Of a DNA stretch of 64,000 nt, positions 1 through 64,000 are shown piece after piece. A model generated the notes under the pieces. The model did not search any database. It saw only the letters and a program-made list of their open reading frames with translations, and had not been told where the DNA came from. The number at the start of each line of letters is the position of its first letter. Position 1 is the stretch's first letter. The stretch comes from Thermoplasmatota archaeon (GTDB taxonomy: Archaea; Thermoplasmatota; Thermoplasmata; UBA10834). The translations under genes and the position numbers were made by a program. The stretch is taken from positions 96,001 to 160,000 of the forward strand of contig JBFMHR010000004.1 in assembly GCA_040751795.1 (NCBI GenBank), read 5' to 3'.

Positions 1-741
1 CTCCCTCTGGCGCGCGTTCGCCCTGCCGCAGGTGAAGGTCCTCGTGATGTCCGAGACGTACCTCCTGTAGCTGGCCCCGAAGTCGAAGAGTGCGAACTGC
101 CCCCTCTTGAGCCTCTTCGCCGCAGGCTGGTAGTGCGGCTCGGCGCTCATCGCCCCGAAGGACGCGTTGGTGACGAAGGCTGGCCCGGTGGCCCCCAGTC
201 TCATCATCTTGTAGTTGAGCTCCGCCGCGGCCTCGGTCTCGGTCATGCCCTCGGACACCAGCTCCGGGATGGCCTCCCCGGCCTCGGACGCGATCCTGCA
301 GGCCTTCCTTATGGTGGCGATCTCGTCCGGCTGCTTCACCACCCTGGCGTCCTCCAGGTCGGCCGAGACGTCGACGAGCTTCGCCCTCCCCGCGGCCTTC
401 TTGACCTTGAGGTAGTTCGAGTGGGTGATCTCGCGCGAGTTGACCCCGACCCTCCGCATCCCCTTGAGCCTGCGCTCCATGAGCTTGTGCCTGTGCTCCG
501 AGCTGTTGAAGACCGCAGTGCGGGCGCCGGCCTGCCTGGCGCTAAGCTCCTCGAGCTCCGAGCTGAGCACCTCCGTCCTCCTGGGCTGGATGATGGCGAC
601 GCACCCCTCGAACAGGCCGTTCGGGATACCGGTCGCGTAGAAGAAGCTGTTGTCCAGGTTCGGGTCAGTGCCGTTCATGAGCACGACGGCGTCCACGTCC
701 GACTTCATGGACGCGAATATGTGTCTCTCCTTGGTGGCCAC
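1..741 (-). CDS. Xaa-Pro aminopeptidase (M24 family), runs off window start
   Basis: Manual translation from GTG at 741 gives VATKERHIF...NLDNSFFYATG...KQPDEIA...HYQP...LFDFGASYRRYVSDITRTF, the M24 metal-binding motif. Not in the ORF track because it has no stop in the window. Confidence 0.85.
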   Translation of the reverse strand, partial: MATKERHIFASMKSDVDAVVLMNGTDPNLDNSFFYATGIPNGLFEGCVAIIQPRRTEVLSSELEELSARQAGARTAVFNSSEHRHKLMERRLKGMRRVGVNSREITHSNYLKVKKAAGRAKLVDVSADLEDARVVKQPDEIATIRKACRIASEAGEAIPELVSEGMTETEAAAELNYKMMRLGATGPAFVTNASFGAMSAEPHYQPAAKRLKRGQFALFDFGASYRRYVSDITRTFTCGRANARQRE

Positions 742-790
742 ATGATCACTGGCCGCGAATGCGTCTCGGCGTATAAAGAGGTTGACCGGT

Positions 791-1597
791 TCAGACGCCG
801 ACCCATATGTGGCCCGTGATCTTCCTTATCGCCGATATCGCGGACAGTGCGGCCAGGTAGCTCGTCTTCGGGTTCCTCGGGGAGGGGACGTTCCTGGTCA
901 CGACGTCCAGCTCGCCGAACCTCCCCTTGGCCTTGAGGTTGTGCTCGTTCGTCTTGACCTGGGGGTCGCACACTATCCTTATCATCGTCTTCTCGAAGCC
1001 TATCCCCGCCAGGGATATGGTCGCGGCGACGTTGATGTTCTGCGGGAAGTGCTTGACCGCCTCCCTGGCGGTGCCGTAGAACATCTCGGTCCTGACCCTG
1101 ATGTCGGAGGCCACGATGCCCTTCGACTCGAGGTACGGGCTGGGCCCGAACGCCGACGGGGGCTTGGTGGTGGTCAGCGTCACCTCGTCCATCCCCTCGA
1201 TGCTGGCCGCGGAGAGGGCGTCCACGCCGCCTATCGCCCCGCTCGGCAGGTAGACCCTGGCGCCCTTCCTCTTCGCCAGCCTGAATGCGTCGCTCTGGAA
1301 CTTCTCGTCCTGGAACACGCCCACGCTCATTATGAGGGTGTCGACGCCCGCCGAGAGGGCCAGGGGCGCGTAGTACCTGGCGGCGTCCTGGCTGGCGGCC
1401 TCGACGACGAGCCTTATCTCGGGGAGCACGGGCACGATGTCGGGGACGTACCGGACCTTCTTCGTCTTCTCCTGGAGCCTCGTGGCGCACTCCTGGGACC
1501 GGTCCGTGAGGTAGGTCGTGTCTATGTCCGGCATGTCCTCGACCGCGCGGGCTATCGTCGTGCCTATCGCCCCGCAGCCGATGACGCAGATCTTCAC
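791..1597 (-). CDS. nadX: L-aspartate dehydrogenase
   Basis: N-terminal GxGxxG (IGCGAIG), plus SGAIGGVD, FPQNINVAAT and NPKTSYLAALS motifs typical of NadX. Confidence 0.9.
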   Translation of the reverse strand: MKICVIGCGAIGTTIARAVEDMPDIDTTYLTDRSQECATRLQEKTKKVRYVPDIVPVLPEIRLVVEAASQDAARYYAPLALSAGVDTLIMSVGVFQDEKFQSDAFRLAKRKGARVYLPSGAIGGVDALSAASIEGMDEVTLTTTKPPSAFGPSPYLESKGIVASDIRVRTEMFYGTAREAVKHFPQNINVAATISLAGIGFEKTMIRIVCDPQVKTNEHNLKAKGRFGELDVVTRNVPSPRNPKTSYLAALSAISAIRKITGHIWVGV

Positions 1598-1726
1598 GCC
1601 TGGGCCACAGACGCCTACGATATAAAAGCTTTCACGACCGTCAGGTGAACGCGTGGCGGAGCGGGGCGGACCGGGCCTGATTCCACCATCATGTTTTATA
1701 GCGTCCGAAGTGCTGACACAGGCAGG

Positions 1727-3124
1727 ATGAGCGAACTACTGGCCCCTCTCCTCAAGGGCGTCCGTTCCAGCGCAGCCCTCGGCCTCGACTACATCGAGCT
1801 GAGGGCCGACGACGTCGCACAGACGTCGGTCGAGCTCCGCGAGTCCTCGGTCGAGAGCGTCACGCGGAAGCTGGAGCGCGGCCATTCCGCGAGGGTCCTG
1901 AGGGCGGGGAGGTGGGGGTTCGCATCCTCCGACGGCATGAAGGACGTCGCCTCGACGGTCGCCGAGGCGTCGAAGGCGGCAGCTACCCTGGCCAAGGGCG
2001 GCCCCGCGGACACGAGCCTCTGCGAGGTCAAGCCGGTCAAGCGGGAGGTGCGGCCTCCCGCGAAGGTCCCTCTCGCCGAGGTGGGGCTGGACGAGAAGGT
2101 CTCGCACCTCACCTCCATCTGCAGGGCCGTGGTGGCGGCCGACGCGCGCATGACGGGCGCGAAGGCGAGCTACTCCGACGTCACCGGGGAGAGGGTCCTG
2201 GTCACGAGCGAGGGCACCGAGGTCGTCCACCACATCTCGCACGCGTACCTGATGGCCCACGCCTCGGGCAACGCCTCGAACAGGATGGTGTCCGTGAGGG
2301 ACGAGATGGGCACGGTCTCCGCAGGGTGGGAGCACTTCACGCGGGCCGAGCCCGCCGAGGCAGTGGCGGAGCGCCTCGTGAGGAAGGCGCGGCTGCAGAT
2401 GGACGGCGTCCCGTGCAAGAGGGGCACGCACCCATGCGTCATATCGCCCAGGGTGGCGGGGATGCTGGCCCACGAGGCCCTCGGGCACCTCTCCGAGGCG
2501 GACCTCTTCGCGGCCGGCGCCTTCAACGACTTCGTCGGGAGGCGGGTCGCGCCCCGATCGGTCACCATGGTCGACTCACCCATGATGGAAGACGGGTTCG
2601 GGAACGTGGCCGTGGACGACGAGGGGGTCGTCCCGAAGCCGGTCACCCTGATCGACGAGGGGATGCTCGGCTCCCAGATGACCAACCGGGAATGGTCGGC
2701 GCGCCTGGGCGTCCCCCCGACGGGGAACGCGCGCGCCGAGAACTACAGGGTCCCGCCCATCATCCGCATGAGGAACACCTACTTCGAGCGCGGCGACATG
2801 ACCCTCGAGGAGCTGCTGGAGGGGATCGGCTCGGGATACTACTGCGTGGACGTCCGGGGCGGCCAGGCCGAGTCCAACTCGAGCTTCCAGGTCAGCATCC
2901 AGGAGTGCTACGAGGTCGTGAGGGGCGAGCTCGGGAGGCCGGTCAGGAGCCTGGCCATCAGCGGCCTCGCCACCAAGGCCCTCGGCATGATCGACGGGCT
3001 CGGGAAGGACTTCGGGTCCGAGTCCAGCTACTGCGGCAAGCTCATGCAGTCGATGCCGACCAGCGACGGGGGCCCCCACATCAGCATCAGGAGGGGCGGC
3101 GTCGTCTTCGGAGGTGCCGATTGA
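1727..3124 (+). CDS. tldD: TldD family metalloprotease
   Basis: HEALGHLSEAD, DDEG, TGNARA..Y...P..RMRNTY and C-terminal CGK motifs. Confidence 0.9.
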   Translation: MSELLAPLLKGVRSSAALGLDYIELRADDVAQTSVELRESSVESVTRKLERGHSARVLRAGRWGFASSDGMKDVASTVAEASKAAATLAKGGPADTSLCEVKPVKREVRPPAKVPLAEVGLDEKVSHLTSICRAVVAADARMTGAKASYSDVTGERVLVTSEGTEVVHHISHAYLMAHASGNASNRMVSVRDEMGTVSAGWEHFTRAEPAEAVAERLVRKARLQMDGVPCKRGTHPCVISPRVAGMLAHEALGHLSEADLFAAGAFNDFVGRRVAPRSVTMVDSPMMEDGFGNVAVDDEGVVPKPVTLIDEGMLGSQMTNREWSARLGVPPTGNARAENYRVPPIIRMRNTYFERGDMTLEELLEGIGSGYYCVDVRGGQAESNSSFQVSIQECYEVVRGELGRPVRSLAISGLATKALGMIDGLGKDFGSESSYCGKLMQSMPTSDGGPHISIRRGGVVFGGAD

Positions 3125-4506
3125 TGCCCGCCGGGAAGCGCGACCTCCCGTCGGTGACGGACGCCCTCGAGAGGGTGGCCGCGACGGCGAAGAGGATGCG
3201 GCTGGCCGAGTTCGACGCCTTCGCCGTGTCGAAGGCCTCCAGGAGCGTCACCATAGAGAGGGGAGGCGTCTCCGGGGCGGACTCCAGGACCGCGACGGCC
3301 CTCCACGTCCGGGTATGCATCGACGGCATGGTCGGCGGCGCCTTCTGCAACAGCTTCGAGGGGGGCGATGTGTCGAGGTGCTTGGCGGAGGCGGCGGGGA
3401 TCGCGAGGCTGATGGCGCCGGACCGGAGATGGAGCGGCTTCCCTGCCGGCCCGGACAGCTACAGGTCCGTGCCTGGCCTCTGCGACAGGTCCGTGGCCTC
3501 CACGGACGTCGCCACCCTGGGGATCATGGCCGAGGAGATGATCGACGGCGCGATGTCCGTGTCTAAGAAGGTCGCCGTGCCGTACGGCGCGGTCGAGGCC
3601 ATCGAGAGGTCCGTCGGGGTCGCCAACTCATCTGGCGTGGACGTCGTCATGAAGGAGACCCAGCTCCAGGCGGTGATATGCTGCGTCGCAGGGTCCGGCG
3701 TGTCCATATCCCCGGACTGCGAGGAGTCGGGGATGTCGCGCGGGTGCGACCTCCGGACGGACAGGATCGGGGAGCGGGCCGGATGGATCGCTGACAGGAG
3801 CACGCACCTGGTCAAGGCGTCGACCGAGGAGTGCGAGGTCGTCTTCTCCCCGATGTCCCTGGGAGCCTCAGACAGCGGCCTCCTCACGGTCGCCCTCAAC
3901 AAGGCCTTCTCGGGCCAGAGCGTCATGCAGAGGACCTCGTTCCTCATGGACAGGGTGGGCGAGCAGGTGTGGTCCGACAGGGTCACCATGAGCGACAACC
4001 CCCTCCTGTCTGGCAGGTGCGGGTCGAGGCCGTTCGACGACGAGGGCCTGCCGACCTCCAAGACGCAGATGGTCAGGAAGGGCGTGCTCAGGGAGTTCCT
4101 CTGGGACAACTACTTCGGCTCGCTCTCGGGCGAGGGCTCGACCGGCAACGCCGTCAGGGACCTGGCCTCAGGGTCGGTCGGAGTCGCGCCGCTCTGCCTC
4201 CAGCTGACGCCTGGACGAGGCAACATGCACTCCCTCATCGAGGAGGTCGGCCACGGCTACCTGGTCTGGGGTGGCCAGGGGTCCCACACCAGCAACCCCG
4301 AGACAGGGGAGTTCTCGTTCGTCGCGAGCCCGGGCCTCCTCATCGAGGACGGGGAGGTCGTCGGCGGCGTGCGCGGGGCCATGATCTCCGGCAACATATC
4401 CGCCTTCATGCAGAACGTCGAGTTGGTCGGCGGGGACGTGGTGGATTTCGGGAACTCGCTTATGCCGAGCGTCCTGTTCAGGGACGTCAAGGTGACCACG
4501 GGCTGA
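3124..4506 (+). CDS. TldE/PmbA family protein
   Basis: Overlaps the tldD stop (TGATG). Has FDDEG, STGNA and TGEFS motifs and lacks HExxH. Confidence 0.85.
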   Translation: MPAGKRDLPSVTDALERVAATAKRMRLAEFDAFAVSKASRSVTIERGGVSGADSRTATALHVRVCIDGMVGGAFCNSFEGGDVSRCLAEAAGIARLMAPDRRWSGFPAGPDSYRSVPGLCDRSVASTDVATLGIMAEEMIDGAMSVSKKVAVPYGAVEAIERSVGVANSSGVDVVMKETQLQAVICCVAGSGVSISPDCEESGMSRGCDLRTDRIGERAGWIADRSTHLVKASTEECEVVFSPMSLGASDSGLLTVALNKAFSGQSVMQRTSFLMDRVGEQVWSDRVTMSDNPLLSGRCGSRPFDDEGLPTSKTQMVRKGVLREFLWDNYFGSLSGEGSTGNAVRDLASGSVGVAPLCLQLTPGRGNMHSLIEEVGHGYLVWGGQGSHTSNPETGEFSFVASPGLLIEDGEVVGGVRGAMISGNISAFMQNVELVGGDVVDFGNSLMPSVLFRDVKVTTG

Positions 4507-5204
4507 TGACGATGCCGCGGGACATTCCCAGGGCGGCGGCGAGGAGGAAGGCCGCCAGGATCGACAGGGCGCTCACCGAGGAGTACGGCGAGAAGTCGGC
4601 CGGCTCGGACGAGGATCCCGTCGACACGCTCGTCGAGACCATTCTCTCGCAGAACACCACGGACATCAACTCCCACAGGTCCTTCCTGGCGCTGAAGAAG
4701 GCGTACCGGGACTGGCACGACATGCTCGGCGAGGACCAGGCGATCGTATCGGGGATCATCCGCTCCGGGGGCCTGCCCGACATCAAGGCCAGGAGGATAC
4801 TCGACGCGCTGGAGTTCATCCACCGCGAGCGCGGGAGGATCGAGCTGGACTTCCTGAGGGACATGCCCCCGGCGGAGGCCGACCGGTGGCTGGCGCAGAT
4901 GAAGGGCGTCGGCCCGAAGACCCGCTCGATAGTCCTGCTCTTCTCCCTGGGGATGGCCGCGTTCCCGGTGGACACCCACATCCACAGGGTGACCCGGCGC
5001 CTCGGGCTGATCGGCCCCAAGGTCACAAGGGAGCAGGCCCAGGCGGTGCTCGGGGCCATCGTCCCGGAGAGCGAGTACTACAACTTCCACATCAACCTCA
5101 TAGAGCACGGAAGGGCCGTGTGCCGGGCCCGCAGGCCAGCTTGCGAGGCGTGCTTGGTCGCAGGCATGTGCGACCACTTCTCCGCCGCGAAGGCACAGCC
5201 TTGA
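4506..5204 (+). CDS. nth: Endonuclease III (HhH-GPD glycosylase)
   Basis: ILSQNT, GVGPKT, FPVDTHIHRV and the C-x6-C-x2-C-x5-C Fe-S motif. Confidence 0.88.
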   Translation: MTMPRDIPRAAARRKAARIDRALTEEYGEKSAGSDEDPVDTLVETILSQNTTDINSHRSFLALKKAYRDWHDMLGEDQAIVSGIIRSGGLPDIKARRILDALEFIHRERGRIELDFLRDMPPAEADRWLAQMKGVGPKTRSIVLLFSLGMAAFPVDTHIHRVTRRLGLIGPKVTREQAQAVLGAIVPESEYYNFHINLIEHGRAVCRARRPACEACLVAGMCDHFSAAKAQP

Positions 5205-5232
5205 TATAGGCTCGAACCGCCTCCCTTGGCTC

Positions 5233-5637
5233 ATGAGGTACAGGCTGCTGGAGCACACGGCCGACGCGATGGTCGAGGCCCACGGCGAGAGCCTCGGCGA
5301 GAGGTTCGCCAACGCGGCCTACGCGATGTTCGACCAGATGACCGACGCCTCCAGGATCTCCCCGACGGGCGAGGTCAGGGTCGAGCTCAAGGCGGAGGCG
5401 CGCGAGCAGCTGCTGGTCGACTTCCTCCAGGAGCTCCTGTTCCTCCACGACACCGAGAACCTCGTGTTCGGCGAGTTCGACGTCGAGACCGACGGCACCA
5501 GCCTCACGGCCCGCGCCCGAGGGGAGGCGTTCGACGGGTCGAGGCACCCGAAGAGGTCCGTGGTGAAGGGAGTGACGTACCACGGGCTTTCCTTCGACGA
5601 CGCGAGGAAGACCATCACAGTGCTGTTCGATGTCTGA
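5233..5637 (+). CDS. Archease
   Basis: YRLLEHTAD N-terminus, VKGVTYH and C-terminal FDV. Confidence 0.92.
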   Translation: MRYRLLEHTADAMVEAHGESLGERFANAAYAMFDQMTDASRISPTGEVRVELKAEAREQLLVDFLQELLFLHDTENLVFGEFDVETDGTSLTARARGEAFDGSRHPKRSVVKGVTYHGLSFDDARKTITVLFDV

Positions 5638-5646
5638 GGCGCGCAG

Positions 5647-6606
5647 ATGAAGGCGTCGGCGGTGGCCCACCCCATACAGGGCCTGATCAAGTACCACGGC
5701 CTCAGGGACGAGGTCCTGAGGCTGCCCTATCACGACTCCATCTCCGTCGCCACATCGCCGACCGCCTCGCACACCACCATCGAGTTCGGGGACTTCGGGA
5801 GTGACAGCGCCACCCTGGACTCTCGCGCGCTCGAGGGCAGGGAGCTCGAGAGGGTCGTGTCCGTGGTTGACGAGGTCAGGCGCAGGGCGGGCTCGGAGGC
5901 GAGGTTCCGCATGGCGTCGACCAACAACTTCCCGTCGAACGTGGGCCTGGGCGCCTCCGCGTCGGGGTTCGCCGCGCTCGCGCTGGCTGGCAGCGAGGCC
6001 CTCGGCCTGTGCCTCACGCTGGAGCAGGTCTCCGTAATAGCCAGGAGGGGGGCCGGCTCCGCGACTCGCTCCGTCACCGGCGCCTTCTCCCGCTGGAAGG
6101 CAGGCCACGACGACGAGGAGTCGTACTCCTACCAGATCGCCTCGGAGGAGTTCGAGATGGGGATAGTGGTGGCGCTCGTGCCCGCGTTCAAGTACACCGA
6201 GAGCGCCCACCGGGCCGTGCTGGGGTCCCCGTTCTTCCACTCGCGCCTCGCGTACATCCACGGGGCGCTGGCGGAGATGGAGAGCGCGATAAGGAAGAGG
6301 GACATCGACCGGGTCGGGATGCTGGCCGAGCGCGACTCGCTCATACTCCACGGGATAACAATGACGGGGCTCGACGAGATGATCCTCTGGCGGCCCGAGA
6401 CGGTGAAGGTCATCCTCGAGGTCAGGAGGATGCGCGAGGAGGGCATCCCCGCGTACTTCTCCATAGACACCGGGGCGACCGTCTACGTCAACACGCACCC
6501 GTCGCGGACGGACGAGGTCGAGGAGAGGATCAAGGGGCTGGGCGTCGAGACGCTCCGTTGCGGCGTCGGCGGGTGCGCCACCGTCGTCAGGGAGCACCTC
6601 TTCTAG
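5647..6606 (+). CDS. mvaD: (Di)phosphomevalonate decarboxylase, GHMP family; haloarchaeal-like phosphomevalonate decarboxylase
   Basis: AHPIQGLIKYHG..LPYHDSISV, GLGASASGFAAL, ARRGAGSATRS and YFSIDTG motifs. Confidence 0.85.
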   Translation: MKASAVAHPIQGLIKYHGLRDEVLRLPYHDSISVATSPTASHTTIEFGDFGSDSATLDSRALEGRELERVVSVVDEVRRRAGSEARFRMASTNNFPSNVGLGASASGFAALALAGSEALGLCLTLEQVSVIARRGAGSATRSVTGAFSRWKAGHDDEESYSYQIASEEFEMGIVVALVPAFKYTESAHRAVLGSPFFHSRLAYIHGALAEMESAIRKRDIDRVGMLAERDSLILHGITMTGLDEMILWRPETVKVILEVRRMREEGIPAYFSIDTGATVYVNTHPSRTDEVEERIKGLGVETLRCGVGGCATVVREHLF

Positions 6607-7350
6607 TCACTTGCCGTCCGCGCCCTGGAGGTCGATAGCCTCTCCGAGGGAGAGTTCCCCGAGGGCCACCCTGGCCGCGAGGTCCTTCGAGACGGTCAGC
6701 CGCCCGTTGCTCTCGAGCCTGCTGAGCCTCTGGATGTTGCGCAGCTCTCCGTCGCACGGCTGGACCGGCTGCTTCTTGACGGGCTTGTACCCGGGCGTCA
6801 TCGCTATCTCCACGGCTGCGTCCTCGTCGGGCGTCTCCGATCTGGTCGTGGTGTTGTGCTCGTCGACTATCTCGAGCCTCCGCCCGTCGTCCCAAAGCCT
6901 GTTGAATATCCTGTTCCGGTTGGTCCTGTCCCCGTTGCCGATCCTGACCAGGAGGTTCGTGCAGGGGTAGTCCCTGGCCATCCGGTCCACGATGTCGCCC
7001 ACGCCCTCCGGCGAAGGCGCGACGGCCCTGGTGAGCACGACCCCGTCCCCCACGGCGGCGACCCCTGGCCTGTGGCCCGGGTCGACCCCTATGCACAGGC
7101 TCTTCACCGCGGCGCTCCCGGCGAGCTCCTTGACCGCCCTGGTGACGGCTGCGTCCGGGTCCGCGTCGGAAACGACGCGGTCGAAGGGCACCATCGGCGC
7201 CTCCGCGTCCGTGGTGATCACGACCCCCACGTGCGCGGGGACCGCCTCCCCGAACTCCAGCGAGACGAACCCGAGTCCCCGCTCCCTGAGGACCTCGAGC
7301 GTCTCGAAATAGGTCCTCGAGTCCTCGGTCAGGAGCCCTATGCGTTTCAT
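6607..7350 (-). CDS. Conserved hypothetical protein with RNase H-like (IGVDPG) motif
   Basis: IGVDPG..G, RIGNG and VDE..T motifs; host-like codon usage; directly downstream of dnaJ. Confidence 0.6.
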   Translation of the reverse strand: MKRIGLLTEDSRTYFETLEVLRERGLGFVSLEFGEAVPAHVGVVITTDAEAPMVPFDRVVSDADPDAAVTRAVKELAGSAAVKSLCIGVDPGHRPGVAAVGDGVVLTRAVAPSPEGVGDIVDRMARDYPCTNLLVRIGNGDRTNRNRIFNRLWDDGRRLEIVDEHNTTTRSETPDEDAAVEIAMTPGYKPVKKQPVQPCDGELRNIQRLSRLESNGRLTVSKDLAARVALGELSLGEAIDLQGADGK

Positions 7351-7393
7351 CCAGTGGTGATTTGGGGGCGTCGGGATAAATATGTTCCGCTGC

Positions 7394-8551
7394 TCAGCCC
7401 TTCCCGAACCTGCTGAACACGGACTTCCTCTTGGCGCCGCTGCCGTAGTCGCCCAGGGACTCCCCCAGCTTCTTCAGCATCGCCCTCTGCTCCGAAGTGA
7501 GCTTCGTGGGCGTGACCACCGTGACCTTGACGAACTGGTCCCCGTTCCCGTAGCCCCTGAGGTCGGGCATCCCCTTCCCCTTGAGCCTGAGCACCGTGCC
7601 GGTCTGGGTCCCGGGCGGCACTGTCACCCTGGCGGTCCCGCCCAGCGTGGGCACGTCCACCTCCGCCCCGAGGGCCGCCTGCGCGAAGGTCACGGGCGCC
7701 TCCACCCAGAGGTCCTTGCCGTCCCGGTCGAATACCGGGTGGTCCTCGATGTGCACGACGATGTAGAGGTCCCCAGGAGGCCCTCCGTTCGGCCCGGCCT
7801 CCCCGGCGCCCCTTATCCTGAGCCTCATCCCCTCCTCGGCCCCCTTGGGCACGGAGACCTTGAGGGTCGAGGTGGTCTGGACGGACCCGGCCCCGCCGCA
7901 GTCGGCGCAGGGCTTGGTCACCTGCCTCCCCTGCCCCCTGCAGGTCGGGCATGCTGATATCGTGACGAACTGGGTGTAGCCGCGCTTCTGCCCCCTCTGG
8001 ACCTGGCCCGTGCCCTTGCACGTGGCGCAGGTCTTGATGTCGGCCTGCTTCGCCCCGAGGCCCCCGCAGGTCTTGCAGGCGACGCTGTGCGGAACGCGGA
8101 TGTCCCTCTCGATCCCGGCGGCCGCGTCCTCGAGGCCGACCTCGATGTCGTACCGGAGGGACCTCCCCTCCTGGGGGCCCGTCCTCCTGGCGCCGCCCCC
8201 GAAGAACTGCTCGAATATGCTCCCGCCGAAGCCGCCGCCCTCGGACCCGCCGAAGATGTCGGATATGTCGCCGAAGTGGGTGAAGTCGGACCAGTCGAAC
8301 CCGCCGCTCCTGAAGGTGCTCTGGACGCCCTCGTGGCCGAACTGGTCGTAGCGGGCCTTCTTCTCCTCGTCGGCGAGCACCTCGTAGGCCTCCGAGAGCT
8401 CCTTGAACTTCTCCTCGGACTCCTTGGCCTTGTCCTTGTTCATGTCCGGGTGGTACTTCATGGCGAGCTTGCGGTAGGCCTTCTTGATGTCGTCCATCGA
8501 CGCAGTCCTCGGGACGCCCAGTATCTCGTAGTAGTCTCTCTTAGCGGCCAT
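7394..8551 (-). CDS. dnaJ: Chaperone DnaJ
   Basis: J domain with HPD, G/F-rich region and four CxxCxGxG repeats. Confidence 0.97.
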
Positions 8552-8628
8552 CTGAAGTCTCCCGGTGACACGTGACGCGTGTCAGGCAAAGGTAATGGGT
8601 AAAGGGTGAAAGAGGTTTCGGAGGGTTC

Positions 8629-10509
8629 TCACTTCTTCTCGTCGTCGACGATTTTGTACTCGGCGTCCACGAAGCCGCCGTCCCCCTCGGGGGGCGTCTG
8701 CCCCTCGCCGGGCGGCGGCGCCTGCTGGGACTGCTGGGCCTGTTGCTGCTGGGCGGCCTCGTAGACCCTCTTGCCGACCTCGAGCAGGGCCTTCTCGAGC
8801 TCGTCGAGCTTCTGCTTGATCAGCGCGGGGTCGTCGGAGGGCACCGCGGCCTTCAGCTCCTCGGCCAGCTTCGTCAGCCTCTCCTTCAGGTCAGGGGCGA
8901 TCTTGTCCCCCATCTCCTCGATGATGTGGCCGACCTCGTAGGCCCTTTGCTCGGCGCGGTTCTTGAGCTCCGCCTTCTCCTTCCTCTTCTTGTCCTCGTC
9001 GGCGAACTTCTCGGCGTCCTTCACCATCCGTTCGACGTCGTCCTTGCCGAGCTTCGTCGTCGCGGTGATGGTTATCTTCTGCTCCTTGCCCGTGCCGAGG
9101 TCCTTCGCCTTGACGTCGATTATGCCGTTTGCGTCGATGTCGAAGGTGACCTCGACCTGGGGGATCCCCCTCGGGGCTGGCGGGATGCCGATGAGGTGGA
9201 ACCTGCCGAGGGTCACGTTGTCCGAGGCCATGGGCCTCTCGCCCTGGAGGACGTGTATCTCCACGCTGGTCTGGCCGTCCGCGGCGGTCGTGAATGTCTC
9301 GCTCTTCCGTGTCGGGATGGTGGTGTTCCTCTCTATGAGCTTGTGGAACACGCTGCCCATGGTCTCGACTCCTAGTGACAGCGGCGTCACGTCCAGCAGC
9401 AGTATGTCCTTGACCGTGCCCTCTATTACGCCCCCCTGGATGGCCGCGCCCATGGCGACGCACTCCATCGGGTCGACGCCGCGAACGATCTTCGGGCCCA
9501 CTATGCCCTCGACGAACCGCTGGACGATCGGCATCCGCGTCGGCCCTCCGACGAGGATGACCTTGTCGATGTTATCCGTGGACAGCTTGCCGTCCTGGAT
9601 GGCCTGCATCATCGGCCCCCTGCACCGCTCCACCACCGGCTTGATGAGCTCTTCGAGGTTCGCCCTCGTCAGCTTCATGGCGAGGTGCCGCGGTCCGGCC
9701 GAGTCGGCGCTCAGGTACGGGAGGTTGATCTCGGTCTCAAGGGTCGAGGAGAGCTCTATCTTGGCCTTCTCGACCGCCTCGCGGACCCTCTGGACGGCCA
9801 TCTTGTCCTTGGATATGTCTATGCCCGTGTCGGCCTTGAACTCCTTCGAGACGTGCTCCAGGAGCACGTTGTCCATGTCTGTCCCGCCCAGCTGCGTGTC
9901 GCCGCTGGTGGATATGACCTCGAAGACGCCCTGGCCGAACTCCATGATGGTCACGTCGAGCGTGCCGCCGCCGAGGTCGAAGACGAGTACCTTGTGCTCG
10001 CTCTCGGACTTGTCCAGGCCGTAGGCGAGGGCGGCCGCCGTCGGCTCGTTGATGATCCTGACGACCTCGAGCCCGGCGATGGTGCCCGCGTCCTTGGTCG
10101 CCTGCCTCTGGTTGTCGTTGAAGTAGGCGGGCACCGTGATGACCGCCTTCTCGACCTTCGTGCCCAGATAGGCTTCGGCATCCCTCTTTATCTTCTGGAG
10201 GATGAACGCGGAGACCTGCTGCGGCGTGTATTCCTTGCCGTGGATCCTGACCTTGTAGTCCGAGCCCATCTTCCTCTTGATTGCCATCACGGTCCCTTCC
10301 GGGTTCGAGACCGCCTGGCGTCTGGCAGGCTCCCCGACGAGCATCTGCCCGTCCTTCGTGAACGCGACGTACGATGGGAATGCCTTGCCTCCCAGGCTCG
10401 TGCCCTCAGCGCTCGGTATTATCGTGGGCCTGCCGCCCTCGACGACCGCGGCCGCCGAGTTGCTCGTGCCGAGGTCGATTCCTATCACTTTTCCCTTCGA
10501 TTCTGCCAT
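8629..10509 (-). CDS. dnaK: Chaperone DnaK (Hsp70)
   Basis: [26 protein letters not shown] and [10 protein letters not shown] motifs. Confidence 0.98.
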
Positions 10510-10512
10510 TCT

Positions 10513-11088
10513 TCACTCACCTCTGTCGTCTGGTTGTGACTCCTGTGTATCGTGAACCTCTTCGGCCTCCCTCCTCTTGGAGACCTTCACCTTCGCCGTG
10601 CGTATGACCTTCGGGCCGATCGCGTACCCCTTCTGGTACACCTCCAGTATCGCCCCGTCCTCACCGCCGTCGCGCTCCTCCCGCATCATGGCCTCGTGTT
10701 CGAAGGGATCGAACCTCCCTTCGGTCCTGACCTCCCTGAGTCCCTGCCTGCGAAGGGCCTGGATGAGCTGCCGGTGTATGCCCTGGAGCCCCTTCAGCAG
10801 CGGTTCGGGATACCCGTTCTTCCCCGCGTCCTCTAGGGCCTTGTCGAATGTGTCCACGACCGCGAGGAGGTCCCGCACGACGTCCTCCGCGCCGGCTCTG
10901 GTCCGTTCCGCCCCCTCCTTCGCGGCGCGTTTCTTGTAGTTCTCGAACTCCGCCTGGAGGCGCTTGAGGTCGTCCGTGAGCTCCTCTATCCTCCTGTCCC
11001 TCTCCGCGAACGGGTCCGGGGGAGGGACCTCCTTCGCATCCTGTTCCTTCTCGGGCGTCAAGGCCTCGCCCGCGTCCTCGTCAGCCAT
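10513..11088 (-). CDS. grpE: Nucleotide exchange factor GrpE
   Basis: RLQAEFENYKKR, FDPFEHEA and QKGY....VIRTAKV motifs. Confidence 0.95.
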   Translation of the reverse strand: MADEDAGEALTPEKEQDAKEVPPPDPFAERDRRIEELTDDLKRLQAEFENYKKRAAKEGAERTRAGAEDVVRDLLAVVDTFDKALEDAGKNGYPEPLLKGLQGIHRQLIQALRRQGLREVRTEGRFDPFEHEAMMREERDGGEDGAILEVYQKGYAIGPKVIRTAKVKVSKRREAEEVHDTQESQPDDRGE

Positions 11089-11175
11089 GGCTCGCAGCCT
11101 CCAGCGGGGACGCGGGCGCGTTGAGCCCGCGTCTCGAACTTGAGGGGTTTGGGTTAAGGGGTTTGGGGATGGACC

Positions 11176-12810
11176 TCAGTCCATGTCTCCCATGTCGCCG
11201 CCGGGCCCGCCGCCCGGTGGGCCCTTCGGGGCGCCGCCCTTGGACGCTATGACGTCGTCGATCCTGAGGATCATGACGGCCGCGTCCGTCGCGGAGCTGA
11301 TGGCCTGCCTTCCGACCCTGATTGGTTCGAGGACCTTCTCCTTCCTCATGTCGGCGATCTTGCCGGTGAAGACGTTCACGCCGGCGGTCTTCTTGCCCGC
11401 CTTGTGCGCCTGCCTCAGCTCAATCAGGATGTCGATCGGGTCCAGTCCGGCGTTCTCCGCCAGCGCTGTGGGTATGACCTCGAGGGCCGACGCGAACGCG
11501 TCTATGGCGATCTGCTCCCTGCCGCCGACCGACGCCGCGTAGTCCCTCAGCCTGAGGGCCAACTCGGTGGCTGCGGAGCCGCCGCCCGTGACCAGCTTCC
11601 CGTCCTCGAAGGCGACCGCGACGACGCTGATGGCGTCGTTCAGGGACCTGTCGATCTCGTCCACGACGTGCTCGGTGCCGCCCCTGATGAGTATGGACAC
11701 GGCCTTCGGGTTCTTGCAGCCCGTGACGAAGGTCATCCTGTCGTCCGCGATCTTCTTCTCTTCGACGAGCTTCGCCTCGCCGAGGTCGTCGGCCTTCAGG
11801 TCGTCCAGCTTCGTGACGAGGTTGGCGCCCGTGGCCTTCGCGAGCTTCTCCATGTCGCTCTTCTTGACCCTGCGCACGGCATATATCCCTGCCTTGGACA
11901 GGTAGTGCTGGGCGAGGTCGTCGATGCCCTTCTGGCAGAAGAGGACGGTCGCGCCCGACTTCTTGACGGTCTCGACCATCTTCTTGAGCATGTTCTCCTC
12001 CTCATCGAGGAACGCGTGCAGCTGGCTCGGGTCCGTGATCTCGATCTTCGCGTCGATCTCGGTCTTCTTGACCTCGAGCGCGGAATCGACGAGTGCGACC
12101 TTGGCCTTCTCGACCTTCTTCGGCATCGCCGGGTGCACTGCCTCCTTGTCGACTATGATCCCGGAGATCATCGTGGTGTCGTCCATCGAGCCGCCCTGCT
12201 TCTTGACGACCTGGATGTTGTCCTCGTCGACGACCCACTTCCCGCCCTCCTTCTTCTCCGCCACGGCGGAGATGGCGTCCACCGCCACCTTGGCCAGGAG
12301 CTCCCTGGAGGCTGCGACGCTCTTCGATATCATCGCGGTCTTCGCGATGTCCATGAGTGTGTCCTTGTCGTCCGGGGAGACGCCGATGGCGACCTCCTCG
12401 AGGTACTCCCTGGCCTTGTTGGCCGCGAGCCTGTAGCCGCCCGATATGACGGTCGGGTGGACGTTCTGCTCGATCAGCCCCTCGGCCTTCTTCAGCAGCT
12501 CACCTGTGAGGACGACTGCGGTCGTCGTCCCGTCGCCGCACTCCTCGTCCTGGGTCTTGGCGACCTCGACGATCATCTTGGCCGCCGGGTGCTCGACGTC
12601 GATCTCCTTCAGTATGGTCACACCGTCGTTGGTGATGACCACGTCGCCCATGCTGTCGACGAGCATCTTGTCCATGCCCCTCGGGCCCAAGGTGCTCCTG
12701 ACCGCATCGGCTATGGCCCTGGCGGCAGTGATGTTGTTGAACTGCGCGCCCTTGCCCTTGTCTCTCTTCGTTCCCTCCTTCAGTATAAGAACGGGTGTTT
12801 GGCCTATCAT
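11176..12810 (-). CDS. Thermosome (group II chaperonin) subunit
   Basis: [20 protein letters not shown] and a GM-rich tail. Confidence 0.97.
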
Positions 12811-13008
12811 TTCATACCTCCCAACTCTATCTGGACACGACTGTCCTTCGCCCTTCCTTTCACGGGTCGGGGCCCGTATATGTTAGTGCTTCTATATAAC
12901 TGTTATCGTGGCCTGATACGGCGCGGCCCCCGCCCCATAGCGGCCCCCGGGCACACCGTCACGGGGCACGGATATATCTAGGTGCTAGCCTTTCTGCGCC
13001 CCCTTGCT

Positions 13009-13614
13009 ATGAGGATCATCCCGCACCTCTCCCTGAGGGGGAGGACAGTTCTCCGACGCGCATACCCGCGCGCGGAGTGGGAGGAGCTGATCTCCCGCAT
13101 CTCGGCCGAGAACGAGATGCTATACGTCTCCGACGAGGACGGCATTGAGCGCAACAAGCCGCAGCTCGACCTCGCGAGGGAGATCTGCGACGAGGTCCCG
13201 ACGATGTACGAGGCGGGCGTGAGGCACGGGCAGAACGTCATCGACGTGATAATCGCGGGCGCGGAGAAGGCCGTCGTGGGGACGGCGACCCTCGCGGACC
13301 TCGACGAGCTGAGGACAGCATTTAAGTTGTCCGAGAACATTATACTAAAAGCGGACTACCGGGATGGGATACTAGGTTCTGACCCCTCGCTTGGTGGCAG
13401 AGCCTTCCTCGACCTCTCGCGGGACGTGCTGGACATAGGGATCGGCGAGATGGTCGTCCCTCTTCCACTGGCCTCGGAGGCGGCGCGGGCGAAGGAGGAG
13501 CACGGTTTCGTCCTCGGGGTGTTCGCGCCCAAGGCCGAGCAGTCCAGGATGGCGGACCTCGGCTTCGACTACATGGTAACGGAAGACCTCGGGAGCATCG
13601 ACGACGATGAGTGA
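13009..13614 (+). CDS. HisA/HisF-related TIM-barrel protein
   Basis: Barrel-like pattern with AGAEKAVVGT and D.DG....PQ; divergent from the thermosome gene. Confidence 0.55.
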   Translation: MRIIPHLSLRGRTVLRRAYPRAEWEELISRISAENEMLYVSDEDGIERNKPQLDLAREICDEVPTMYEAGVRHGQNVIDVIIAGAEKAVVGTATLADLDELRTAFKLSENIILKADYRDGILGSDPSLGGRAFLDLSRDVLDIGIGEMVVPLPLASEAARAKEEHGFVLGVFAPKAEQSRMADLGFDYMVTEDLGSIDDDE

Positions 13615-14092
13615 ACTTCAGAAGAGCATCGCAGTCCTTTACAGGAGCAAGGGGAAGGAGGAGCTCTCCGAGAAGGAGTTCGTCTTCTCGGCGTCCATGG
13701 ACCTGAGGTGGTTCTCGCCGAAGGAGGCACAGAGGCTCATGGAGGCGGGCATCTCGGGCGGGTACCTCGAGAGGAGGGACGGGAGGCTCGTCCCGACGTT
13801 CGACTTCTCCGGCGTCAGCGTCCCGGTGGACTACAGGCCCCCGAAGGAGGCCCTGGACGAGGTCTCGAGGAAGAACGCGGACCTGTTCACGGAGATCGTC
13901 GAGGCCATAGTCAAGGCGAGGTCCGTCCCCAAGCGCGAGGTCGTCTCGAGGGTGAACAGGGAGCAGGAGATGCTCGGGATAGACATAGAGCCCGCGGCCC
14001 TGCTCGTGGCGTCCACCTACGGCATCCAGATGGACATCGACTACCTCCAGCGCGCGGAGTCCGCGGTGCTCGGAAGGGACGTCGTAAGGTGA
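13607..14092 (+). CDS. DUF2240-like archaeal conserved protein
   Basis: EFVFSASMDLRWFSP.EA motif, recalled as DUF2240. Confidence 0.75.
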   Translation: MSELQKSIAVLYRSKGKEELSEKEFVFSASMDLRWFSPKEAQRLMEAGISGGYLERRDGRLVPTFDFSGVSVPVDYRPPKEALDEVSRKNADLFTEIVEAIVKARSVPKREVVSRVNREQEMLGIDIEPAALLVASTYGIQMDIDYLQRAESAVLGRDVVR

Positions 14093-14107
14093 GCCAGGCC
14101 CGTCCGG

Positions 14108-14596
14108 CTACTTCTCCATCTTGATCAGGTCCGCCAGGGTCAGCGCCCTCGGGCCCGACTCCTTGGCTGCCACGACGGCCGAGACCTTCTCCTTGAGGAC
14201 TATCCCCAGCTCCTTCTGCAGCTTCGAGATGAGCTTCTCGTCCGGCCTCATGTCCCCGGTCTCTATCTTGCTGAGCACCGTGACCCTCTCGTTGATCCTC
14301 GCGGCGAGGTCCTTCTGCGTCATCCCCCGCCTCTGCCTCGCGTCGCGGATCCTCGCGGCGAAGTCGTCGACGAGCTCCATCGACTCCTGCCCCGTGTAGA
14401 TGTCCCGGGGCTTCGCCCTCTTCTCCCGGACCTCGAGCCTCTGAGTGATGATCGGCTTCGGGCCCTCCTCCTTGGGCTGCTCTTTCCGGGCCTCCATGCC
14501 GAATTTTGCGCATTCGGCGCATACTTCAAGATGCACGCCCTCGATGGTCACTTTCTTGCAGAAAGTGACGTCCTTCCCGCACATCTCGCACAGCAT
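14108..14596 (-). CDS. mbf1: Archaeal multiprotein bridging factor 1 (Zn ribbon + HTH)
   Basis: CEMCG...C.EC ribbon, ELVDDF...IR.AR, HTH and TLADL tail; divergent from pan. Confidence 0.92.
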   Translation of the reverse strand: MLCEMCGKDVTFCKKVTIEGVHLEVCAECAKFGMEARKEQPKEEGPKPIITQRLEVREKRAKPRDIYTGQESMELVDDFAARIRDARQRRGMTQKDLAARINERVTVLSKIETGDMRPDEKLISKLQKELGIVLKEKVSAVVAAKESGPRALTLADLIKMEK

Positions 14597-14696
14597 CAAA
14601 ACCACATCGTTGGACGGAACCAGCAAAGGATAAATAGAGTATTTAACCTTATTACATTCGGAGTACTGAATAAACACTGGAACGGGGTGCACGGAG

Positions 14697-15905
14697 TTGT
14701 CGCAGGACCAATCCGCAGAGATGTTCGAGGAGATACAGAGGAGGATCTCGGTCCTCGAGGAGAGGAACCTCGAGCTGGTCGAGGAGGCCCGCCGGTCCGA
14801 GGGCGAGAAGCGGTTCGTCGAGGGCGAGCTGATAAGGCTGCAGAAGGAGCTCAAGAGGCTCAAGGCCGAGCTCGAGAGGCTCAAAACGCCCCCGCTCATC
14901 ATAGGGCAGATCAAGGACATACTCGCCGACGGCAGGGTCGTCGTCAAGAGCTCGACGGGCCCGGACTTCGTCGTCAGCACGTCCGACTACGTCTCGCCAG
15001 AGCTGCTCGTCGCGGGTGCGCGCGTGGCGCTCAACAAGCAGACCCTCGCGGTCATGGGCGTCCTGCCCCCGTCGCTGGACCCGGTCGTGGTCGGGGCGGA
15101 GATCATCACCAAGCCCGAGACCTCCTACGAGGAGATAGGCGGCCTCGAGGAGCAAATCGTCGAGATACGCGAGGCGGTAGAGGACCCGCTGCTCAGGCCC
15201 GAGCTGTACAAGAAGGTCGGCATCGACCCGCCGAAGGGGGTCCTGCTGGTGGGCCCGCCGGGCACGGGGAAGACCCTGCTCGCCAAGGCGGTCGCCAAGC
15301 AGACCAACGCCACGTTCATCAGGTTCGTCGGCTCAGAGCTGGTGCAGAAGTACATCGGCGAGGGCGCGAGGCTCGTCAGGGAGCTCTTCGACCTCGCGAG
15401 GCAGAAGGCCCCGTCGATAGTGTTCATCGACGAGCTGGACAGCGTCGGCGCCAAGAGGCTCGAGCTCGCCACCTCCGGGGACAGGGAGGTCCAGCGCACG
15501 CTCATGCAGCTCCTGGCCGAGCTCGACGGGTTCAACCCGCTGGGCGAGGTCAAGATCATAGGCGCCACGAACAGGCCCGACATACTCGACGAGGCCCTGC
15601 TCAGGCCGGGCAGGTTCGACAGGATCATCGAGATACCGGTGCCGAACCACGAGGCCCGCCACGACATATTCGCGATACACAGCAAGCGCATGAACCTGGA
15701 CGAGACGGTGAACTTCGAGGAGCTCGCCTCCAAGTCGGACGGGGCCACGGGGGCCGACATCAAGGCCGTGTGCACCGAGGCGGGCATGTTCGCCATCCGC
15801 GAGAACAGGGACATAGTCAGCATGGTCGACTTCGAGAAGGCCATCGCCAAGGTGCTCGACGAGGGCGTCCAGAAGGCGATGGAGTCGGGCCCGATGTTCG
15901 CCTGA
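14697..15905 (+). CDS. pan: Proteasome-activating nucleotidase
   Basis: N-terminal coiled coil, [25 protein letters not shown] and an HbYX-like MFA C-terminus. Confidence 0.96.
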
Positions 15906-15930
15906 GGGCAGGCGGGGACCGGGTGCGGGC

Positions 15931-16089
15931 TCACCCGCCCGCGCCCTCCTCCAGGTCCTTCTCGACCACGAAGGCGCCTATGTAGCCGCACTTCTTGCAG
16001 TGGTACTTGTACCCCGTGATGAGCGCGGCCTCGTAGTAGAGGTCGGCCGAGCCGCACTGGGGGCACGTGAGGACCCGCCTAGGCCCCAT
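15931..16089 (-). CDS. Small zinc-finger protein
   Basis: CPQCGS...YHCKKCGY; GGAGG RBS upstream of ATG 16089. Confidence 0.7.
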   Translation of the reverse strand: MGPRRVLTCPQCGSADLYYEAALITGYKYHCKKCGYIGAFVVEKDLEEGAGG

Positions 16090-16172
16090 CTTCCTCCGGC
16101 GCCGCGAGAACATAGATATCGTCCAGCGCCATTCACCGTCCTGCGCCATACTAAATGGCTTCGGTGATCTCC

Positions 16173-17600
16173 ATGGCAGCGCGGTTCGAACCCTTCTCCA
16201 GCGACGATATCGAGAGGATGCACGACGCGACCGTGAGGGTGCTCGAGAGGACGGGTGTGAAGGTCCTCGCGGACGAGGCGGTGAGCCTCCTCACAGGGGC
16301 GGGGGCCAGCTATGACAAGGCCGCCCGCGTCGCGAGGATCCCGGAGCGCGTGCTCATGGGGAGCATCTCCGCGGCGCCGTCGAGTTTCAGGCTGCACTCC
16401 AGGGACGGGAAGCACGCCATCTCGTTCGGCGAGGGCAAGGTCCACCTGAGCAGCATGGGCACCGCGGTGAATGTGGAGGGGCTCGACGGCGTCGTGAGGC
16501 CCTCGACGGCGAAGGACCTCGTGGACTTCCTGAGGCTGACCGACGCGCTGCCGAACATCGACCACTCGTCGTGGACGTGCTGGCCCAGGGACGTCCCCGA
16601 GCGCATCGCACCCCTCGAGGCGATTCGCCTCTCGTTCCTCCACTCCAACAAGACCGTCGACGGCTGGAACTGGGGAAGGGGGGCTACCGAGGAGTCCGTC
16701 GAGCTGGCCGCCATCGTCGCGGGGGGGAGGGAGGCGCTCGCCGAGAGGCCCCTCATGCTGGGCTTCGCGAACCCGGTCAGCCCGCTCACTCTCTCCAAGG
16801 AGTCGACGGAGGGCCTCATATCGTACGCGAGGGCGGGACAGCCGTGCGTCTACCCGCCCGAGTGCATGGCCGGGGGGACCTCCCCTGCGACCATCGCTGG
16901 CCTGCTCGTGCAGCAGAACGCGGAGGTCCTCGCCTCCATCATGGTCGCCCAGCTGGCGAGCCCGGGCGCCCCCTCCATTTACAGCAGCGTCTCCGGGACG
17001 ATGGACATGCGCACCGGTTCGATCGCCCTCGGGGGTCCCGAGATAGGCCTGATAATGGCCGGGACCGCCCAGCTCGCGAGGCGCTACAAGGTGCCGTGCC
17101 GGGGGACCGGCGGGAACACGGAGTCGATGCTCCCCGACTACCAGGCCGGGGCCGAGACCGCCAACACCCTCCTCATGGCGGCGCTCAGCGGGATCGACTT
17201 CGTCTACGACGCCGCGGGCAGCATCGAGTCCAGCCTCACCGCGAGCTTCACGAAGCTGGTCCTCGACGACGCCGTGTGCGGGGGCGTCAGGAGGATACTG
17301 TCAGGGGTGGAGGTCGACGAGGAGTCCCTGGCCGTCGAGGTCATCGAGTCCGCGGGGCCGAAGGGCGCCTTCCTGAGCCACCCCCACACCCTGAGGCACT
17401 TCAGGGGCGAGGCGTACGTGCCGCCCCTGTTCTGGCGCGGCTCGCGGTCCGCCTGGACCGACAGGGACATAGTCGAGAAGGCGCGGCGCAGGGCGAGGGA
17501 GATACTGGCCGGGCACGAGGTCGCCGTCCCGCTCGACCCAGACGTCGACCGCAGGATGGTCGAGTACATCAAGTCGGTCTCGAAGAGGCCGCGGTCCTGA
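16173..17600 (+). CDS. Trimethylamine methyltransferase (MttB) superfamily protein, non-pyrrolysine
   Basis: SPLT, MAGGTSPATIAG, NAEVLA, DMRTG and PDYQAG.E motifs; no in-frame amber codon. Confidence 0.88.
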   Translation: MAARFEPFSSDDIERMHDATVRVLERTGVKVLADEAVSLLTGAGASYDKAARVARIPERVLMGSISAAPSSFRLHSRDGKHAISFGEGKVHLSSMGTAVNVEGLDGVVRPSTAKDLVDFLRLTDALPNIDHSSWTCWPRDVPERIAPLEAIRLSFLHSNKTVDGWNWGRGATEESVELAAIVAGGREALAERPLMLGFANPVSPLTLSKESTEGLISYARAGQPCVYPPECMAGGTSPATIAGLLVQQNAEVLASIMVAQLASPGAPSIYSSVSGTMDMRTGSIALGGPEIGLIMAGTAQLARRYKVPCRGTGGNTESMLPDYQAGAETANTLLMAALSGIDFVYDAAGSIESSLTASFTKLVLDDAVCGGVRRILSGVEVDEESLAVEVIESAGPKGAFLSHPHTLRHFRGEAYVPPLFWRGSRSAWTDRDIVEKARRRAREILAGHEVAVPLDPDVDRRMVEYIKSVSKRPRS

Positions 17601-17603
17601 GCG

Positions 17604-18884
17604 TCAGTACTGGCTCATCTCGGCCTTCATGAACTCCCTCAGGAGGCAGGTGGCGTAGCAGCCCTTGTTGAGCGAGAACCTGAACACGGCGTGGCCCTCG
17701 CCGAAGTCGACCTCCAGGTCCCTGTAGGGCGCCAGGAGCTCCCTCCTGGTGCCCTTCGACGAGGCCTCCCCCAGGCCGACGATCTGGAAGTCCGTCTTGG
17801 ATATGCCCTCGCGCGCGACGACCCCCCTCTCTATCTCCCCCATCGGCCCGTCCGCGAAGGCCGACTCGGTGCCGTAGAGGAGGCCGCTCACGAAGGCCTT
17901 CCCCTCCCTGGCGTTCCTCCTGGCCTTCTCGAGGTTGTCGGCCGTGACCGGGATCGGGGAGTCGTGGTCCGGCAGGCGGTTCTTGTCGAGAGGGAGCACG
18001 AGGTCGCCGACCTCCGGGTCCCTCAGGGACATGCCCCTCCTGACCCTCTCGCTCAGCATCTGGTTGAACAGGTAGGACTGGTAGGCGTGGACGAACATCA
18101 TCAGGAGGTTCTGCGGCAGCGTCTTCAGGGCCCCGAGGTAGTCGCCCGGCCTCTCCACGAGGTGCCTGATCAGCGTCCTCTCAAAGGTCAGCTTCATCGG
18201 GAACTCCCTGAGGGCGGCCTCGAAGTCCCGCGATCCCTGGAGGCGCCTCCTGGCCTCGGTGACCTCCGAGTCCTCCATGAGCGGGTTGGCCACGTACCTC
18301 ATGACCGCGCCCTCGAAGTCCCCCCTGGTGAGGTCCTTCCCTATCAGGTGGGTTATGGGCCTCACGGAGCCGAAGCGCTGGACCCCGAAGTAGTTCGGGA
18401 ACCCGCCCACGGCGTCCAGCGCCCGCCTGACCCTCTCGCAGGAGTCCCTGGCGTCGACGGCCGGGTCGGTGTCGGAGACCTTGATGGTGAACCTGTTGCC
18501 GATGAGGTCCCCGATCTCTATCATCCTCCGGGCCCTGTAGGCGTCCGTGACCCTCACGTCGGGTATCGTGAGCCCCTGGACGGCCTCCAGCGGGGCGTTG
18601 AACGACATCAGCTGGGTGGCGACCGCCCTCCCGTCCTTGGTCCCCGCGAAGCCTATGCGCGACCTGCCGACGTGGAGGTTCGAGGCGAGCCTCCTCACCA
18701 GCCTGTTGGCCTCCCAGTTCCTGTGCCAGACCCTGGCCACGACGAACCTGCCGTCCGCCGACTCCGGGGGCATGACGGATATCTCGTCGACGACGAAGTC
18801 CTCGGGGGCCTTCTTGAGCTTCCCCCCGATGCCTGGGACCCCCTCGGTGAGGAACAGCTCCATGCCGAGGTCGCTCTCGTCCAT
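17604..18884 (-). CDS. truD: tRNA pseudouridine(13) synthase
   Basis: PEDFVVDE, FAGTKD, GNRF, NYFGVQRFG and F.L.KG.YAT motifs. Confidence 0.95.
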   Translation of the reverse strand: MDESDLGMELFLTEGVPGIGGKLKKAPEDFVVDEISVMPPESADGRFVVARVWHRNWEANRLVRRLASNLHVGRSRIGFAGTKDGRAVATQLMSFNAPLEAVQGLTIPDVRVTDAYRARRMIEIGDLIGNRFTIKVSDTDPAVDARDSCERVRRALDAVGGFPNYFGVQRFGSVRPITHLIGKDLTRGDFEGAVMRYVANPLMEDSEVTEARRRLQGSRDFEAALREFPMKLTFERTLIRHLVERPGDYLGALKTLPQNLLMMFVHAYQSYLFNQMLSERVRRGMSLRDPEVGDLVLPLDKNRLPDHDSPIPVTADNLEKARRNAREGKAFVSGLLYGTESAFADGPMGEIERGVVAREGISKTDFQIVGLGEASSKGTRRELLAPYRDLEVDFGEGHAVFRFSLNKGCYATCLLREFMKAEMSQY

Positions 18885-18922
18885 AGGGGTGTGAAGGGGT
18901 TGCGGGATAAAAGAATCGGGGC

Positions 18923-19198
18923 TCAGCCCAGCTGTTTCTCTATCAGCTGCCTCGCCTCGACGTACTGGTTCACCAGGGACTTGGCCGCCTTCTTCAGGGC
19001 CGCCTGCGGCTTCCCGTCGTTCACCCTGACGAGCAGGACCGGCTTGTCCAGCTGCGGGTGCCCGGTGGTGTACCTCGCGTCGGCGACGTTCTTGTCCTGG
19101 AGCAGCTCGTGTATCAGAGGGTAGATCAGGGTCTCGTCCGCGTCGAGGATCTCGACCTTGATGCTGTCCTTCTTCTTGTCTACCAGCTTGAACTCCAT
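18923..19198 (-). CDS. rpoL: RNA polymerase subunit L (Rpo11)
   Basis: 91 aa with ETL...L, A.Y...HP motif. Confidence 0.8.
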   Translation of the reverse strand: MEFKLVDKKKDSIKVEILDADETLIYPLIHELLQDKNVADARYTTGHPQLDKPVLLVRVNDGKPQAALKKAAKSLVNQYVEARQLIEKQLG

Positions 19199-19291
19199 GG
19201 TTACCGGTTTCACTCGTATGGGTAGGTGGTTCATAAAGCTTACTGAGGCCCCGGAGGGCCTCCCGGCACGGTCCAGCGACGCGCTGGCCCC

Positions 19292-19531
19292 TCACTTCGC
19301 CTTCTTCCGCTTCGCCCCGCCCTTGGCCCTCTTCCCGCCCTTCGCCTTGGCGGGCTTGGCCCTCATGAAGTCCTCGGGCCTCGCTGGGGCGGCTATGACG
19401 ACCTGCCTGTTCCTGGGGTACATCGTCCCGCACATCCTGCAGACGTCGACCTCGCACCACCGGGCGTCGGATGTCGCTATCAGCTTGATTATGCACGCGC
19501 CTCTGCACACGGGGCACTCTTGCGTTGCCAT
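19292..19531 (-). CDS. Small Zn-ribbon protein with basic tail
   Basis: CPVC...CRMC and a Lys/Ala-rich C-terminus; lies between hef and rpoL in the same orientation. Confidence 0.6.
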   Translation of the reverse strand: MATQECPVCRGACIIKLIATSDARWCEVDVCRMCGTMYPRNRQVVIAAPARPEDFMRAKPAKAKGGKRAKGGAKRKKAK

Positions 19532-19533
19532 TC

Positions 19534-21843
19534 TCAGCCCTCCTCGAACTTCCTGCGCATCGTGGTATGAATCCCTTCGGCGATAACCTTTCCGATGCCC
19601 TCGACCCCCATCAGCTCATCGACGGAGGCGTCGGCGACCCCCTTGACGCTCCCGAAGCGCCTCAGGAGCCTCTCCGCGAGCGTGGCGGAGACGTTGGGTA
19701 GCCCCTGCACCAGGAACATCTGCCTGCCCGCGTGGTCCAGGGTGGTCTGGGTCCCCCTCCCGGCCCTCCCCCTGGCCTCCTCCTGGCTGTGCATCGAGGC
19801 GACGGCCGAGGCGGTCTGGGCCGCGTCGTTCGTCGAGAGGACCGTCATCCTGAACTCGGAGAGGAGCGAGCTCAGGTAGTCGTACACGGCGGAGTTGCCC
19901 TCCTGGGAGCCCCTCCCCTCGGCCTCCCCCTGCACTATGAGCACGGGGTGGATGTAGGCCTGCCTGAGCTTCGCGAGCGCGGCCATCATCGACCCGTCGT
20001 TCACGTCGGAGATGAAACCCTCCACGGTCCTGAAGGCGACCGCGACCCTCCCGGAGACCACGATGTCCGCCGCCTCGAGTTCCTCCTCGCGGGGGGCGAA
20101 CCCCTCCGCGGCGAGCGCCCCGGCCAGCCCCGAGCGGGCCACCCTGCCCGACACGGCGAGCGCGGCACCACCCTTGAACTCCCCCAGGGACTTCTGCCCC
20201 CTCTGCTCCGCGGTCTTCTGCGCCAGCTCCTCGCGCGCGTTCGGCGCCTCCGGGGTGAGCATGTCCTCGAGCTGCACCCTCGTGAGGGCCTCCTTGCGCC
20301 GCGGCTCCTCGGGGAGCCCCCTCCGGGCGCGCAGCTTCCTCTTGAGGGCGTCGAGCTCCCTGCGCATCTGCATCTCCTTCTTCCTGCTCGACCAGAAGTA
20401 CGCCTCGTCCTTGGTGTCCCTGGTCACGAACATGACCACGCGCCCGGCCTGCCTCCTGCCGGTCCTCCCCCTCCTCTGGATGGTCCTGATCTCGGACGGG
20501 ACGGGCTCGTAGAAGACGACAAGGTCGGTGGTCGGGATGTCGAGCCCCTCCTCGGCGATGGAGGTCGCGACGAGCACGTTGTGCTCACCCGCCCTGAACC
20601 TGTCTATGATCTCCTTCTGCTCCCTCTGGTTGAGTCCGACGTCCTCGCCCCTGCTGGACTGGCCGACGAACCTGACGGGCCTCAGTCCTTCGACCGACGC
20701 CAGCTTCTGGGTCAGGAGGTCGCACGTGTCGCGGTAGTGGGTGAAGACGATTGCCCTCGAGTCCGGCTTGGTGGCGAACTGCCCCTTCAGTATCGGGACG
20801 ATCTTCTCGAGCTTCGGGTGCTCCCTCTGCTGGCCGTAGAGGAGGGTGCGGGCCTGCTGGAACCTCGCGTCCTTCACCAGGTCCCGCGAAGCCTTCGGCC
20901 CCCCCTTCTCCTGGCCCTGCTTGACGAGCTTGTCGAAGTACCCTTCCAGGGCCCCCTTGCCCTGGGTCTGGGCGAGCTCGATCCCGTGGTTGATCTTCAT
21001 CGCGAGCGAGTTGGCGCTCGCGGTCTGGAATAGGTGGAAGTTCTTGGTGCCAGCGTCCAGCTTGGCCCTGATGACCCTGCCCGCCTCGAGCAGGTCGCGG
21101 GTGGTCGGCGGTTTCTTGGGGTCCAGGTACCCCTGCGCCCTGAGCTTCGCGACCTGGTCGTCCAGGATGCGCTGGAGGAGGTAGATCACGCGCCCCATCT
21201 CCTCCGGCATGGAGACGCCGATGAACTCCGTCTTCACGTCCTGGGTGTACTTCACGACGTCCTCGTCGAGCTCGGACCTGATCTCGACGTTGGTCATCCC
21301 GAGGTTCTCGCACACCTCGGCGATCTTGGAGACGTCGGACCCGGGCGACGCCGTCATGCCGAGGGCCAGCCCGCCGGATTCGGAGAAGCGCTTCCCGATG
21401 GACACGTACGCGTAGTCGCCGACGGCCCTGTGTGCCTCGTCGAAGACTATCAGGGAGACGCCCTTGAGGGAGATCCTCCCCTCCGCGAGGTCGTTCTCTA
21501 TGACCTGCGGGGTCGAGACGACGACCCTGCCGGAGCCCCAGAGGTCCTCCCTCTTCGATGGGCTGACCTCCCCGGTGAACATGACCGGCTCGTGCCCGAG
21601 GAGGTGCTCCCTGAGGAACTTGGAGTGCTGCTCCACGAGGGGCTTCGTGGGAGCCATGAGAAGGACCTTGCCGTCCGTCTTGGCCAGGGTCTCCGCGATG
21701 ACGATTAGCGCCACCACGGTCTTGCCCATGCCCGTCGGGAGCACCACCAGGGTGGACTCGGTGAGCGCGGCCCTGGCGATGTTGACCTGGTAGTCCCTCT
21801 CCTCGACGCTGCCTGGCCTTATGAGCTGATGCTCCACCGACAC
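19534..21843 (-). CDS. hef: Hef/FANCM-like SF2 helicase with ERCC4-like and HhH C-terminus
   Basis: PTGMGKT, DEAH, TASPG, EEGLDIP, QRRGRTGR and C-terminal HhH2 (GIGK). Confidence 0.92.
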   Translation of the reverse strand: MSVEHQLIRPGSVEERDYQVNIARAALTESTLVVLPTGMGKTVVALIVIAETLAKTDGKVLLMAPTKPLVEQHSKFLREHLLGHEPVMFTGEVSPSKREDLWGSGRVVVSTPQVIENDLAEGRISLKGVSLIVFDEAHRAVGDYAYVSIGKRFSESGGLALGMTASPGSDVSKIAEVCENLGMTNVEIRSELDEDVVKYTQDVKTEFIGVSMPEEMGRVIYLLQRILDDQVAKLRAQGYLDPKKPPTTRDLLEAGRVIRAKLDAGTKNFHLFQTASANSLAMKINHGIELAQTQGKGALEGYFDKLVKQGQEKGGPKASRDLVKDARFQQARTLLYGQQREHPKLEKIVPILKGQFATKPDSRAIVFTHYRDTCDLLTQKLASVEGLRPVRFVGQSSRGEDVGLNQREQKEIIDRFRAGEHNVLVATSIAEEGLDIPTTDLVVFYEPVPSEIRTIQRRGRTGRRQAGRVVMFVTRDTKDEAYFWSSRKKEMQMRRELDALKRKLRARRGLPEEPRRKEALTRVQLEDMLTPEAPNAREELAQKTAEQRGQKSLGEFKGGAALAVSGRVARSGLAGALAAEGFAPREEELEAADIVVSGRVAVAFRTVEGFISDVNDGSMMAALAKLRQAYIHPVLIVQGEAEGRGSQEGNSAVYDYLSSLLSEFRMTVLSTNDAAQTASAVASMHSQEEARGRAGRGTQTTLDHAGRQMFLVQGLPNVSATLAERLLRRFGSVKGVADASVDELMGVEGIGKVIAEGIHTTMRRKFEEG

Positions 21844-21906
21844 AGGCCTTCGAGAACGCCACGTGGGTATGAATGTTTCCCATCAGGTGGCACGAATGTA
21901 GTGCGC

Positions 21907-22224
21907 CTAGTGGCAGCCCGCGCAGCTGCCGCCGCACGAGGAGCCCGATGACTTGACCTTCACGACGACGCCGGGCCCCTGCGGGGTGTCCACGGAGTCG
22001 ATGACGGCCTCCTTGAGCTCGTCCTCGAGCGTCTTCTCGTAGATTAGCGTGAAGCCGTCGACCTTGACCTCGACGTCGCTGTCCTTCTTCTTGTCGAAGC
22101 CCATCATGTAGGCCGGGCCGGAGCAGGAGAACCCTGCGAAGAATATCCTGATCGGCTCGTTCTTCTTCTCGTCGGTGAGTATGGCGTTTATCGTCTTGGT
22201 CGCCTTCGGCGTGACTGTGACCAT
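21907..22224 (-). CDS. HesB/IscA-like Fe-S biosynthesis protein
   Basis: VTPKA..., AGFSCSGP.Y.M and C-terminal CGGSCAGC. Confidence 0.75.
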   Translation of the reverse strand: MVTVTPKATKTINAILTDEKKNEPIRIFFAGFSCSGPAYMMGFDKKKDSDVEVKVDGFTLIYEKTLEDELKEAVIDSVDTPQGPGVVVKVKSSGSSCGGSCAGCH

Positions 22225-22326
22225 GCGTGTAGCCTCGTGTCGAGCTAGGCCGCACCTGATATAATTGCTTTTTGCCAGCCGCGGCTGGGGCCTTAAGCGG
22301 ACGTCCTGGCCTTATATACGGTCAGC

Positions 22327-23547
22327 CTAGACCTTGACCCGGTCGAACCCCTCGCCGCCCACGGGCTTCGTCGCGTCGATGCCCATCTTGGTGGTGGTCT
22401 CGTCCGCGCTCGGGTCGAGGCTGCTGCCCCTGGCCTTCTCTATCATCACGAGGCCCTTGTGCCCCTGGAACCTGGTTGCCACGGCCCACTCGACGTCCCT
22501 GTCGTCGAATACGTCGATGTCGCCGTCCACCACGGTCACGAGCTTCATCGAGGGGTGCGCCCCGAGCGCCGCCATTATCGCATTGACGGAGTCGCCCTCC
22601 TTCTGCTTGGTGATCGAGACCACCCCGTGGAGCCAGCAGCAGCCGCCCTCGGTCAGCCTCACGGCGTGGACCTCTGGCACCGCGGTGCTCACGGCCCTCT
22701 GGATGACCGGCTCCCTCGGCATCCCCATCATGAGGAAGTGCTCCTCCCTCCCGGGCAGGATCATCTGGAACACCGGGTCGTCCCGGTGGTATATCTTGTC
22801 TATCTCCGCGACGGGCTGGCTCCTGACGGGGTCGACGGTCCCGGTGATGTCCACGAACGGCCCCTCGTCCGCGACCTCCTTGGTCAGCCTCCCCTCCAGC
22901 ACGTACTCGGCGAAGGCGGGGACCAGGAGGCCGTTCCCGATCCTCCGGACATAGACGGGCTCGTTGAGGCACAGCTGCCTCAGGGAGCTGGCGACGTCGA
23001 GCTCGTTCTTCCCGAACTCGAGATTCATGGCCGCCGCGAGCATCACCGACGGGCACAGGCCGATCGCCACGGCGATCTTGAGCTCCTTCCCCTGCGAGAG
23101 CGCCCTCCTGTGGAGGGCGTGGAGGTGCCTCGGGACGACGCGGACCGCGAACCTCCTGTCGTCAAGGAGCATCATCCTGTGGAACGACATGTTCCTGATC
23201 CCGTCGTGCTCGGCTATGACCACGCCGGCCGTCACGAACCTGCCGCCGTCGGTGGGGTAGAACTTAGGTATGGCGGAGGCCCTGAGGTCGAAGTCCGTGA
23301 GGACGTTGGCGTCGAACGGGGCGCTGTCCACCTCCTGCGGCTGGGAGGGGGCGTCCATGGCCCTGACCATCTTGAGCGTGAGGTCGGCGGGGGTGGTGCC
23401 CATCGCATGGGCGATCCTCTCCCTCGTGGACCACAGGTTGCCCACCGCGTGGTACCCGTCCAGGTCCTCGAACAGCATCGGCCTGGTGGGCTCCTTGAGG
23501 AGGTACTTCGTGACCTCGACGTCCCGCGATACCTTGCCCTTGACCAC
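22327..23547 (-). CDS. UbiD family prFMN decarboxylase (possible anhydromevalonate phosphate decarboxylase)
   Basis: DGGRF, HR, EGPF, VEWAVATR and K.GIDAT motifs. Confidence 0.88.
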   Translation of the reverse strand: MVKGKVSRDVEVTKYLLKEPTRPMLFEDLDGYHAVGNLWSTRERIAHAMGTTPADLTLKMVRAMDAPSQPQEVDSAPFDANVLTDFDLRASAIPKFYPTDGGRFVTAGVVIAEHDGIRNMSFHRMMLLDDRRFAVRVVPRHLHALHRRALSQGKELKIAVAIGLCPSVMLAAAMNLEFGKNELDVASSLRQLCLNEPVYVRRIGNGLLVPAFAEYVLEGRLTKEVADEGPFVDITGTVDPVRSQPVAEIDKIYHRDDPVFQMILPGREEHFLMMGMPREPVIQRAVSTAVPEVHAVRLTEGGCCWLHGVVSITKQKEGDSVNAIMAALGAHPSMKLVTVVDGDIDVFDDRDVEWAVATRFQGHKGLVMIEKARGSSLDPSADETTTKMGIDATKPVGGEGFDRVKV

Positions 23548-23703
23548 TACCTTGTCGTCGAGACCGGAGAGGATAGCCCTGATGGACAGACCATCACCGC
23601 CCGATGCATGAGAGTCACCGTATTTCTATCCTTTCTCGCCGTCCAGACGGCGCAGACTGGCCCCTGCTCAACCTTCTTATACGCATTCGCCAATCGAGTC
23701 GCG

Positions 23704-25374
23704 ATGGACATAGAACCCCTGGTCCGCAAGTACGCCCTCCAGAACGCCGTCCAGTACGGCGGGAAGGCCACGCTCGGCTCGGTGCTGGGCAAGGTGATGG
23801 CCGAGAACCCGGAGCTGAGGCCCAAGGCCAAGGAGGTCTCCGCTGCGGCCAAGGGCATCGTGGACGAGGTCAACAGGATGTCCCAGGACGCCCAGAGGGC
23901 CGCCCTGGAGTCCGTCGCGCCGGAGCTCCTCGTGAAGGAGTCGAGGCAGAGGGAGATGGGCCTCCCGGACCTCAGGAACGTGAAGGGCGAGGTCAGGATG
24001 CGCATGGCCCCGAACCCGTCCGGGCCGCTCCACCTGGGCCACAGCAGGATGGCCATACTGAACGACGAGTACGTGAAGCGCTACGGCGGGATCTGCTACA
24101 ACAGGTTCGAGGACACCGACCCCGCCAGGATAGACCCGTCGGGCTACGACTCGATACCGAGGGACTTCGAGTGGCTCGGCGTGAAGATCCACGAGACGAT
24201 CATCCAGAGCGACAGGTTCGAGATATATTACGACATCGCCCGCAAGCTCCTGGACATGGGCAAGGCGTACGTGTGCACCTGCAGGCCGGAGGAGTGGAGG
24301 GACCTCAAGAACCACAAGAAGGCCTGCCCCCACAGGGAGCAGCCCGTCGAGGAGCAGCTCCACAGGTGGGACAGGATGTTCGACGGGTCCTTCAAGGCGG
24401 AGGAGGCGTCCGTCATGGTGAAGACGGACCTCCAGCACCCCAACCCCGCGATACGCGACTTCGTCGCCCTCAGGATAGATGACACGCCGCACCCCAGGAC
24501 CGGGACGAGGTACAGGGTGTACCCGCTCATGAACCTCGCAGTGGCGGTGGACGACCACCTCCTCGACCTCACTCACGTGCTGAGGGGGAAGGACCACCTC
24601 AACAACACCTACCGGCAGGAGTACCTGTACGACTACTTCGGATGGAAGAAGCCGGAGTACATCCACTACGGCCGCGTCTCCATCGAGGACGCGCAGCTCT
24701 CGACCTCCAAGATGGCCAAGGGCATCAGGGAAGGCCTCCACAGGGGCTGGGACGACCCGCAGCTCGGCACGCTGGGCGCGATGAGGAGGAGGGGCATCAG
24801 GCCGGAGGCCATAAGGAGGTACTGGACCGAGGTGGGCATCAAGGAGGTCGACATCGAGTTCTCCTGGAAGACGCTCTTCACCTACAACCGCGAGCTCGTG
24901 GACGACACCGCGGACAGGTACTTCTTCGTGGAGGATCCCTTCAAGATGACCCTCGAGGGCGCGGATGGAGTGGTGGTCGCGAAGGCCCCGCTGCATCCTG
25001 ACCATCCTGAGCGAGGGACGAGGGCCATAGCGGTCCCCAGGGGAGGGGATGTCTTCCTGGCTCGGTCTGACCTGAAGGACGAACCGAAGAGGCTGAGACT
25101 CAAGGATCTGTGCAACGTCGATGTCAGGGGAAACACGCTCGTGTACAAGGGCAACGACCTCTCCGTCCTGAAGGAGGGCGTGAAGATCGTCCACTGGGCG
25201 CCGGCTGACGCCGTCCCGGCCGAGGTCCTGATGACCGATGGCACCACCAGAAAGGGCGTCGCAGAACCATCCCTGGCCAAGGCGATGGGGAAGGTCGTCC
25301 AGCTCGAGCGGTTCGCCTTCGTGCGCGTGGAGCAGGTCAGCCCCTCGATAAGGTGCGTGTTCACCCACAGGTGA
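23704..25374 (+). CDS. gltX: Glutamate--tRNA ligase (archaeal type)
   Basis: APNPSGPLHLGH, FEDTDP, LRGKDH, LSTSK and QLERFAF motifs. Confidence 0.96.
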   Translation: MDIEPLVRKYALQNAVQYGGKATLGSVLGKVMAENPELRPKAKEVSAAAKGIVDEVNRMSQDAQRAALESVAPELLVKESRQREMGLPDLRNVKGEVRMRMAPNPSGPLHLGHSRMAILNDEYVKRYGGICYNRFEDTDPARIDPSGYDSIPRDFEWLGVKIHETIIQSDRFEIYYDIARKLLDMGKAYVCTCRPEEWRDLKNHKKACPHREQPVEEQLHRWDRMFDGSFKAEEASVMVKTDLQHPNPAIRDFVALRIDDTPHPRTGTRYRVYPLMNLAVAVDDHLLDLTHVLRGKDHLNNTYRQEYLYDYFGWKKPEYIHYGRVSIEDAQLSTSKMAKGIREGLHRGWDDPQLGTLGAMRRRGIRPEAIRRYWTEVGIKEVDIEFSWKTLFTYNRELVDDTADRYFFVEDPFKMTLEGADGVVVAKAPLHPDHPERGTRAIAVPRGGDVFLARSDLKDEPKRLRLKDLCNVDVRGNTLVYKGNDLSVLKEGVKIVHWAPADAVPAEVLMTDGTTRKGVAEPSLAKAMGKVVQLERFAFVRVEQVSPSIRCVFTHR

Positions 25375-25375
25375 G

Positions 25376-26416
25376 CTACACGTCCCAGAAGGGGACGATG
25401 TCGCACGAGAGGCAGGCGTGGCACATGGTCCTGAAACGCAGCGTGGACAGGCCGTGGTCCTCGAGTATCGACTTCTCTGCGATCGCCAACCTCAACATCC
25501 TGTCCGCGGTCACGGGCTCCAGCTTCCCGAGGCTCTCCTCGAGGGCGGACGCGTTCACCTCGTCCCTCCTGAGGGCCCTTAGGGTCGCGACCGCGCCCAT
25601 GTTCGCCAGGACCCTGGCCCCCTCGAGGACGTTCCCGTCGTCCTCGCCGAGCCCGAAGATGATGTTGGAGCAGACCCTGTTCCTCCCGAAGACCTCGCCG
25701 GCGTGATTTATCGCGTGGAGTATGTGGTCGAGGTCCATGTCCCCGCAGACCTTCTCGAATATGTCCCTGTCGAAGGTCTCGACGTTGAGCTTGATCTCGT
25801 CGGCCCCGGCCTCCCTGAGCATGTCCACCTCGTCCGGCCTGGTGGCGTAGGGCTCGACGCCGATGGGCACCCCGGGCAGCTCTGCCCTGACCCTCCTGAC
25901 CAGGCCGGCCATCCTCCTGACCGTCATGGCGGGGGAGTGCGCCACGGCGCTCGTGAAAGCCACGGACTGGAACCCCTCCTTCCGCGAGGCCTCGAGGACC
26001 ATCCCGACTATCCCGTCGTCGGTGAGGTCCTTGGTCGCGTCCCTGCCGAGCCTGGGCGAGTTGCAGAACTTGCAGTCGTACACGCACGCGCTCTCGATGT
26101 TGACGAAGGCCTGGTAGGGCGCGTGCATCATCGTCGGGACCAGCTCCACGCCGTCGATGAACGCCTCGCCGCGCCTGGTGATGGACAGGCGCTCCCCGTC
26201 GGCGACCAGCTCGAACTCCCCCGGCTCCCTCGAGACGGCCTTCTTCGCCCTGGTCCCGCCGAAGGAGAACACGATGGACGTGCGTCCCGCCCCCGGCCCC
26301 GCAGTCGACCTGCTGGCGGGGAACGGGAGCCGGAAGCCGTCGGGGAGCGTCACGTGGCCGCCGGCGAGCAGCTCGGCCTTCAGCCTCGCCGTCCGCGGGC
26401 TCACTTCCGCTTCCAT
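25376..26416 (-). CDS. Radical SAM protein
   Basis: CxxxCxxC (CVYDCKFC), STAGPGAG and C-terminal CxxCxxC; overlaps the cysS 3' end. Confidence 0.85.
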   Translation of the reverse strand: MEAEVSPRTARLKAELLAGGHVTLPDGFRLPFPASRSTAGPGAGRTSIVFSFGGTRAKKAVSREPGEFELVADGERLSITRRGEAFIDGVELVPTMMHAPYQAFVNIESACVYDCKFCNSPRLGRDATKDLTDDGIVGMVLEASRKEGFQSVAFTSAVAHSPAMTVRRMAGLVRRVRAELPGVPIGVEPYATRPDEVDMLREAGADEIKLNVETFDRDIFEKVCGDMDLDHILHAINHAGEVFGRNRVCSNIIFGLGEDDGNVLEGARVLANMGAVATLRALRRDEVNASALEESLGKLEPVTADRMLRLAIAEKSILEDHGLSTLRFRTMCHACLSCDIVPFWDV

Positions 26417-27852
26417 ACCGCACCGTCTTTGGTGTCGCTCACTTCGACGCCGAGCTCCGCCAGCCTCTTCCTGACCCTGTCGGCGTACGCGAAGTCCTTC
26501 TTCGCCCTCGCCGCCGAGCGCAGCTGCACCCACTCCTCGACCTTCCCGTCCGAGAGCCCCTCCTTCGTGATCGTCTCAGGGTCGGGGAACTCGCCGACTG
26601 GCACGGCGTCCCGCACCACCGCGTGCCTCGTCGCTTCCAGGACGTCGAATATCTGGTTGAACCTGCGGAACACGCCGACGACGTTCCCGGCGCCCTTCCT
26701 GCTCAGGCGCCCCTCGCCGATGAGCCTGTTCGCCTCCCTGGCGAAGTCGTACATGACGGCGATGGCCTCCCTGCTGGAGAAGTCGTCGTCCATCCTCTCC
26801 TCGACCCTCCCCCAGGCGCCGTCGCAGAGCCCCTGCGCGTCGTCCGCCCCCTTCGCGCCGTCCAGCGCCGCCAGGGCGGCGTCGTAGGCGTTGTTGAGCT
26901 TCTCCAGCGCCTTCCTCGCCTCCTCGAGGGAGGTCTCGTCGTACTCGAGGGGGGCGCTGTAGGTCGCGTTGAGGACGAAGAACCTGACCACCTCGGGCCT
27001 GTACCTCGCGAGTATGTCGTGGATGGTGAAGAAGTTCTTCAGGGACTTGGACATCTTCTCCTCGCCGATCGTGAGCATGCCGTTGTGCATCCAGTACCTC
27101 ACGAACGGCGCGCCGTTGTACGCCTCGGACTGGAGTATCTCGTTCTCGTGGTGCGGGAAGACCAGGTCCGTCCCGCCCCCGTGGATGTCGACGGTCGGCC
27201 CTATGTGCTTCAGGCACATGGCGGAGCACTCGATGTGCCAGCCGGGCCGGCCCTTCCCCCAGGGGGAGTCCCAGGCGATCTCGCCGGGCTTCGCCGCCTT
27301 CCAGAGCGCGAAGTCCATGGGGTCGCGCTTGTCCTCCCCCGGGTCCACCCTGGCCCCTGCGACCGTCTGGTCCAGGCTCTGGCCGGAGAGCTTCCCGTAC
27401 TCCGCCGCCCTGCGGACGCTGAAGTAGACCGACCCGTTCGACTCGTAGGCGTACCCCTTCTCCTCGAGCCCCTTGACCATGGCTATTATCTCGGGCATGG
27501 TCTCGGAGGCCTTCGGGTAGACATCGGCCCGCTTCACCTTGAGCCTGGCCATGTCCTCCTCGTACGCTCCGATCATGTCCCCGGAGAGCCTCAGCGGGTC
27601 GATGCCCATCTCGTTGGCGCGGGCGATGATCTTGTCGTCCACGTCGGTGAAGTTGGTGACATGCCTGACGTCGTACCCCCTGTATCTGAGCCACCGGACG
27701 ATCAGGTCGAAGTTGATGGCCGACTTGGCGTGGCCCAGGTGGGACCTGTCGTAGACGGTCACTCCGCAGACGTAGATGCCCACCCTGCCATCGACGAGCG
27801 GTTCGAAGGGCTCCTTCCGCCTGGTGAGCGAGTTGTGGATGGTGACTGCCAT
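26401..27852 (-). CDS. cysS: Cysteine--tRNA ligase
   Basis: CGVTVY, HLGH, GRPGWHIEC, HGGG.DL.FPHHENE and KMSKS motifs. Confidence 0.97.
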   Translation of the reverse strand: MAVTIHNSLTRRKEPFEPLVDGRVGIYVCGVTVYDRSHLGHAKSAINFDLIVRWLRYRGYDVRHVTNFTDVDDKIIARANEMGIDPLRLSGDMIGAYEEDMARLKVKRADVYPKASETMPEIIAMVKGLEEKGYAYESNGSVYFSVRRAAEYGKLSGQSLDQTVAGARVDPGEDKRDPMDFALWKAAKPGEIAWDSPWGKGRPGWHIECSAMCLKHIGPTVDIHGGGTDLVFPHHENEILQSEAYNGAPFVRYWMHNGMLTIGEEKMSKSLKNFFTIHDILARYRPEVVRFFVLNATYSAPLEYDETSLEEARKALEKLNNAYDAALAALDGAKGADDAQGLCDGAWGRVEERMDDDFSSREAIAVMYDFAREANRLIGEGRLSRKGAGNVVGVFRRFNQIFDVLEATRHAVVRDAVPVGEFPDPETITKEGLSDGKVEEWVQLRSAARAKKDFAYADRVRKRLAELGVEVSDTKDGAVWKRK

Positions 27853-27883
27853 CGTATTCCCTCTCAAATCACGGCTGGGCCTA

Positions 27884-28609
27884 TTAATCCTTCTGAGGTG
27901 TGGGGCAGGCCAGCTCCTCGGGCCTGCCAGCGCCCTTCTTGGCCGTGGCGATCTTCTTGGCCGACTCGAGCCCGAGCTTCTTCTCGATCATCTCGAGCCT
28001 GTACTCCATCTCGGAGAGGCTGTGGCAGAGGTCCACGAAGGCGTTGACGACGGGGTCCGGCAGCTCCTCGTGGTGCAGGTCTATGGAGGTAGCGCCCTCC
28101 CTCTTGACTATCTTGGCGGGCACGCCGACGACCGTCGAGTTGGGCGGGACCGACTTGACGACGACTGAGCCGGCGCCGACCCTGACGTTGTCGCCTATCA
28201 CGACCGGCCCCAGGATGGTCGCCCCCGCGCCTATCACGACGTTGTTGCCTATGGTCGGGTGGCGCTTCTTCTTCTCGGTGCTCACGCCGCCGAGCGTGAC
28301 GCCCTGGTAGACCGACACGTTGTCGCCTATCTCGGCCGTCTCGCCGATGACCACGCCCGTGGCGTGGTCGATGAAGAAACCCTTGCCGATGGTCGCGCCC
28401 GGGTGTATGTCCGCCCCGGTGAGGACCCGCGAGACGTAGTTGAGCGCCCTCGCCGTCTTGAAGTGGCCCTTCAGGTACTGCCTGTGCGAGGCCCTGTAGC
28501 ACCTGATCGCGTGCAGGCCCGGGCTGAAGAGCATCGCCTCCGCCCTGCTCTTTACGGCGGGGTCCCGCTCCAGGACGATGTCGATGTCCCTCTTCCCAGT
28601 CTCGGCCAT
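27884..28609 (-). CDS. cysE: Serine O-acetyltransferase
   Basis: RDPA, DIHPGA.IG..FFIDH and hexapeptide repeats with RHPT. Confidence 0.94.
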   Translation of the reverse strand: MAETGKRDIDIVLERDPAVKSRAEAMLFSPGLHAIRCYRASHRQYLKGHFKTARALNYVSRVLTGADIHPGATIGKGFFIDHATGVVIGETAEIGDNVSVYQGVTLGGVSTEKKKRHPTIGNNVVIGAGATILGPVVIGDNVRVGAGSVVVKSVPPNSTVVGVPAKIVKREGATSIDLHHEELPDPVVNAFVDLCHSLSEMEYRLEMIEKKLGLESAKKIATAKKGAGRPEELACPTPQKD

Positions 28610-28614
28610 CGCGG

Positions 28615-29541
28615 TCAGTCTCCAAACAGGTCAGTGCTCAAATATCTTTCTCCGGAGTCCGGGAAGACCACGACGACGTTCCTGCCTGGCCCCAGCTCCT
28701 TCGCGACAGCCAGCGCGGCCCAAGCGGCCGCGCCGGACGATATCCCGACGAACATCCCCTCGAGCCTCGCGAGGTCGCGCGCGGTCCTCGCCGCGTCCTC
28801 GCCGCGGACCCTGATGACGGAATCGTAGACATCCGTGTCGAGAGCCTCGGGCACGAACCCCGCGCCGATCCCCTGGATTCTGTGGGGCCCGGGCGCGCCC
28901 CCGGACAGCACGGGCGACTCGTCGGGCTCCACTGCCACGACCCGGACCTCCGGGAACCTCCTCCTGAGCGCCTGGCCTACTCCGGTCACGGTGCCGCCCG
29001 TGCCCACGCCAGCGACGAAGGCGTCCACGCGGTCCATGGCCCTGATGATCTCCCTCGCCGTGGTCTTCCGGTGGGTCCAGGGGTTGGACTTGTTCCTGAA
29101 CTGCTGCGGCATGAACGACCCGGGTGTGGCGGCGGCGAGCTCCTCCGCCTTCTGCACAGCCCCTTTCATCCCCGACGGGCCGGGAGTGAGGACCAGCTCC
29201 GCCCCGAAGGCCTTGAGGACCCTCCTCCGCTCCACGCTCATCGTCTCGGGCATGGTGAGCACGAGGCGGTGACCCTTCACGGCGCAGACCATGGCCAGGC
29301 CGATGCCGGTGTTGCCGGACGTGGGCTCTATCACGACGGTGCCCTCCCCGACCAGCCCCTTCCTCTCGGCCGCCTCGATCATTCCCTTGGCTATCCTGTC
29401 CTTGACGGAGCCCATGGGGTTGAACCACTCCAGCTTCGCGTAGACGTCGGCCCCCCCGGGAGGGGCGAGCCTGGAGAGCCTGACGATGGGGGTGTTCCCC
29501 ACCGTGTCGAGGATGCTCGGGAGCGGTTTGCGTCTAGCCAT
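28615..29541 (-). CDS. cysK: Cysteine synthase A
   Basis: NP.GSVKDR, TSGNTG, GTGGT and IQGIGAG motifs. Confidence 0.95.
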
Positions 29542-29808
29542 CGCGCACCGTGAGAGCATATGGCACGAACTTATATAGGTTAGCCGGGGCGGGGAGGGCG
29601 TCCCGCGGCGTCGACGTACGTAACTGTCCCACGGCCGGAGACGGGCGGAGTCAGTATCGTCCGGTGCTTCGAGGGTTGCACTACATTTCTAGGTTTGAAC
29701 CACAATCCTATTAACGCCGTGAACCGGGTTGCGTGCCGGCACGGACGCTTAGGGGGGCGCGACGACGGGTACTGCTGGCTCTCCCCCAGGCGCAGCCGTA
29801 GAAGGAGT

Positions 29809-30543
29809 ATGGGGGGAGACAACACGCGCAACAAGAAGCTGCTTGTGGGAGCAGTCGCCCTGGTAATGCTGTCCTTGACAGCAGTGCAGGCGACCGCTGA
29901 GTACAGCCTGGAAGAGAGCGTCATATACGCCGAGGGCATAGGCTTCGACGGCCTCGAGGTGGTCCCGAACGCGGCGTTCCCTGCGACGATAGTGGGGCCC
30001 GCCACGAACGTGATGGTGGACTGGTCTGACGACATCGTGTTCCACCAGTTCCCGGCCGGACAGAAGGTGAGGACCGAGGTGGTCCTGCACAACATGAACC
30101 TCGACGGGACGGTCGGCCCCGCGGTCTACACGATCACCGCGCACCTGCTGATCGCACCTGTCAACGCCGACGGGACGCTCGGCCCGGCGATATACGAGAG
30201 CTGCATCGCCGAGGGCCTGTGGGTCGACGGACCATCGGACGCGTACTCGGCCGAGGTCAACGAGCTGGGCCTGCTGCTCTACGGGTACAACTGGGACACC
30301 CGCGGCCTCGCAGCCGGCACCTACCGCCTCGTCTTCTGGCTCGAGAAGGACGCCAGCTGCCCGGACGTGAACCCGTACAGCGGGCTGCCGGTCGCCTACA
30401 ACCCTGTGCAGATGACCCAGGGCGCGCCGGGCGACACCGACACCTCCGCCGGGACGATATACGGCATCGTCGGCTACGACCTAGCCAGCAACATATCGTG
30501 GCTGGACATCACCCTCCTCGCCAAGAAGACTGGCAGGAAGTGA
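29809..30543 (+). CDS. Secreted hypothetical protein, paralog 1 of 3
   Basis: Signal-peptide-like N-terminus; DWSDD..HQ..AG.KVRTEV and AY.AEVN..G.LLYGYNWDT shared with both downstream neighbours. Confidence 0.8.
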   Translation: MGGDNTRNKKLLVGAVALVMLSLTAVQATAEYSLEESVIYAEGIGFDGLEVVPNAAFPATIVGPATNVMVDWSDDIVFHQFPAGQKVRTEVVLHNMNLDGTVGPAVYTITAHLLIAPVNADGTLGPAIYESCIAEGLWVDGPSDAYSAEVNELGLLLYGYNWDTRGLAAGTYRLVFWLEKDASCPDVNPYSGLPVAYNPVQMTQGAPGDTDTSAGTIYGIVGYDLASNISWLDITLLAKKTGRK

Positions 30544-30793
30544 GGGGAAACCCGAAGGGGGTGCGGGGCCATCCGGCCCCTCATCCCGTACCATTTTCTT
30601 CTCCGCCGCCGACCGATGGCGTCGTTGCAGGGTATATGAAGTCAGTACGGTGTCTTATCAGCCCGTTATTTCGATGAATGCACCAATACCGATATATCTT
30701 CTCCAATCATGACTCGGTCTGGCACGGTGGGCATCCCGGGGCGCGGCTTCCCGTGTGCCGGGGCCCATCTGTACGAAGAGATGAGGGGGAGAC

Positions 30794-31513
30794 ATGAGAA
30801 GCAGAGGATTCGTAGCTGGAGCGGTGGCACTCGCCATGCTGGCGCTGTGCTCCGGACAGGCGGCGGCGGAATACCCGCTGGGCGTGAACGTGGTGTGCCC
30901 CGAGGGGTACTTCGTCGGCGGAGAGCCGGTGGTCGACGGCCAGGTGCAGGATGCTGGCACCCTGTTCGTCAGGCCGGCTAGCGATGTGATGCTCGACTGG
31001 TCGGACGACATTGTGTACCACCAGTGGACCGCCGGGTCGAAGGTCAGGGTCGAGGTCATCCTGACGGAGCCGGCCACGGGCGCGTACGTCTACACGCTGG
31101 CCGCGCACTTCCAGGTCGAGCAGCAGCAGGCTGACGGCACCTGGTTGGCGATATACGGGCCGAAGTCCATCGGCGGGGACCTGTGGATCGAGGGACCGGA
31201 CAGCAAGGACGCCTACAGGGCGGAGATCAACTCCGAGGGCTGGCTGCTCTACGGGTTCAACTGGGACACGAAGGACCTCCCTGCGGGGGCCTACAGGCTG
31301 AGCTTCTGGATCGGCGACGTGCCGGCCCAGGACCCGCTCGGGAACCCGATATCGCCCCTCGGCGTCGACATAACGTCCGGCGCGCCCGGCGACACCGAGG
31401 CGCTGAGCGGCGAGATACTCGCCACCGTCGAGTACGACTTCGCGGCGGACTACTCGTCGCTCGTGCTCGAGCTGCTCCCGAAGGAGCACGGCCGGGGCAT
31501 CAGCGGGAAGTGA
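30794..31513 (+). CDS. Secreted hypothetical protein, paralog 2 of 3
   Basis: GGGGGAGAC-ATG start, signal peptide (AAA/EY) and the same DWSDD and NWDT motifs. Confidence 0.8.
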   Translation: MRSRGFVAGAVALAMLALCSGQAAAEYPLGVNVVCPEGYFVGGEPVVDGQVQDAGTLFVRPASDVMLDWSDDIVYHQWTAGSKVRVEVILTEPATGAYVYTLAAHFQVEQQQADGTWLAIYGPKSIGGDLWIEGPDSKDAYRAEINSEGWLLYGFNWDTKDLPAGAYRLSFWIGDVPAQDPLGNPISPLGVDITSGAPGDTEALSGEILATVEYDFAADYSSLVLELLPKEHGRGISGK

Positions 31514-31755
31514 CCCGCTGGCGTCCTCGAAACGACAAACCCCTTGGCACTTCTTTTCCACCTTCTGCGGCGGTTTCCACGTCGGTTCACCTCGATATCA
31601 CCCCTGATAAAGTCAGTACGCGGGGATTTCACCGCGTTATATCTATGCGCGTACCAAAACCGAATACTACCCCCGCCCGGCATACGGCAGGCTCACGGCC
31701 GGCACGGAGAAGACAGGGGGGCGAGTGCCCTCACGGCCGATTACGAGGGGGAGAC

Positions 31756-32556
31756 ATGAAGACGAAGACTTTGGGCGTCGGAGCGATGGCCCTGGTCCTG
31801 GTGTCGATGGCTCTGCTCTCCGCTCCCGCGGAGGCGAAGTACAACGGCGACAGGCCGGACGTCACAGGGATATATGACTACAACCAGAACATCACGTTCA
31901 GCGAGATCGTGGTGTTGCAGGAGCTGGACATCGGGACCGGCCTGTTTGTCGACGTCGAGTACGGCGTGGACTTCGACGGGACGCTGTTCAGGCTCGGCGA
32001 GTTCGTGAACGAGACCTACGACAAGGTCTGGTACGCGACGAAGGGCCCGGTTGCGACCGTGGCTGACTGGTCCGACGACCTCGTCCTCCACCAGTGGAAG
32101 GCGGGGCAGCAGGTCAGGACCGAGGTCATCCTGAAGGTGCCGGGGATCGAGTCGTCCGTGTACACCATCAGGGCGCACTTCACCATCGAGCACGTGGCCG
32201 ACGCCGCGGGCCTGGTGGTGCTGCACGGGGTGTACGACGGGAACGTCTCCGAGGGCCTGTACGCCGACGGCCCGACCGACGCCTACACGGCTGAGGTCAA
32301 CCAGCTGGGCATGCTCCTGTTCGGGTACAACTGGGACACGAAGCACGTGGACACCGAGAAGGGCTTCTACAAGCTCACCTTCAGCATCGAGACCGACTGC
32401 TGGGTCCCCGCTGCGTTCCCGTACGCCATCGAGGAGTGGTGCGGCCTGACGATCGTCGATGTCGAGGACTACGAGTACGTAGCGGAGGGCGCCGCCTACA
32501 CGACCGCCATGACGCACGACTCGCTGTCGACGTCGATAGTCATCCAGCTGCTCTGA
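31756..32556 (+). CDS. Secreted hypothetical protein, paralog 3 of 3
   Basis: GGGGGAGAC-ATG start, signal peptide (AEA/KY) and the same motifs. Confidence 0.8.
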   Translation: MKTKTLGVGAMALVLVSMALLSAPAEAKYNGDRPDVTGIYDYNQNITFSEIVVLQELDIGTGLFVDVEYGVDFDGTLFRLGEFVNETYDKVWYATKGPVATVADWSDDLVLHQWKAGQQVRTEVILKVPGIESSVYTIRAHFTIEHVADAAGLVVLHGVYDGNVSEGLYADGPTDAYTAEVNQLGMLLFGYNWDTKHVDTEKGFYKLTFSIETDCWVPAAFPYAIEEWCGLTIVDVEDYEYVAEGAAYTTAMTHDSLSTSIVIQLL

Positions 32557-32648
32557 GCCAGACGCCCGCGGAAAGCAGAGAAACATGAAAGGACAGGCGC
32601 CGTCGGGGCGCTGTCCCAAACTCCTTAATTTTCCTCTCTGGGCGCTTC

Positions 32649-33020
32649 TCAGTGCTTCTTGCAGATGTCGCAGCCGCTGAGGTTCGCCGAGATCCTGTGG
32701 AGCCTGCAGAACCGCTCGTCGGCCCTTATCTCGTTGCAGGCCTTGCAGAGGACCCCGTACCACTGGTACTTCGACTCCCCGGCGACGATCCTCTTCGATA
32801 TCTCGTCAGCGTACTTGATGATCTGGGGGAAGTCCTCTAACAACTTCGTGCTCCCCCCCCTCGTCGCGCTCAGATACTGGCTCACGGACGCCTGGGTGAT
32901 GCCGAGTTTCTTGGCGATGTCGGACTGCTTCATCCGGTACCTGCTCGATAGCTCCCTTACCACCGACGCCCGCAGCGTCGGCAATATCTTCCCGACCACT
33001 AGTTCGCATGGTGTCTTCAT
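32649..33020 (-). CDS. Predicted HTH transcriptional regulator (COG2522-like)
   Basis: PCE..V...LP, Q..IA..LGITQASVSQYL..RG and C-terminal Cys cluster. Confidence 0.85.
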   Translation of the reverse strand: MKTPCELVVGKILPTLRASVVRELSSRYRMKQSDIAKKLGITQASVSQYLSATRGGSTKLLEDFPQIIKYADEISKRIVAGESKYQWYGVLCKACNEIRADERFCRLHRISANLSGCDICKKH

Positions 33021-33133
33021 TTAATACACCGCTACAATGTTCGTGCCCTCGTCTATCAGGCCGTTAATTCCCCTATACCGAGCCTGAAAGGGGGAACGCG
33101 ATATAAACCTATCAATCGTCAGTCAGGAGGGCG

Positions 33134-33204
33134 GGCCGGGGAGGAGATTTGAACTCCTGTCTGCGGATCTGCAGTCCGCCACATGGCCGCTCTGTCACCC
33201 CGGC
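33134..33204 (-). tRNA. tRNA-Cys(GCA)
   Basis: Acceptor stem GCCGGGG/CCCCGGC, anticodon arm GCGGA-CTGCAGA-TCCGC, T arm AGGAG-TTCAAAT-CTCCT. Confidence 0.93.
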
Positions 33205-33330
33205 GCAGCCAGCCGATTATGCTCCCCCGCCTCTTTATTGTTTGCCCGAGTTGGGCCGAACGTTGGGCGAATCACCGCTAGCCGCCCCATCCTGGAACAG
33301 ACTAAATAGTCAGCACTTGATTTTGCCGCC

Positions 33331-34536
33331 GTGAGGTTCTCGGCCGTCAGCCCCTACAACGCCGCCTCGAAGGCGCCACTGCCGGAGAGGATACTGGTCT
33401 ACGACAGCACCCTCAGGGACGGGGAGCAGATGCCCGGGGTCCACTTCACCCTGGAGCAGAAGGTGTCCATCGCCAGGAAGCTGGACGAGGTCGGGGTGCA
33501 CCAGATAGAGGCGGGCTTCCCGGCGGTCTCGGAAGCCGAGAAGGACGCTGTCAAGAGGGTCGCGTCCATGGGCCTGGACGCGGACATACTCTGCCTGTCC
33601 CGGGCCCTGGAGCAGGACATCGACGCGGCCATCGACTGCGACGTCGACATGGTCCTCCTCTTCATCGCCACGAGCGACCTCCACCTCAGGTACAAGCTCA
33701 AGATGTCGAGGGAGCAGGTCCTCTATAAGGCCGTCAAGGCGGTCGAGTACGCCCACGCCCACGGGCTGAAGGCCAGCATGAGCTCGGAGGACAGCACCAG
33801 GTCCGACATCCAGGTCATGGCCGAGATGTTCGGGAGGTGCGAGGAGGCCGGCGCGGCCAGGCTGGGGATAACCGACACCCTCGGCTGCGGAGGGCCGGAG
33901 TCCATACGCCACGTCGTCTCGAGGCTGAGGGGGGCGACCAGCCTCCCGTTGTCGGCCCACCTCCACAACGACTTCGGCCTCGCGACGGCCAACTCAATCG
34001 CCGCGCTGGCCGGCGGGGCGGAGGCGATCGCCACCACCGTCGGCGGCATAGGGGAGCGGGCCGGCAACGTCTCCCTCGAGCAGTTCGTCATGGCGCTCAA
34101 ACACCTCTACAAGAGGGACATCGGCGTGAGGACCGAGGGCCTCACGGACCTCACCAGGACAGTGTTCGAGGCGGCGAGGCTCCCGGTCCCGGCCAACCAG
34201 CCATGGGTGGGGCCCAACGCATTCTCCCACGAGTCCGGGATCCACGTGGCGGCCGTGCTGAGCTGCCCCATGACCTACGAGTGCGTCGACCCGGAGGAGG
34301 TCGGGAACAGGAGGAGGCTCGTCCTGGGGAAGCACTCGGGCACCCACATAGTGAAGAGCCGCCTGGACGAGAAGGGCGTCACGGCCACGCAGGAGCAGAT
34401 ATGCGACATGGTCCGCGCCATCAAGCGGGCCGGCGAGGCGCGCGGAAGGGTCTCCGACGACGAGTTCTGGTCCATAGTGAAGGATGTCATGGACAAGGGG
34501 CTGCCCAACCCGGACTGCGTTGAGAAGAAGGGTTGA
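33331..34536 (+). CDS. Homocitrate/isopropylmalate/citramalate synthase family (DRE-TIM), no regulatory domain
   Basis: DSTLRDGEQ, HLHNDFG, GERAGN, HESGIH and LGKHSG motifs. Confidence 0.9.
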   Translation: MRFSAVSPYNAASKAPLPERILVYDSTLRDGEQMPGVHFTLEQKVSIARKLDEVGVHQIEAGFPAVSEAEKDAVKRVASMGLDADILCLSRALEQDIDAAIDCDVDMVLLFIATSDLHLRYKLKMSREQVLYKAVKAVEYAHAHGLKASMSSEDSTRSDIQVMAEMFGRCEEAGAARLGITDTLGCGGPESIRHVVSRLRGATSLPLSAHLHNDFGLATANSIAALAGGAEAIATTVGGIGERAGNVSLEQFVMALKHLYKRDIGVRTEGLTDLTRTVFEAARLPVPANQPWVGPNAFSHESGIHVAAVLSCPMTYECVDPEEVGNRRRLVLGKHSGTHIVKSRLDEKGVTATQEQICDMVRAIKRAGEARGRVSDDEFWSIVKDVMDKGLPNPDCVEKKG

Positions 34537-34596
34537 TCGGGCCCCGGCCGGGCCCGATGGTGTGGTGGGTTTGTAACGGGTTTGCGTACGCGCGAT

Positions 34597-34749
34597 TCAG
34601 ACCTTTCCGAAGGTCTTGGTCAGGTTCTTCTTCAGCCTGACCTGCCTCTGGCAGTTCGGGTATGTGCACGGGTTGCAGTGGTACTTGACCCTGCACGACG
34701 TCTCGATCTGCTCGTACTTCTGGTTCCATTGTGCGACGGTTTCTGGCAG
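34597..34749 (-). CDS. Small 50-aa Cys-rich protein (CTG start)
   Basis: Manual translation (M)PETVAQWNQKYEQIETSCRVKYHCNPCTYPNCQRQVRLKKNLTKTFGKV*; GAAGGGAT upstream; host-like third positions. Confidence 0.6.
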   Translation of the reverse strand: MPETVAQWNQKYEQIETSCRVKYHCNPCTYPNCQRQVRLKKNLTKTFGKV

Positions 34750-34912
34750 TTTATCCCTTCTTGTGGACTGGCTTATCGCCAGGTGTTAAAAAGGGTTTCG
34801 CAGGTGAAACTCCGATGGTTGCCGGCCTTGCCCGGACCATCTGGCATGGCCGTTTTGAGGCCCGCCTAAATTCGAAAACCAGACCGCGCGTACGAAAACG
34901 GCACCGGACGGA

Positions 34913-35695
34913 TCAGATGCCGACCTTCCTGCCGGACCTGTCGAGCTTGGTCCTGCCGAGTTCGCTCAGACGTCCGAGCTCGGCGAGGTCGAAGACCGGC
35001 CCGTCCGTGCAGACGTGCCTCCCGTCGATGGCGCAGGAGTCGCACACCCCGATCCCGCACTTCATGATCCTCTCGACCGAGGCCTGCAGCGGGAGACCCT
35101 TCTCCCTGCACAGCGCCACGACGCCGACCAGCATCCTCTCCGGCCCGCAGGCGTACACCTGGTCGTACCGTCCCTTGGCGACGAGCTCCGCTGCGAGCTC
35201 GGTCGCGAGGCCCCTGCGGCCCCTGCTCCCGTCGTCCGTCGAGACATGGACCGCGGCGCCCGCGTCGGCGCACCTCCTCTCGAAGACCAGCTCCCCCGCC
35301 GAGCGCGCCCCAAGGACCAGGTCCACGGACGCGCCCTTCTCCACGGCGGACTCCACCAGCGGCGCCGTCGGCGCTATCCCGGCCCCTCCGGCCACCACCA
35401 GTATCCTCTGGCCCTTCAGCTCGAAGCCGCGCCCGAAGGGCCCCCTGATGCCGATGAGGCCCCCCTCCGCCACCCTGGAGAGCGCCCTGGTGCCCTCCCC
35501 GACCACCTGGTAGGTGACGCCGAACATCTCACCCATGTACGACAGGGACATCGGGAACTCGTCCACGCCCGGGACCCAGACCATCAGGAACTGCCCGGGC
35601 AGAGCCTCCATGGAGCCTCTGAAGCGCATGGTCTTGGTGGAGGCCGTCTCGGCCCTGTTCTCCGCCACCCTCAGCATCCTAATGCCTGGTGGCAT
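34913..35695 (-). CDS. pyrK: Dihydroorotate dehydrogenase electron transfer subunit
   Basis: RGPFG, GGAGIAP, CGP and MKCGIGVCDSC...CTDGPVF. Confidence 0.93.
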   Translation of the reverse strand: MPPGIRMLRVAENRAETASTKTMRFRGSMEALPGQFLMVWVPGVDEFPMSLSYMGEMFGVTYQVVGEGTRALSRVAEGGLIGIRGPFGRGFELKGQRILVVAGGAGIAPTAPLVESAVEKGASVDLVLGARSAGELVFERRCADAGAAVHVSTDDGSRGRRGLATELAAELVAKGRYDQVYACGPERMLVGVVALCREKGLPLQASVERIMKCGIGVCDSCAIDGRHVCTDGPVFDLAELGRLSELGRTKLDRSGRKVGI

Positions 35696-36596
35696 GAGCC
35701 GCACCCACCATGTCGCCCACCTTGGCGTAACCGTGCTCGTCCATGAACCCGGAGACCTCGTCGCATATCGTCCTGAAGACGCCCGGGCCGCGGGTCCAGA
35801 CGGCGGTGCCGACCTGCACCGCGCTGGCGCCCGCCATTATGTACTCGAGGGCGTCCCTGCCGCAGGAGATGCCCCCCACTCCCACGACAGGTATCTCCAC
35901 CGAGTCGTGTATCTCGTAGACGCACCTGACCCCCACGGGCCTTATCGCCGGGCCGGAGAGCCCGCCGAACCTGTTGGCCAGGATGGGCATCCGCGCCTCG
36001 GGGGATATGGCCATGCCCTTGAGCGTGTTGATCGCAACCACCGCGTCCGCCCCGCCCTCCTCCGCCGCCCTGGCGAGGCCGGCGATCGACGACGTGTTCG
36101 GCGTCAGCTTGGCGAAGAGCGGGACCTTGAGCCGGTCCTTGGCGGCCCCGCACGCGCGCCTCACGTCCTCGGGGGTGGAGCCGAGCTCGGTCCCCAGCCC
36201 CTTCGCGTGGGGGCAGCTCAGGTTCAACTCCACCGCATCGGCCCCCGCGCCCGCCATCAGGGCGGCGACCTCGGCCAGCTCCTCCGGCGTCCCGCCTATG
36301 ACGCTGCCTACGACCGTCGCGCCCTCCCTCTTGACGGCCGCGACCTCGTGCGAGAAGTACTCGATGCCCGGGTTGGGCAGGCCCATCGCGTTGAGGAGCC
36401 CGACGTCCAGCTCGACGACGCACGGGTTGGAGTGCCCCTCCCTGGGAGAAATGCCGACGGACTTGGTGACCACGGCGCCGGCCCCCGCCCGCGCGACCTC
36501 CACCATGGTCCTGGCCGTCTCGTCGAGGACGCCCGAAGCGAGCATTGTGGGGTTCCGAAGCCTGAGACCGCACAGCTCCACGCCTAGTTCCGCCAT
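35679..36596 (-). CDS. pyrD: Dihydroorotate dehydrogenase (class 1B)
   Basis: NAMGLPNPG, ELNLSCPH, KLTPN and GGLSG motifs. Confidence 0.95.
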   Translation of the reverse strand: MAELGVELCGLRLRNPTMLASGVLDETARTMVEVARAGAGAVVTKSVGISPREGHSNPCVVELDVGLLNAMGLPNPGIEYFSHEVAAVKREGATVVGSVIGGTPEELAEVAALMAGAGADAVELNLSCPHAKGLGTELGSTPEDVRRACGAAKDRLKVPLFAKLTPNTSSIAGLARAAEEGGADAVVAINTLKGMAISPEARMPILANRFGGLSGPAIRPVGVRCVYEIHDSVEIPVVGVGGISCGRDALEYIMAGASAVQVGTAVWTRGPGVFRTICDEVSGFMDEHGYAKVGDMVGAAHATRH

Positions 36597-36657
36597 GGGC
36601 GTCGCTTCTGATACCCCGTCGTCATAGAAGTACTTTGCTGGGCCCTGCGGTCGCTCG

Positions 36658-37035
36658 TCAGGCCTTCGCGGCCCTCTTGGCCTCGTAGTCCTTGATGGCC
36701 TCCCTGAGCGCGTCCGCGGCCAGGTTGGAGCAGTGCATCTTCTGCGGGGGCAGGCCGTCCAGGGAGGTCGCCACGTCGGCCCTGGAGATCTTCTTCGCCT
36801 CGTCGAGGGTCTTCCCCTTGGCCATCTCGGTGATCATCGAGCTGGTGGCGATGGCCGCGCCGCACCCGAAGGTCTTGAACTTGATGTCGGTTATGATGCC
36901 GTCCTTGACCTTGATGTACAGCCACATAACGTCCCCGCACTGGGGGTTCCCCACCTTGCCTATCCCGTCGGCGTCCGGTATCTCCCCGACGTTCCTCGGG
37001 TTGGCGAAGTGGTCCATCACCTTCTCACTGTACAC
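36658..37035 (-). CDS. iscU: Fe-S scaffold IscU/NifU
   Basis: DHF.NPRN, CGD, GCG and LPPQKMHCS motifs. Confidence 0.95.
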   Translation of the reverse strand: MYSEKVMDHFANPRNVGEIPDADGIGKVGNPQCGDVMWLYIKVKDGIITDIKFKTFGCGAAIATSSMITEMAKGKTLDEAKKISRADVATSLDGLPPQKMHCSNLAADALREAIKDYEAKRAAKA

Positions 37036-38236
37036 AGCTGCCGCCCTCCCCGCCCGCGCCCCTCGCCTCGTTGAAGGGGGATATCTCCCTCAGCCGCGAG
37101 ACGATGCCGGGCAGTACAGCGAGGAAATGGTCTACGTCCTCATAGGTGTTTTCCCTTCCCAGCGTGAGGCGCAGGTTCCCGTGCGCCTGCTCGTGGCTGA
37201 GCCCGAGGGCCATCAGGACGTGCGAGGGCTCCAGGGAGCCAGTGGAGCAGGCCGAGCCGGTGGACACGGCCACCCCCTTCATATCGAGCTGGAGCATGAG
37301 CGCCTCCCCCTCGATGAAGTCGAACCTGAAGTTGACGTTGTTGACCAGCCTCCGCGCCCTGTGGCCGTTGAGGTAGGCCCTCGGGACCAGTTCGGGGACC
37401 CGCTGGATGATCCTGTCCCTCATGCCGCGCATGGCGGCCGTCGTGGAGTCGAAGTCCCGCCTGGCTATCTCGGCCGCCTTGCCCAGGCCGACTATCCCCG
37501 GGACGTTCTCGGTCGAGGACCTGAGGCCCCGCTCGTGCCCTCCCCCGTGGATCTGAGGGTCGACCTTGGTGCCCTTGCGGACGTAGAGCGCGCCGATGCC
37601 CTTGGGGCCGTGGAACTTGTGCGCCGACAGGGCGAGGAGGTCGATGTTGTCCCTCCTGACATCTATCGCCATCTTCCCTATGGCCTGGACCGCGTCCGTG
37701 TGGAACGGTATCCCCCTGGACTGGGCGATGGCGCCTATCTCCCTGATCGGCTGGACGGTGCCGATCTCGTTGTTCGCGGCCATGACCGACACCAGCACGG
37801 TGTCGTCCCGGATCGCCCTCTCCGCCTCGCCCACGTCCACGATGCCCTCGCCCGACACCGGGAGCACCGTGACCTCGAAGCCCAGCCGCTTCAGGTGCGC
37901 GCAAGACTCGAGGACCGCGTGGTGCTCGATGCATGTGGTGACTATGTGCCCCTTCGACCGCCCCTTGTACGCGGCGACCCCCTTGACGGCGAGGTTGTCC
38001 GCCTCCGTCCCGCCCGAGGTGAAGACGATCTCCCCAGGCTCGGCGTTTATGAGGGCAGCGAGGTGCTTCCTCGCGTGCTCCATGGACGCCCTCGCCTCGC
38101 GCCCGAACGAGTGGAGGCTCGACGCGTTCCCGAACCTCTCGGTGTAGAATGGCGCCATCGCCTCGAAGACCTCGGGGAGGACCCTCGACGTGGCGCTGTG
38201 GTCGAAGTAGACCCGTCTCATGGGACTGGCGGTCAT
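37025..38236 (-). CDS. iscS: Cysteine desulfurase, group I
   Basis: SGGTE, SAHKFHGPKG and STGSACS motifs. Confidence 0.94.
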   Translation of the reverse strand: MTASPMRRVYFDHSATSRVLPEVFEAMAPFYTERFGNASSLHSFGREARASMEHARKHLAALINAEPGEIVFTSGGTEADNLAVKGVAAYKGRSKGHIVTTCIEHHAVLESCAHLKRLGFEVTVLPVSGEGIVDVGEAERAIRDDTVLVSVMAANNEIGTVQPIREIGAIAQSRGIPFHTDAVQAIGKMAIDVRRDNIDLLALSAHKFHGPKGIGALYVRKGTKVDPQIHGGGHERGLRSSTENVPGIVGLGKAAEIARRDFDSTTAAMRGMRDRIIQRVPELVPRAYLNGHRARRLVNNVNFRFDFIEGEALMLQLDMKGVAVSTGSACSTGSLEPSHVLMALGLSHEQAHGNLRLTLGRENTYEDVDHFLAVLPGIVSRLREISPFNEARGAGGEGGSCVQ

Positions 38237-38333
38237 GACAAGCGAGGGTGATGAGGGGCATTACCATTAAACTTGCCGTCGTGATGGGGCCGCCCCGGTG
38301 ATGGAAAGGACTTATACGGCCGATGGGCATGCG

Positions 38334-39572
38334 ATGCCGACCAGCATGGACGTCGAACGGGTGAGGCGGGACTTCCCTGTGCTCTCCAGGGAGGTCGACG
38401 GCAGGCCGATGGTGTACCTCGACAGCGCCTGCCAGACGCTCAGGCCGAGGCAGGTCATGGAGGCGATGTCGGAGTACTACGAGTCCTTCCCCGCATGCGC
38501 CGGCAGGAGCGTCCACAGGCTCGCGACCGAGGTGTCCCTGAGGTGCGACGACGTGAGGGCCAAGGCCGCCGCCTTCCTCGGGGCCGGGGACCCGTCAGAG
38601 GTCGCCTTCGTCAAGAACACGACCGAGGGCCTGAACACGGTGATACTGGGGCTCCCGTGGGCGAGCGGGGACGAGGTCGTCACCACCGACTACGAGCACA
38701 ACTCCGTCCACGTCCCGGTCCTCAGGGCCAGGGAGCTGCACGGCATAAGACACAGGGCCGTCCGGTCGACCGGCGAGCTTACCTTCGACCTGTCCGCCTT
38801 CGAGGAGGCGATGTCGAAGAAGGTGAGGCTGGTCGCGATGTGCCTGACCTCCAACGTCACCGGCCACACCCTCCCCGCGAGGGAGGTCGTGGACATAGCG
38901 CACTCGTACGGGGCGAAGGTCCTGTTCGACGCCGCCCAGGCCGCCCCCAGCATGGCGCTGGACGTCGGCAAGCTGGGCGTGGACTTCATGGCCGCGTCGG
39001 CCCACAAGATGCTGGGCCCGTCGGGCGTGGGCCTGTTCTTCGCCAGATCCGACTCCGTGGGCGACCTCCCCCCGATGATGTTCGGCGGGCACGGGGTGGC
39101 GGACACGACCCAGGCGTCGTTCAGCCTCCTTCCTCCTCCCGAGCGCTTCGAGACGGGCCTCCAGAACTACTCGGGGATAATCGGAACCGGGGCGGCCCTG
39201 GACTACCTCTCCTCGCTGGGCATGGACGAGGTGAGGGCCCACGAGGCCGCGCTCAACTCGCGCATCTCACGCGCGCTCAGGGGGGTGGAGGGCGTCGAGG
39301 TCATCGGACCGCCGGACCCGAACCTGAGGGGAGGGGTCTACAGCTTCAACGTCAGGGGCCTCTCCCCGCACGACGTCGCCATGATCCTCGACAACTCCAG
39401 GGGCATCATGATGCGCTCGGGGATGCACTGCTGCCACCCGCTCTTCCACAAGCTGGGCGTCGATGGGTGCGCGCGCGCGTCGGTGTACATATACAACACC
39501 GCGGCCGAGGCCGACATGTTCTCGGAGTCGGTCAGGGGCCTCGCCGACGGCTTCAAGGGGAGACGGAGCTGA
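38334..39572 (+). CDS. Cysteine desulfurase, group II (SufS/CsdA-like)
   Basis: YLDSA, EHNS, DAAQ, SAHKMLGP and RSGMHC motifs. Confidence 0.9.
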   Translation: MPTSMDVERVRRDFPVLSREVDGRPMVYLDSACQTLRPRQVMEAMSEYYESFPACAGRSVHRLATEVSLRCDDVRAKAAAFLGAGDPSEVAFVKNTTEGLNTVILGLPWASGDEVVTTDYEHNSVHVPVLRARELHGIRHRAVRSTGELTFDLSAFEEAMSKKVRLVAMCLTSNVTGHTLPAREVVDIAHSYGAKVLFDAAQAAPSMALDVGKLGVDFMAASAHKMLGPSGVGLFFARSDSVGDLPPMMFGGHGVADTTQASFSLLPPPERFETGLQNYSGIIGTGAALDYLSSLGMDEVRAHEAALNSRISRALRGVEGVEVIGPPDPNLRGGVYSFNVRGLSPHDVAMILDNSRGIMMRSGMHCCHPLFHKLGVDGCARASVYIYNTAAEADMFSESVRGLADGFKGRRS

Positions 39573-40032
39573 CGGACGCGAAGAGCACGGGCTCCTCCGA
39601 ACCGTCCAAGGTGACCGTCACCATCCTGAGCGATAGCGTGTCCCCGGAACGAGCGGTCAGGACGGGGGAGGCCAGGTCGCGCTCGGCCAATTCCGTCGAG
39701 TTCAGGGGCAGTCCGTCCCACCCCCACGTGTGGGGAGGCGGATGGACCTCCGCGGACCGCGACTCCGTCCCGGACCTCGCGCAGGCGGCCCCGCCCCCCA
39801 CCGACAGCTCCACGGGCCCCCCCGACGGCAGCGACGGCACGGGCCACTCGAGGGAGCATTCGCCCCTCAGCTCGGCCAGGGACGACACGTCCCCCTGGAG
39901 GTCCGCCAGGATGCCGGCGAGGTCGCCGCCCGGGTCGGGCCCCGTTGAAGTGCTCACGATCTCCGAGAGGCACCCCGCGACGAGGAGCGCGCACACGGAC
40001 ATCGCGACCTTGGAGACCACGAAGTCCGTCAC
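39553..40032 (-). CDS. Hypothetical membrane-anchored protein
   Basis: Hydrophobic N-terminus (VSKVAMSVCALLVAG); start overlaps the stop of the upstream gene. Confidence 0.55.
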   Translation of the reverse strand: MTDFVVSKVAMSVCALLVAGCLSEIVSTSTGPDPGGDLAGILADLQGDVSSLAELRGECSLEWPVPSLPSGGPVELSVGGGAACARSGTESRSAEVHPPPHTWGWDGLPLNSTELAERDLASPVLTARSGDTLSLRMVTVTLDGSEEPVLFASVSSVSP

Positions 40033-40502
40033 GCCACCCCCGCCACGACTATGCACCCGTCCCCGGAGGCCTGCGCCTCCAGGCGCAGGGAGAACCTCTC
40101 CGACTCGACGACGAGAGCCTCGAGGGACGCGGAGCACAGGCTCACGGGCGGGTCGCTCGCCAGGCTGATCAGCCTCCCCCCGGACGAGAGCTCCAGCACG
40201 AGGGCGCTCGCATATGCCCCGCTGGGCGCGTCCCCGACGCGCAGCCTGAGCGCCCGGAGGCCCCCCTCGGAGGAGAGGTCGACGTCGACCGTGCGCGCCG
40301 CCCCCGGCCCCTGCATGGAGAGCATCTGGGCGACGTGCACGACCCTGTCCATCGCCAGCCTGGCCCTCGACACGAAGTCCCTGTCCTGGAGCGCCTCCAG
40401 GGCGCTCGCGGCCGGCGCTATGGACATCGCGGCGACGACCGCCACGATCAGAAGCCTCAGGGGGAACGACTCGAGCGCGGCCGCGTCCCTTCTCAGCCTC
40501 AT
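40029..40502 (-). CDS. Pilin-like protein (class III signal peptide)
   Basis: MRLRRDAAA/LESFPLRLLIVAVVAA: basic leader followed by a hydrophobic helix. Confidence 0.55.
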   Translation of the reverse strand: MRLRRDAAALESFPLRLLIVAVVAAMSIAPAASALEALQDRDFVSRARLAMDRVVHVAQMLSMQGPGAARTVDVDLSSEGGLRALRLRVGDAPSGAYASALVLELSSGGRLISLASDPPVSLCSASLEALVVESERFSLRLEAQASGDGCIVVAGVA

Positions 40503-40507
40503 GGGGC

Positions 40508-40999
40508 TCAGTCCGGGACGACCGGGATCTCGTAGCTCGAGTCCACGCCGTAGTCGCCCTTGGCGACCGTGACGGTTATCGTGGAGAGGCCGGAGCCGAA
40601 CTGCTCGACGCACACCTCCTCGAACACGACCTGGCCGTTCTCGTTGGTGACCCCGCGAACGGGGTCCCCGGAGGCGGTCCTCACGTTAGCCCCCTCGAGC
40701 AGGACGGTGGCCCCGGCGAGCCTGTCCCCGTCCTGGTCGGTGACTATGACGCTCAGAGTCAGCCCGTCCCTCGTGTACAGCCCGTCGCCGTCCTCGTCGT
40801 GGACGAGTATCTCCCCCGGGGTCACGAAGACCTCCCCTATGGACTTGGGCGTCGATATCGAGCCCATCCAGCCCATGACTATCGTGAGGCCGAGCCCCGC
40901 GACCACGACCATTATCAGCAGCTGCAGCGGCAGCCCCTCTATCCCTCCGTCCACATCGCACCTGACAGACGCTCTTCCGCCCCTCTTCCTCATGCTCAC
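40508..40999 (-). CDS. Pilin-like protein with Ig/carboxypeptidase-regulatory-like domain
   Basis: Basic leader, G/IEGLPLQLLIMVVVAGL and VTDQDG..LAGATV...TNENG motif. Confidence 0.6.
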   Translation of the reverse strand: MSMRKRGGRASVRCDVDGGIEGLPLQLLIMVVVAGLGLTIVMGWMGSISTPKSIGEVFVTPGEILVHDEDGDGLYTRDGLTLSVIVTDQDGDRLAGATVLLEGANVRTASGDPVRGVTNENGQVVFEEVCVEQFGSGLSTITVTVAKGDYGVDSSYEIPVVPD

Positions 41000-41189
41000 A
41001 CCCGCCTCGGCTCATCGGCGGCCATGTGAGGAAGGGGAGGGGTATTCTCCGATGCGGCTACATGCAGCCTAACTGCGCGCCAGTGGGGCTCGGACGGGCC
41101 CCGCCCGCGTGCGTTATCATGCCTGATATCCACGAAAGCACGTACTTATACGCTCGAGGGCGGTTGTTCCCTCATAAGGAGCTGCGAGG

Positions 41190-42071
41190 ATGGCTGGTTC
41201 CAAGTGTCCGAAGTGCGGCGAGAAGCCCCACTACGTCGAACACATCTCCAAGTGGTACTGCTACGACTGCAACACCTACATGGAGGCCGAGGTGAGCGAG
41301 GTCGAGCCGGTGGCCGAGGCCGCGTCCGCCGGGCCGAAGGTCGCCCCCCACGGCGACTTCATGGACTACTCTGACGATCACGAGGCCGAGGCCGCGCCAG
41401 CGGCCGCCGAGGAGGCCGCGGAGCCGGTCAAGCCGGCCCCCGCGGTGCCCGTGGCGGCGCCGGAGCCGAGGCCCGCGCCGGCGGCGAAGGCCGAGCCCGG
41501 GGTGCGGATGTGCCCCACGTGCGGCCAGGCCATGAAGTGGATCGAGAAGTACCAGAGGCACTACTGCTACGGCTGCAAGAAGTATGCGCCGAAGGAGGAC
41601 AAGCCCAAGGAGGAGCCGAAGGCGGCTCCAGCGGCTGAGATGAAGACGTGCCCCGAGTGCCACGGCGCGCTCAAGTACGTGGACAAGTACAGCGAGTGGT
41701 ACTGCTACAAATGCAAGAAGTACCCGCTGAGGAAGAAGAAGCAGGAGGCGGCGAAGCCGGCCGAGGTCAGGCCGGCGGAGCCGAAGCCTGTCGAGCCCAA
41801 GCCGGCGGAGGCCAAGCCGGCCGTGTCCACGCCCGCGCCCCCGGCCGAGAAGGCCGAGAAGGCGTGCCCGAAGTGCGGGAAGCCGCTGAAGTGGATCGAG
41901 AAGTACGAGAGACACTACTGCCACGAGTGCAAGGCATACGCCCCGAAGGAGGCGAAGGTGTGCCCGGCGTGCAACGAGCCCATGAAGTTCGTGCCGCAGT
42001 ACAACGAGTGGTACTGCTACAAGTGCAAGAAGTACTCGCTGAGGCCGAGCAAGCCGATCCTCCTTCTCTAA
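41190..42071 (+). CDS. Protein with five CPxC..YCxxC zinc-ribbon repeats and A/E/K/P-rich linkers
   Basis: Five repeats are directly visible in the translation; host-like codon usage. Confidence 0.85.
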   Translation: MAGSKCPKCGEKPHYVEHISKWYCYDCNTYMEAEVSEVEPVAEAASAGPKVAPHGDFMDYSDDHEAEAAPAAAEEAAEPVKPAPAVPVAAPEPRPAPAAKAEPGVRMCPTCGQAMKWIEKYQRHYCYGCKKYAPKEDKPKEEPKAAPAAEMKTCPECHGALKYVDKYSEWYCYKCKKYPLRKKKQEAAKPAEVRPAEPKPVEPKPAEAKPAVSTPAPPAEKAEKACPKCGKPLKWIEKYERHYCHECKAYAPKEAKVCPACNEPMKFVPQYNEWYCYKCKKYSLRPSKPILLL

Positions 42072-42201
42072 ACCCTTCCCAAACCCCGTCCCACCCCTTT
42101 CTCGACCCAAACCATATCCCCAGGGGGTTCCCTGGAGGAGCTTTATTATCCGACCGACGATTCACGGTCAGCGTCTTGGACGACCTGCGGGGGTTCATGG
42201 A

Positions 42202-42702
42202 GTGGCCGAGAAGAGGGTCGGGCTCATACCTAGAGTGCTACAGCCAGGCGGGTCGAGCGCCTATTCGGTGCTCGTGACCAGCGAAAGGATCCTGTTGATA
42301 CCCGACAAGCCCCCCGAGCCGCGTCCGATGGAGGCGCTCCGGATGATGTTCTCCGAGAGGGGGGAGGCGCCGGCGCTCAGTCCCGTCGACTATCGGACCG
42401 ATGATCTGGACGAGATAGCGGCCAGGGATGGCAGCGTGGCGATACCCCTCATTGCCGTGAAGAGGGCGATGGTCGAGAACGTGCTCGGTACCTACATGAT
42501 GACCATCGAGCAGGCGCACGAAGGCGGCAAGAGCCTGTCCAACATCATAGTCCTAGCCCCTCCTTCCGAGCTAGTGAAGGAGAACAAGGGGGCGGGCCTC
42601 TCGGCGCGGGAGACCAAGCTCAGGTACGCCCGCAAGTGCCAGGAGCTGGTGCGGCGCGTCCTGACACCTACAATCATCTCAGAGGGGAAGTGGTTGGATT
42701 GA
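42202..42702 (+). CDS. Hypothetical protein
   Basis: 166-aa ORF overlapping the next start; PH-like VLVTSERILL segment. Confidence 0.55.
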   Translation: MAEKRVGLIPRVLQPGGSSAYSVLVTSERILLIPDKPPEPRPMEALRMMFSERGEAPALSPVDYRTDDLDEIAARDGSVAIPLIAVKRAMVENVLGTYMMTIEQAHEGGKSLSNIIVLAPPSELVKENKGAGLSARETKLRYARKCQELVRRVLTPTIISEGKWLD

Positions 42703-43259
42703 GGCTCGCCGGCGTCCTCTTCATCGCGGGCCTGATATTGTCCGCCGTCGGGGCCGCCCTCCTATTCACGATAGAGAACATCGAGCTAGTCGGGGACGAG
42801 GTCCTCGTCGTGCCGGAGGGCCAGGGCGGGTACGCGTACCTCGAGGTCGACATGGGCACCGGCGGCCCCATAGAGGGGACGTACGAGAGTCTCAACGGTA
42901 CCCCGGTCCAGGTCAGCGTCATGGACCAGGGTCAATTCGAGGACTTCCTGGACGGGCTCGATGGCGGGTCGCGGACCACAGTCATTGGCCTCTCAGGCGA
43001 CTTCAACGTCGAGCAGGTGGACATGGAGACATGCCACATCTTGGTGCAGCATGCCGCTGGGATGGAGGCCGGACAGTGGGTGAGGGTCGAATACACTGTC
43101 ACGAACACGGACTACCCCATGACGTTCGCATCCACCGCCGTCTTCATGGCAGGCGGTGTGATGGTCGCCTTCGCGTTCCACCCCAGGCTCAGAGGAAGGG
43201 CCAAGACACAGCGGCCTGCCGCCACCGGCCCCATCGACGTGATGTTCTTCGACGAGTAG
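42699..43259 (+). CDS. Hypothetical membrane protein (N- and C-terminal TM helices)
   Basis: TTG start overlapping the upstream stop; two hydrophobic segments flank a beta-rich domain. Confidence 0.6.
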   Translation: MRLAGVLFIAGLILSAVGAALLFTIENIELVGDEVLVVPEGQGGYAYLEVDMGTGGPIEGTYESLNGTPVQVSVMDQGQFEDFLDGLDGGSRTTVIGLSGDFNVEQVDMETCHILVQHAAGMEAGQWVRVEYTVTNTDYPMTFASTAVFMAGGVMVAFAFHPRLRGRAKTQRPAATGPIDVMFFDE

Positions 43260-43279
43260 GTTCCAGTCGCAGCGGGAGG

Positions 43280-43352
43280 AGCCACCGGGGAGGTTCGAAC
43301 TCCCGACCTGCTGATTACAAATCAGCTGCTCTTCCGGCTGAGCTACGGTGGC
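43280..43352 (-). tRNA. tRNA-Thr(TGT)
   Basis: Acceptor stem GCCACCG/CGGTGGC, anticodon arm GCTGA-TTTGTAA-TCAGC, T loop TTCGAAC. Confidence 0.95.
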
Positions 43353-43519
43353 GTGGGTGCGGCCTGCTGAGTAATCAGGCAGCCCACATATAGCTTTTCA
43401 CGGGGCTGCGTTGCCAGCGGGCCGCCTAGCCAGATGGTTACCGCCGGTCCCCGCAGGGCATAACCTTTAAATGGTGGCGCTGTATCCGCAGACATCGCGC
43501 TTGAAGCGGTGATGAGCCA

Positions 43520-44377
43520 ATGACCGAGAAGGAAGGTGCCAAGAAGCACCACGCCAAGGACGAGGAGAAGAAGGAGGCCGGGGCCAAGGTCGAGGCCGGC
43601 GACATAGTGATGGTGGAGTACGAGGCCTGGGTGGAGGACACCAAGGAGCTCTTCGACACCACGAGCGAGTCCGTCGCCAAGGACAACGGCATATTCAACG
43701 AGAAGATGGTCTACGGGCCGCAGCCGCTGATCGTGGGCAAGGGGAGGCTCTTCCCTGGCCTGGACGAGCACATGGCGAAGGCCGAGGTCGGGAAGGACTA
43801 CGAGGTCCTCATACCCCCGGAGAAGGGCGCCGGCGCCAGGGACCCGAAGCTGGTCGAGCTGCACCCGGTGAGGGAGTTCCTGAGGCAGGAGATCGAGCCC
43901 AGGGTCGGGCTCGAGGTCACGGTCAAGAACAGGCCGGGCTACATCACGGCCGTCACGGCGGGCCGCGTCAGGGTCGACTTCAACAACAAGCTCGCCGGCC
44001 GCACGCTGAGGTACAAGTACAAGGTCGTGGAGAAGCCGACGAAGCAGAAGGAGGTCGCGGAGCTCATACTCAAGATGGCCTACGGCACATCGGAGGGCTT
44101 CGACGTCGAGCACCACGGCAAGGAGTACAAGGTCAAGCTCCCCGACTCGTGCAAGTACGACCAGAGGTGGATCCTCGCCAAGTACGGCGTGGTCAGGGAC
44201 CTCAGGGAGGTCCTCGGGGCGGAGACCGTCTCCTTCATCGAGGAGTACGCCAAGCCCGAGAAGAAGGAGGAGCCCAAGGAGGAGCCGAAGGCGGAGAAGC
44301 CCGCCGAGGCCGCCCCCGAGGGGAAGGCCGAGGAGAAGGCCCCCGAGGAGCTGTCGGAAGAGGACAGGAAGGAGTGA
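43520..44377 (+). CDS. FKBP-type peptidyl-prolyl isomerase (archaeal long type)
   Basis: FDTT, G.G.L.PGLD, IPPEKG.G and VDFN..LAG motifs. Confidence 0.92.
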   Translation: MTEKEGAKKHHAKDEEKKEAGAKVEAGDIVMVEYEAWVEDTKELFDTTSESVAKDNGIFNEKMVYGPQPLIVGKGRLFPGLDEHMAKAEVGKDYEVLIPPEKGAGARDPKLVELHPVREFLRQEIEPRVGLEVTVKNRPGYITAVTAGRVRVDFNNKLAGRTLRYKYKVVEKPTKQKEVAELILKMAYGTSEGFDVEHHGKEYKVKLPDSCKYDQRWILAKYGVVRDLREVLGAETVSFIEEYAKPEKKEEPKEEPKAEKPAEAAPEGKAEEKAPEELSEEDRKE

Positions 44378-44436
44378 GCCCACTCCGGCACATATATATC
44401 CGCAGGCGCCCAGTGACGGGCGGCCTGCCCACACGC

Positions 44437-44511
44437 GGGCGCGTGGCCTAGTCAGGATATGGCACTTGCCTCCTAAGCAAGCGGTCAAGGGTTCGAATCC
44501 CTTCGCGCCCG
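44437..44511 (+). tRNA. tRNA-Arg(CCT), integration target
   Basis: Acceptor stem GGGCGCG/CGCGCCC, anticodon arm CTTGC-CTCCTAA-GCAAG, T arm AAGGG-TTCGAAT-CCCTT. Confidence 0.95.
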
Positions 44512-44514
44512 CTC

Positions 44515-45519
44515 TCACGCATAACCAGTATAATCGGCTCTCGGTTCAATCAGGGGGGAATTGAGCCTCGGAGCTGGTGCCGGCTTCTCGAAGGCTCGGA
44601 CGATTTCGAGCCTCGCGGAGTCGGCGTCTTTTCGGCAATAGTATCTCTCGGTGGTAAGGGTCGAGGAATGCCCAAGAGCGAGTGAGACACTCTCAAGCGA
44701 GACGCCCCGGTTCAGCAGGTTCTGTCCATAGGTCCTGCGGAGAGTCCTCAGCTCGAAGCGCACGCCTGACCGCTCTTCGACTTTCCTCTTCACCCTTCTC
44801 AAGTGGTTTGAGCTGTAGAACCCCGTAGGGTTCTCCAGCGGACAAACAAGCGGCTTTGCCTCAAGCAGCCCTCGCTCTGCAAGCATCTGTTCCCTTGCCT
44901 TGAGGTACCTTGCCACAGCGGACCTGAGAGGTTGGGGGATTGCCACGATTCGGTGGTCTCCGTATCTCGATTCTCCCTTGGGGTGCCGCACCTTCAGAGT
45001 CCACTGGACCGTATCCAGGTCCGAGAACTCCGCCTTCCTAAGCTCGCCAGGCCTGAGGCCCGTGTATGCATGGGTGGCTATCAGGAACCGTGCAATCTCC
45101 CCGGTCCAGCCACCTAGATTCGCTGCTGCCTTGAGAGCACTCTCAAGCTCTTCGACTGCAAGGCTCGGGCCTCTTGTTGAGACCCTCTTGGGGAAAAGGT
45201 GAGGCTTGCATGATTTCATCCTGTCCAGAACACCGTTCCCTGAGAACCTAAGCAGGGCCTGCAGGTTCTCGACCTCCTTGGATTGTGTTCCAAGAGACCA
45301 TTGACGTCTCCTGATGTCCAGCAGGATAGCCGAAACCTCTCGTTCTCCCCAGTTGCATGGATTGCGTTCCAGCAGAGGGTCCCCTCGGCAGAGCTTCTCA
45401 TATCGGCTAGCGAATGCTCTAAGCTTGCGTCCTCGCTCTGTAAGAGTCGCCTCAGCCAGGTACTGCTTGTTTGCGTCCATGTACTTCTCTATGGCCGTTC
45501 TCAGAGGGTATCGTCCCAT
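44515..45519 (-). CDS. Tyrosine integrase/recombinase
   Basis: TGLRPGEL (R), HPKG (K), RTLRR (RxxR in place of HxxR), LGHS (H) and ERYY (Y); stop lies 3 bp from the tRNA end. Confidence 0.93.
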   Translation of the reverse strand: MGRYPLRTAIEKYMDANKQYLAEATLTERGRKLRAFASRYEKLCRGDPLLERNPCNWGEREVSAILLDIRRRQWSLGTQSKEVENLQALLRFSGNGVLDRMKSCKPHLFPKRVSTRGPSLAVEELESALKAAANLGGWTGEIARFLIATHAYTGLRPGELRKAEFSDLDTVQWTLKVRHPKGESRYGDHRIVAIPQPLRSAVARYLKAREQMLAERGLLEAKPLVCPLENPTGFYSSNHLRRVKRKVEERSGVRFELRTLRRTYGQNLLNRGVSLESVSLALGHSSTLTTERYYCRKDADSARLEIVRAFEKPAPAPRLNSPLIEPRADYTGYA

Positions 45520-45651
45520 TGACCGACACCCCCTCTTGCGTCCACGCCTCTTTTTATCCACCGAGAGAGTACCATTGCGACATTGCCGAGTCGCATTGTC
45601 TCCCTCGGAAGGGACATTGACGGGACGGGACGTTAAGTTATCGGACATTTC

Positions 45652-46305
45652 CTAAGCCTTCGGTTCACCGACCAATTCACTAGGGGCCTCGACCCCCTCC
45701 TTATTCAATCGCGCCCTAGCCGTTACATACGAAACGCCAAACCTCTTCGCAATCTTCCTGTATCCAAGCCCCTGGGACCTTAGTTCACGCGCTAGAGCCA
45801 TATCGATGGCCTTCCTGGGCCTCCCCAATGACCTCCCCTCTGACTTCACCCTCTCAAGGCCTGCTTTGGTCCTTTCAACGATAAGGGCCCTCTCGAACTC
45901 CGCTATCTCGCCTAGAATGCCAACCAGAAGCCTACCCGTCGGAGTATTGGTCGAGAATGGCTGGTCCGAGCACTCGAACTTGATGCCCCGTTCCTCGAGC
46001 TCCCCGATAATCTGCTTGAGATTCAGGGATGAACGGGCAATCCTGTCGATCTTGGTGGTGAGGACCAGCCCGAACCTTCGAGCCCTAGCGTCATTCATCA
46101 TTCGTTTCAGGTTAGGACGATTAGGGTCTGCGCCCGAAGCCACGTCTTGATAGGTACTGTAAACGTCCCACCCCCTGGCGTGGGCGTACTCCCTTAACCG
46201 GATGAGCTGGTTCTCATTGGTCTGCCCGTCGGCCGTCGACACCCTTGCATAGAGAGCGACTTTCAGTCTCCTGTCATCCTTTGCCGTATTTCCTGATTCA
46301 TCCAT
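45652..46305 (-). CDS. Small serine recombinase (resolvase/invertase) with C-terminal HTH
   Basis: YARVST, DRIARS, AEFER..I.ERT..G, GRP and HTH. Confidence 0.93.
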   Translation of the reverse strand: MDESGNTAKDDRRLKVALYARVSTADGQTNENQLIRLREYAHARGWDVYSTYQDVASGADPNRPNLKRMMNDARARRFGLVLTTKIDRIARSSLNLKQIIGELEERGIKFECSDQPFSTNTPTGRLLVGILGEIAEFERALIVERTKAGLERVKSEGRSLGRPRKAIDMALARELRSQGLGYRKIAKRFGVSYVTARARLNKEGVEAPSELVGEPKA

Positions 46306-47239
46306 ACGAAATGTCTCCCCCGTCCTTCCTGTGCTCATAGGGATATTCCCCGTCAATTTGCCCTCCGAGAAGGCGTAGCAGGAGCTCCATCGTCCTGGCC
46401 TCGCTCTCTGCCAGCTTCTCGATAATCTCCTTGACATCGTCAACCGCTTTGCTGAGCTTATCAAGAACATCGAGAATCCTGACGTTGAAGTCGGCCTGAT
46501 TCACTAGACCTTTGATTCCATCTCTGATATTGTGGTCAGATTTTTGACACCTTATGTCCATCTCAGCAGGATAATGGGACGAACCGAACTGTGTTGGTCT
46601 ACCCCCGATTGTGAGCCTTTCCCCTTTGATGTCGACCGGCAAACAGAAGTCTGTCCTGGCCCTCCCCTCGCTCATCAACTTCAGTAGATACTCTAGGAAC
46701 TCCTTCCCGAAATGACGTTCAACCGCTGCCCTCCAGTATGGTCGATAGAAGAACTGCCCTCGCCTAGACCTGCCGTTGACAGTTAGCGTGAAGGACTGGG
46801 TCCTCAGGGTATACTGGTCATTCCCCCTCTCGCCCTTCGCTATCAGAGTATCCATCCATTCGGCGGTGAGGTCGACTAGCAGGTAGGTCCTGTGCTCGTC
46901 GTAATCAGTGAATTCATTACCGGGAAGGGAGGGGGTTACCATTATCCAGGGTTTGTCAGAACTCCCCTCGATGTAACTGATTGCCCATTCCCTGTTCTTG
47001 ATTCTATATAGTCTGTGCCCCTTCGAGTTTAGTCCCGGACTCGTCGCGATGCCCAATTTGACAAATCGTCTCAGGGCCTTCTCGATTGATGCCTTCTTAG
47101 TACCCCTCTTCTTGAACTCTGGACATTTGATGATGTCGTCGGCTGTGAACCCCCGAGATGATGAATACTGATTGCACAACGTTAGTAAGCGTTGGAGAAC
47201 GATAACCTGAGCCGACCGAAGCCTTCTCAGATGACACAC
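46298..47239 (-). CDS. Hypothetical protein with N-terminal wHTH-like region (candidate replication/regulatory protein)
   Basis: FTADDII...SIEKALRRFVKLG......RLYRI pattern; lies between the RHH and resolvase genes. Confidence 0.6.
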   Translation of the reverse strand: MCHLRRLRSAQVIVLQRLLTLCNQYSSSRGFTADDIIKCPEFKKRGTKKASIEKALRRFVKLGIATSPGLNSKGHRLYRIKNREWAISYIEGSSDKPWIMVTPSLPGNEFTDYDEHRTYLLVDLTAEWMDTLIAKGERGNDQYTLRTQSFTLTVNGRSRRGQFFYRPYWRAAVERHFGKEFLEYLLKLMSEGRARTDFCLPVDIKGERLTIGGRPTQFGSSHYPAEMDIRCQKSDHNIRDGIKGLVNQADFNVRILDVLDKLSKAVDDVKEIIEKLAESEARTMELLLRLLGGQIDGEYPYEHRKDGGDISYG

Positions 47240-47358
47240 CCTCTAGGGCGAGAGACATAGGGACTGTCCGTCGGTCCTGCACACTGGCTCAGTCAATGAG
47301 TGGGGGATGAGGGTAGGGAGTAACGTCCTCGCTCTCACCTTCATGACATTTGGGTCGA

Positions 47359-47565
47359 TCATTGACCGCCCCCCGACGCTTGGTCCTTGCGGTATAGCTC
47401 GTAGACCGCTTCTCGCACAACACTCGCTTTTGATGACCCTAGCGCCCTGCTCCTCTTGGTTACCCAGTCGGCCAGGTTCGGTGGCAACGTGAAGATAAAT
47501 CGTTCGCCGGGTCCATCATCAACCGCGCTCACATTGGGGTTTGCTCTTGTTTTTCTCTTGAACAT
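47359..47565 (-). CDS. Ribbon-helix-helix (CopG-like) protein
   Basis: RFIFTLP..LADWV...S...GSSKASVVREAV; GGAGAAG RBS. Confidence 0.75.
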   Translation of the reverse strand: MFKRKTRANPNVSAVDDGPGERFIFTLPPNLADWVTKRSRALGSSKASVVREAVYELYRKDQASGGGQ

Positions 47566-48055
47566 TGTTGTTCTTCTCCTTTGTTGTTGTTCTTCTCCGG
47601 GGTTCCATGTCCATCCTCCTCAGGACCCCGACCCTCGGGGTCCCGTCTTCCTGCTTCTCTCCGCTTGTTAGATGCGTGCTTTTGATATATAAGTGTTCCA
47701 GTATAATATAGGCCATATACTAAACGCCATCATCATATATCCGAAGTGCCATCACCCCCAACAGCCATAACTGACGAGCTTGAGTTGTACGCTGTTCTGG
47801 TGGGCTACCTGGTCTCGAAAACGGTCATTGAATCCGGCGTCGGGCGAGGGCGATAATTGACCTAATTCGACTATCTGGACGTTTCCCGGACCGTCGCGGA
47901 GATTGTCTCAAGTCGCATTTCTCGCGGGTCTAAATATATAGTATTAGTATGGGTAACGGTCCTTTTCTGAAAATGGATGCGAAGCGCGGCTCGAGAGGCA
48001 AAGAGACTAATCGGAGAATGGCCATCCGACTCTAGAGTGGGGTGGTTCAACGGCG

Positions 48056-48367
48056 GTGGAAGAAGACTTCGCGCTCTGTTGCACTGGGCTCATAATTATC
48101 GTGATTATCGCCGTGGTCTTGTGGGTCCTTGCGAAGGGCGCGGGAATCCTAGGGTCTCTCGGGCAGTGGAGGACAGGGTCCGCCCTTAAGCACATGTCTC
48201 GAGACGGTGTCACGATCCGGCAAGAGCCGCAATATCAACAGCCTCAGCAGGTGCACGGCTACCCGCCGCCCCAGGTGCAGGGTGCTGCCCGATTCTGCCC
48301 TTTCTGCGGGGCGCCAAGAATCGGTGGCGCAGCCTTCTGCCAGGGGTGCGGGAAGAGGATGCCATGA
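48056..48367 (+). CDS. Membrane protein with C-terminal double zinc ribbon
   Basis: TM helix, Q/P linker and FCPFCG......AFCQGCG. Confidence 0.75.
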   Translation: MEEDFALCCTGLIIIVIIAVVLWVLAKGAGILGSLGQWRTGSALKHMSRDGVTIRQEPQYQQPQQVHGYPPPQVQGAARFCPFCGAPRIGGAAFCQGCGKRMP

Positions 48368-48721
48368 CAATCGATACGGGGGGCTCAAGCTGGGCCTCCT
48401 GATAGGCTTCTCGCTCCTTGCTGGATGGGCGATAGCCTTGACCATATTCGGATGACCGTGCTCGAGCCAATGGCTTCGTCGTCGCGAAGGGTTCCCCTTC
48501 TTAGTATGTAATAGAATAACGGGACTGAACACCGAACACCGGACTTGATTGCGTGCATTGTGCGCTGTGCGCCTACATCAGAATAGTAGGAATAGTAGTA
48601 CTATGAGATTGACCAGGCGCATATCGCGCTTGAGAATTCTCGGTTTTGGGTGGCACCAAGACATATGTTATTTAATAGCGAAGTCTACCATCTATTCACC
48701 GCTGGTCTGGAGGAGACGCGA

Positions 48722-49906
48722 TTGAACGTGAATACCCACGACCCATTGAAGAAGACCCTCGGCTTGCTTGGCCCGTCATTCACTTGTGCCGTAATCACGG
48801 GACTATTCGTCTACGTAATGGTGACGCCAGACCTAATGGCGCTGATTATCTCAATCCTCGCAGGGTGGGTGTTCACGATGGTGATAATACTGTCCTGGTT
48901 TTTGGGTATCAGGGCAAAGACTAGCGGCCTGAAAAATGTCGCATACGGCCTGTTTGGCATACCAATGATAAAGCTCCCTGAGGACAGGATGGGGGAATCT
49001 GACAGAATCTATCGTGCGGGCCTGGAGACCCTGGAGGCGGATCGGGAGATTAAGGAAATCGATTTGCATCATCTACAATCCAGACTCGAAATACTCAACG
49101 CGGTAATCAAAGCCGGGCCGTATGCAATCATGTCATCGTTTGTTGCCGCAGGTTGGGCAGTCCTATCGGGTGAATCGACCGCACTGAATTCACTGCTTCT
49201 GCTCGCGGCATTCATTGTCATGCTGGTTGTGGGATGCAATCGGAAAGCCAAAGAGGCAGAAACAACACTTGGCACCCTGAAGCTCAACAAGAACAAGACA
49301 GAGGAACGATACAGAGTCAGAGAGGAGGAAGTCAAGGCAGACGCCCAGAAGGCGAAGGACGCGGCATCGGACGTCTTTGACCATTACTTCAGAGTCACGT
49401 TCAGCAGAGAGTTCTTCGACCAGCAAAGGAAGACGGCGCACAGCATGCTACCAGAGTCGACAAGTCTTAGGTCTACCAACTTGGCGTTTCGTCACAAAGA
49501 GTGCTTTAGACTAGCTACTGAGCTGAAGAAAAAGACAATCGAGTTCATTGACTGCGCCGAGGCCTGGAGGAGCCTGGTCGGCAGTATGGTCAAGTCAATC
49601 CAACCCGGGGCTCCCCACTTGGACCCCGGAGACCAGGAACGTAGGGTAGACGAGTTTTCTAGGTCTCTCATCTTCTGCATTTCCGAAAACATCGTCAAGC
49701 CGACCCAGATAGGACCCGTGTTGGACCGGAAGAAAATCGACGGTTCGTTCATCAAAGGTATTACTACCGTTCTTGAGCCACCTATCAGGTCGCTTCTTGA
49801 AGACCCTGGCCTGAAAGCGAAAGCGAGAGAGTTAGAAGGCTTAATGACCACAGGGGCAGAGCTAAAACGGAGCCTCTTGAGAGAGGTGTCAGTGCTTTAC
49901 GGATGA
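48722..49906 (+). CDS. Hypothetical multi-TM protein with coiled-coil C-terminus
   Basis: Long ORF in a low-GC region; about 4 hydrophobic helices; GGAGGAG before TTG 48722. Confidence 0.65.
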   Translation: MNVNTHDPLKKTLGLLGPSFTCAVITGLFVYVMVTPDLMALIISILAGWVFTMVIILSWFLGIRAKTSGLKNVAYGLFGIPMIKLPEDRMGESDRIYRAGLETLEADREIKEIDLHHLQSRLEILNAVIKAGPYAIMSSFVAAGWAVLSGESTALNSLLLLAAFIVMLVVGCNRKAKEAETTLGTLKLNKNKTEERYRVREEEVKADAQKAKDAASDVFDHYFRVTFSREFFDQQRKTAHSMLPESTSLRSTNLAFRHKECFRLATELKKKTIEFIDCAEAWRSLVGSMVKSIQPGAPHLDPGDQERRVDEFSRSLIFCISENIVKPTQIGPVLDRKKIDGSFIKGITTVLEPPIRSLLEDPGLKAKARELEGLMTTGAELKRSLLREVSVLYG

Positions 49907-50076
49907 GCGTTGTGGTGGCAACTCAGGATCGCAAGTATTCCCGAGAAGCGCCTATAAGCCGCCGACAACGCTCAGATTGAGAAAAGTAAAGGGTTTAGGG
50001 GGTACTTTCGGGCCCCTCCAAGAACGCGATAAAACAGCAATTATGTACCTTTCAAGGTCGAGCCAGTCATTTTAGC

Positions 50077-50096
50077 GGGTTCAAATCCGGTTGAGC
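50077..50096 (+). repeat. Degenerate tRNA-Arg T-arm fragment
   Basis: GGGTTCAAATCCGGTTGAGC is 19/20 identical to 52063-52082. Confidence 0.65.
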
Positions 50097-50176
50097 CTAC
50101 TGACAGAGTGAAGACCATAGGAGAGAAGAGAAGCCCTTAAGCCACCGACAGCGATTCGGATGCGGAGGGAATCGGC

Positions 50177-50551
50177 GTGAATTGTACTCAATGTGGGTCG
50201 GAGAATCCGTCGAACGCGAGATTCTGCATTGCCTGCGGTTCGTCCTTGGCGAGAACGGCGTTTGGGATGCAGGCAGTTGCGGGACTGAGTGAAACACAAC
50301 GAATCGAAATCGTATCTGACAACGTAACCAGCAAGACCGAGAAACTTGCCTGTAGGGTACTGGGAGGCACCGCATGGATAGTCGTTTCTGCTGGGACATT
50401 CATAATCGCCATTGCATGGCTCAGTCTCATGGACATGAACTACTATGACGACGAACAGTTGATGCTCAAGATGATTGGCTACGGAGTGGTTGCATACGGA
50501 ATCTCAGCCATCCTCTTTGGGTTCAGAGCCTTCATCAGGACTCCGAGATGA
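50177..50551 (+). CDS. Zinc-ribbon + 2TM protein
   Basis: CTQCG..N...ARFCIACG followed by two TM helices. Confidence 0.8.
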   Translation: MNCTQCGSENPSNARFCIACGSSLARTAFGMQAVAGLSETQRIEIVSDNVTSKTEKLACRVLGGTAWIVVSAGTFIIAIAWLSLMDMNYYDDEQLMLKMIGYGVVAYGISAILFGFRAFIRTPR

Positions 50552-50735
50552 CATACAGGCGCATCGAAAGCGTCTAGGACGCGTTTCCTTCGATGGCCGT
50601 AACGCAACCCGTCGTCAGAGGTATCTTACCCCTGCCGAGACGTGTTAGAGGCGAATCCTCGGCTATTCCTGAATAGACCTGCATCTGAAGGCGCGAAAAG
50701 ACCATATGACGGCATGAGTATTCGCGGGGGAGGAC

Positions 50736-51287
50736 ATGGCGATCACCTGCTCCAACTGCGGCGCGAAAGGTCTGCTCGAGGGCGACCGATTCTGTAAATG
50801 GTGCGGCAACGTACTCCACATACTAGGGCCGGACCCGGAGGAAACAGCCACTCGGTGGCACATAGAGACCAATAGAACGACACACACGCGATTGAACTTC
50901 TGGTTGATAACCGAGGGCCTCTTGCTCACTGCATATGCAGCCGCGTCAATCGAACCGTCAGGCGATGCTACCGCTTATGTTCGCATCGTGATGTCTGCAA
51001 CGGGAGTGTTCTTCACGGTGGCTTGGTACCTTCTTTATGTTCGCTCGTGGCGGTACACTACCTGGTATTTCGAAAGGGCAAGGGCCATGAGTTGGTGGAG
51101 ATATGGGGGTTGGAAACATGGCACACCTGGTAATCCGCGCGACATACCTCCTTGGTCCGTGTATCCTCCCGAGGAACAGTGGTCTGTCTGGTCAGGAGGC
51201 GGTCTTGGCGCGGGCATAGGCGCAGGTTTGTTTCTAATTGCCTTCTTGTCAATATGGATTACTTTGATGGCGGTGTCGTTCTCCTGA
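50736..51287 (+). CDS. Zinc-ribbon + 3TM protein
   Basis: CSNCG......RFCKWCG, then RLNFWLITEGLL and TM helices; GGAGG RBS. Confidence 0.8.
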   Translation: MAITCSNCGAKGLLEGDRFCKWCGNVLHILGPDPEETATRWHIETNRTTHTRLNFWLITEGLLLTAYAAASIEPSGDATAYVRIVMSATGVFFTVAWYLLYVRSWRYTTWYFERARAMSWWRYGGWKHGTPGNPRDIPPWSVYPPEEQWSVWSGGGLGAGIGAGLFLIAFLSIWITLMAVSFS

Positions 51288-51376
51288 GTCAGAGAGAGCG
51301 GAGGGAAGAGCGGAGAGATTCAACCTCGTCGCCAATCGTCCTGAACCTTGGCTATTCGCGTGCAGAAAAGGGAAAG

Positions 51377-51483
51377 GGGTTTGGGTCCGTGCTCAATTTC
51401 CGTTGATTGACGACTAAGCCCGACATACTGGCTTGCTAGCAGAGCGAATCCCTTCGCGCCCGCTCTCAACCATATCCAGCATG
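51377..51483 (+). repeat. att junction 1 (right arm + 24-bp tRNA core + mirrored left arm)
   Basis: TGATTGA 51404, ATACTGG 51425, core 51445-51468 identical to 44494-44517, then CCAGCATG. Confidence 0.9.
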
Positions 51484-51530
51484 ATCAGTTGTTTCTCCAC
51501 CCCATGACTGGTTCGGTGCTCGGAGAAGGA
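51466..51530 (-). pseudogene. Relic 3' end of a second integrase
   Basis: Encodes ...TDHAGYG* versus ...ADYTGYA* in the intact integrase, with the stop codon at the same position relative to the core. Confidence 0.65.
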
Positions 51531-52033
51531 GAAGTAAGGGTGGAGGGCCGCAGAAAGGACAATATAGGCTCACGGATGTCTTCGGTTCATATGAGTGCGA
51601 CAGACAGGGAGGGCCCCACCACGAGCAATGAGCATCATTCGCGCCTCCTTCTATCCAAGGGATGATGGGTTGCGATACTTGCTCTTGCATCCGCACCATT
51701 GGCATTCATCTACATAGTGACCGAGGGGAGCGTAGGGCGATGGGTGGCATGGCTAGCCATTCCGCCTCTGCTTGTCGCCCTCTTATACTTCTATTATGTC
51801 TCCTACAGGGCTGTGTTCGGGGGCTCCAGACCTCGCTAATGGAACATGATTGGTTGGAGACTCAAGAGAGTGGATGTCTGGTCCCCTGATAACTCCTCCA
51901 TTTCCTGTCTTAGCTTGACCCGAGCCCTGTAAATCCTCATGTAGCAGGTCCAGCATAGCTTCTTTGTCTTCACAGGAACTCTCCCACACTGAATGCACGC
52001 ATGTCCAGGGCGGTACTTCCTGGGGTGCTTCAC

Positions 52034-52074
52034 TGGCACTTGCCTCCTGGGCAAGTGGTCAAGGGTTCGAATCC
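52034..52074 (+). pseudogene. tRNA-Arg fragment (anticodon arm to T loop)
   Basis: TGGCACTTGCCTCCTGGGCAAGTGGTCAAGGGTTCGAATCC matches 44460-44500 with 3 mismatches. Confidence 0.85.
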
Positions 52075-52129
52075 GGTTGAGCACACCCCACTGAGACAAG
52101 CCCAAAATAGGGAACGGGAAAAGGGTCCG

Positions 52130-52609
52130 TTATGGAGAGAGCGACTCGTAGACTTTGTCGACCGCCTTCTCTATCTCGTCAAAGCAGACGTCATCGTTGC
52201 AGGCATTCAGTTTGCCCTTCAGGTTCTTGATCTTTATGCTCAAATCTGTCTTCGTCGATGAATAGGACAACAGTGAGTCCTTGGCGTAGCCGATGATGCC
52301 ACCGGTTCCCGAGACGCCGGCAACCACAGTGGTGATTGCGCCCAAGGCATCAGACCATGTGATGGCACCTATTGCGGTCAGGGACGTGATGACCGAAGAA
52401 GCAATGACAATGGCCATCTGGGTCCTTATGTGCCGGAGTTTGAGCTCCACAGCTTCCTCTAAGCCACTAATTCTGATTCCGATGTCCACCTTCCGGTTTA
52501 CTATGCTCCTTCCTATACTCTTCCTTATGTTCTTGGCCGAGCGTGCACTTGACGATACTGCATGCGCCCAAATCCAGTAGGCTATCTCTTTCCTAATCAA
52601 TCCATTCAC
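52130..52609 (-). CDS. Hypothetical 2TM protein (SLATT-like topology)
   Basis: Two adjacent hydrophobic helices followed by an amphipathic helix; start uncertain. Confidence 0.6.
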   Translation of the reverse strand: MNGLIRKEIAYWIWAHAVSSSARSAKNIRKSIGRSIVNRKVDIGIRISGLEEAVELKLRHIRTQMAIVIASSVITSLTAIGAITWSDALGAITTVVAGVSGTGGIIGYAKDSLLSYSSTKTDLSIKIKNLKGKLNACNDDVCFDEIEKAVDKVYESLSP

Positions 52610-52696
52610 CCTCTCTTCTCCTCGAACCACCGAGGCAGTACTGTGAATCAACCTGTGCAATATTAGTCGATTTCCTCAAGAATGGGTGAAGGAAGA

Positions 52697-52785
52697 GGGT
52701 TTGAGGACGAGCGAATTTTCCCTCTGATTGAACTGGCATCGCGACTTACTGGCTCTGTGAAGGTGCGAATCCCCTTCGGTTCAAT
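52697..52785 (+). repeat. att junction 2 (right arm + partial core)
   Basis: GGGTTT 52697, TGATTGA 52725, TTACTGG 52746, CGAATCCCCTTCG 52766, then GTTCAAT as in the left arm. Confidence 0.8.
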
Positions 52786-52842
52786 TCATAAGAGACACCC
52801 TTAAGCCGACGAGAGCGATTCGGGCAGGGAGGAGACGGTGAG

Positions 52843-53085
52843 ATGGTCATGCACTGTGCTAATTGTGGGTTCCCACTTGAGCCGAATGCGAGGTTCTGTC
52901 CAAGGTGTAGCTCGGTCTCTCTGGCAATCAGCCAAAGGGAACCTAGTCTAGAAAGAATCGCACTCGCAATTGAGCGGAATGCGACTGCGACCGAGAACAT
53001 ATACAACCTTATGCTCGCCGCGGCTGCCGTGACCGTTATCGTCGGCATACTTCTCGGAATTGTAGTAACTGGAGGTTGGCCCTAA
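52843..53085 (+). CDS. Zinc-ribbon + 1TM protein
   Basis: CANCG......RFCPRC and a C-terminal TM helix; GGAGG RBS. Confidence 0.75.
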   Translation: MVMHCANCGFPLEPNARFCPRCSSVSLAISQREPSLERIALAIERNATATENIYNLMLAAAAVTVIVGILLGIVVTGGWP

Positions 53086-53174
53086 ACGTAGGATGAGCGT
53101 CCAGGTCCGGGCTCGACTTCCTGCTGACGCAAGCCCTTAAGCCCTCTAAGGCGATCCAGACACGAGGAGATGGC

Positions 53175-54023
53175 ATGGGTGGAACCCTTTCCCGTGTGTG
53201 TCTAGTGTTAGTAGTGTGCGCAGCGACACTTCTGATGTCCCTGGGTGCGTGTTGTGCGGCTCCAACCTCGACGACCGACAGTCGAACAGTGACTTTCTCA
53301 ATAGATCGACCAGATCTATGGCTTGACGCGAGGCTTCCTGTTGTCGCTACGTGGACTGACAGCTTCACGGCCTCAAAGGATGATGTCCTCGCACTCTCGT
53401 ACACGCTAGAATCTCAGGCAGCGAGCGTCGAGCTGACTCTTCCTCTCAGCGACTACCTTTGGTGGCTAGGCGTCGATGATGTTACTATCGATGTTCCTCT
53501 GGGAAACACTCCGTTGGTCGCGGAGTCAATCTCTCTAACCTCACTTGCAGGAATACCCTCTTGGGCAGCCTCACTGGACCTCAGGTTGAGTGGGTCCGTG
53601 CGTATGCACGACCTCTGCTGTGTCTCGGGTTCGGCGCTCATTCAAACGCCCGCTTCGGCGGTGACGTGGAGTACTTGGTCGACAGAGACGGCTCAGGTTA
53701 TTGCTCCGGAAAGCCCTGGTGCGTCTGTTCGCGCAACCCTCGCCTATGCGCTGGGGATAGGACTCACCCTGTCAGTCCTTGGAGCTGATGTCTACGATAT
53801 CATTCCTTCCTCTACGGTCTTGAGTGTGGTTGGCGCTCCGAGCCTTGAGACAGAGATTGATGTGCCGACACCAGCATCCGCAATGTCAATAGTCATGATT
53901 GGAGTTGCCATAGCTGCTGTCGTCGCGGTTGCTGCAATTCTGCTCATGGTCTTGCGACGCAAGAGAGGCAGTTCTGGGGCAGCCGAGACTGAATCGCCAC
54001 CTGAGGAACCGGAGATGCCATAA
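53175..54023 (+). CDS. Secreted, C-terminally membrane-anchored surface protein
   Basis: Signal peptide, S/T-rich beta domain, TM helix and RRKR tail. Confidence 0.75.
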   Translation: MGGTLSRVCLVLVVCAATLLMSLGACCAAPTSTTDSRTVTFSIDRPDLWLDARLPVVATWTDSFTASKDDVLALSYTLESQAASVELTLPLSDYLWWLGVDDVTIDVPLGNTPLVAESISLTSLAGIPSWAASLDLRLSGSVRMHDLCCVSGSALIQTPASAVTWSTWSTETAQVIAPESPGASVRATLAYALGIGLTLSVLGADVYDIIPSSTVLSVVGAPSLETEIDVPTPASAMSIVMIGVAIAAVVAVAAILLMVLRRKRGSSGAAETESPPEEPEMP

Positions 54024-54379
54024 GACGCGTTCTTCTCGGTGGCCGTAACGCGAAGTGCATTCGGAGGCATCGAGCCCTTGCCGAGAGGAGACCCCCCTCG
54101 AATCCCAGGGATAGATCGGACGACATGGCCCTTTCTTCTCTACTGCGCCCTCGCATGAAATCTTTGAGGGGCATCCTTTGGCGATTGCGAGGAGAATCTC
54201 CTGAATCTAAGGTCTTGTCATGCTGGGCTCCATAAGGCCTTGTAGCGCAAAGGAAGGCCAGATAGGCAAAGGGTTCGAAGGAAGATTGGACGGCTAGGTC
54301 AATTCAGCGGTCATGACTTAGAATCTTCGGAGCAAAGATTTATCGCCTCTAATGCATTAAGGATTTTCGGAGGAAGACT

Positions 54380-54976
54380 GTGGGTGTTAAGAATTGTCCT
54401 TACTGCGGAACTGCGAACCTTCTCAATGCAGTGCAATGCGTGAGATGTGGAACTATGCTCGCGCTACCGACTCCTCCAAGACCTCCTTCTCATGCTGGTG
54501 CGATAGCAGCTGGTGTTGTTGCCTTCATAGTGGTAATAGTGGTTGTCCTTGCCTATACTAGCATCCTTTCAGTTCCTTCTGGAGACGGTGGTGTCGTCGA
54601 CCCAGTAGGCACAGTAACGACAAACATCCGTACTGATGAGAAGAATTGGTTTGACTTTGAATCAGGAAGCCAGAACGTCCCAAACTGTGATTTCTATGTA
54701 GATAGTACGCTTAATTTCTATACTTCCGTTGCTATAGGAGATTCGATGTTTATCTCCGATGTCGGCCCCGTGAGCGGTCTCGGTCAGGTTACGATTATTC
54801 CAACTTCTGGCTGGACTGAAGCATGCTCAATTATCTTGGGACACGGATATGTCGTTCAGACTACGGATAATCACTATTACGGGATGTATGCCGTTGACTG
54901 GATGACGGACGCAGTTTTTGGCGGAGTGATTGGCCTTCAATTCAAATGGTATTTCATGGGAGATGTTGCAGTTTAG
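54380..54976 (+). CDS. Zinc-ribbon + TM + extracellular beta domain protein
   Basis: CPYCG......QCVRCG, a TM helix, then a WFDF...P.SGW...GHGYVV.T.D..Y domain. Confidence 0.78.
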   Translation: MGVKNCPYCGTANLLNAVQCVRCGTMLALPTPPRPPSHAGAIAAGVVAFIVVIVVVLAYTSILSVPSGDGGVVDPVGTVTTNIRTDEKNWFDFESGSQNVPNCDFYVDSTLNFYTSVAIGDSMFISDVGPVSGLGQVTIIPTSGWTEACSIILGHGYVVQTTDNHYYGMYAVDWMTDAVFGGVIGLQFKWYFMGDVAV

Positions 54977-55007
54977 ACGACACCGGTTAGAGAAGAAGCC
55001 TTGAAAG

Positions 55008-55091
55008 GGGTTTAGCTCCGGCCTCAATCCGGTCTGATTGAATGGTTCTCCCGGCATACTGGCTATTCAAAGGTTCGAATCCCTTCGCGCC
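55008..55091 (+). repeat. att junction 3 (outermost attR)
   Basis: GGGTTT 55008, TGATTGA 55035, ATACTGG 55056, and 55067-55091 matching tRNA 44485-44509 at 24/25. Confidence 0.88.
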
Positions 55092-55250
55092 AGCCATTTC
55101 CATCCTTGAATGGCGCGAGGGCGTTTGAGATCCCTTCTGCCTCGGGCCACAGGCCCGAGGGTCGGGCGTTCATCCTGCTGGTTGGCTCACCGGGAGCAGT
55201 GGGGACTGCCGTGATAAGGTATATCCCCCCTGACTGGAGTGCGCTTCTGC

Positions 55251-55709
55251 ATGGCGACGCTGAGATGCCCTAGGTGCGGCAACATCGATAGCAGTTTCCA
55301 GTCACGGTTCTGCAACCTCTGCGGGGCGGCTCTTGTGGATGCCCAGGCGAAGGAGGAGATGATTGACGCGAAGCATTGGGAACTGCCGTTCATCCTCTCG
55401 ATTCACAGGGGGGAGTTGATCGTGAGGCCCGGCTCGGAGGACAGCTTCATCGAGTCCAGACGCAAGATCCTCGGCGCGAGAGCGGTGGTTGTGCATTCGA
55501 GAGCGACCTGGATCCGCAACAACGTCGTCATGGCCCTCTACTTCTTGATCGTCGCCGTCCTGCTCACTGCGGTCATGGCTTCCGCCGGGCTGCCGTGGAT
55601 CGGGGTATCAATCGGACTGTTGATGTTTGCGGTGTACTCACCCTACCTAGTGATGTTCATCTGGTCGCTGCAGCCGATAAACGACAGGAACAGATACTAC
55701 GGGCCTTGA
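55251..55709 (+). CDS. Zinc-ribbon + 2TM protein
   Basis: CPRCG......RFCNLCG and two C-terminal TM helices. Confidence 0.75.
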   Translation: MATLRCPRCGNIDSSFQSRFCNLCGAALVDAQAKEEMIDAKHWELPFILSIHRGELIVRPGSEDSFIESRRKILGARAVVVHSRATWIRNNVVMALYFLIVAVLLTAVMASAGLPWIGVSIGLLMFAVYSPYLVMFIWSLQPINDRNRYYGP

Positions 55710-55984
55710 GTCACGGCGGACATGGCAACCTGATTGGGCGCCCGGAGAGCCGTGAGGGGGAACGGAGTCCGGCTCCCGGCCCGGAAACCCCCCTCATCGA
55801 GTCACATCCCAGGTCTGCCGGCCTCTCAAGGCCTCGGCCCCCTTCGCCTTCGCTCCCCCCTCCGCCAGTGGTTGCTGACTAATATAACGACAAGTTTTTA
55901 TATAATCCCTACTCAAATATACCCTGGACGGGGGAGAGGCACCGGGACGCCCCGGGCCGACCCCCTTTGGATGAGGTGTAAGAG

Positions 55985-56449
55985 ATGGGAACACCACAGC
56001 AACCCAGTTCTAGGATGTGCGTCCAGTGCGGGAAGCCTATCGCCCAGGACGCGAACGTGTGCCCGTACTGCGGCAAGGACTACCGTGTCCAGGCAGCGCC
56101 GGCGGCCAAGAAGAAGACCGTGATGCCCCTGGTGGGCGGCATCCTGATCGTGGTCGGCGGCGTCCTCGCCCTGCTGGCAGGCATAGGCCTGGTGGCCAGC
56201 GTCGGGGCCTTCGACTCCCTGATGATCGTCGACGTCGAGGGCGTGGACATGCTCGAGGACCTCCTGACGGCCTGCGGCATACTGTTCATAATATTCGGCC
56301 TGATAGGACTCCTCGGAGGAGTGTTCGCCATAATGAGGAAGCACTTCGGCCTGGCGATACTCGGCGGCATATTCGCCCTCTTCGGGTGGTTCCTCCCGGC
56401 GCTGATCGGGCTCATCCTGGTCGGGATGTCGAAGGAAGAGTTCGAGTGA
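55985..56449 (+). CDS. Zinc-ribbon + multi-TM protein
   Basis: CVQCG......VCPYCG followed by 3-4 TM helices; host-like codon usage. Confidence 0.8.
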   Translation: MGTPQQPSSRMCVQCGKPIAQDANVCPYCGKDYRVQAAPAAKKKTVMPLVGGILIVVGGVLALLAGIGLVASVGAFDSLMIVDVEGVDMLEDLLTACGILFIIFGLIGLLGGVFAIMRKHFGLAILGGIFALFGWFLPALIGLILVGMSKEEFE

Positions 56450-56515
56450 CCGGGTTCCCCGGCCGACGGACCTGAAACCCCTTCCAAGCCTTTGGTTTCC
56501 ACTCATATGCGCAGG

Positions 56516-57046
56516 TCACCCCCTGCGCGCCCTCCACCGCCTCTCGAACTCCGCCTCCCACCACGAGGCGTACCTCCTGACCCCCCTGCGCCGCATCCGG
56601 AGCGCCTCCACGGCGACCTCGTGGGCCAGTGCGGCCGCCTCCTCAGACCACGAGCCCCTCAGACCCCTGGGCACGACCAGGTAGGTCGGCGACTCGTCGA
56701 TGTACCTCGGGGGGACCCTCGCGAGGGCGTGGACGTCCGCGGCCCTCTCGCCGCCGGGGATGCCCTTCGAGTTGAACTGCGCGAGGTGCATCAGCTCGTG
56801 GGCGACGGTCCAGTGGGTGGGGTACCTCCAGCCGCCCCGTCCCCTCCTCACCTCGAGCATGAGCTTGGCGAACCCGTCGTCCGTCTGGAAGACCGCGCCG
56901 TCGTAAGCCCTGGTGATGCCGACGGCCAGCTCTCTCCTCATCTCGGGGAAGTAGCGGCCGAGGGCCCGGAGCCTCCTCTCCACCTCCCCCCGCACCTCGG
57001 GGGGCAGCTTCTTGGCCGTCCTGGTCCAGGAGATCGTAAGCGGCAT
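56516..57046 (-). CDS. Hypothetical protein with HExxH (zincin-like)
   Basis: VAHELMH followed by E.AAD. Confidence 0.6.
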   Translation of the reverse strand: MPLTISWTRTAKKLPPEVRGEVERRLRALGRYFPEMRRELAVGITRAYDGAVFQTDDGFAKLMLEVRRGRGGWRYPTHWTVAHELMHLAQFNSKGIPGGERAADVHALARVPPRYIDESPTYLVVPRGLRGSWSEEAAALAHEVAVEALRMRRRGVRRYASWWEAEFERRWRARRG

Positions 57047-57089
57047 ATCGCTGCTCTATGGCGTCCGTCCCTCTTATCGGATGCGCCCC

Positions 57090-57836
57090 TCACTCCTCGA
57101 CGAGGACCTTCCCCTCTATGGAGACGACATACCTCCTGACGGGGATGTCCTTCCCTGACCTCCTCAGGGCCTCCATGGTGAGCCTCATGAGCCCCTGGCA
57201 GCAGGGGACCTCCATCATCACGACCGTGAGGCTCCTCGGGGAGGCGTCCCTGAAGAGCGCTGTGAGCTTGTCCAGGTAGGCCTGCTGCTCGTCCAGCTTC
57301 GGGCACCCTATGATGACGGGCCTCCCCCTGAGGAACCTCCCGTGGAAGTCCCTGTAGGCGAAGGGGACGCAGTCCGCAGCGAGGAGCACGTCCGCCCCCT
57401 TGAAGAACGGCATCGAGGGATGCACGAGCCTCCACTGCACCGGCCAGTTGGTCAGCTCCGGCGGCAGCGTCCCCGCGTCCGCCTGGGGCTGCGCCGGGGC
57501 CCTGGGCATCCCCTGCCCCGCCCTGAGTATCATGGGGTTGGACGAAGGGCAGCCGCACGGCTCCGTGGCCGCGTGCTCCGCGACGTGCTCCTCCCCGCCG
57601 TGGAGGTGCCTCTTGACGGCCTCCTCGTCGAACTCGGGTGCGTCCCTCTCGACGATCCTGAGGGCGCCCTGCGGGCACTCCCCTATGCACGCCCCGAGCC
57701 CGTCGCAGAACACGTCGCTCACGACCTTGGCCTTGCCGTCGACGATCCTGAGGGCCCCCTCGGCGCACGCAAGGGCGCACTGGCCACAGCCGTCGCACTT
57801 CTCCTCGTCTATCTCGATGATCTTCCTGAGGACCAT
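57090..57836 (-). CDS. 4Fe-4S ferredoxin-domain protein
   Basis: CDGCGQC...C, CDGLGAC...CP, GCP, L.NWPVQ, ADC, GCPKLD and MEVPCC motifs. Confidence 0.9.
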   Translation of the reverse strand: MVLRKIIEIDEEKCDGCGQCALACAEGALRIVDGKAKVVSDVFCDGLGACIGECPQGALRIVERDAPEFDEEAVKRHLHGGEEHVAEHAATEPCGCPSSNPMILRAGQGMPRAPAQPQADAGTLPPELTNWPVQWRLVHPSMPFFKGADVLLAADCVPFAYRDFHGRFLRGRPVIIGCPKLDEQQAYLDKLTALFRDASPRSLTVVMMEVPCCQGLMRLTMEALRRSGKDIPVRRYVVSIEGKVLVEE

Positions 57837-57911
57837 GCCTTCACCCGCCTGGTCACCATGACGGCCCCGGGGGTATCAAAAGGCATCGCCGGACACCGCC
57901 GGTGCCCCAGG

Positions 57912-58793
57912 TCACGGCCCGTTGTGCCTGAGCCAGTTGTCCCTGGCCCTTGAGGTGTTGAGCCTGTCGCCTATGACGCTCGCCACGAACGCCGTCGGCG
58001 GCAGGAGGAACATGAACGTCCCCCCGAGGGAGACGAGCTTGGTGGACCTCTTCATGGCGAAGAGCGCCCGGGAGTACTCCGTGTCCTCGGGGACCGCCCC
58101 CCGGAGCATGGACCGGGCTATGACCCTCTGTATGTCCAGGACGAGGAGGGTGGTCATCCAGACCACGTTCCGTATGGTGGTGTACTCGCCGCCGTAGCCG
58201 GTCCTGCGGGCCACGATGGCCTTCCTGAGCTCCTCCGCGGTCGTGCCGTCGAAGGTGGTGACGCCGTCCCCGACCATCATGGGGGCGTGGGCGTCGCTCC
58301 CGCCGGTGAGGGCCTTCCCCGAGCCGGAGCACTTGCCCAGGGCGAGGTCGTTGGAGTAGCGGTCCCTGTGGAACGCATTGAAGACCTCGACCCCGTCCAG
58401 GTCGAGGGAGAGCACCCTGTCGCCGAGGGCCGCGCAGTGGGCGCTGAAGGGGTGCGGGGCAACGGCGACGCCCCCCATGCCGTGTATGATGTCTATGGTC
58501 TCCGCGGCGGTGAGCCCGGCCGGGACCCCCTCCGTCAGGAAGAGGCCGAGGACCTCCCCCTCGGAGGTGAGGACCTCCTCGCCCACGACCACCTCCACCT
58601 CCTTGGCGTGCTTCCTCGCCTCGAGCCCGCCCCGTATGCCGTTGTGGTCGGTGACGCAGAGCACGTCGAGCCCCCTCGCCTCGGCCGCCCTGACGAGGTC
58701 CATGGGCTCGGTGACCGAGTCGGGGATCTTCAGGAAGAGCACCCGCGAGAGCCCTGAGTACTTGGTGTGGGTGTGGAGGTCGGCCGTGCCCAT
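57912..58793 (-). CDS. PHP domain protein
   Basis: DLHTHT, TDHN, PHP and GGSDAH motifs. Confidence 0.9.
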   Translation of the reverse strand: MGTADLHTHTKYSGLSRVLFLKIPDSVTEPMDLVRAAEARGLDVLCVTDHNGIRGGLEARKHAKEVEVVVGEEVLTSEGEVLGLFLTEGVPAGLTAAETIDIIHGMGGVAVAPHPFSAHCAALGDRVLSLDLDGVEVFNAFHRDRYSNDLALGKCSGSGKALTGGSDAHAPMMVGDGVTTFDGTTAEELRKAIVARRTGYGGEYTTIRNVVWMTTLLVLDIQRVIARSMLRGAVPEDTEYSRALFAMKRSTKLVSLGGTFMFLLPPTAFVASVIGDRLNTSRARDNWLRHNGP

Positions 58794-58842
58794 CTTATCC
58801 GTCCAGGCATGCGACTGGGGGGTTAAAAGGAATCCCCCCTCC

Positions 58843-59286
58843 TCACTTGGCGAAGTTCTGGGCGGTCTCCTCCCTGTCCATGGACTCCCCCAGGACCTGG
58901 CCGAGGATGACCCCTATGAACCCGCCCAGGACTATGACGAGGAGGGGTATGACGGTCATGTTGACGAAGAACATGAAGTAGAGGCCCGGGAAGATGATGG
59001 AGAAGTCGTATATCGTGAACGGGGCCGAGTACGCGGCGACGGCTATCGCGTAGCCGATGGCCACGTACAGCAGGACGGTGACTATGGCGAGGTCGGTCCT
59101 CCTCGTCAGGTACCCGGACGGCATCCCGAACATGATCGCCAGGAGGAAGAGCACGAGCATGTTCTTGTCCAGGGAGGGCGTGGTCAGGTTGGGGAAGATG
59201 AAGTCGAAGAAGACGAATGCGACCCCCGGGGCGCTCATGAGCGCCATCACCAGCATCCTCCTCCAGTCCTCGCCCCTGACCCTCAC
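58843..59286 (-). CDS. Hypothetical 4TM membrane protein
   Basis: Four hydrophobic helices; GTG start overlaps the upstream stop. Confidence 0.7.
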   Translation of the reverse strand: MRVRGEDWRRMLVMALMSAPGVAFVFFDFIFPNLTTPSLDKNMLVLFLLAIMFGMPSGYLTRRTDLAIVTVLLYVAIGYAIAVAAYSAPFTIYDFSIIFPGLYFMFFVNMTVIPLLVIVLGGFIGVILGQVLGESMDREETAQNFAK

Positions 59287-59885
59287 AGGTACTCGCCCCC
59301 GTAGTAGGTCCTCTCGATCCTGACCAGGTCGTTGAGGTAGAGCTCCCTGTAGTACTGGTAGTCGTGGTCGAAGCCGCCGGTGAAGGCGGTCATCCTGAAG
59401 TCGTGGACGAAGGGCATCGTCTCCAGGGTGTAGTCCTCGCCCTGGCCGGCCGAGTAGGAGATGAAGTCGAGGAGCCTCTGTAGGGTGGCGCCCGCCGGCA
59501 CCACGGCCCTGTACGAGACGGTGGTCGTGCTCTCGGCGGGGAACACGACCCCTTCGCTGGAGCTGTTGTAGGCCGAGGCCACGAACACGAACGAGGGGAC
59601 GTCGTCGGTCGAGTTGTCCACCCTGACCGCCCAGCTCATGGAGTGGACCGCCAGGTCCTTGTCGGACGGGTTGTAGACGTCGATCGACAGCGACACCATC
59701 AGCGAGCCGTTGTCCAGCTCCTCGGCCGCCTCGACCGCGTCCCTGAGCTCGACCCCCTGCCTCGCCTCCATCACGTCGGCGTAGGTCAGCGTGGAGTACA
59801 CGAGCGCCCCCGTGAAGAACAGGGCCGCTGCGACGGTGAGCGCGCTGACGAACCACCGCTTCCTCAGGTCCGATACCACTCCCAT
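59283..59885 (-). CDS. Hypothetical membrane-anchored protein (LEA_2-like beta domain)
   Basis: N-terminal TM helix and V.NPS motif. Confidence 0.65.
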   Translation of the reverse strand: MGVVSDLRKRWFVSALTVAAALFFTGALVYSTLTYADVMEARQGVELRDAVEAAEELDNGSLMVSLSIDVYNPSDKDLAVHSMSWAVRVDNSTDDVPSFVFVASAYNSSSEGVVFPAESTTTVSYRAVVPAGATLQRLLDFISYSAGQGEDYTLETMPFVHDFRMTAFTGGFDHDYQYYRELYLNDLVRIERTYYGGEYL

Positions 59886-59913
59886 TCCGACGACCCCCCT
59901 CGGCCGGGCGGCG

Positions 59914-62037
59914 CTAGGGCGCCTGCCCGTAGAGGTAGCACGCCACCTCGTGGCCCCCGCCGGTGTCGAACTTGGGGGGCTCCTTGACCGTGATGAACTT
60001 CACCGCGACGGCGACCTTCGGGCCCTTGGCCGGCCTCTGCTGCACGCCCGCGACCGCCTTGGCGCACCTGTCCCCCGCGGCCGCCCTCTCCTTGAAGTAG
60101 GCCTGCAGGGCGGCGCCCAGCCTCCTCCAGTCCTCCTCGGGGCCCATGACCCTGACGAGGACCTTCTTCCCGTCCACCTTGACGGGCATCATGGCCCTCC
60201 CGAGCTCGGGGCTGTGGTCCCGGGCGAACTCCGAGCGCACCTCCCCCGCGATGTCCATGGCGACCTTCTTCGCGGGCTCCTTCGCCCCCCCGCAGGTGAC
60301 CGTCACGGTCCTCTTCCCCGGGTCGCCGACGATCCCCTTCACGCCCTTGAACTCGGGCCGGTTCTTGCGCCTGTGGTGCCTGACGAGGTCCTTCATGAAC
60401 GCCTGCGCCACCTCCACGTTCTCGGCGGCCGTCTCCGCGACCTCCAGGACGCACCTGCCCGCCTCGGCCCGTATGTCGGTCACGACCCCGTGCATCGGGT
60501 GCTTCGGGTCGCCGTACTTGACGGCCGCGGCGAGCTGGGGGCGCACCCTCTGGGGGTCATCGCAGCGCACGACCACGAGCTTGGCCGTCTGGTCGACCGC
60601 GACGTCCGCCGCGCGGGCTATGCCCGGGACGTCCTGGCGCTTCGCGCCCCTGACGAGCCTCCTGACGAAGGCGGCGGCGGCCTCGAGGTTCTTCCTGGAG
60701 GACATGCCGACAGTGATGGTTATGGTGCTCCCCCTGCGCGTTATGTCGGAGATTATCGCGTGCATCGGGTGGTCCGGCTCCCTGTACCTGGCCACCGACT
60801 CCAGGAGGGAGAAGAGCTCCCTGGCCAGGTCCTCGGAGGTCAGGGACGCCTGCCCGCAGGCTATCTCCACGACCCTGTCGCCCATGACGGTGTCGATGGC
60901 CTCCACGGCCTCGAACATGGGCACGGTCGCCCTGAGCTGGGACGCCCTGTCCCTGAGGTACGCCAGGATGTCGTCCGGCCTGGCCCCCTCCCTGAGGTGG
61001 AACCCGAGGACGAAGCCGTCGGGGTGGACCTTCTCGACGTCCCTGCCTATCGTGGCGTCGGGCTTCATGGCCCCCTGCGACTCCAGCCACTCGACGAGGT
61101 CCTCCCCCTGCCACCCGCAGGCCCTGAAGGCCTTGGGGCACCTGGGCCTGAACCTGCAGCCGAGGGGCACGTTGGCAGCGCTCGGTATCTCGCCCTTGAT
61201 CTTGATCCTCCCGTGCTTCGCCTCGGGGTCCGGCACGGGCACCGCGGACAGGAGCGCCTGCGTGTAGGGGTGCTTCGGCTCGAATATGACCTTGTCCGTC
61301 TCCCCGAGCTCCACGATGCTCCCCAGGTACATGACGCCGAGGCGGTCGCTGACGTACCTCGCGACGGCTATGTCGTGCGTGATGAAGAGGTAGGGTATGC
61401 CGTACTTGTCCCTGAGGTCGAGCATGAGGTTCAGGACGCCCGCCCTGATGGACACGTCGAGCATGGAGACGGGCTCGTCCGCGACTATGACCTTGGGCTT
61501 GATTACCAGCGCCCTGGCTATGGCGACCCTCTGCCTCTGCCCGCCGCTGAGCTCGTGCGGGAACCTGGCGAGGTACTCCTTCGCCGGCGCCAGCCCCGCG
61601 TCCTCCAGCGCCTGGACGACCATCTCGACCCTCTCCTCGAAGGTGTCGCCTATGTTGTGGTTCAGGAGGGGCTCCATTATGGTCTGGAGGACCGTGGTCC
61701 TCGGGTTGAGGGACTCGTACGGGTCCTGGAACACCATCTGGATGTTGCGCCTGAAGATCTTGACGTCCTCGCCCTCGAGGAGGGCGATGTCCCTGCCGAG
61801 GAAGAAGACGAACCCGTCGGTCGGGTCCTCGAGCCTCGTGAGGAGCCTCCCGGTGGTCGTCTTGCCGCAGCCGCTCTCGCCCACCAGGCCGAGGATCTCC
61901 CCAGACCTTATGTCGAAGCCGACGTCGTCCACGGCCTTGACCACGGGGACGTCCCTGCTGAACGACAGGAAGCCCTGCTTGAGCTCGAAGTACTTCTTGA
62001 GGTCCCTGACCTTGATGATGACCTCCCCCGCGGGCAT
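59914..62037 (-). CDS. Oligopeptide ABC transporter ATP-binding subunit (OppF-like) with large C-terminal insertion
   Basis: [32 protein letters not shown] and final HEVACYL. Confidence 0.9.
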
Positions 62038-63356
62038 CAGGCACCCCTCCTGAGCCTGTCCCAGAGCTCGGCGGCGAAGTGGCAGAACGAGGTGTGGCCC
62101 GGCTCTATCTCCACGCCCTTCGGCCTCTCCAGCCTGCACCTCTCCTGGGCGTACTGGCACCTCGGGTGGAACGGGCAGCCGCTCGGCGGGTTGACGAGGT
62201 CCGGCGGGAACCCGGGTATGGACGCTAGCCTCCTCTTCGGCCCCTTTATGGAGGGGAAGGAGTTCAGGAGGCCGGCCGTGTAGGGGTGGGCGGTGTTCTT
62301 GAAGACCTGCGGGGTCCCGCCCAGCTCCATCATCATGCCGGCGTACATGACGCCTATCATGTCCGAGACCTCCGCCACGACCGAGACGTCGTGGGTGATG
62401 ATCATCATGGCCATGTTCCACTCCTGCTGGAGCTTCTTGATCTCGACCAGGATGCGGTCCTGGGTGATGACGTCGAGGGCCGTGGTCGGCTCGTCCGCGA
62501 TGATGAACGAGGGGGACAGGGCCAGCGCGAGGGCGATCATGGCCCTCTGCTTCATCCCCCCGCTGAACTCGTGCGGGTAGTTGCCTATCCTGTCCGGGTT
62601 TATGCCGACGAACTCGAATAGCTCCTTGGCCCGCTTCTCGGCCGCGGCGTCGTCGACCTCCTCGTGGAGCTGGATGGCCTCCTTGATCTGGTCCCCGACC
62701 TTGAAGACGGGGTTGAAGGCGTTCATGGCGCCCTGGAATATCATGGATATCTCGGTCCACCTGATCTTGCGGATGTCCTCGTTGTAGTCGTCGAGGGTGC
62801 CGTCCTTGCGGATGGAGAGGGAGAGGAGGTCGTGCCTGTTCTCCAGGGCCGCGAGCCTGAGCTTCGCGTCCCCTGCGTCGGGGCCGCCCGCGCCCGCCTG
62901 GGCCCGCACCCTCCTCAGCTCCTTGTCGTGCGCCTTCCTGATGCCGCTGAGCCGCGAGGCCTCCAGCTTGTCGAGCTTCGCGTGGAGCTTCTCCTCTTCG
63001 GCCTTCGTCGCGCCGCCCTTGCCCCTGGCCACGAGCTCGGCCAGGGCCTTCGTCGCGTCGGCGATCTGCCTGCTGACGGCCTCCTGCGACGCCTCGAACC
63101 TCGCCTCGTACTCGCGCCGGTACGCGGCGACCTTCTCCGGCTCCTTGTAGAAGATGTGTCCGCCCTTGATGTGCCCGTTCGGGGGCAGGAGCTGCGTTAT
63201 GGCGTACGCCGCGGTGGTCTTGCCGCAGCCGCTCTCGCCGACCAGGCCCATGGTCTGGCCGGAGTCGATGCTGAAGCTGACGCCGTCAACGGCCTTGACC
63301 CAGCCGTCGTGTATCTTGAAGTGCACCCTCAGGTCCTTCACTTCGAGCAGGGCCAT
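62037..63356 (-). CDS. Oligopeptide ABC transporter ATP-binding subunit (OppD-like) with helical insertion
   Basis: [29 protein letters not shown] and GCPFHPRC motifs. Confidence 0.92.
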
Positions 63357-63360
63357 GTCG

Positions 63361-64000
63361 TCACCTCTTCCTCAGGCGCGGGTTGACTACCTCGTCGAAC
63401 GCCCGGCCTATCAGGTAGAACGCGAGGGAGAGGAGGGTGATGGCTATGCCCGGCGGCAGGAGCCACCAGGGCGCGTCCAGCGAGTGCCCGCTGATCTGCA
63501 GGTACTGGAGCATCATCCCCCAGGTTATGTTCGTCGGGTCCCCGAAGCCCAGGAACGCCAGGATCGCCTCCGTGACTATGGCGCCGCTGATGCTGAAGGT
63601 CATGTAGAGGAAGGTGAAGGGCAGGACGTTGGGGCCTATGTGCCTGAATATGAGGCGGCTGTCGGAGGCGCCCGACACTATGGCCGCGTCGACGAAGGCC
63701 CTCTCCTTTATGGAGAGGGTCACGGAGCGGATGACCCTCGCTATGCCCGCCCACGACAGGATGGCGAATATGATGACTATGTTCATCAGCGAGGGCCCGA
63801 AGGCGGCCGCGAAGAGGAGCATGATGACCAGGTAGGGCAGGCTCAGCATGACGTCGGTGGTCCTCATCAGGAGGTCGTCAATGAGGCCGGAGTAGAAGCC
63901 GGCCACGAGGCCGACTATGGTGCCTATGACCACGGAGAAGAACGCCGCGGTTATGCCCACCATGAGCTCCGCCCTGGTGCCGAACATGACCTGGGTGAGT
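63361..64000 (-). CDS. Oligopeptide ABC transporter permease (OppC-like), 5'-partial
   Basis: EAA-like loop FVDAAIVSGAS, LGFGDP..ITWG and WW...PG...NPRLR. Confidence 0.92.
   Translation of the reverse strand, partial: LTQVMFGTRAELMVGITAAFFSVVIGTIVGLVAGFYSGLIDDLLMRTTDVMLSLPYLVIMLLFAAAFGPSLMNIVIIFAILSWAGIARVIRSVTLSIKERAFVDAAIVSGASDSRLIFRHIGPNVLPFTFLYMTFSISGAIVTEAILAFLGFGDPTNITWGMMLQYLQISGHSLDAPWWLLPPGIAITLLSLAFYLIGRAFDEVVNPRLRKR

Follow-up and report, generated by a model that had tools for sequence, protein, structure and literature searches.

Does a tRNA-Arg gene followed by a row of tRNA fragments and small genes mark an integron-like locus or the remains of successive integrations? An earlier note had favored the first answer for such a row in a sediment Thermoplasmata archaeon: a functional analogue of an integron, with tRNA-derived sites instead of attC and cassettes that are added, excised or shuffled in trans. 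We analyzed the locus within a 64,000-nucleotide stretch of that genome (the window). The reading we consider probable is that at least four related integrative elements piled up in tandem behind the 3' end of tRNA-Arg(CCT), filling 44513 to about 55858, and then decayed in the manner of CIMEs.

Island boundaries and tRNA-derived cores

The intact tRNA-Arg(CCT) gene (44437..44512, forward strand; ARAGORN; Rfam RF00005, 66.2 bits) is the integration target and the B side of attL, and is 95–100% identical among relatives of the same family. From its end at 44513, a low-GC island extends to about 55858 (about 53% GC compared to about 66%); by unit, GC is 0.52–0.54 in units 1–3 and 0.61 in unit 4, with 0.65–0.66 in the flanks. 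The earlier note had ended the array at 55091, which overlooked a sixth site at 55826–55858, and the gene at 55239–55709 thus lies inside the array. This sixth site is a decayed copy that matches the tRNA 3' end and native flank at 24/32 positions when aligned to the empty site of the closest relative, G003. Together with a decayed P arm recognized by arm alignment, it forms a stretch (55760..55858, forward strand) that carries the ancestral tRNA-Arg 3' end, now displaced, together with native flank and, judged from these alignments, marks the true distal boundary of the island.

Exactly the 55826–55858 site is empty in G003: the tRNA 3' end and flank align from window position 55826 on, and the homologue of the gene at 55985 begins 131 nt after the tRNA. 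This gene (55985..56449, forward strand), which encodes a zinc-ribbon membrane protein, is the first core gene on the right and marks where the island ends. In 11 relatives it follows the tRNA at a spacing of 131–7065 nt, compared to 11,472 nt in the window. What the earlier note gave as established, that tRNA-targeting tyrosine integrases build tandem arrays, holds for this locus, and the locus is variable among relatives, being empty in the closest one and filled with unrelated inserts in others. The comparison across relatives gave no shared cargo: none of the 14 island proteins besides the integrase was found at this locus in 18 relatives.

All five tRNA fragments reported downstream of the gene are present at the positions given for them. 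The tRNA-derived repeats are real and non-random: the 12-mer GGGTTCGAATCC with at most one mismatch occurs 5 times in the window compared to 0.46 expected (0/100 shuffles attain 5), and the 16-mer core with at most three mismatches occurs 6 times compared to 1.35 expected, with three exact copies. Their common origin from the 3' half of tRNA-Arg held for 51445–51468 (24/24) and 55067–55091 (24/25) and failed for two others; only 51445, 55067 and 55826 are downstream copies of the tRNA-Arg 3' end. The fragments at 50077–50088 and 52766–78 have the T-loop alone in common with tRNA-Arg. Counted by eye, 50077–50099 is a Val-type core (19/22 to the 3' end of the genome's own tRNA-Val(CAC)) and 52765–52783 an Ala(TGC)-type core (15/16 to Ala compared to 9/15 to Arg). 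The fragment at 52034–52074 does match tRNA-Arg at 38/41 positions, but it is part of an Arg/Val chimera (52034..52085, forward strand) that runs from tRNA-Arg position 24 to the T-loop and continues as a Val-type 3' end. Counting against the favored reading, decay of the cores does not strictly follow position, as 55076 is better kept than 52766; one would expect this only of a 52766 core that had never been Arg-type.

Such a mosaic could also be an assembly artefact, in which the contig is chimeric over short att repeats of different strains. The source genome is a 53-contig metagenome-assembled genome (MAG), sediment of the same kind harbors related elements side by side, and the 51445 junction has no independent contig across it. 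Yet the shared repeats are 24–42 nt, below usual assembly k-mers, and both flanks of the locus are collinear with G003. Moreover, independent contigs from metagenome run X1 cover 51846–52147 and 52602–52847 in window order with 0 substitutions (one 1-nt gap), one of them spanning the whole chimeric fragment. We find an artefact scarcely credible.

The intact unit beside the tRNA gene

Unit 1 begins at an attL core of 24 nt (44494..44517, forward strand; repeat families D7/D8) identical to 51445–51468. The core extends 5 nt (TCTCA) past the tRNA, and the integrase stop codon lies in those 5 nt. Because the G003 empty site has TCCCA where the window has TCTCA, the present tRNA 3' end is element-derived. 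The array has a single intact integrase, as the earlier note had said: a reverse-strand gene (44515..45648) encodes a 377-aa tyrosine integrase (PF00589, 5.5e-14, alignment covering positions 4–167 of 172; phrog_1 integrase), with which full-length relatives align over residues 5–377 and 2–368. Also on the reverse strand are a serine recombinase/resolvase with an HTH (45652..46470; PF00239, 3.1e-40; phrog_125 DNA invertase), whose true start is probably internal since its ORF overlaps the next, and the gene for a 313-aa protein (46298..47239). The latter had no match in Pfam, PHROG or NCBIfam; it adjoins integrase and resolvase in another element as well (G006:C1), and its L137 counterpart shows 26% identity over residues 14–312 in the same gene order. 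A small reverse-strand gene (47359..47565) may encode a ribbon-helix-helix protein (PF01402, E 0.0084, under the cutoff).

The rest of unit 1 lies on the forward strand. Two cargo genes (48056..49906) encode a 103-aa zinc-ribbon protein and a 418-aa membrane/coiled-coil protein, a pair for which an atlas search gave no usable match. A second arm type (ATGTACCTTT..GAGCCAGTC; repeat family D9), found also in G022:C55, accompanies the Val-type core at 50077–50099 (50030..50099). Then come an extended D1 promoter (50110–50176) and zinc-ribbon membrane genes at 50177–50551 and 50736–51287 (together 50110..51287), and the unit closes with a P arm (TGATTGA at 51404, ACTGGCT at 51427) and the attR core at 51445–51468 (51372..51468). 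Past 51468, domain and PHROG searches returned no recombinase or replication family, which agrees with the earlier statement that replication and mobility genes are missing there.

The attP forms an imperfect palindrome of roughly 100 bp: TGATTGA-N16-ACTGGCT-N12-core has a mirror copy within the integrase 3' end, where the inverted P-arm boxes (P' boxes) are AACCAGT at 44523–29 and TCAATCA at 44546–52 (44523..44552, forward strand). P' boxes at +28 and +51 from GAATCC were present in 6/28 Arg-core contexts examined, and these six, and no others, have an integrase tail of about 20 codons or more. The arms 5' of 51445, 52766 and 55076, plus the decayed one at 55826, can be aligned to one another and to those of G022 and G024. 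In the window the arm pattern occurs 3 times compared to 0.00 expected, and it is found in 19/401 genomes of the class (reversed control, 0). The boxes are putative protein-binding sites, and by their shared arms all units belong to one element family that is widespread in Thermoplasmata MAGs. Titles and abstracts on Thermoplasmata integrases and tRNA-integrated elements gave no description of this family or of its host group, uncultured sediment Thermoplasmata.

In archaeal tandem tyrosine-recombinase arrays, as passages of PMC8371274 and PMC6563490 describe them, elements insert at the 3' part of a tRNA gene and supply a replacement 3' end, the unsplit integrase gene adjoins attL, the site is re-used, and the integrase is later lost after integration. 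The present locus resembles them in these respects. It differs in that the right half of its palindromic attP lies within the integrase coding end, and in that one array holds cores of three tRNA identities.

Remnants and cargo of the distal units

Unit 2 starts with a relic of a related integrase, its last ~7 codons (51466..51490, reverse strand; D7, 42 nt at 88%). The relic integrase tail that had been noticed past 51468 is therefore a vestige, but of just about 22 nt, and the P' boxes at this end are decayed. A 79-aa ORF gave no BLASTP match to the integrase. On the reverse strand follows a 5'-truncated gene for a multi-zinc-ribbon protein (51836..52033), whose homologues in G018 and G138 extend upstream where the window turns tRNA-like. 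The tRNA-like 52034–52085 sits in an opposite-strand ORF, similar to SSV-type ('suicidal') integrases, in which attP lies inside int. We rejected an unsplit SSV-type int 5' end at this place, as the ORF is the truncated zinc-ribbon gene and its two homologues lack the tRNA-like part. Unlike SSV-type integrases, the resident integrase is unpartitioned, and only its stop codon abuts the core; archaeal arrays with non-partitioning integrases are presumably those labelled 'pNOB8-type'.

The cargo of unit 2 is a 176-aa membrane protein (52130..52660, reverse strand), and its right end is a P arm (boxes 52725 and 52748, exact) with the Ala(TGC)-type core (52690..52783, forward strand). Unit 3 carries, on the forward strand (52790..54976), an 80-aa zinc-ribbon gene (52843–53085) and a gene for a 282-aa secreted/anchored protein (53175–54023), each with D1, and a third gene for a 198-aa zinc-ribbon protein (54380–54976). 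It ends in a P arm (boxes 55035 and 55058, exact) and an Arg-type core at 55067–55094 (55003..55094, forward strand). Unit 4, with a 156-aa zinc-ribbon membrane protein (55239..55709, forward strand; GC 61%), may be the oldest. The small genes between the sites had been called unrelated; this was incorrect, as six encode zinc-ribbon membrane proteins. Genes 50177, 52843 and 53175 are each preceded by the promoter-like repeat D1, which has 81 copies in 26/46 family genomes compared to 2 in the control, about 40 nt 5' of where small zinc-ribbon genes start. From this placement, each cargo gene appears to have its own conserved promoter.

The distal units were said to keep integrase arm sites. 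This is true of the right-hand (P) boxes, but the mirrored P' boxes are missing (none right of 51446, 52767 or 55077), unlike in 6/6 integrase-bearing left junctions. Beside the tRNA or core, the integrase remnant measures 0 codons in G017 and in units 3 and 4 of the window, about 7 in unit 2, a few in G020, 59 in G007, 114 in G024, 138 in G022 and 145 in L145, and in the species-representative collection 5/5 relatives are C-terminal pieces only. This continuum from 0 to about 145 codons fits decay by deletion. Counting against decay, the promoter in units 1b (50097) and 3 (52784) comes straight after the core with no integrase vestige, so deletion must have stopped near the core each time. 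The same core-then-promoter junction follows tRNA-Arg in G017 and tRNA-Gly in G022 (3/46 genomes; control, 0), and that of G017 retains the TCTC of the integrase-type junction.

Could the single integrase instead move these units one by one in trans as minimal cassettes? Similar to integrons, a lone tyrosine recombinase ends a row of small, mostly single-gene units (several of 0.76–2.3 kb) between recombination-site remnants, here tRNA-derived cores with conserved arms; core-then-promoter junctions without an integrase occur at three tRNA types, and the locus differs among relatives. However, compared to integrons (IntI, attI, attC cassettes, Pc promoter), the integrase falls outside the IntI family (22.8 bits with the integron-integrase model, cutoff 265), the sites consist of directly repeated tRNA ends that have duplex arms and form no attC-like hairpins (z from −1.8 to +0.4), and promoters are per gene rather than common. 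P' boxes are missing on the left of distal units, and two boundaries, 50077 and 52766, are Val- and Ala-type, with a predicted crossover region that departs from that of the Arg core. No cargo is shared with the 18 related loci, the family holds a single real homologue of the 282-aa protein, and none of the 198-aa protein beyond its zinc ribbon. In public contigs, neither cassette circles nor joints at the proposed sites (51445/52766/55076) were found, and an X1 contig bridges 52766 unchanged, in window order. We therefore hold single-cassette movement to be highly improbable, and the outcome matches what the earlier note had set against it, decayed tandem islands only, apart from the variation of the locus between relatives.

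Proposed insertion history and mobility

In the history we favor, an incoming circle would carry an attP in which a tRNA-derived core is placed between the conserved arm (TGATTGA-N16-ACTGGCT-N12) and a mirrored arm in the circle's own integrase 3' end. It would recombine with the tRNA, swapping in its own copy of the tRNA 3' end, and each insertion would shift the older units and the original 3' end rightward. In the order of insertions that this layout suggests, the newest unit would adjoin the tRNA (44513–51468), as the sole intact one, with its perfect 24-nt repeat, integrase, resolvase, 313-aa protein and ribbon-helix-helix protein. The older units would have lost the integrase and core module by deletion, leaving membrane-protein genes with promoters, the right arm and the core. 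tRNA fragments are described as by-products of integration (PMC9897764), and parts of PMC5704250 describe how elements decay to an att-flanked state and then accrete. There, CIMEs and ICE-IME accretion (Streptococcus thermophilus ICESt1/3; Streptomyces PAISt) likewise involve loss of recombination genes with att kept, tandem placement beside a functional relative where a tRNA or other gene ends, and possible composite excision via outer sites. Those elements are bacterial and conjugative, with demonstrated excision and transfer, whereas the present locus is known from sequence, lacks transfer genes, and has just one distal site (55076) that looks usable.

In public contigs, unit 1 and units 2–3 are present or absent separately, as whole blocks. 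In run X1, contigs match 51846–53929 at about 100% identity, crossing 52034–85 and 52766–78, but there is nearly no depth over 44868–50004; X1 contigs also link 44516/44518 to 55880, the empty-site form. Run X2 has a 5285-nt contig in which the integrase (93% identical) and 50574–51468 (98.9%) enclose about 3.2 kb of differing middle, and hardly any of units 2–3. That X1 lacks unit 1 is judged from low-depth contigs (3–7x), which prove presence rather than absence, and the joints, with short sides (25–30 nt) at a 90% likeness threshold, may stem from sister species.

Since the distal units retain the right-hand arm only, their internal sites would be attR-type only, and cargo could not exit or shuffle alone. 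To judge from arms and cores, the one pair that might recombine is attL (44494) with the 55076 site, by which distal cargo could at most travel with unit 1 as a composite. Decayed units would then still be mobile in cis as passengers of the unit 1 integrase: recombination of 44494–44552 with 55035–55094 would release units 1–3 as one 10.58-kb circle, able to integrate elsewhere. The integrase is intact, the 55076 site has both P-arm boxes exact and 24/25 core bases, and cis-mobilization of att-flanked decayed elements in streptococci and Streptomyces is documented in parts of PMC5704250. Arm-core-integrase-tail junctions of one tRNA type within arrays at another, expected if composites move whole, also occur; in G020, an Arg-type junction lies 1.3 kb from tRNA-Val(GAC). 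Such movement nevertheless seems unlikely to us, as neither the 55094/44513 nor the 44512/55095 junction is in any contig, unit 1 and units 2–3 are seen apart in X1 and X2, and the C-to-A change that the core at 55076 (CGCGCCAGC) carries may fall in or near the crossover region. Cis-mobilization would extend serial insertion and decay, not replace it.

The Val- and Ala-type cores at 50077, 52073 and 52765 are not predicted by serial tRNA-Arg insertion, because the tRNA would be temporarily broken. It is tempting to speculate that the foreign cores and the chimeric fragment arose mainly by recombination between related elements at different tRNA genes, through homologous exchange via the ~55-nt promoters or arms, or through integrase-driven exchange. 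G018 has an arm and Arg-type core 1.8 kb upstream of its counterpart of the right-flank core gene, with its tRNA-Arg(CCT) about 800 kb off, and in G022:C55 tRNA-Gly is followed by a promoter unit ending in an Ala-type core. Module exchange by homologous recombination between tandem archaeal elements is discussed in a passage of PMC8371274, and integrase-linked chromosomal inversions are reported in PMC5495485. Yet serial insertion fits directly with the three Arg-type sites, whose arms are in register, and with a native 3' end displaced far to the right, and the collinear flanks indicate that no large rearrangement has a breakpoint here now. Exchange between tRNA genes is thus possible as the main source of the mosaic, though we lean clearly against it. 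Under serial insertion at one tRNA gene followed by decay, which we regard as probable, this locus is an ordinary kind of genomic island and not an integron-like gene-capture machine.

Limits and sites of the island at tRNA-Arg(CCT)

The source genome is a 2.05-Mb MAG of 53 contigs, 92.8% complete, and the window lies on its contig C34. The tRNA-Arg(CCT) gene is intact at 44437-44512 (ARAGORN and Rfam), and an Rfam scan of 43000-57000 (E <= 0.1) returned nothing beyond two tRNAs. GC content is ~0.65 on the left, where one flanking gene encodes FKBP26-type domains, as would suit an archaeon, drops to 0.52-0.54 across 44.5-55.1 kb, and returns through 0.61 to 0.66 on the right. We searched for tRNA-Arg(CCT) in 41 genomes, all of which carry it, and took the locus from 18 relatives for comparison. 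In the closest relative, G003, the sequences aligning to window positions 43276-44518 and 55826-60101 are adjacent, i.e., the target site is empty. Residue-level alignment against G003 identifies 55826-55858 as a degraded copy of the tRNA 3' end followed by native downstream flank (24/32). The island therefore ends near 55858 and includes a fourth unit with the gene at 55239-55709. Between the tRNA and the first conserved right-hand gene (55985-56449), 11 relatives have only 131-7065 nt, compared to 11,472 nt here.

The tRNA-derived repeats described in the earlier note were reproduced with a repeat finder, and shuffle controls exclude chance as their origin. The repeat at 51445-51468 is identical to 44494-44517 (24/24), and over a longer stretch of 42 nt the match is 88%; 52034-52074 matches tRNA-Arg at 38/41; the match at 55076-55094 is 18/19 (24/25 by eye over 55067-55091); and a 20-nt repeat family pairs 50077-50096 with 52063-82 at 95%. 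Although the repeats are real, they had been partly misread: not all of the sites derive from tRNA-Arg, and the array reaches ~55858.

The site cores (the copies of tRNA 3' ends) were compared with the genome's own tRNAs. Those at 50077-50099 and 52073-52085 match tRNA-Val 3' ends (19-20/22), and 52765-52783 matches tRNA-Ala(TGC) at 15/16, versus 9/15 for tRNA-Arg. The site at 52034-52085 is a mosaic, running from position 24 of tRNA-Arg to the T-loop and then joined to a Val-type end. The zinc-ribbon gene on its left is truncated at the 5' side, whereas the homologues in the related genomes G018 and G138 continue normally. An SSV-type reading of this site, with attP inside an integrase gene, was ruled out because the overlapping ORF is this truncated zinc-ribbon gene.

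Foreign cores are also found in relatives. In G020 (locus L090, G020:C1:1400000-1419999, ~10530-11950), an integrase relic follows tRNA-Val(GAC), and 1.3 kb from that tRNA are an arm, a complete tRNA-Arg-type core and the start of an integrase tail; this is a foreign att junction within the array of another tRNA. In G022 (L142, G022:C55:40000-59999, positions 6427-8000), a 1.5-kb low-GC unit without integrase follows tRNA-Gly(GCC), in the order promoter, 107-aa zinc-ribbon gene, 303-aa gene, second arm type and core, the core being identical to the tRNA-Ala(TGC) 3' end. The second arm type on this contig, G022:C55, is also the one at window site 50077. In the complete genome G018 (L087, G018:C1:335000-354999), an arm with an Arg-type core at 16492 sits shortly upstream of the homologue of the right-flank gene (18301-18789), while tRNA-Arg(CCT) is ~800 kb away, which suggests a chromosomal rearrangement with its breakpoint in an array of integrated elements. 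The foreign cores could reflect exchange between loci, a second attP carried by composite elements, or loose integrase specificity. Comparable cases may be among the partial tRNA genes produced by integration that are compiled in Supplementary Table S2 of PMC9897764.

The intact unit and its attachment site

Adjoining the tRNA, unit 1 spans 6,956 nt between the perfect 24-nt repeats. Its 377-aa tyrosine recombinase has a full catalytic domain (PF00589 profile positions 4-167 of 172), and the gene ends 2 nt past the tRNA on the opposite strand. Beyond it follow a serine recombinase, a 313-aa protein and a possible RHH protein. The locus shows features of a tRNA-integrating tyrosine-recombinase element: beside the att site lies a recombinase whose catalytic domain is complete, a 24/24 direct repeat of the 3' part of the tRNA bounds the element, and G003 has an empty site, its tRNA being directly followed by the right flank. 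Unit 1 is probably active. The 313-aa protein and a 418-aa protein gave nothing usable in Pfam, PHROGs, NCBIfam or the ESM Atlas (best atlas score 0.79, TM-scores <= 0.30). As listed, the resolvase ORF (45652-46470, - strand) overlaps the 313-aa ORF (46298-47239, - strand) by 173 nt; its Pfam domain begins only at residue 71, and translation probably begins at an internal codon.

Indirect evidence on excision and integration comes from a naturally occurring variant of this unit in the public metagenome run X2, where a 5285-nt contig covers window positions 44489-45658 and 50574-51468 with ~3.2 kb of the middle replaced. The variant has the same two ends as the window, with an integrase that is 93% and a right end that is 98.9% identical, and this run contains little of units 2-3. 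The different middle suggests that elements of the family exchange modules. The source genome itself has a further integrase of this family (locus L002, C1:390582-391740). It has 36% identity, contains one TGA and two TAG codons, and lies immediately after tRNA-Leu(CAG), arranged just as the integrase at tRNA-Arg is; it represents one more decayed insertion.

At sites 51445, 52766 and 55076, the left-hand 70-90 nt can be aligned with one another as well as with arms from G022 and G024. The arm left of 55826 fits the same alignment but is degraded and GC-enriched. The arm signature TGATTGA-N16-ACTGGCT-N12-GAATCC has three exact matches in the window (0.00 expected). With at most one mismatch it occurs in 19 of 401 class genomes (15 of 45 in the family), the reversed control giving 0, and its matches precede the T-arms of several different tRNAs. 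Across the core, within the last 20 codons of the integrase, the boxes recur as inverted copies, A[A/G]CCAGT at +28 and TCAATCA at +51 from GAATCC. They are present in 6 of the 28 Arg-core contexts examined, exactly those junctions that keep an integrase tail. Taken together, the boxes left of the core (P) and their mirrored copies (P') make attP an imperfect palindrome of ~100 bp whose centre falls in the T-stem/acceptor part of the core. The boxes may bind the integrase or a helper protein.

Cargo and a promoter-like module

Six genes of the island code for short membrane proteins with a zinc ribbon. The host gene just outside the island (55985-56449), which is conserved in relatives, also encodes a short zinc-ribbon membrane protein and has an AT-rich, TATA-like promoter; the cargo thus resembles a host gene class. 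Otherwise the cargo is orphan-like. A single genuine homologue was found for the 282-aa protein (53175-54023), in G004:C2 (31%, in-frame TAG); all other matches of this protein reach the C-terminal anchor only, and matches to the 198-aa zinc-ribbon protein (54380-54976) are confined to the zinc ribbon. A 7.1-kb two-unit array of another genus (L053, G024:C63), situated between tRNA-Arg and the right-flank gene, carries ordinary cellular-type cargo behind an integrase relic of 114 codons: an ABC transporter ATPase and permease, a B12-binding protein and a response-regulator/histidine-kinase hybrid.

Three of the island genes (50177, 52843 and 53175) are each preceded by one copy of a repeat, D1, with the core CCTTAAGCC-NN-CGA-NN-GCGATT. 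In the window the module reads ..GAGAGAAGC-CCTTAAGCC-AT-CGA-GA-GCGATTCGG..GAGGGAATGG-ATG and occupies 50126-50168, 52790-52832 and 53126-53168, before genes for small zinc-ribbon membrane proteins. Of 46 family genomes, 26 contain the motif, with 81 occurrences in all versus 2 in the control, typically ~40 nt upstream of the start codon of small zinc-ribbon genes and frequently clustered in islands; in G005, for example, 5 copies occur within 7.4 kb. In its extended form, GAGAAAAGGCCATAGGGG-CGGAGAGAAGC-CCTTAAGCC, D1 resembles an archaeal promoter preceded by an upstream element. CCATAGG, considered as a special left arm of integrase-less units, was ruled out in that role and belongs to the extended promoter; it precedes roughly a dozen of the 48 distinct D1 copies, most of them internal. 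A strongly conserved, promoter-like module before the genes of dozens of small zinc-ribbon membrane proteins may be a useful by-product of this analysis.

Decay, passenger units and mobility

The earlier note had proposed a functional analogue of an integron, with non-autonomous cassettes moved between tRNA-derived sites by one integrase, and this interpretation is not supported. The integrase scores 22.8 bits against the IntI-type model TIGR02249 (cutoff 265), with no stretch passing alone, and its best NCBIfam match is archaeal XerA (53.7 bits, cutoff 220). Unlike the folding attC sites of integrons, the sites here are direct repeats of tRNA 3' ends, and the four internal ones (81 nt each, folded as ssDNA) gave z-scores of -1.79, -1.72, -0.13 and +0.38, none of them marking a significant hairpin. 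Whereas integron cassettes are promoterless and share a common promoter, genes 50177, 52843 and 53175 each have their own D1, the putative promoter. The cargo genes also point away from the integrase end instead of lying downstream of it, and no movement of a single unit was seen in the public runs, at low coverage.

We favour decay of older units on three lines of sequence evidence: a series of integrase relics, missing left P' boxes and public contigs that behave block-wise. Beside the tRNA or core, no integrase codon remains in units 3 and 4 of the window, nor in G017 (which keeps only TCTC of the integrase-type junction); the remnant amounts to a few codons in G020, ~7 in window unit 2, 59 in G007, 114 in G024, 138 in G022 and 145 at locus L145; in this series, only window unit 1 has a full-length integrase. 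In the species-representative collection, all five integrase relatives found are C-terminal pieces. The absence of recombinase or replication families after 51468, as noted earlier, held in Pfam and PHROGs. A cis-mobilisable element (CIME) lacks recombination and transfer genes and keeps att sites on both sides; beyond this point the right-hand arms and cores are kept, but left P' boxes are lacking and two of the cores match a different tRNA. Without P' boxes on their left side, the distal units look like attR-type sites only.

Low-depth contigs from run X1 match 51846-53929 at ~100% identity, some of them spanning 52034-85 and 52766-78, and unit 1 has scarcely any depth in this run. They also contain empty-site joints of 44516/44518 to 55880, with short sides and 90% likeness. 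Single-unit joints were absent from four public runs at low coverage, one contig bridging 52766 unchanged, and no composite junction of distal units with unit 1 was seen in the public-run contigs. The raw-read runs X3 and X4 gave only tRNA-Thr-like partial matches. The contigs of X1 and X2, which are of low depth, are suggestive of blocks, not cassettes.

We propose that serial integration at the tRNA would build the array and that the integrase modules of older units would then be deleted. Besides unit 1's own end, the only good partner of attL (44494) is 55035-55094, and recombination between them would excise units 1-3 together. This mechanism corresponds to the bacterial CIME/accretion scheme (PMC5704250), and passages of two reviews covering archaeal tandem integration (PMC8371274, PMC6563490) are compatible with it. 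Against pure decay, 3 of the 46 genomes have promoter-first units directly behind a core, and three types of tRNA are involved. A bolder reading, which we consider improbable, is that the tRNA-Arg locus is a working capture platform of an undescribed Thermoplasmata element family whose sole intact integrase, via a ~100-bp palindromic attP half-encoded in its own 3' end, moves its own 7-kb element and composites that include integrase-less, promoter-equipped membrane-protein units, and that the promoter-first units (at Arg, Gly and Val-type cores) are real non-autonomous satellites spreading between different tRNA genes.

On the favoured reading of repeated integration at one tRNA followed by decay, the island is a clean, well-bounded case of a process that is well known, here in archaea that have been little studied; the Thermoplasmata element family itself is undescribed. 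Two further by-products may help work on archaeal mobile elements: TGATTGA-N16-ACTGGCT-N12-T-loop serves as a simple signature for right ends of this family (19 of 401 Thermoplasmata-class genomes, none for the control), and an attP mirrored into the coding end of the integrase offers concrete sites for mutation. Should the passenger units prove mobile, the array would be the archaeal equivalent of accretion-mobilisation in bacteria; otherwise the finding is an ordinary one.

Follow-up and report, generated by a model that had tools for sequence, protein, structure and literature searches.

Six small open reading frames of an uncultured Thermoplasmatota archaeon, ORF1-6, are probably accessory, independently transcribed envelope cargo of small integrative plasmid-like Thermoplasmata elements, and the zinc ribbon that each is predicted to carry is probably a generic one. 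We analyzed a 64,000-nucleotide window of contig JBFMHR010000004.1 (positions 96,001 to 160,000), to which coordinates refer unless a contig is named. None of the evidence points to ORF1-6 and a neighboring ribbon protein, ORF7, acting together as one system.

Successive Integration at a tRNA Gene

The ORFs lie in or beside a low-GC insertion of 11.4 kb (window 44513-~55880; GC 0.49-0.60 versus 0.61-0.70 in the flanks) at tRNA-Arg(CCT). It comprises an intact integrative element and two decayed ones, with three att copies marking their limits (Table 1). The integrase, one of eight PF00589 matches in the genome, abuts the tRNA gene, and the tRNA 3' end recurs as direct repeats at 51445, 55076, and, on the far border, ~55841. 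An empty site is found in the same-genus relative G003, in which an ORF7 homolog directly follows the tRNA, as well as in contigs from sediment run X1, with metagenome joints 44516/44518->55880. These features, shared with other tRNA-integrated elements, bear out the integration hotspot with tandem elements that the first-pass annotation had proposed. Three copies would have inserted successively into the tRNA gene: A, intact (44513-51463), and the decayed copies B (51464-55094) and C (55095-~55880). ORF6, the only ORF of remnant C, belongs inside the island because of the G003 empty site and the metagenome joints. With a third, degenerate att copy at ~55841-55867, only ORF7 lies beyond the outermost attR, not two ORFs as had been supposed.

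Table 1. Features of the tRNA-Arg(CCT) insertion and its right flank (window coordinates)
Feature	Position	Strand	Details
tRNA-Arg(CCT), integration target	44437..44512	+	ARAGORN; Rfam tRNA 66 bits; repeat families D6/D7
attL core	44494-44512		final 19 nt of tRNA-Arg(CCT)
Tyrosine integrase, element A	44515..45648	-	intact, abutting tRNA; PF00589 E 5.5e-14
Element A backbone	45652..47565	-	resolvase (serine recombinase) PF00239 E 3e-40 and two ORFs
ORF1, 103 aa	48056..48367	+	N-terminal TM helix, Q/P-rich linker, C-terminal ribbon (C81-C98)
418-aa membrane protein	48650..49906	+	further element A cargo; no ribbon, no family
Conserved non-coding element	49971..50100	+	tRNA-like 3' fragment at its end (50077-50096)
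D1 promoter-like leader of ORF2	50111..50176	+	30-mer core 50130-50159, then GGAGG-type Shine-Dalgarno
ORF2, 124 aa	50177..50551	+	N-terminal ribbon, linker, 2-TM hairpin; PF13240 33.2 bits
D3, 66-nt element	50575..50640	+	directly after ORF2 stop
ORF3, 183 aa	50736..51287	+	N-terminal ribbon, predicted 8xMP-family (PF24838) helical membrane domain
D4 right-end sequence and attR1	51372..51463	+	attR1 51445-51463, 19/19 identical to attL
Remnant B, two ORFs	51836..52660	-	89-aa ribbon-only; 176-aa 2-TM
D1 leader of ORF4	52775..52842	+	
ORF4, 80 aa	52843..53085	+	N-terminal ribbon, linker, single TM helix; PF13240 26.3 bits
Weaker D1-like leader	53126-53174	+	before o53175
o53175, 282 aa	to 54023	+	secreted or C-terminally anchored; no ribbon
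D3, second copy	54021..54086	+	after o53175 stop
ORF5, 198 aa	54380..54976	+	N-terminal ribbon, one TM helix, predicted extracytoplasmic DUF5036/HmuY-like beta domain
D4 copy and attR2	55003..55094	+	attR2 55076-55094, 18/19
ORF6, 152-156 aa	55239..55709	+	N-terminal ribbon, ~60-aa cytoplasmic stretch, 2-TM hairpin
attR3, degenerate (~55841-55867), and right border of whole insertion	55841..55880	+	G003 empty site; contig joints
ORF7, 154 aa	55985..56449	+	ribbon and 3-4 TM helices

The backbone of element A also includes a 313-aa ORF without known family and a 68-aa ORF with weak RHH/CopG-like similarity. In remnant B, the ribbon-only ORF overlaps a tRNA-Arg-like fragment (52034-52082), and the 2-TM ORF weakly resembles SLATT_1 (19.5 bits, where the cut-off is 41). 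Several copies of the non-coding element at 49971..50100 occur in relatives. As far as searched, the element family is restricted to two genera of one Thermoplasmata family.

The searches lend no support to a provirus. No island protein matched PHROGs better than E 2.5e-4, leaving virion genes absent by that measure, and among IMG/VR viral contigs, 7 and 33 candidate stretches yielded no confirmed relative of either the integrase or the ORF3 family.

A Cluster of Ribbon-Bearing Membrane Proteins

All seven ORFs are present at the starts first reported, with ORF6 listed from a GTG at 55239 and its ATG at 55251. Each encodes two CxxC knuckles at the expected distance of ~9-12 residues (CxxC-x10-CxxC in ORF1, 2, 4, 5, and 7; CxxC-x11-CxxC in ORF3 and ORF6) together with one to four hydrophobic helices, as had been claimed; these helix counts, like the host gene set used below, follow crude hydropathy and GC3 rules. 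Pfam zinc-ribbon models match all seven, with scores above the cut-off for ORF2 (33.2 versus 25), ORF4 (26.3 versus 25), and ORF7 (29.8 versus 27) and under it for ORF1 (20.3), ORF3 (23.3), ORF5 (23.3), and ORF6 (18.8). A zinc ribbon is the predicted assignment in all seven, and K/R counts place each on the cytoplasmic side. The ribbon is single, with four Cys per protein, and not double as the first-pass annotation had it: DZR (PF12773; eight Cys in a 45-position model) was ruled out, since the matches span half of the model, either positions 1-23 or 24-45. True DZR proteins exist elsewhere in the genome, an example being a 66-aa protein at C1:442650.

Counting every ORF of 50 aa or longer in this 2.05-Mb genome (11,585), ribbon motif and TM helix occur together in 54, and seven of these lie within 8.4 kb. 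That density was never reached in 20,000 random placements (maximum of six per 8.4-kb window, in two runs), which confirms the clustering. Density is uneven across the genome, and ORF1-6 are not syntenic in relatives. Homologs were found for five of the six island ORFs (ORF1, 2, 3, 5, and 6), and GGAGG-type Shine-Dalgarno sites precede ORF2-5; both observations speak for real genes.

ORF7 stands apart. A homolog occupies the same position in 12 of 16 relatives, and the genome encodes six further paralogs. Judged by these comparisons, ORF7 is an unrelated host gene that lies beside the hotspot by chance, neither island cargo nor the old, ameliorated member of the island that it had been taken for. 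Host-like codon usage had been attributed to a single ORF; by GC3 there are two, ORF6 (0.82) and ORF7 (0.85), with ORF1-5 at 0.42-0.70.

The remaining sequences of the seven had been described as unrelated. After ribbon masking, no pair of ORFs matches at BLASTP E<=1, which supports that description, with one exception: a single 135-aa ribbon-2TM protein of G014 is matched by both ORF2 (E 5.3e-7) and ORF6 (E 2.8e-4), so these two may be distant kin within a two-helix hairpin family. ORF2 also has full-length homologs in G033 (E 3.1e-18), G014, G006, and others, ORF6 has a homolog at E 2.8e-11, and a 69% identical homolog of ORF1 lies in a low-GC region of G006:C8.

ORF3 scores 24.2 bits against PF24838 (cut-off of 30), 14 of 15 aligned family members match it (best E 2.4e-12), and its nearest Atlas clusters are 8xMP (score 0.81, a lead only). 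A full-text literature search found no paper on 8xMP, the "octameric membrane protein family". ORF5 matches DUF5036 (PF16439) weakly (E 0.005), and its comparison with DUF5036 and HmuY-like (PF14064) Atlas models gives TM scores of 0.69-0.76 by query. The protein-database gene call for ORF5 begins at Met26 and thus excludes the ribbon. Relatives of both payloads are nearly all ribbon-free: 13 of the 14 ORF3 relatives at E<1e-6 have no ribbon, and all six ORF5 relatives have lipoprotein-type leaders instead. For this reason the ribbon behaves as an exchangeable end module.

A Shared Leader and Exchange of Cargo

ORF2 and ORF4 are preceded by a nearly invariant leader of ~34 nt, D1, which is a new observation. 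Among 46 family genomes, 12 contain D1, with 34 matches in all, against none for a reversed control. Its position, its conservation, and the Shine-Dalgarno site and start codon that follow it are promoter-like, and D1 is a putative promoter. No conserved pairing was detected (alifold energy 0.0). An integron-like cassette array, which would have promoterless cassettes that each end in a folded attC-type site next to the integrase, was ruled out: D1 lies 5' of the genes, a Shine-Dalgarno site and start codon follow it, and its copies share no conserved pairing.

Thirty distinct D1 copies are followed by an ORF of 40 aa or more; in 12 of these cases the ORF is ribbon-headed and in 19 it has a TM helix, the ribbon share being possibly inflated by the choice of some relatives' loci for DNA likeness to stretches of the island in which D1 and the first ribbon codons are included. 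Further distinct copies in metagenomes precede ribbon-TM genes in three of five cases. D1 is also found upstream of Ig-domain, methyltransferase, and soluble proteins and, in the same genome, upstream of a TIR-domain gene (C1:44463; TIR_2 E 5e-15). A TIR-like start behind D1 in L081 was judged by eye.

Cargo differs between related elements. Between D3 and D4, element A carries ORF3 and remnant B carries ORF5, with the two D3 copies weakly alike (71% over 66 nt, missed by BLAST at E<=1e-3). Compared with A, a variant element in run X2 has 10 differences over the 895 nt of the ORF3 cassette, 79 over 1170 nt of the integrase, and a different middle, with a breakpoint inside the first D3 copy.

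Generic Ribbon or Dedicated Adaptor

Ribbons of this type are widespread. Across the genome there are 112 PF13240 matches at E<=1, 45 of 49 genomes from the order contain a match to the ORF2 ribbon alone, and 38 of 514 crude host-like membrane ORFs (~7%) carry a ribbon, which shows that it is not specific to the island. Ribbons are nonetheless overrepresented here, in six of nine island membrane ORFs against the 38 of 514 in the host (odds ratio of 25, p 1.8e-5). Enrichment does not extend to islands generally: ~110 kb of other low-GC islands in this genome, two of them with integrases, contain no ribbon-TM ORF, and the link is therefore to one element family.

The first-pass annotation had read the ribbons as a constant cytoplasmic adaptor with variable modules, and had suggested a polymorphic receptor, superinfection-exclusion, or defence repertoire. 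The fusion of ribbons to varied membrane and extracytoplasmic payloads stands. Island ribbons resemble one another slightly more than host ribbons do (identity of 0.27 versus 0.17, permutation p 0.037, n=4), a result that would sit better with a shared adaptor than with a fully generic module. An adaptor that couples interchangeable modules to a common output would also agree with the mobile-element location, the turnover of cargo, a conserved D1 leader of its own before each gene, the TIR-domain genes behind D1, and the weak membrane-effector-like matches to SLATT_1 (o52130) and 8xMP (ORF3). We nevertheless consider it unlikely. PADLOC-DB 2.0 returned no family for 14 island proteins at E<=0.01, so that, together with the PHROGs result, nothing points specifically to reception, exclusion, or defence. 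No partner gene is common to the cassettes, the same ribbon type heads 38 host membrane ORFs and is found throughout the order, D1 also precedes genes of other kinds, and the payload families are found elsewhere with no ribbon.

If ORF1-6 are accessory cargo of the elements, as we favor, the cargo would consist almost entirely of small membrane or surface proteins, several of them transcribed singly from D1. The ribbon would be a generic cytoplasmic end module of the lineage's membrane proteome, joined to payloads that share no relationship: an 8xMP membrane domain, a surface domain of DUF5036/HmuY-like type, a hairpin of two TM helices, or a TM helix alone. It would fold in the cytoplasm and fix an N-in topology, and it may dock a cytoplasmic partner. 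The proteins could then change the host envelope to the advantage of the element, in the manner of lysogenic conversion or exclusion.

Other Readings of the Cargo

A bolder and quite doubtful proposal combines D1, the start codon, and the first zinc knuckle into a portable expression-and-anchoring head, with which these Thermoplasmata elements would capture and display foreign membrane or surface domains. The lipoprotein-type DUF5036/HmuY-like domain would be an example of a captured domain. Such a head would imply a cassette-style, strain-variable envelope and conflict repertoire, controlled by a single dedicated regulator that recognizes the near-invariant 34-nt D1 box.

It seems very unlikely that the proteins are membrane-tethered regulators or sensors, with a ribbon that attaches to DNA or RNA and a TM or outer part that detects a signal. 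PMC3355149 hypothesizes membrane-tethered transcription factors for a like architecture, that of bacterial ribbon-TM-YARHG proteins, and the cytoplasmic placement of the ribbons would suit that role. However, a lone 22-aa ribbon offers little to build on when no other DNA-binding domain is present, the outer part of ORF2, ORF4, and ORF6 is almost nil and could hardly sense anything, and a survey of transmembrane regulators (PMC10269533) contains no occurrence of zinc ribbons.

Structural or transfer parts of the element, such as the envelope of a vesicle- or pleolipovirus-like particle or a DNA-transfer device, are more improbable still. Apart from its backbone, the element encodes almost exclusively membrane proteins, and these are the only candidates, as no other morphogenesis genes are recognizable. 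Structural genes should be conserved, however, and the cargo varies among A, B, C, and the X2 variant; the absence of these genes from most related elements has already been partly seen, and the PHROGs and IMG/VR searches described above also weigh against this role. Finally, the idea that ordinary host-type ribbon-membrane genes, or else spurious ORFs, came together by coincidence and have no link to the elements is largely refuted: 47 ribbon-TM ORFs do lie elsewhere in the genome and ORF7 is just such a host gene, but random placement never reproduced the cluster, the empty site lacks ORF1-6, five of these six have homologs, and low GC3 agrees with the island.

Comparison with Known Systems

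Prophage morons and the membrane proteins of lysogenic conversion or superinfection exclusion come from single accessory genes with their own promoter near the attachment site. Many of these genes specify small membrane proteins, and related elements differ in which ones they carry. The cargo described here is likewise made up of single accessory membrane-protein genes near an att site that vary between related elements. It differs from morons in its archaeal host, in the lack of virion genes in the element, and in having no homology to known exclusion proteins. Unlike most 8xMP (PF24838) and DUF5036/HmuY-like relatives, ORF3 and ORF5 are fused to an N-terminal ribbon.

Archaeal "dark matter islands", as outlined in sections of PMC4158269, resemble this locus as low-GC, fast-evolving tRNA islands with an integrase and small membrane or secreted proteins, and tRNA-integrated archaeal elements (PMC2718499, PMC8371274) fall in the same comparison class. 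Ribbon-headed cargo and a shared leader sequence set the present locus apart from the islands as described there.

For the proteins themselves, the closest architecture appears in portions of PMC3355149, where an N-terminal PF12773/PF13240/PF13248 ribbon followed by a TM helix and an outer domain is a recurrent arrangement, as in bacterial ribbon-TM-YARHG proteins. Shared features are one ~22-aa 4-Cys ribbon at the N- (or C-) terminus, TM helices, a variable outer part, and the predicted cytoplasmic location of a PF13240 (Zn_Ribbon_1) or PF13248 (Zn_ribbon_3) ribbon. In contrast to the proteins covered there, six genes are packed here on archaeal mobile elements, several behind one conserved leader, and some ORFs have almost no outer domain. 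Small archaeal 4-Cys ribbons also serve as docking modules, as indicated by parts of the work on haloarchaeal C(P)XCG zinc-finger small proteins (PMC6562870, PMC11241148) and on CdpC, which binds FtsZ1 through its C-terminal ribbon and tethers it to the membrane (bioRxiv 10.64898/2026.07.16.738847). CdpC differs in its amphipathic helix in place of TM helices, its two ribbons, and its status as a core division gene; it nonetheless provides a precedent for a ribbon that serves a membrane-associated protein as its protein-binding end in the cytoplasm.

A Tandem Array of Elements at tRNA-Arg(CCT)

Between about positions 45000 and 56000, GC drops from 0.61-0.70 to 0.49-0.60 in an assembly (2.05 Mb, 53 contigs) with ~65% GC overall. 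The last 19 nt of a tRNA-Arg(CCT) gene recur three times to its right, as an exact, a one-mismatch, and a degenerate att copy. In G003, a relative of the same genus, the two flanks of the island (91% and 82% DNA identity to the window) adjoin each other, and the ORF7 homolog (83% identity) lies within ~130 nt of the tRNA. In contigs from a sediment metagenome run (X1), position 44516 or 44518 is joined directly to 55880, and word depth in this run is 50-126 over the flanks and 0-6 over the island. Two raw-read runs, X3 and X4, yielded only 2 and 3 reads. Together, the empty site in G003 and the X1 joints indicate that the insertion spans 44513-~55880. Judged from its sequence, it consists of a complete element, A, and two decayed remnants, B and C, in which no trace of an integrase was found. 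The first-pass annotation had placed two ribbon ORFs beyond the outermost att copy; this holds for ORF7, but ORF6 falls within remnant C, bounded by the degenerate att copy, and is thus inside the island.

Scanning a collection of genome contigs for the integrase returned only five loci, mostly C-terminal remnants, and the island had no BLAST match at E ≤ 1e-5 in the rest of its own genome. D1, a promoter-like leader, and D4, the right-end sequence beside att, taken with att, were the sole repeats found by self-BLAST of the island. Searching 43000-58000 against Rfam (E ≤ 1) gave two tRNAs and two further rows at chance level, and a bacterial-type promoter/terminator scan, a type ill-suited to archaea, gave counts no higher than shuffles.

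Each of two tRNA-like 3' fragments closes with ...TTCRAATCCGGTTGAGC, an acceptor end absent from this genome's tRNAs. The first sits in a ~120-nt element with several copies in relatives; the second resembles tRNA-Arg(CCT) from the anticodon to the T arm (93% identity). They may be att relics of other hosts. An 89-aa ORF overlapping the second fragment carries a CxxC-x11-CxxC ribbon, no TM helix, and weak matches in PHROGs (DNA-binding / HNH, E 0.006).

Features of the island and of related loci. Positions refer to the window unless a contig of this genome (G000) or a relative's locus (L number) is named.
Feature	Position	Remarks
tRNA-Arg(CCT)	44437-44512	integrase follows directly
Tyrosine integrase	44515-45648 (-)	PF00589, E 5.5e-14
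Genes beyond the integrase		serine recombinase (PF00239, E 3e-40); 313-aa ORF without family; weak RHH ORF
Element A	44513-51463
Remnant B	51464-55094
Remnant C	55095-~55880
att, exact copy	51445-51463
att, one-mismatch copy	55076-55094
att, degenerate copy	~55841-55867
ORF1	from 48056	CxxC-x10-CxxC; 1 helix
ORF2	from 50177	CxxC-x10-CxxC; 2 helices
ORF3	from 50736	CxxC-x11-CxxC; 2-3 helices
ORF4	from 52843	CxxC-x10-CxxC; 1 helix
ORF5	from 54380 (GTG)	CxxC-x10-CxxC; 1 helix
ORF6	from 55251 (GTG 55239)	CxxC-x11-CxxC; 2 helices; GC3 0.82
ORF7	from 55985	CxxC-x10-CxxC; 3-4 helices; GC3 0.85
D1 before ORF2	50111-50176
D1 before ORF4	52775-52842
D1 before o53175	53126-53174	weaker; 282-aa ORF, ribbonless
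Element ending in a tRNA-like 3' fragment	49971-50100
tRNA-like 3' fragment	52034-52082
89-aa ribbon ORF	51836-52105 (-)
176-aa 2-TM ORF (o52130)	52130-52660 (-)	remnant B
208-aa ribbon-1TM ORF	L017 2129-2755 (-); L018 2179-2805 (-)	relatives G015, G018
1,000-1,330-aa ribbon host family	C1:110286-113768; C1:458526-461864; C45:30469-34467; C45:170596-173604
D1-like copy, TIR-domain gene	C1:44463-44800	integrase at C1:41155
D1, 65-66-aa double-ribbon protein	C1:442602-442850	host-GC DNA
Compact integrase and ribbon-cargo locus	L025 (G006:C5:158000-177000) 9125-13671

Six Ribbon-Headed Cargo Genes and a Flanking Host Gene

An ORF listing recovered all seven ORFs at the positions first given, each with a ribbon and one to four TM helices, as had been claimed. 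The ribbons had also been called double. Each protein has one CxxC...CxxC motif and matches PF13240 or PF13248 in Pfam (ORF2, ORF4, and ORF7 above the cut-off; ORF1, ORF3, ORF5, and ORF6 below it); the DZR model is covered over only half its length, so the ribbons are single four-Cys ribbons. Crude counts of K/R flanking the helices place every ribbon on the cytoplasmic side. GGAGG-type Shine-Dalgarno sequences lie 5-10 nt upstream of the starts of ORF2 to ORF5, the GTG of ORF5 included. For ORF5 (54380-54454), the protein database call begins at Met26, without the ribbon, and GGAGG lies 7 nt before GTG 54380; GTG-start ribbon-headed genes may be under-annotated.

The first-pass annotation had proposed a repertoire accumulated at this hotspot, with older members ameliorated. 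At the matching place in 12 of the 16 relatives with a fetched locus, a homolog of ORF7 stands ahead of the same pair of downstream genes, with tRNA-Arg on its opposite side in the same fetched stretch in 11 of those 12; it is missing at the locus in G013, G015, G016, and G018. With the ribbon masked, ORF7 has six paralogs in the genome (E 6.6e-16 to 1.9e-4). The gap between tRNA and ORF7 in the 12 relatives (~130 nt to 2.8 kb) is free of ribbon ORFs of 50 aa or more. Given the conserved position, the paralogs, and its high GC3, ORF7 is a host gene flanking the site rather than island cargo; a ribbon-TM gene beside an island need not be part of it. The high GC3 of ORF6 fits either amelioration or a GC-rich donor. 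In G015 and G018 (genus g2), a different ribbon-1TM ORF of 208 aa stands in ORF7's place downstream of tRNA-Arg.

We took a six-frame census of the whole genome (regex ribbon motif plus hydropathy, ORFs ≥50 aa). A ribbon motif with at least one TM segment occurs in 54 of 11,585 ORFs, seven of them within 8.4 kb. Among 20,000 random placements of 54 points, none put seven in an 8.4-kb window; the maximum was six, reached in two runs. By PF13240, there are 112 genome-wide matches at E ≤ 1, six of them in the seven ORFs. Within a crude host gene set of 1,666 high-GC3 ORFs, 38 of the 514 with a TM segment carry a ribbon (7.4%), versus six of the nine island membrane ORFs (odds ratio 25, Fisher p 1.8e-5). 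The genome's other low-GC stretches (~110 kb in total, two with integrases nearby) contain no ribbon-TM ORF. The architecture is therefore common in this archaeon, and its local density is real and specific to this island; the enrichment anticipated around tRNA islands was found here and does not extend to low-GC islands generally. A host family of 1,000-1,330-aa proteins (37-48% identity among members) also carries several N-terminal ribbons along with TM segments.

Payload Families and Cargo Turnover

With ribbons masked, pairwise BLASTP among the seven proteins gave no match at E ≤ 1, in line with the proposal that their payloads are unrelated; ORF2 and ORF6 are the possible exception. ORF2 has full-length homologs in G033 (E 3.1e-18), G014, G006, G009, G019, G038, and G004, while, across the order, 45 of 49 genomes match its ribbon alone. 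ORF6 has one clear homolog (G036, E 2.8e-11) and weakly matches (E 2.8e-4) the G014 protein that also matches ORF2; on this common match, the two may form one ribbon-hairpin family. For ORF1, a homolog of 69% identity lies in low-GC DNA of G006; none was seen for ORF4. The homologs of ORF1, ORF2, and ORF6 sit in stretches of 0.49-0.55 GC.

Profile and structure searches pointed to payload families for two proteins. Residues ~30-180 of ORF3 match 14 database proteins at E < 1e-6 (29-41% identity), only one of which carries half a ribbon. The 8xMP model (PF24838) matches 14 of 15 aligned sequences of this family (best E 2.4e-12), ORF3 itself scoring 24.2 bits against a cut-off of 30. An AF2 model of ORF3 (pLDDT 83.9) has three long helices C-terminal to the ribbon. 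No solved relative emerged: Foldseek against the PDB gave no match at E ≤ 0.001, and the best hit of a profile search of PDB sequences was E 0.14. Full-text literature searches for "8xMP" or "octameric membrane protein" found nothing relevant. Residues ~70-198 of ORF5 match six proteins (34-41% identity); none has a ribbon, and all six have, by eye, short hydrophobic leaders ending in Cys, of lipoprotein type. Pfam gives ORF5 a weak DUF5036 match. Its AF2 model (pLDDT 51.1) was too poor for structure search; as a lead, the Atlas model resembles DUF5036 and HmuY-like domains of Bacteroidota and Ignavibacteriota proteins (TM 0.69-0.76 by query). Because relatives of the payloads exist without the ribbon, these comparisons indicate that the ribbon behaves as a generic, exchangeable end module.

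At their right ends, A and B have in common D3, which spans 66 nt directly behind a stop codon (a weak likeness, 71% identity), and D4, ~90 nt of end sequence with att (72%); the slot between D3 and D4 holds ORF3 in A and ORF5 in B. A 5.3-kb contig from metagenome run X2 extends from att to att. Over 50574-51468, which covers D3, ORF3, D4, and att, it shows 10 differences across 895 nt, and over the integrase (44489-45658) 79 across 1170 nt; its 3.2-kb middle is unalignable. This comparison shows that cargo is passed between element variants; the breakpoint seen here lies where D3 begins. The contig, ending at both att sites, resembles a shorter variant of element A. A related element in locus L025 is a compact version of the island: directly after its integrase (51% identical) come three or four ribbon-2TM ORFs, with a D1 copy standing before each of two.

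A Conserved Promoter-Like Leader before Several Cargo Genes

D1 has a nearly invariant core of ~34 nt, GAGAGAAGCCCTTAAGCCAYCGAGAGCGATTCGG, which contains the core CCCTTAAGCC. After it come 5-10 variable bases and then a GGGGAATGG-type Shine-Dalgarno sequence. Scanning 46 genomes of the family with a 30-nt core (≤3 mismatches) returned 34 matches in 12 genomes; the reversed control returned 0. By genus, matches occur in six of 11 relatives plus the genome itself (g1), five of 12 (g4), 0 of 19 (g2), and 0 of 3 (g3). The genome has seven copies at E < 1 (nhmmer), three of them in this island. Among the loci examined, 30 of 32 distinct copies have an ORF (≥40 aa) whose start lies 3-69 nt downstream. 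Of the genes behind these 30, 12 begin with a ribbon and 19 have a TM segment. Other genes behind D1 code for Ig-domain secreted proteins, a methyltransferase, and many family-less small membrane proteins. An exact-pattern scan of metagenome contigs gave seven loci, five distinct, of which three are ribbon-TM genes and one has a TIR-like start.

Other copies lie elsewhere in the genome. In another low-GC island with an integrase, a TIR-domain gene (TIR_2, E 5e-15, tested over its first 91 aa) has a D1-like copy ahead of it (nhmmer E 2.7e-6). A D1 copy also precedes a soluble, true double-ribbon protein of 65-66 aa (DZR, E ~1e-12), conserved in three genomes (G000, G056, G008; loci L039 and L040); speculatively, this protein is a candidate D1-linked regulator.

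No conserved RNA pairing was found in D1. From its position and conservation, D1 is a putative promoter and leader with a specific protein-binding box, for which the element's RHH protein and the 65-66-aa double-ribbon protein are candidate binders. We considered D1 as a resolvase recombination site and dropped this reading because the copies have a single orientation and lie close to the start codon (3-31 nt before it in 29 of 30, 69 nt in one). A recent exchange of the ribbon-coding 5' end was also rejected; by eye, DNA likeness past the start codon does not exceed what the conserved MKCxxCG residues lead one to expect.

Discussion

The locus is a tandem array of integrative elements carrying six ribbon-TM cargo genes, five with homologs. 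The att copies, the empty site, and the payload families uphold the architecture envisaged by the first-pass annotation, an integration hotspot with a ribbon fused to varied membrane modules, while the receptor, superinfection-exclusion, or defence role proposed there is putative; nothing ties the seven ORFs together as one machine. The D1 leader is new here, along with the element anatomy and the payload families. Islands rich in small membrane proteins are already known in archaea (PMC4158269), and proteins with a ribbon, a TM segment, and an outer domain are a known architecture with no assigned function (PMC3355149). A non-exhaustive full-text search, supplements excluded, turned up no paper in which Thermoplasmata elements carry ribbon-headed genes behind a common leader.

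Island proteins matched no PADLOC defence model, PHROGs gave ribbon-level matches only (E ≥ 2.5e-4), and NCBIfam gave ribbon-type rows below threshold and a weak SLATT_1 match for o52130 (E 7e-4; 19.5 bits, cut-off 41). Relatives of the integrase and the ORF3 family were absent from the viral contigs scanned. We propose that the ribbon would be a fast-folding cytoplasmic cap that fixes topology, docks a partner, or both, and that the cargo proteins would modify the envelope to favour the element.

Much of what archaeal mobile elements carry without explanation is genes for small membrane proteins, and terminal zinc ribbons on membrane proteins are common, yet without an assigned role. The locus offers a compact, comparable set: of its six genes headed by ribbons, two have payloads of recognizable families, and a sharply conserved leader recurs in two genera. 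Two questions become testable here: how the ribbon serves its protein, whether in topology, stability, or docking, and which factor recognizes the D1 box. If the cargo genes serve in exclusion or defence, they would be an archaeal counterpart of prophage morons with their own promoter type; should they not, the gain is a cleanly annotated tandem array of elements. For docking, the precedent is haloarchaeal CdpC, whose zinc ribbon binds FtsZ1 (bioRxiv 10.64898/2026.07.16.738847); by analogy, the cytoplasmic ribbon of the island proteins may likewise be a docking end.
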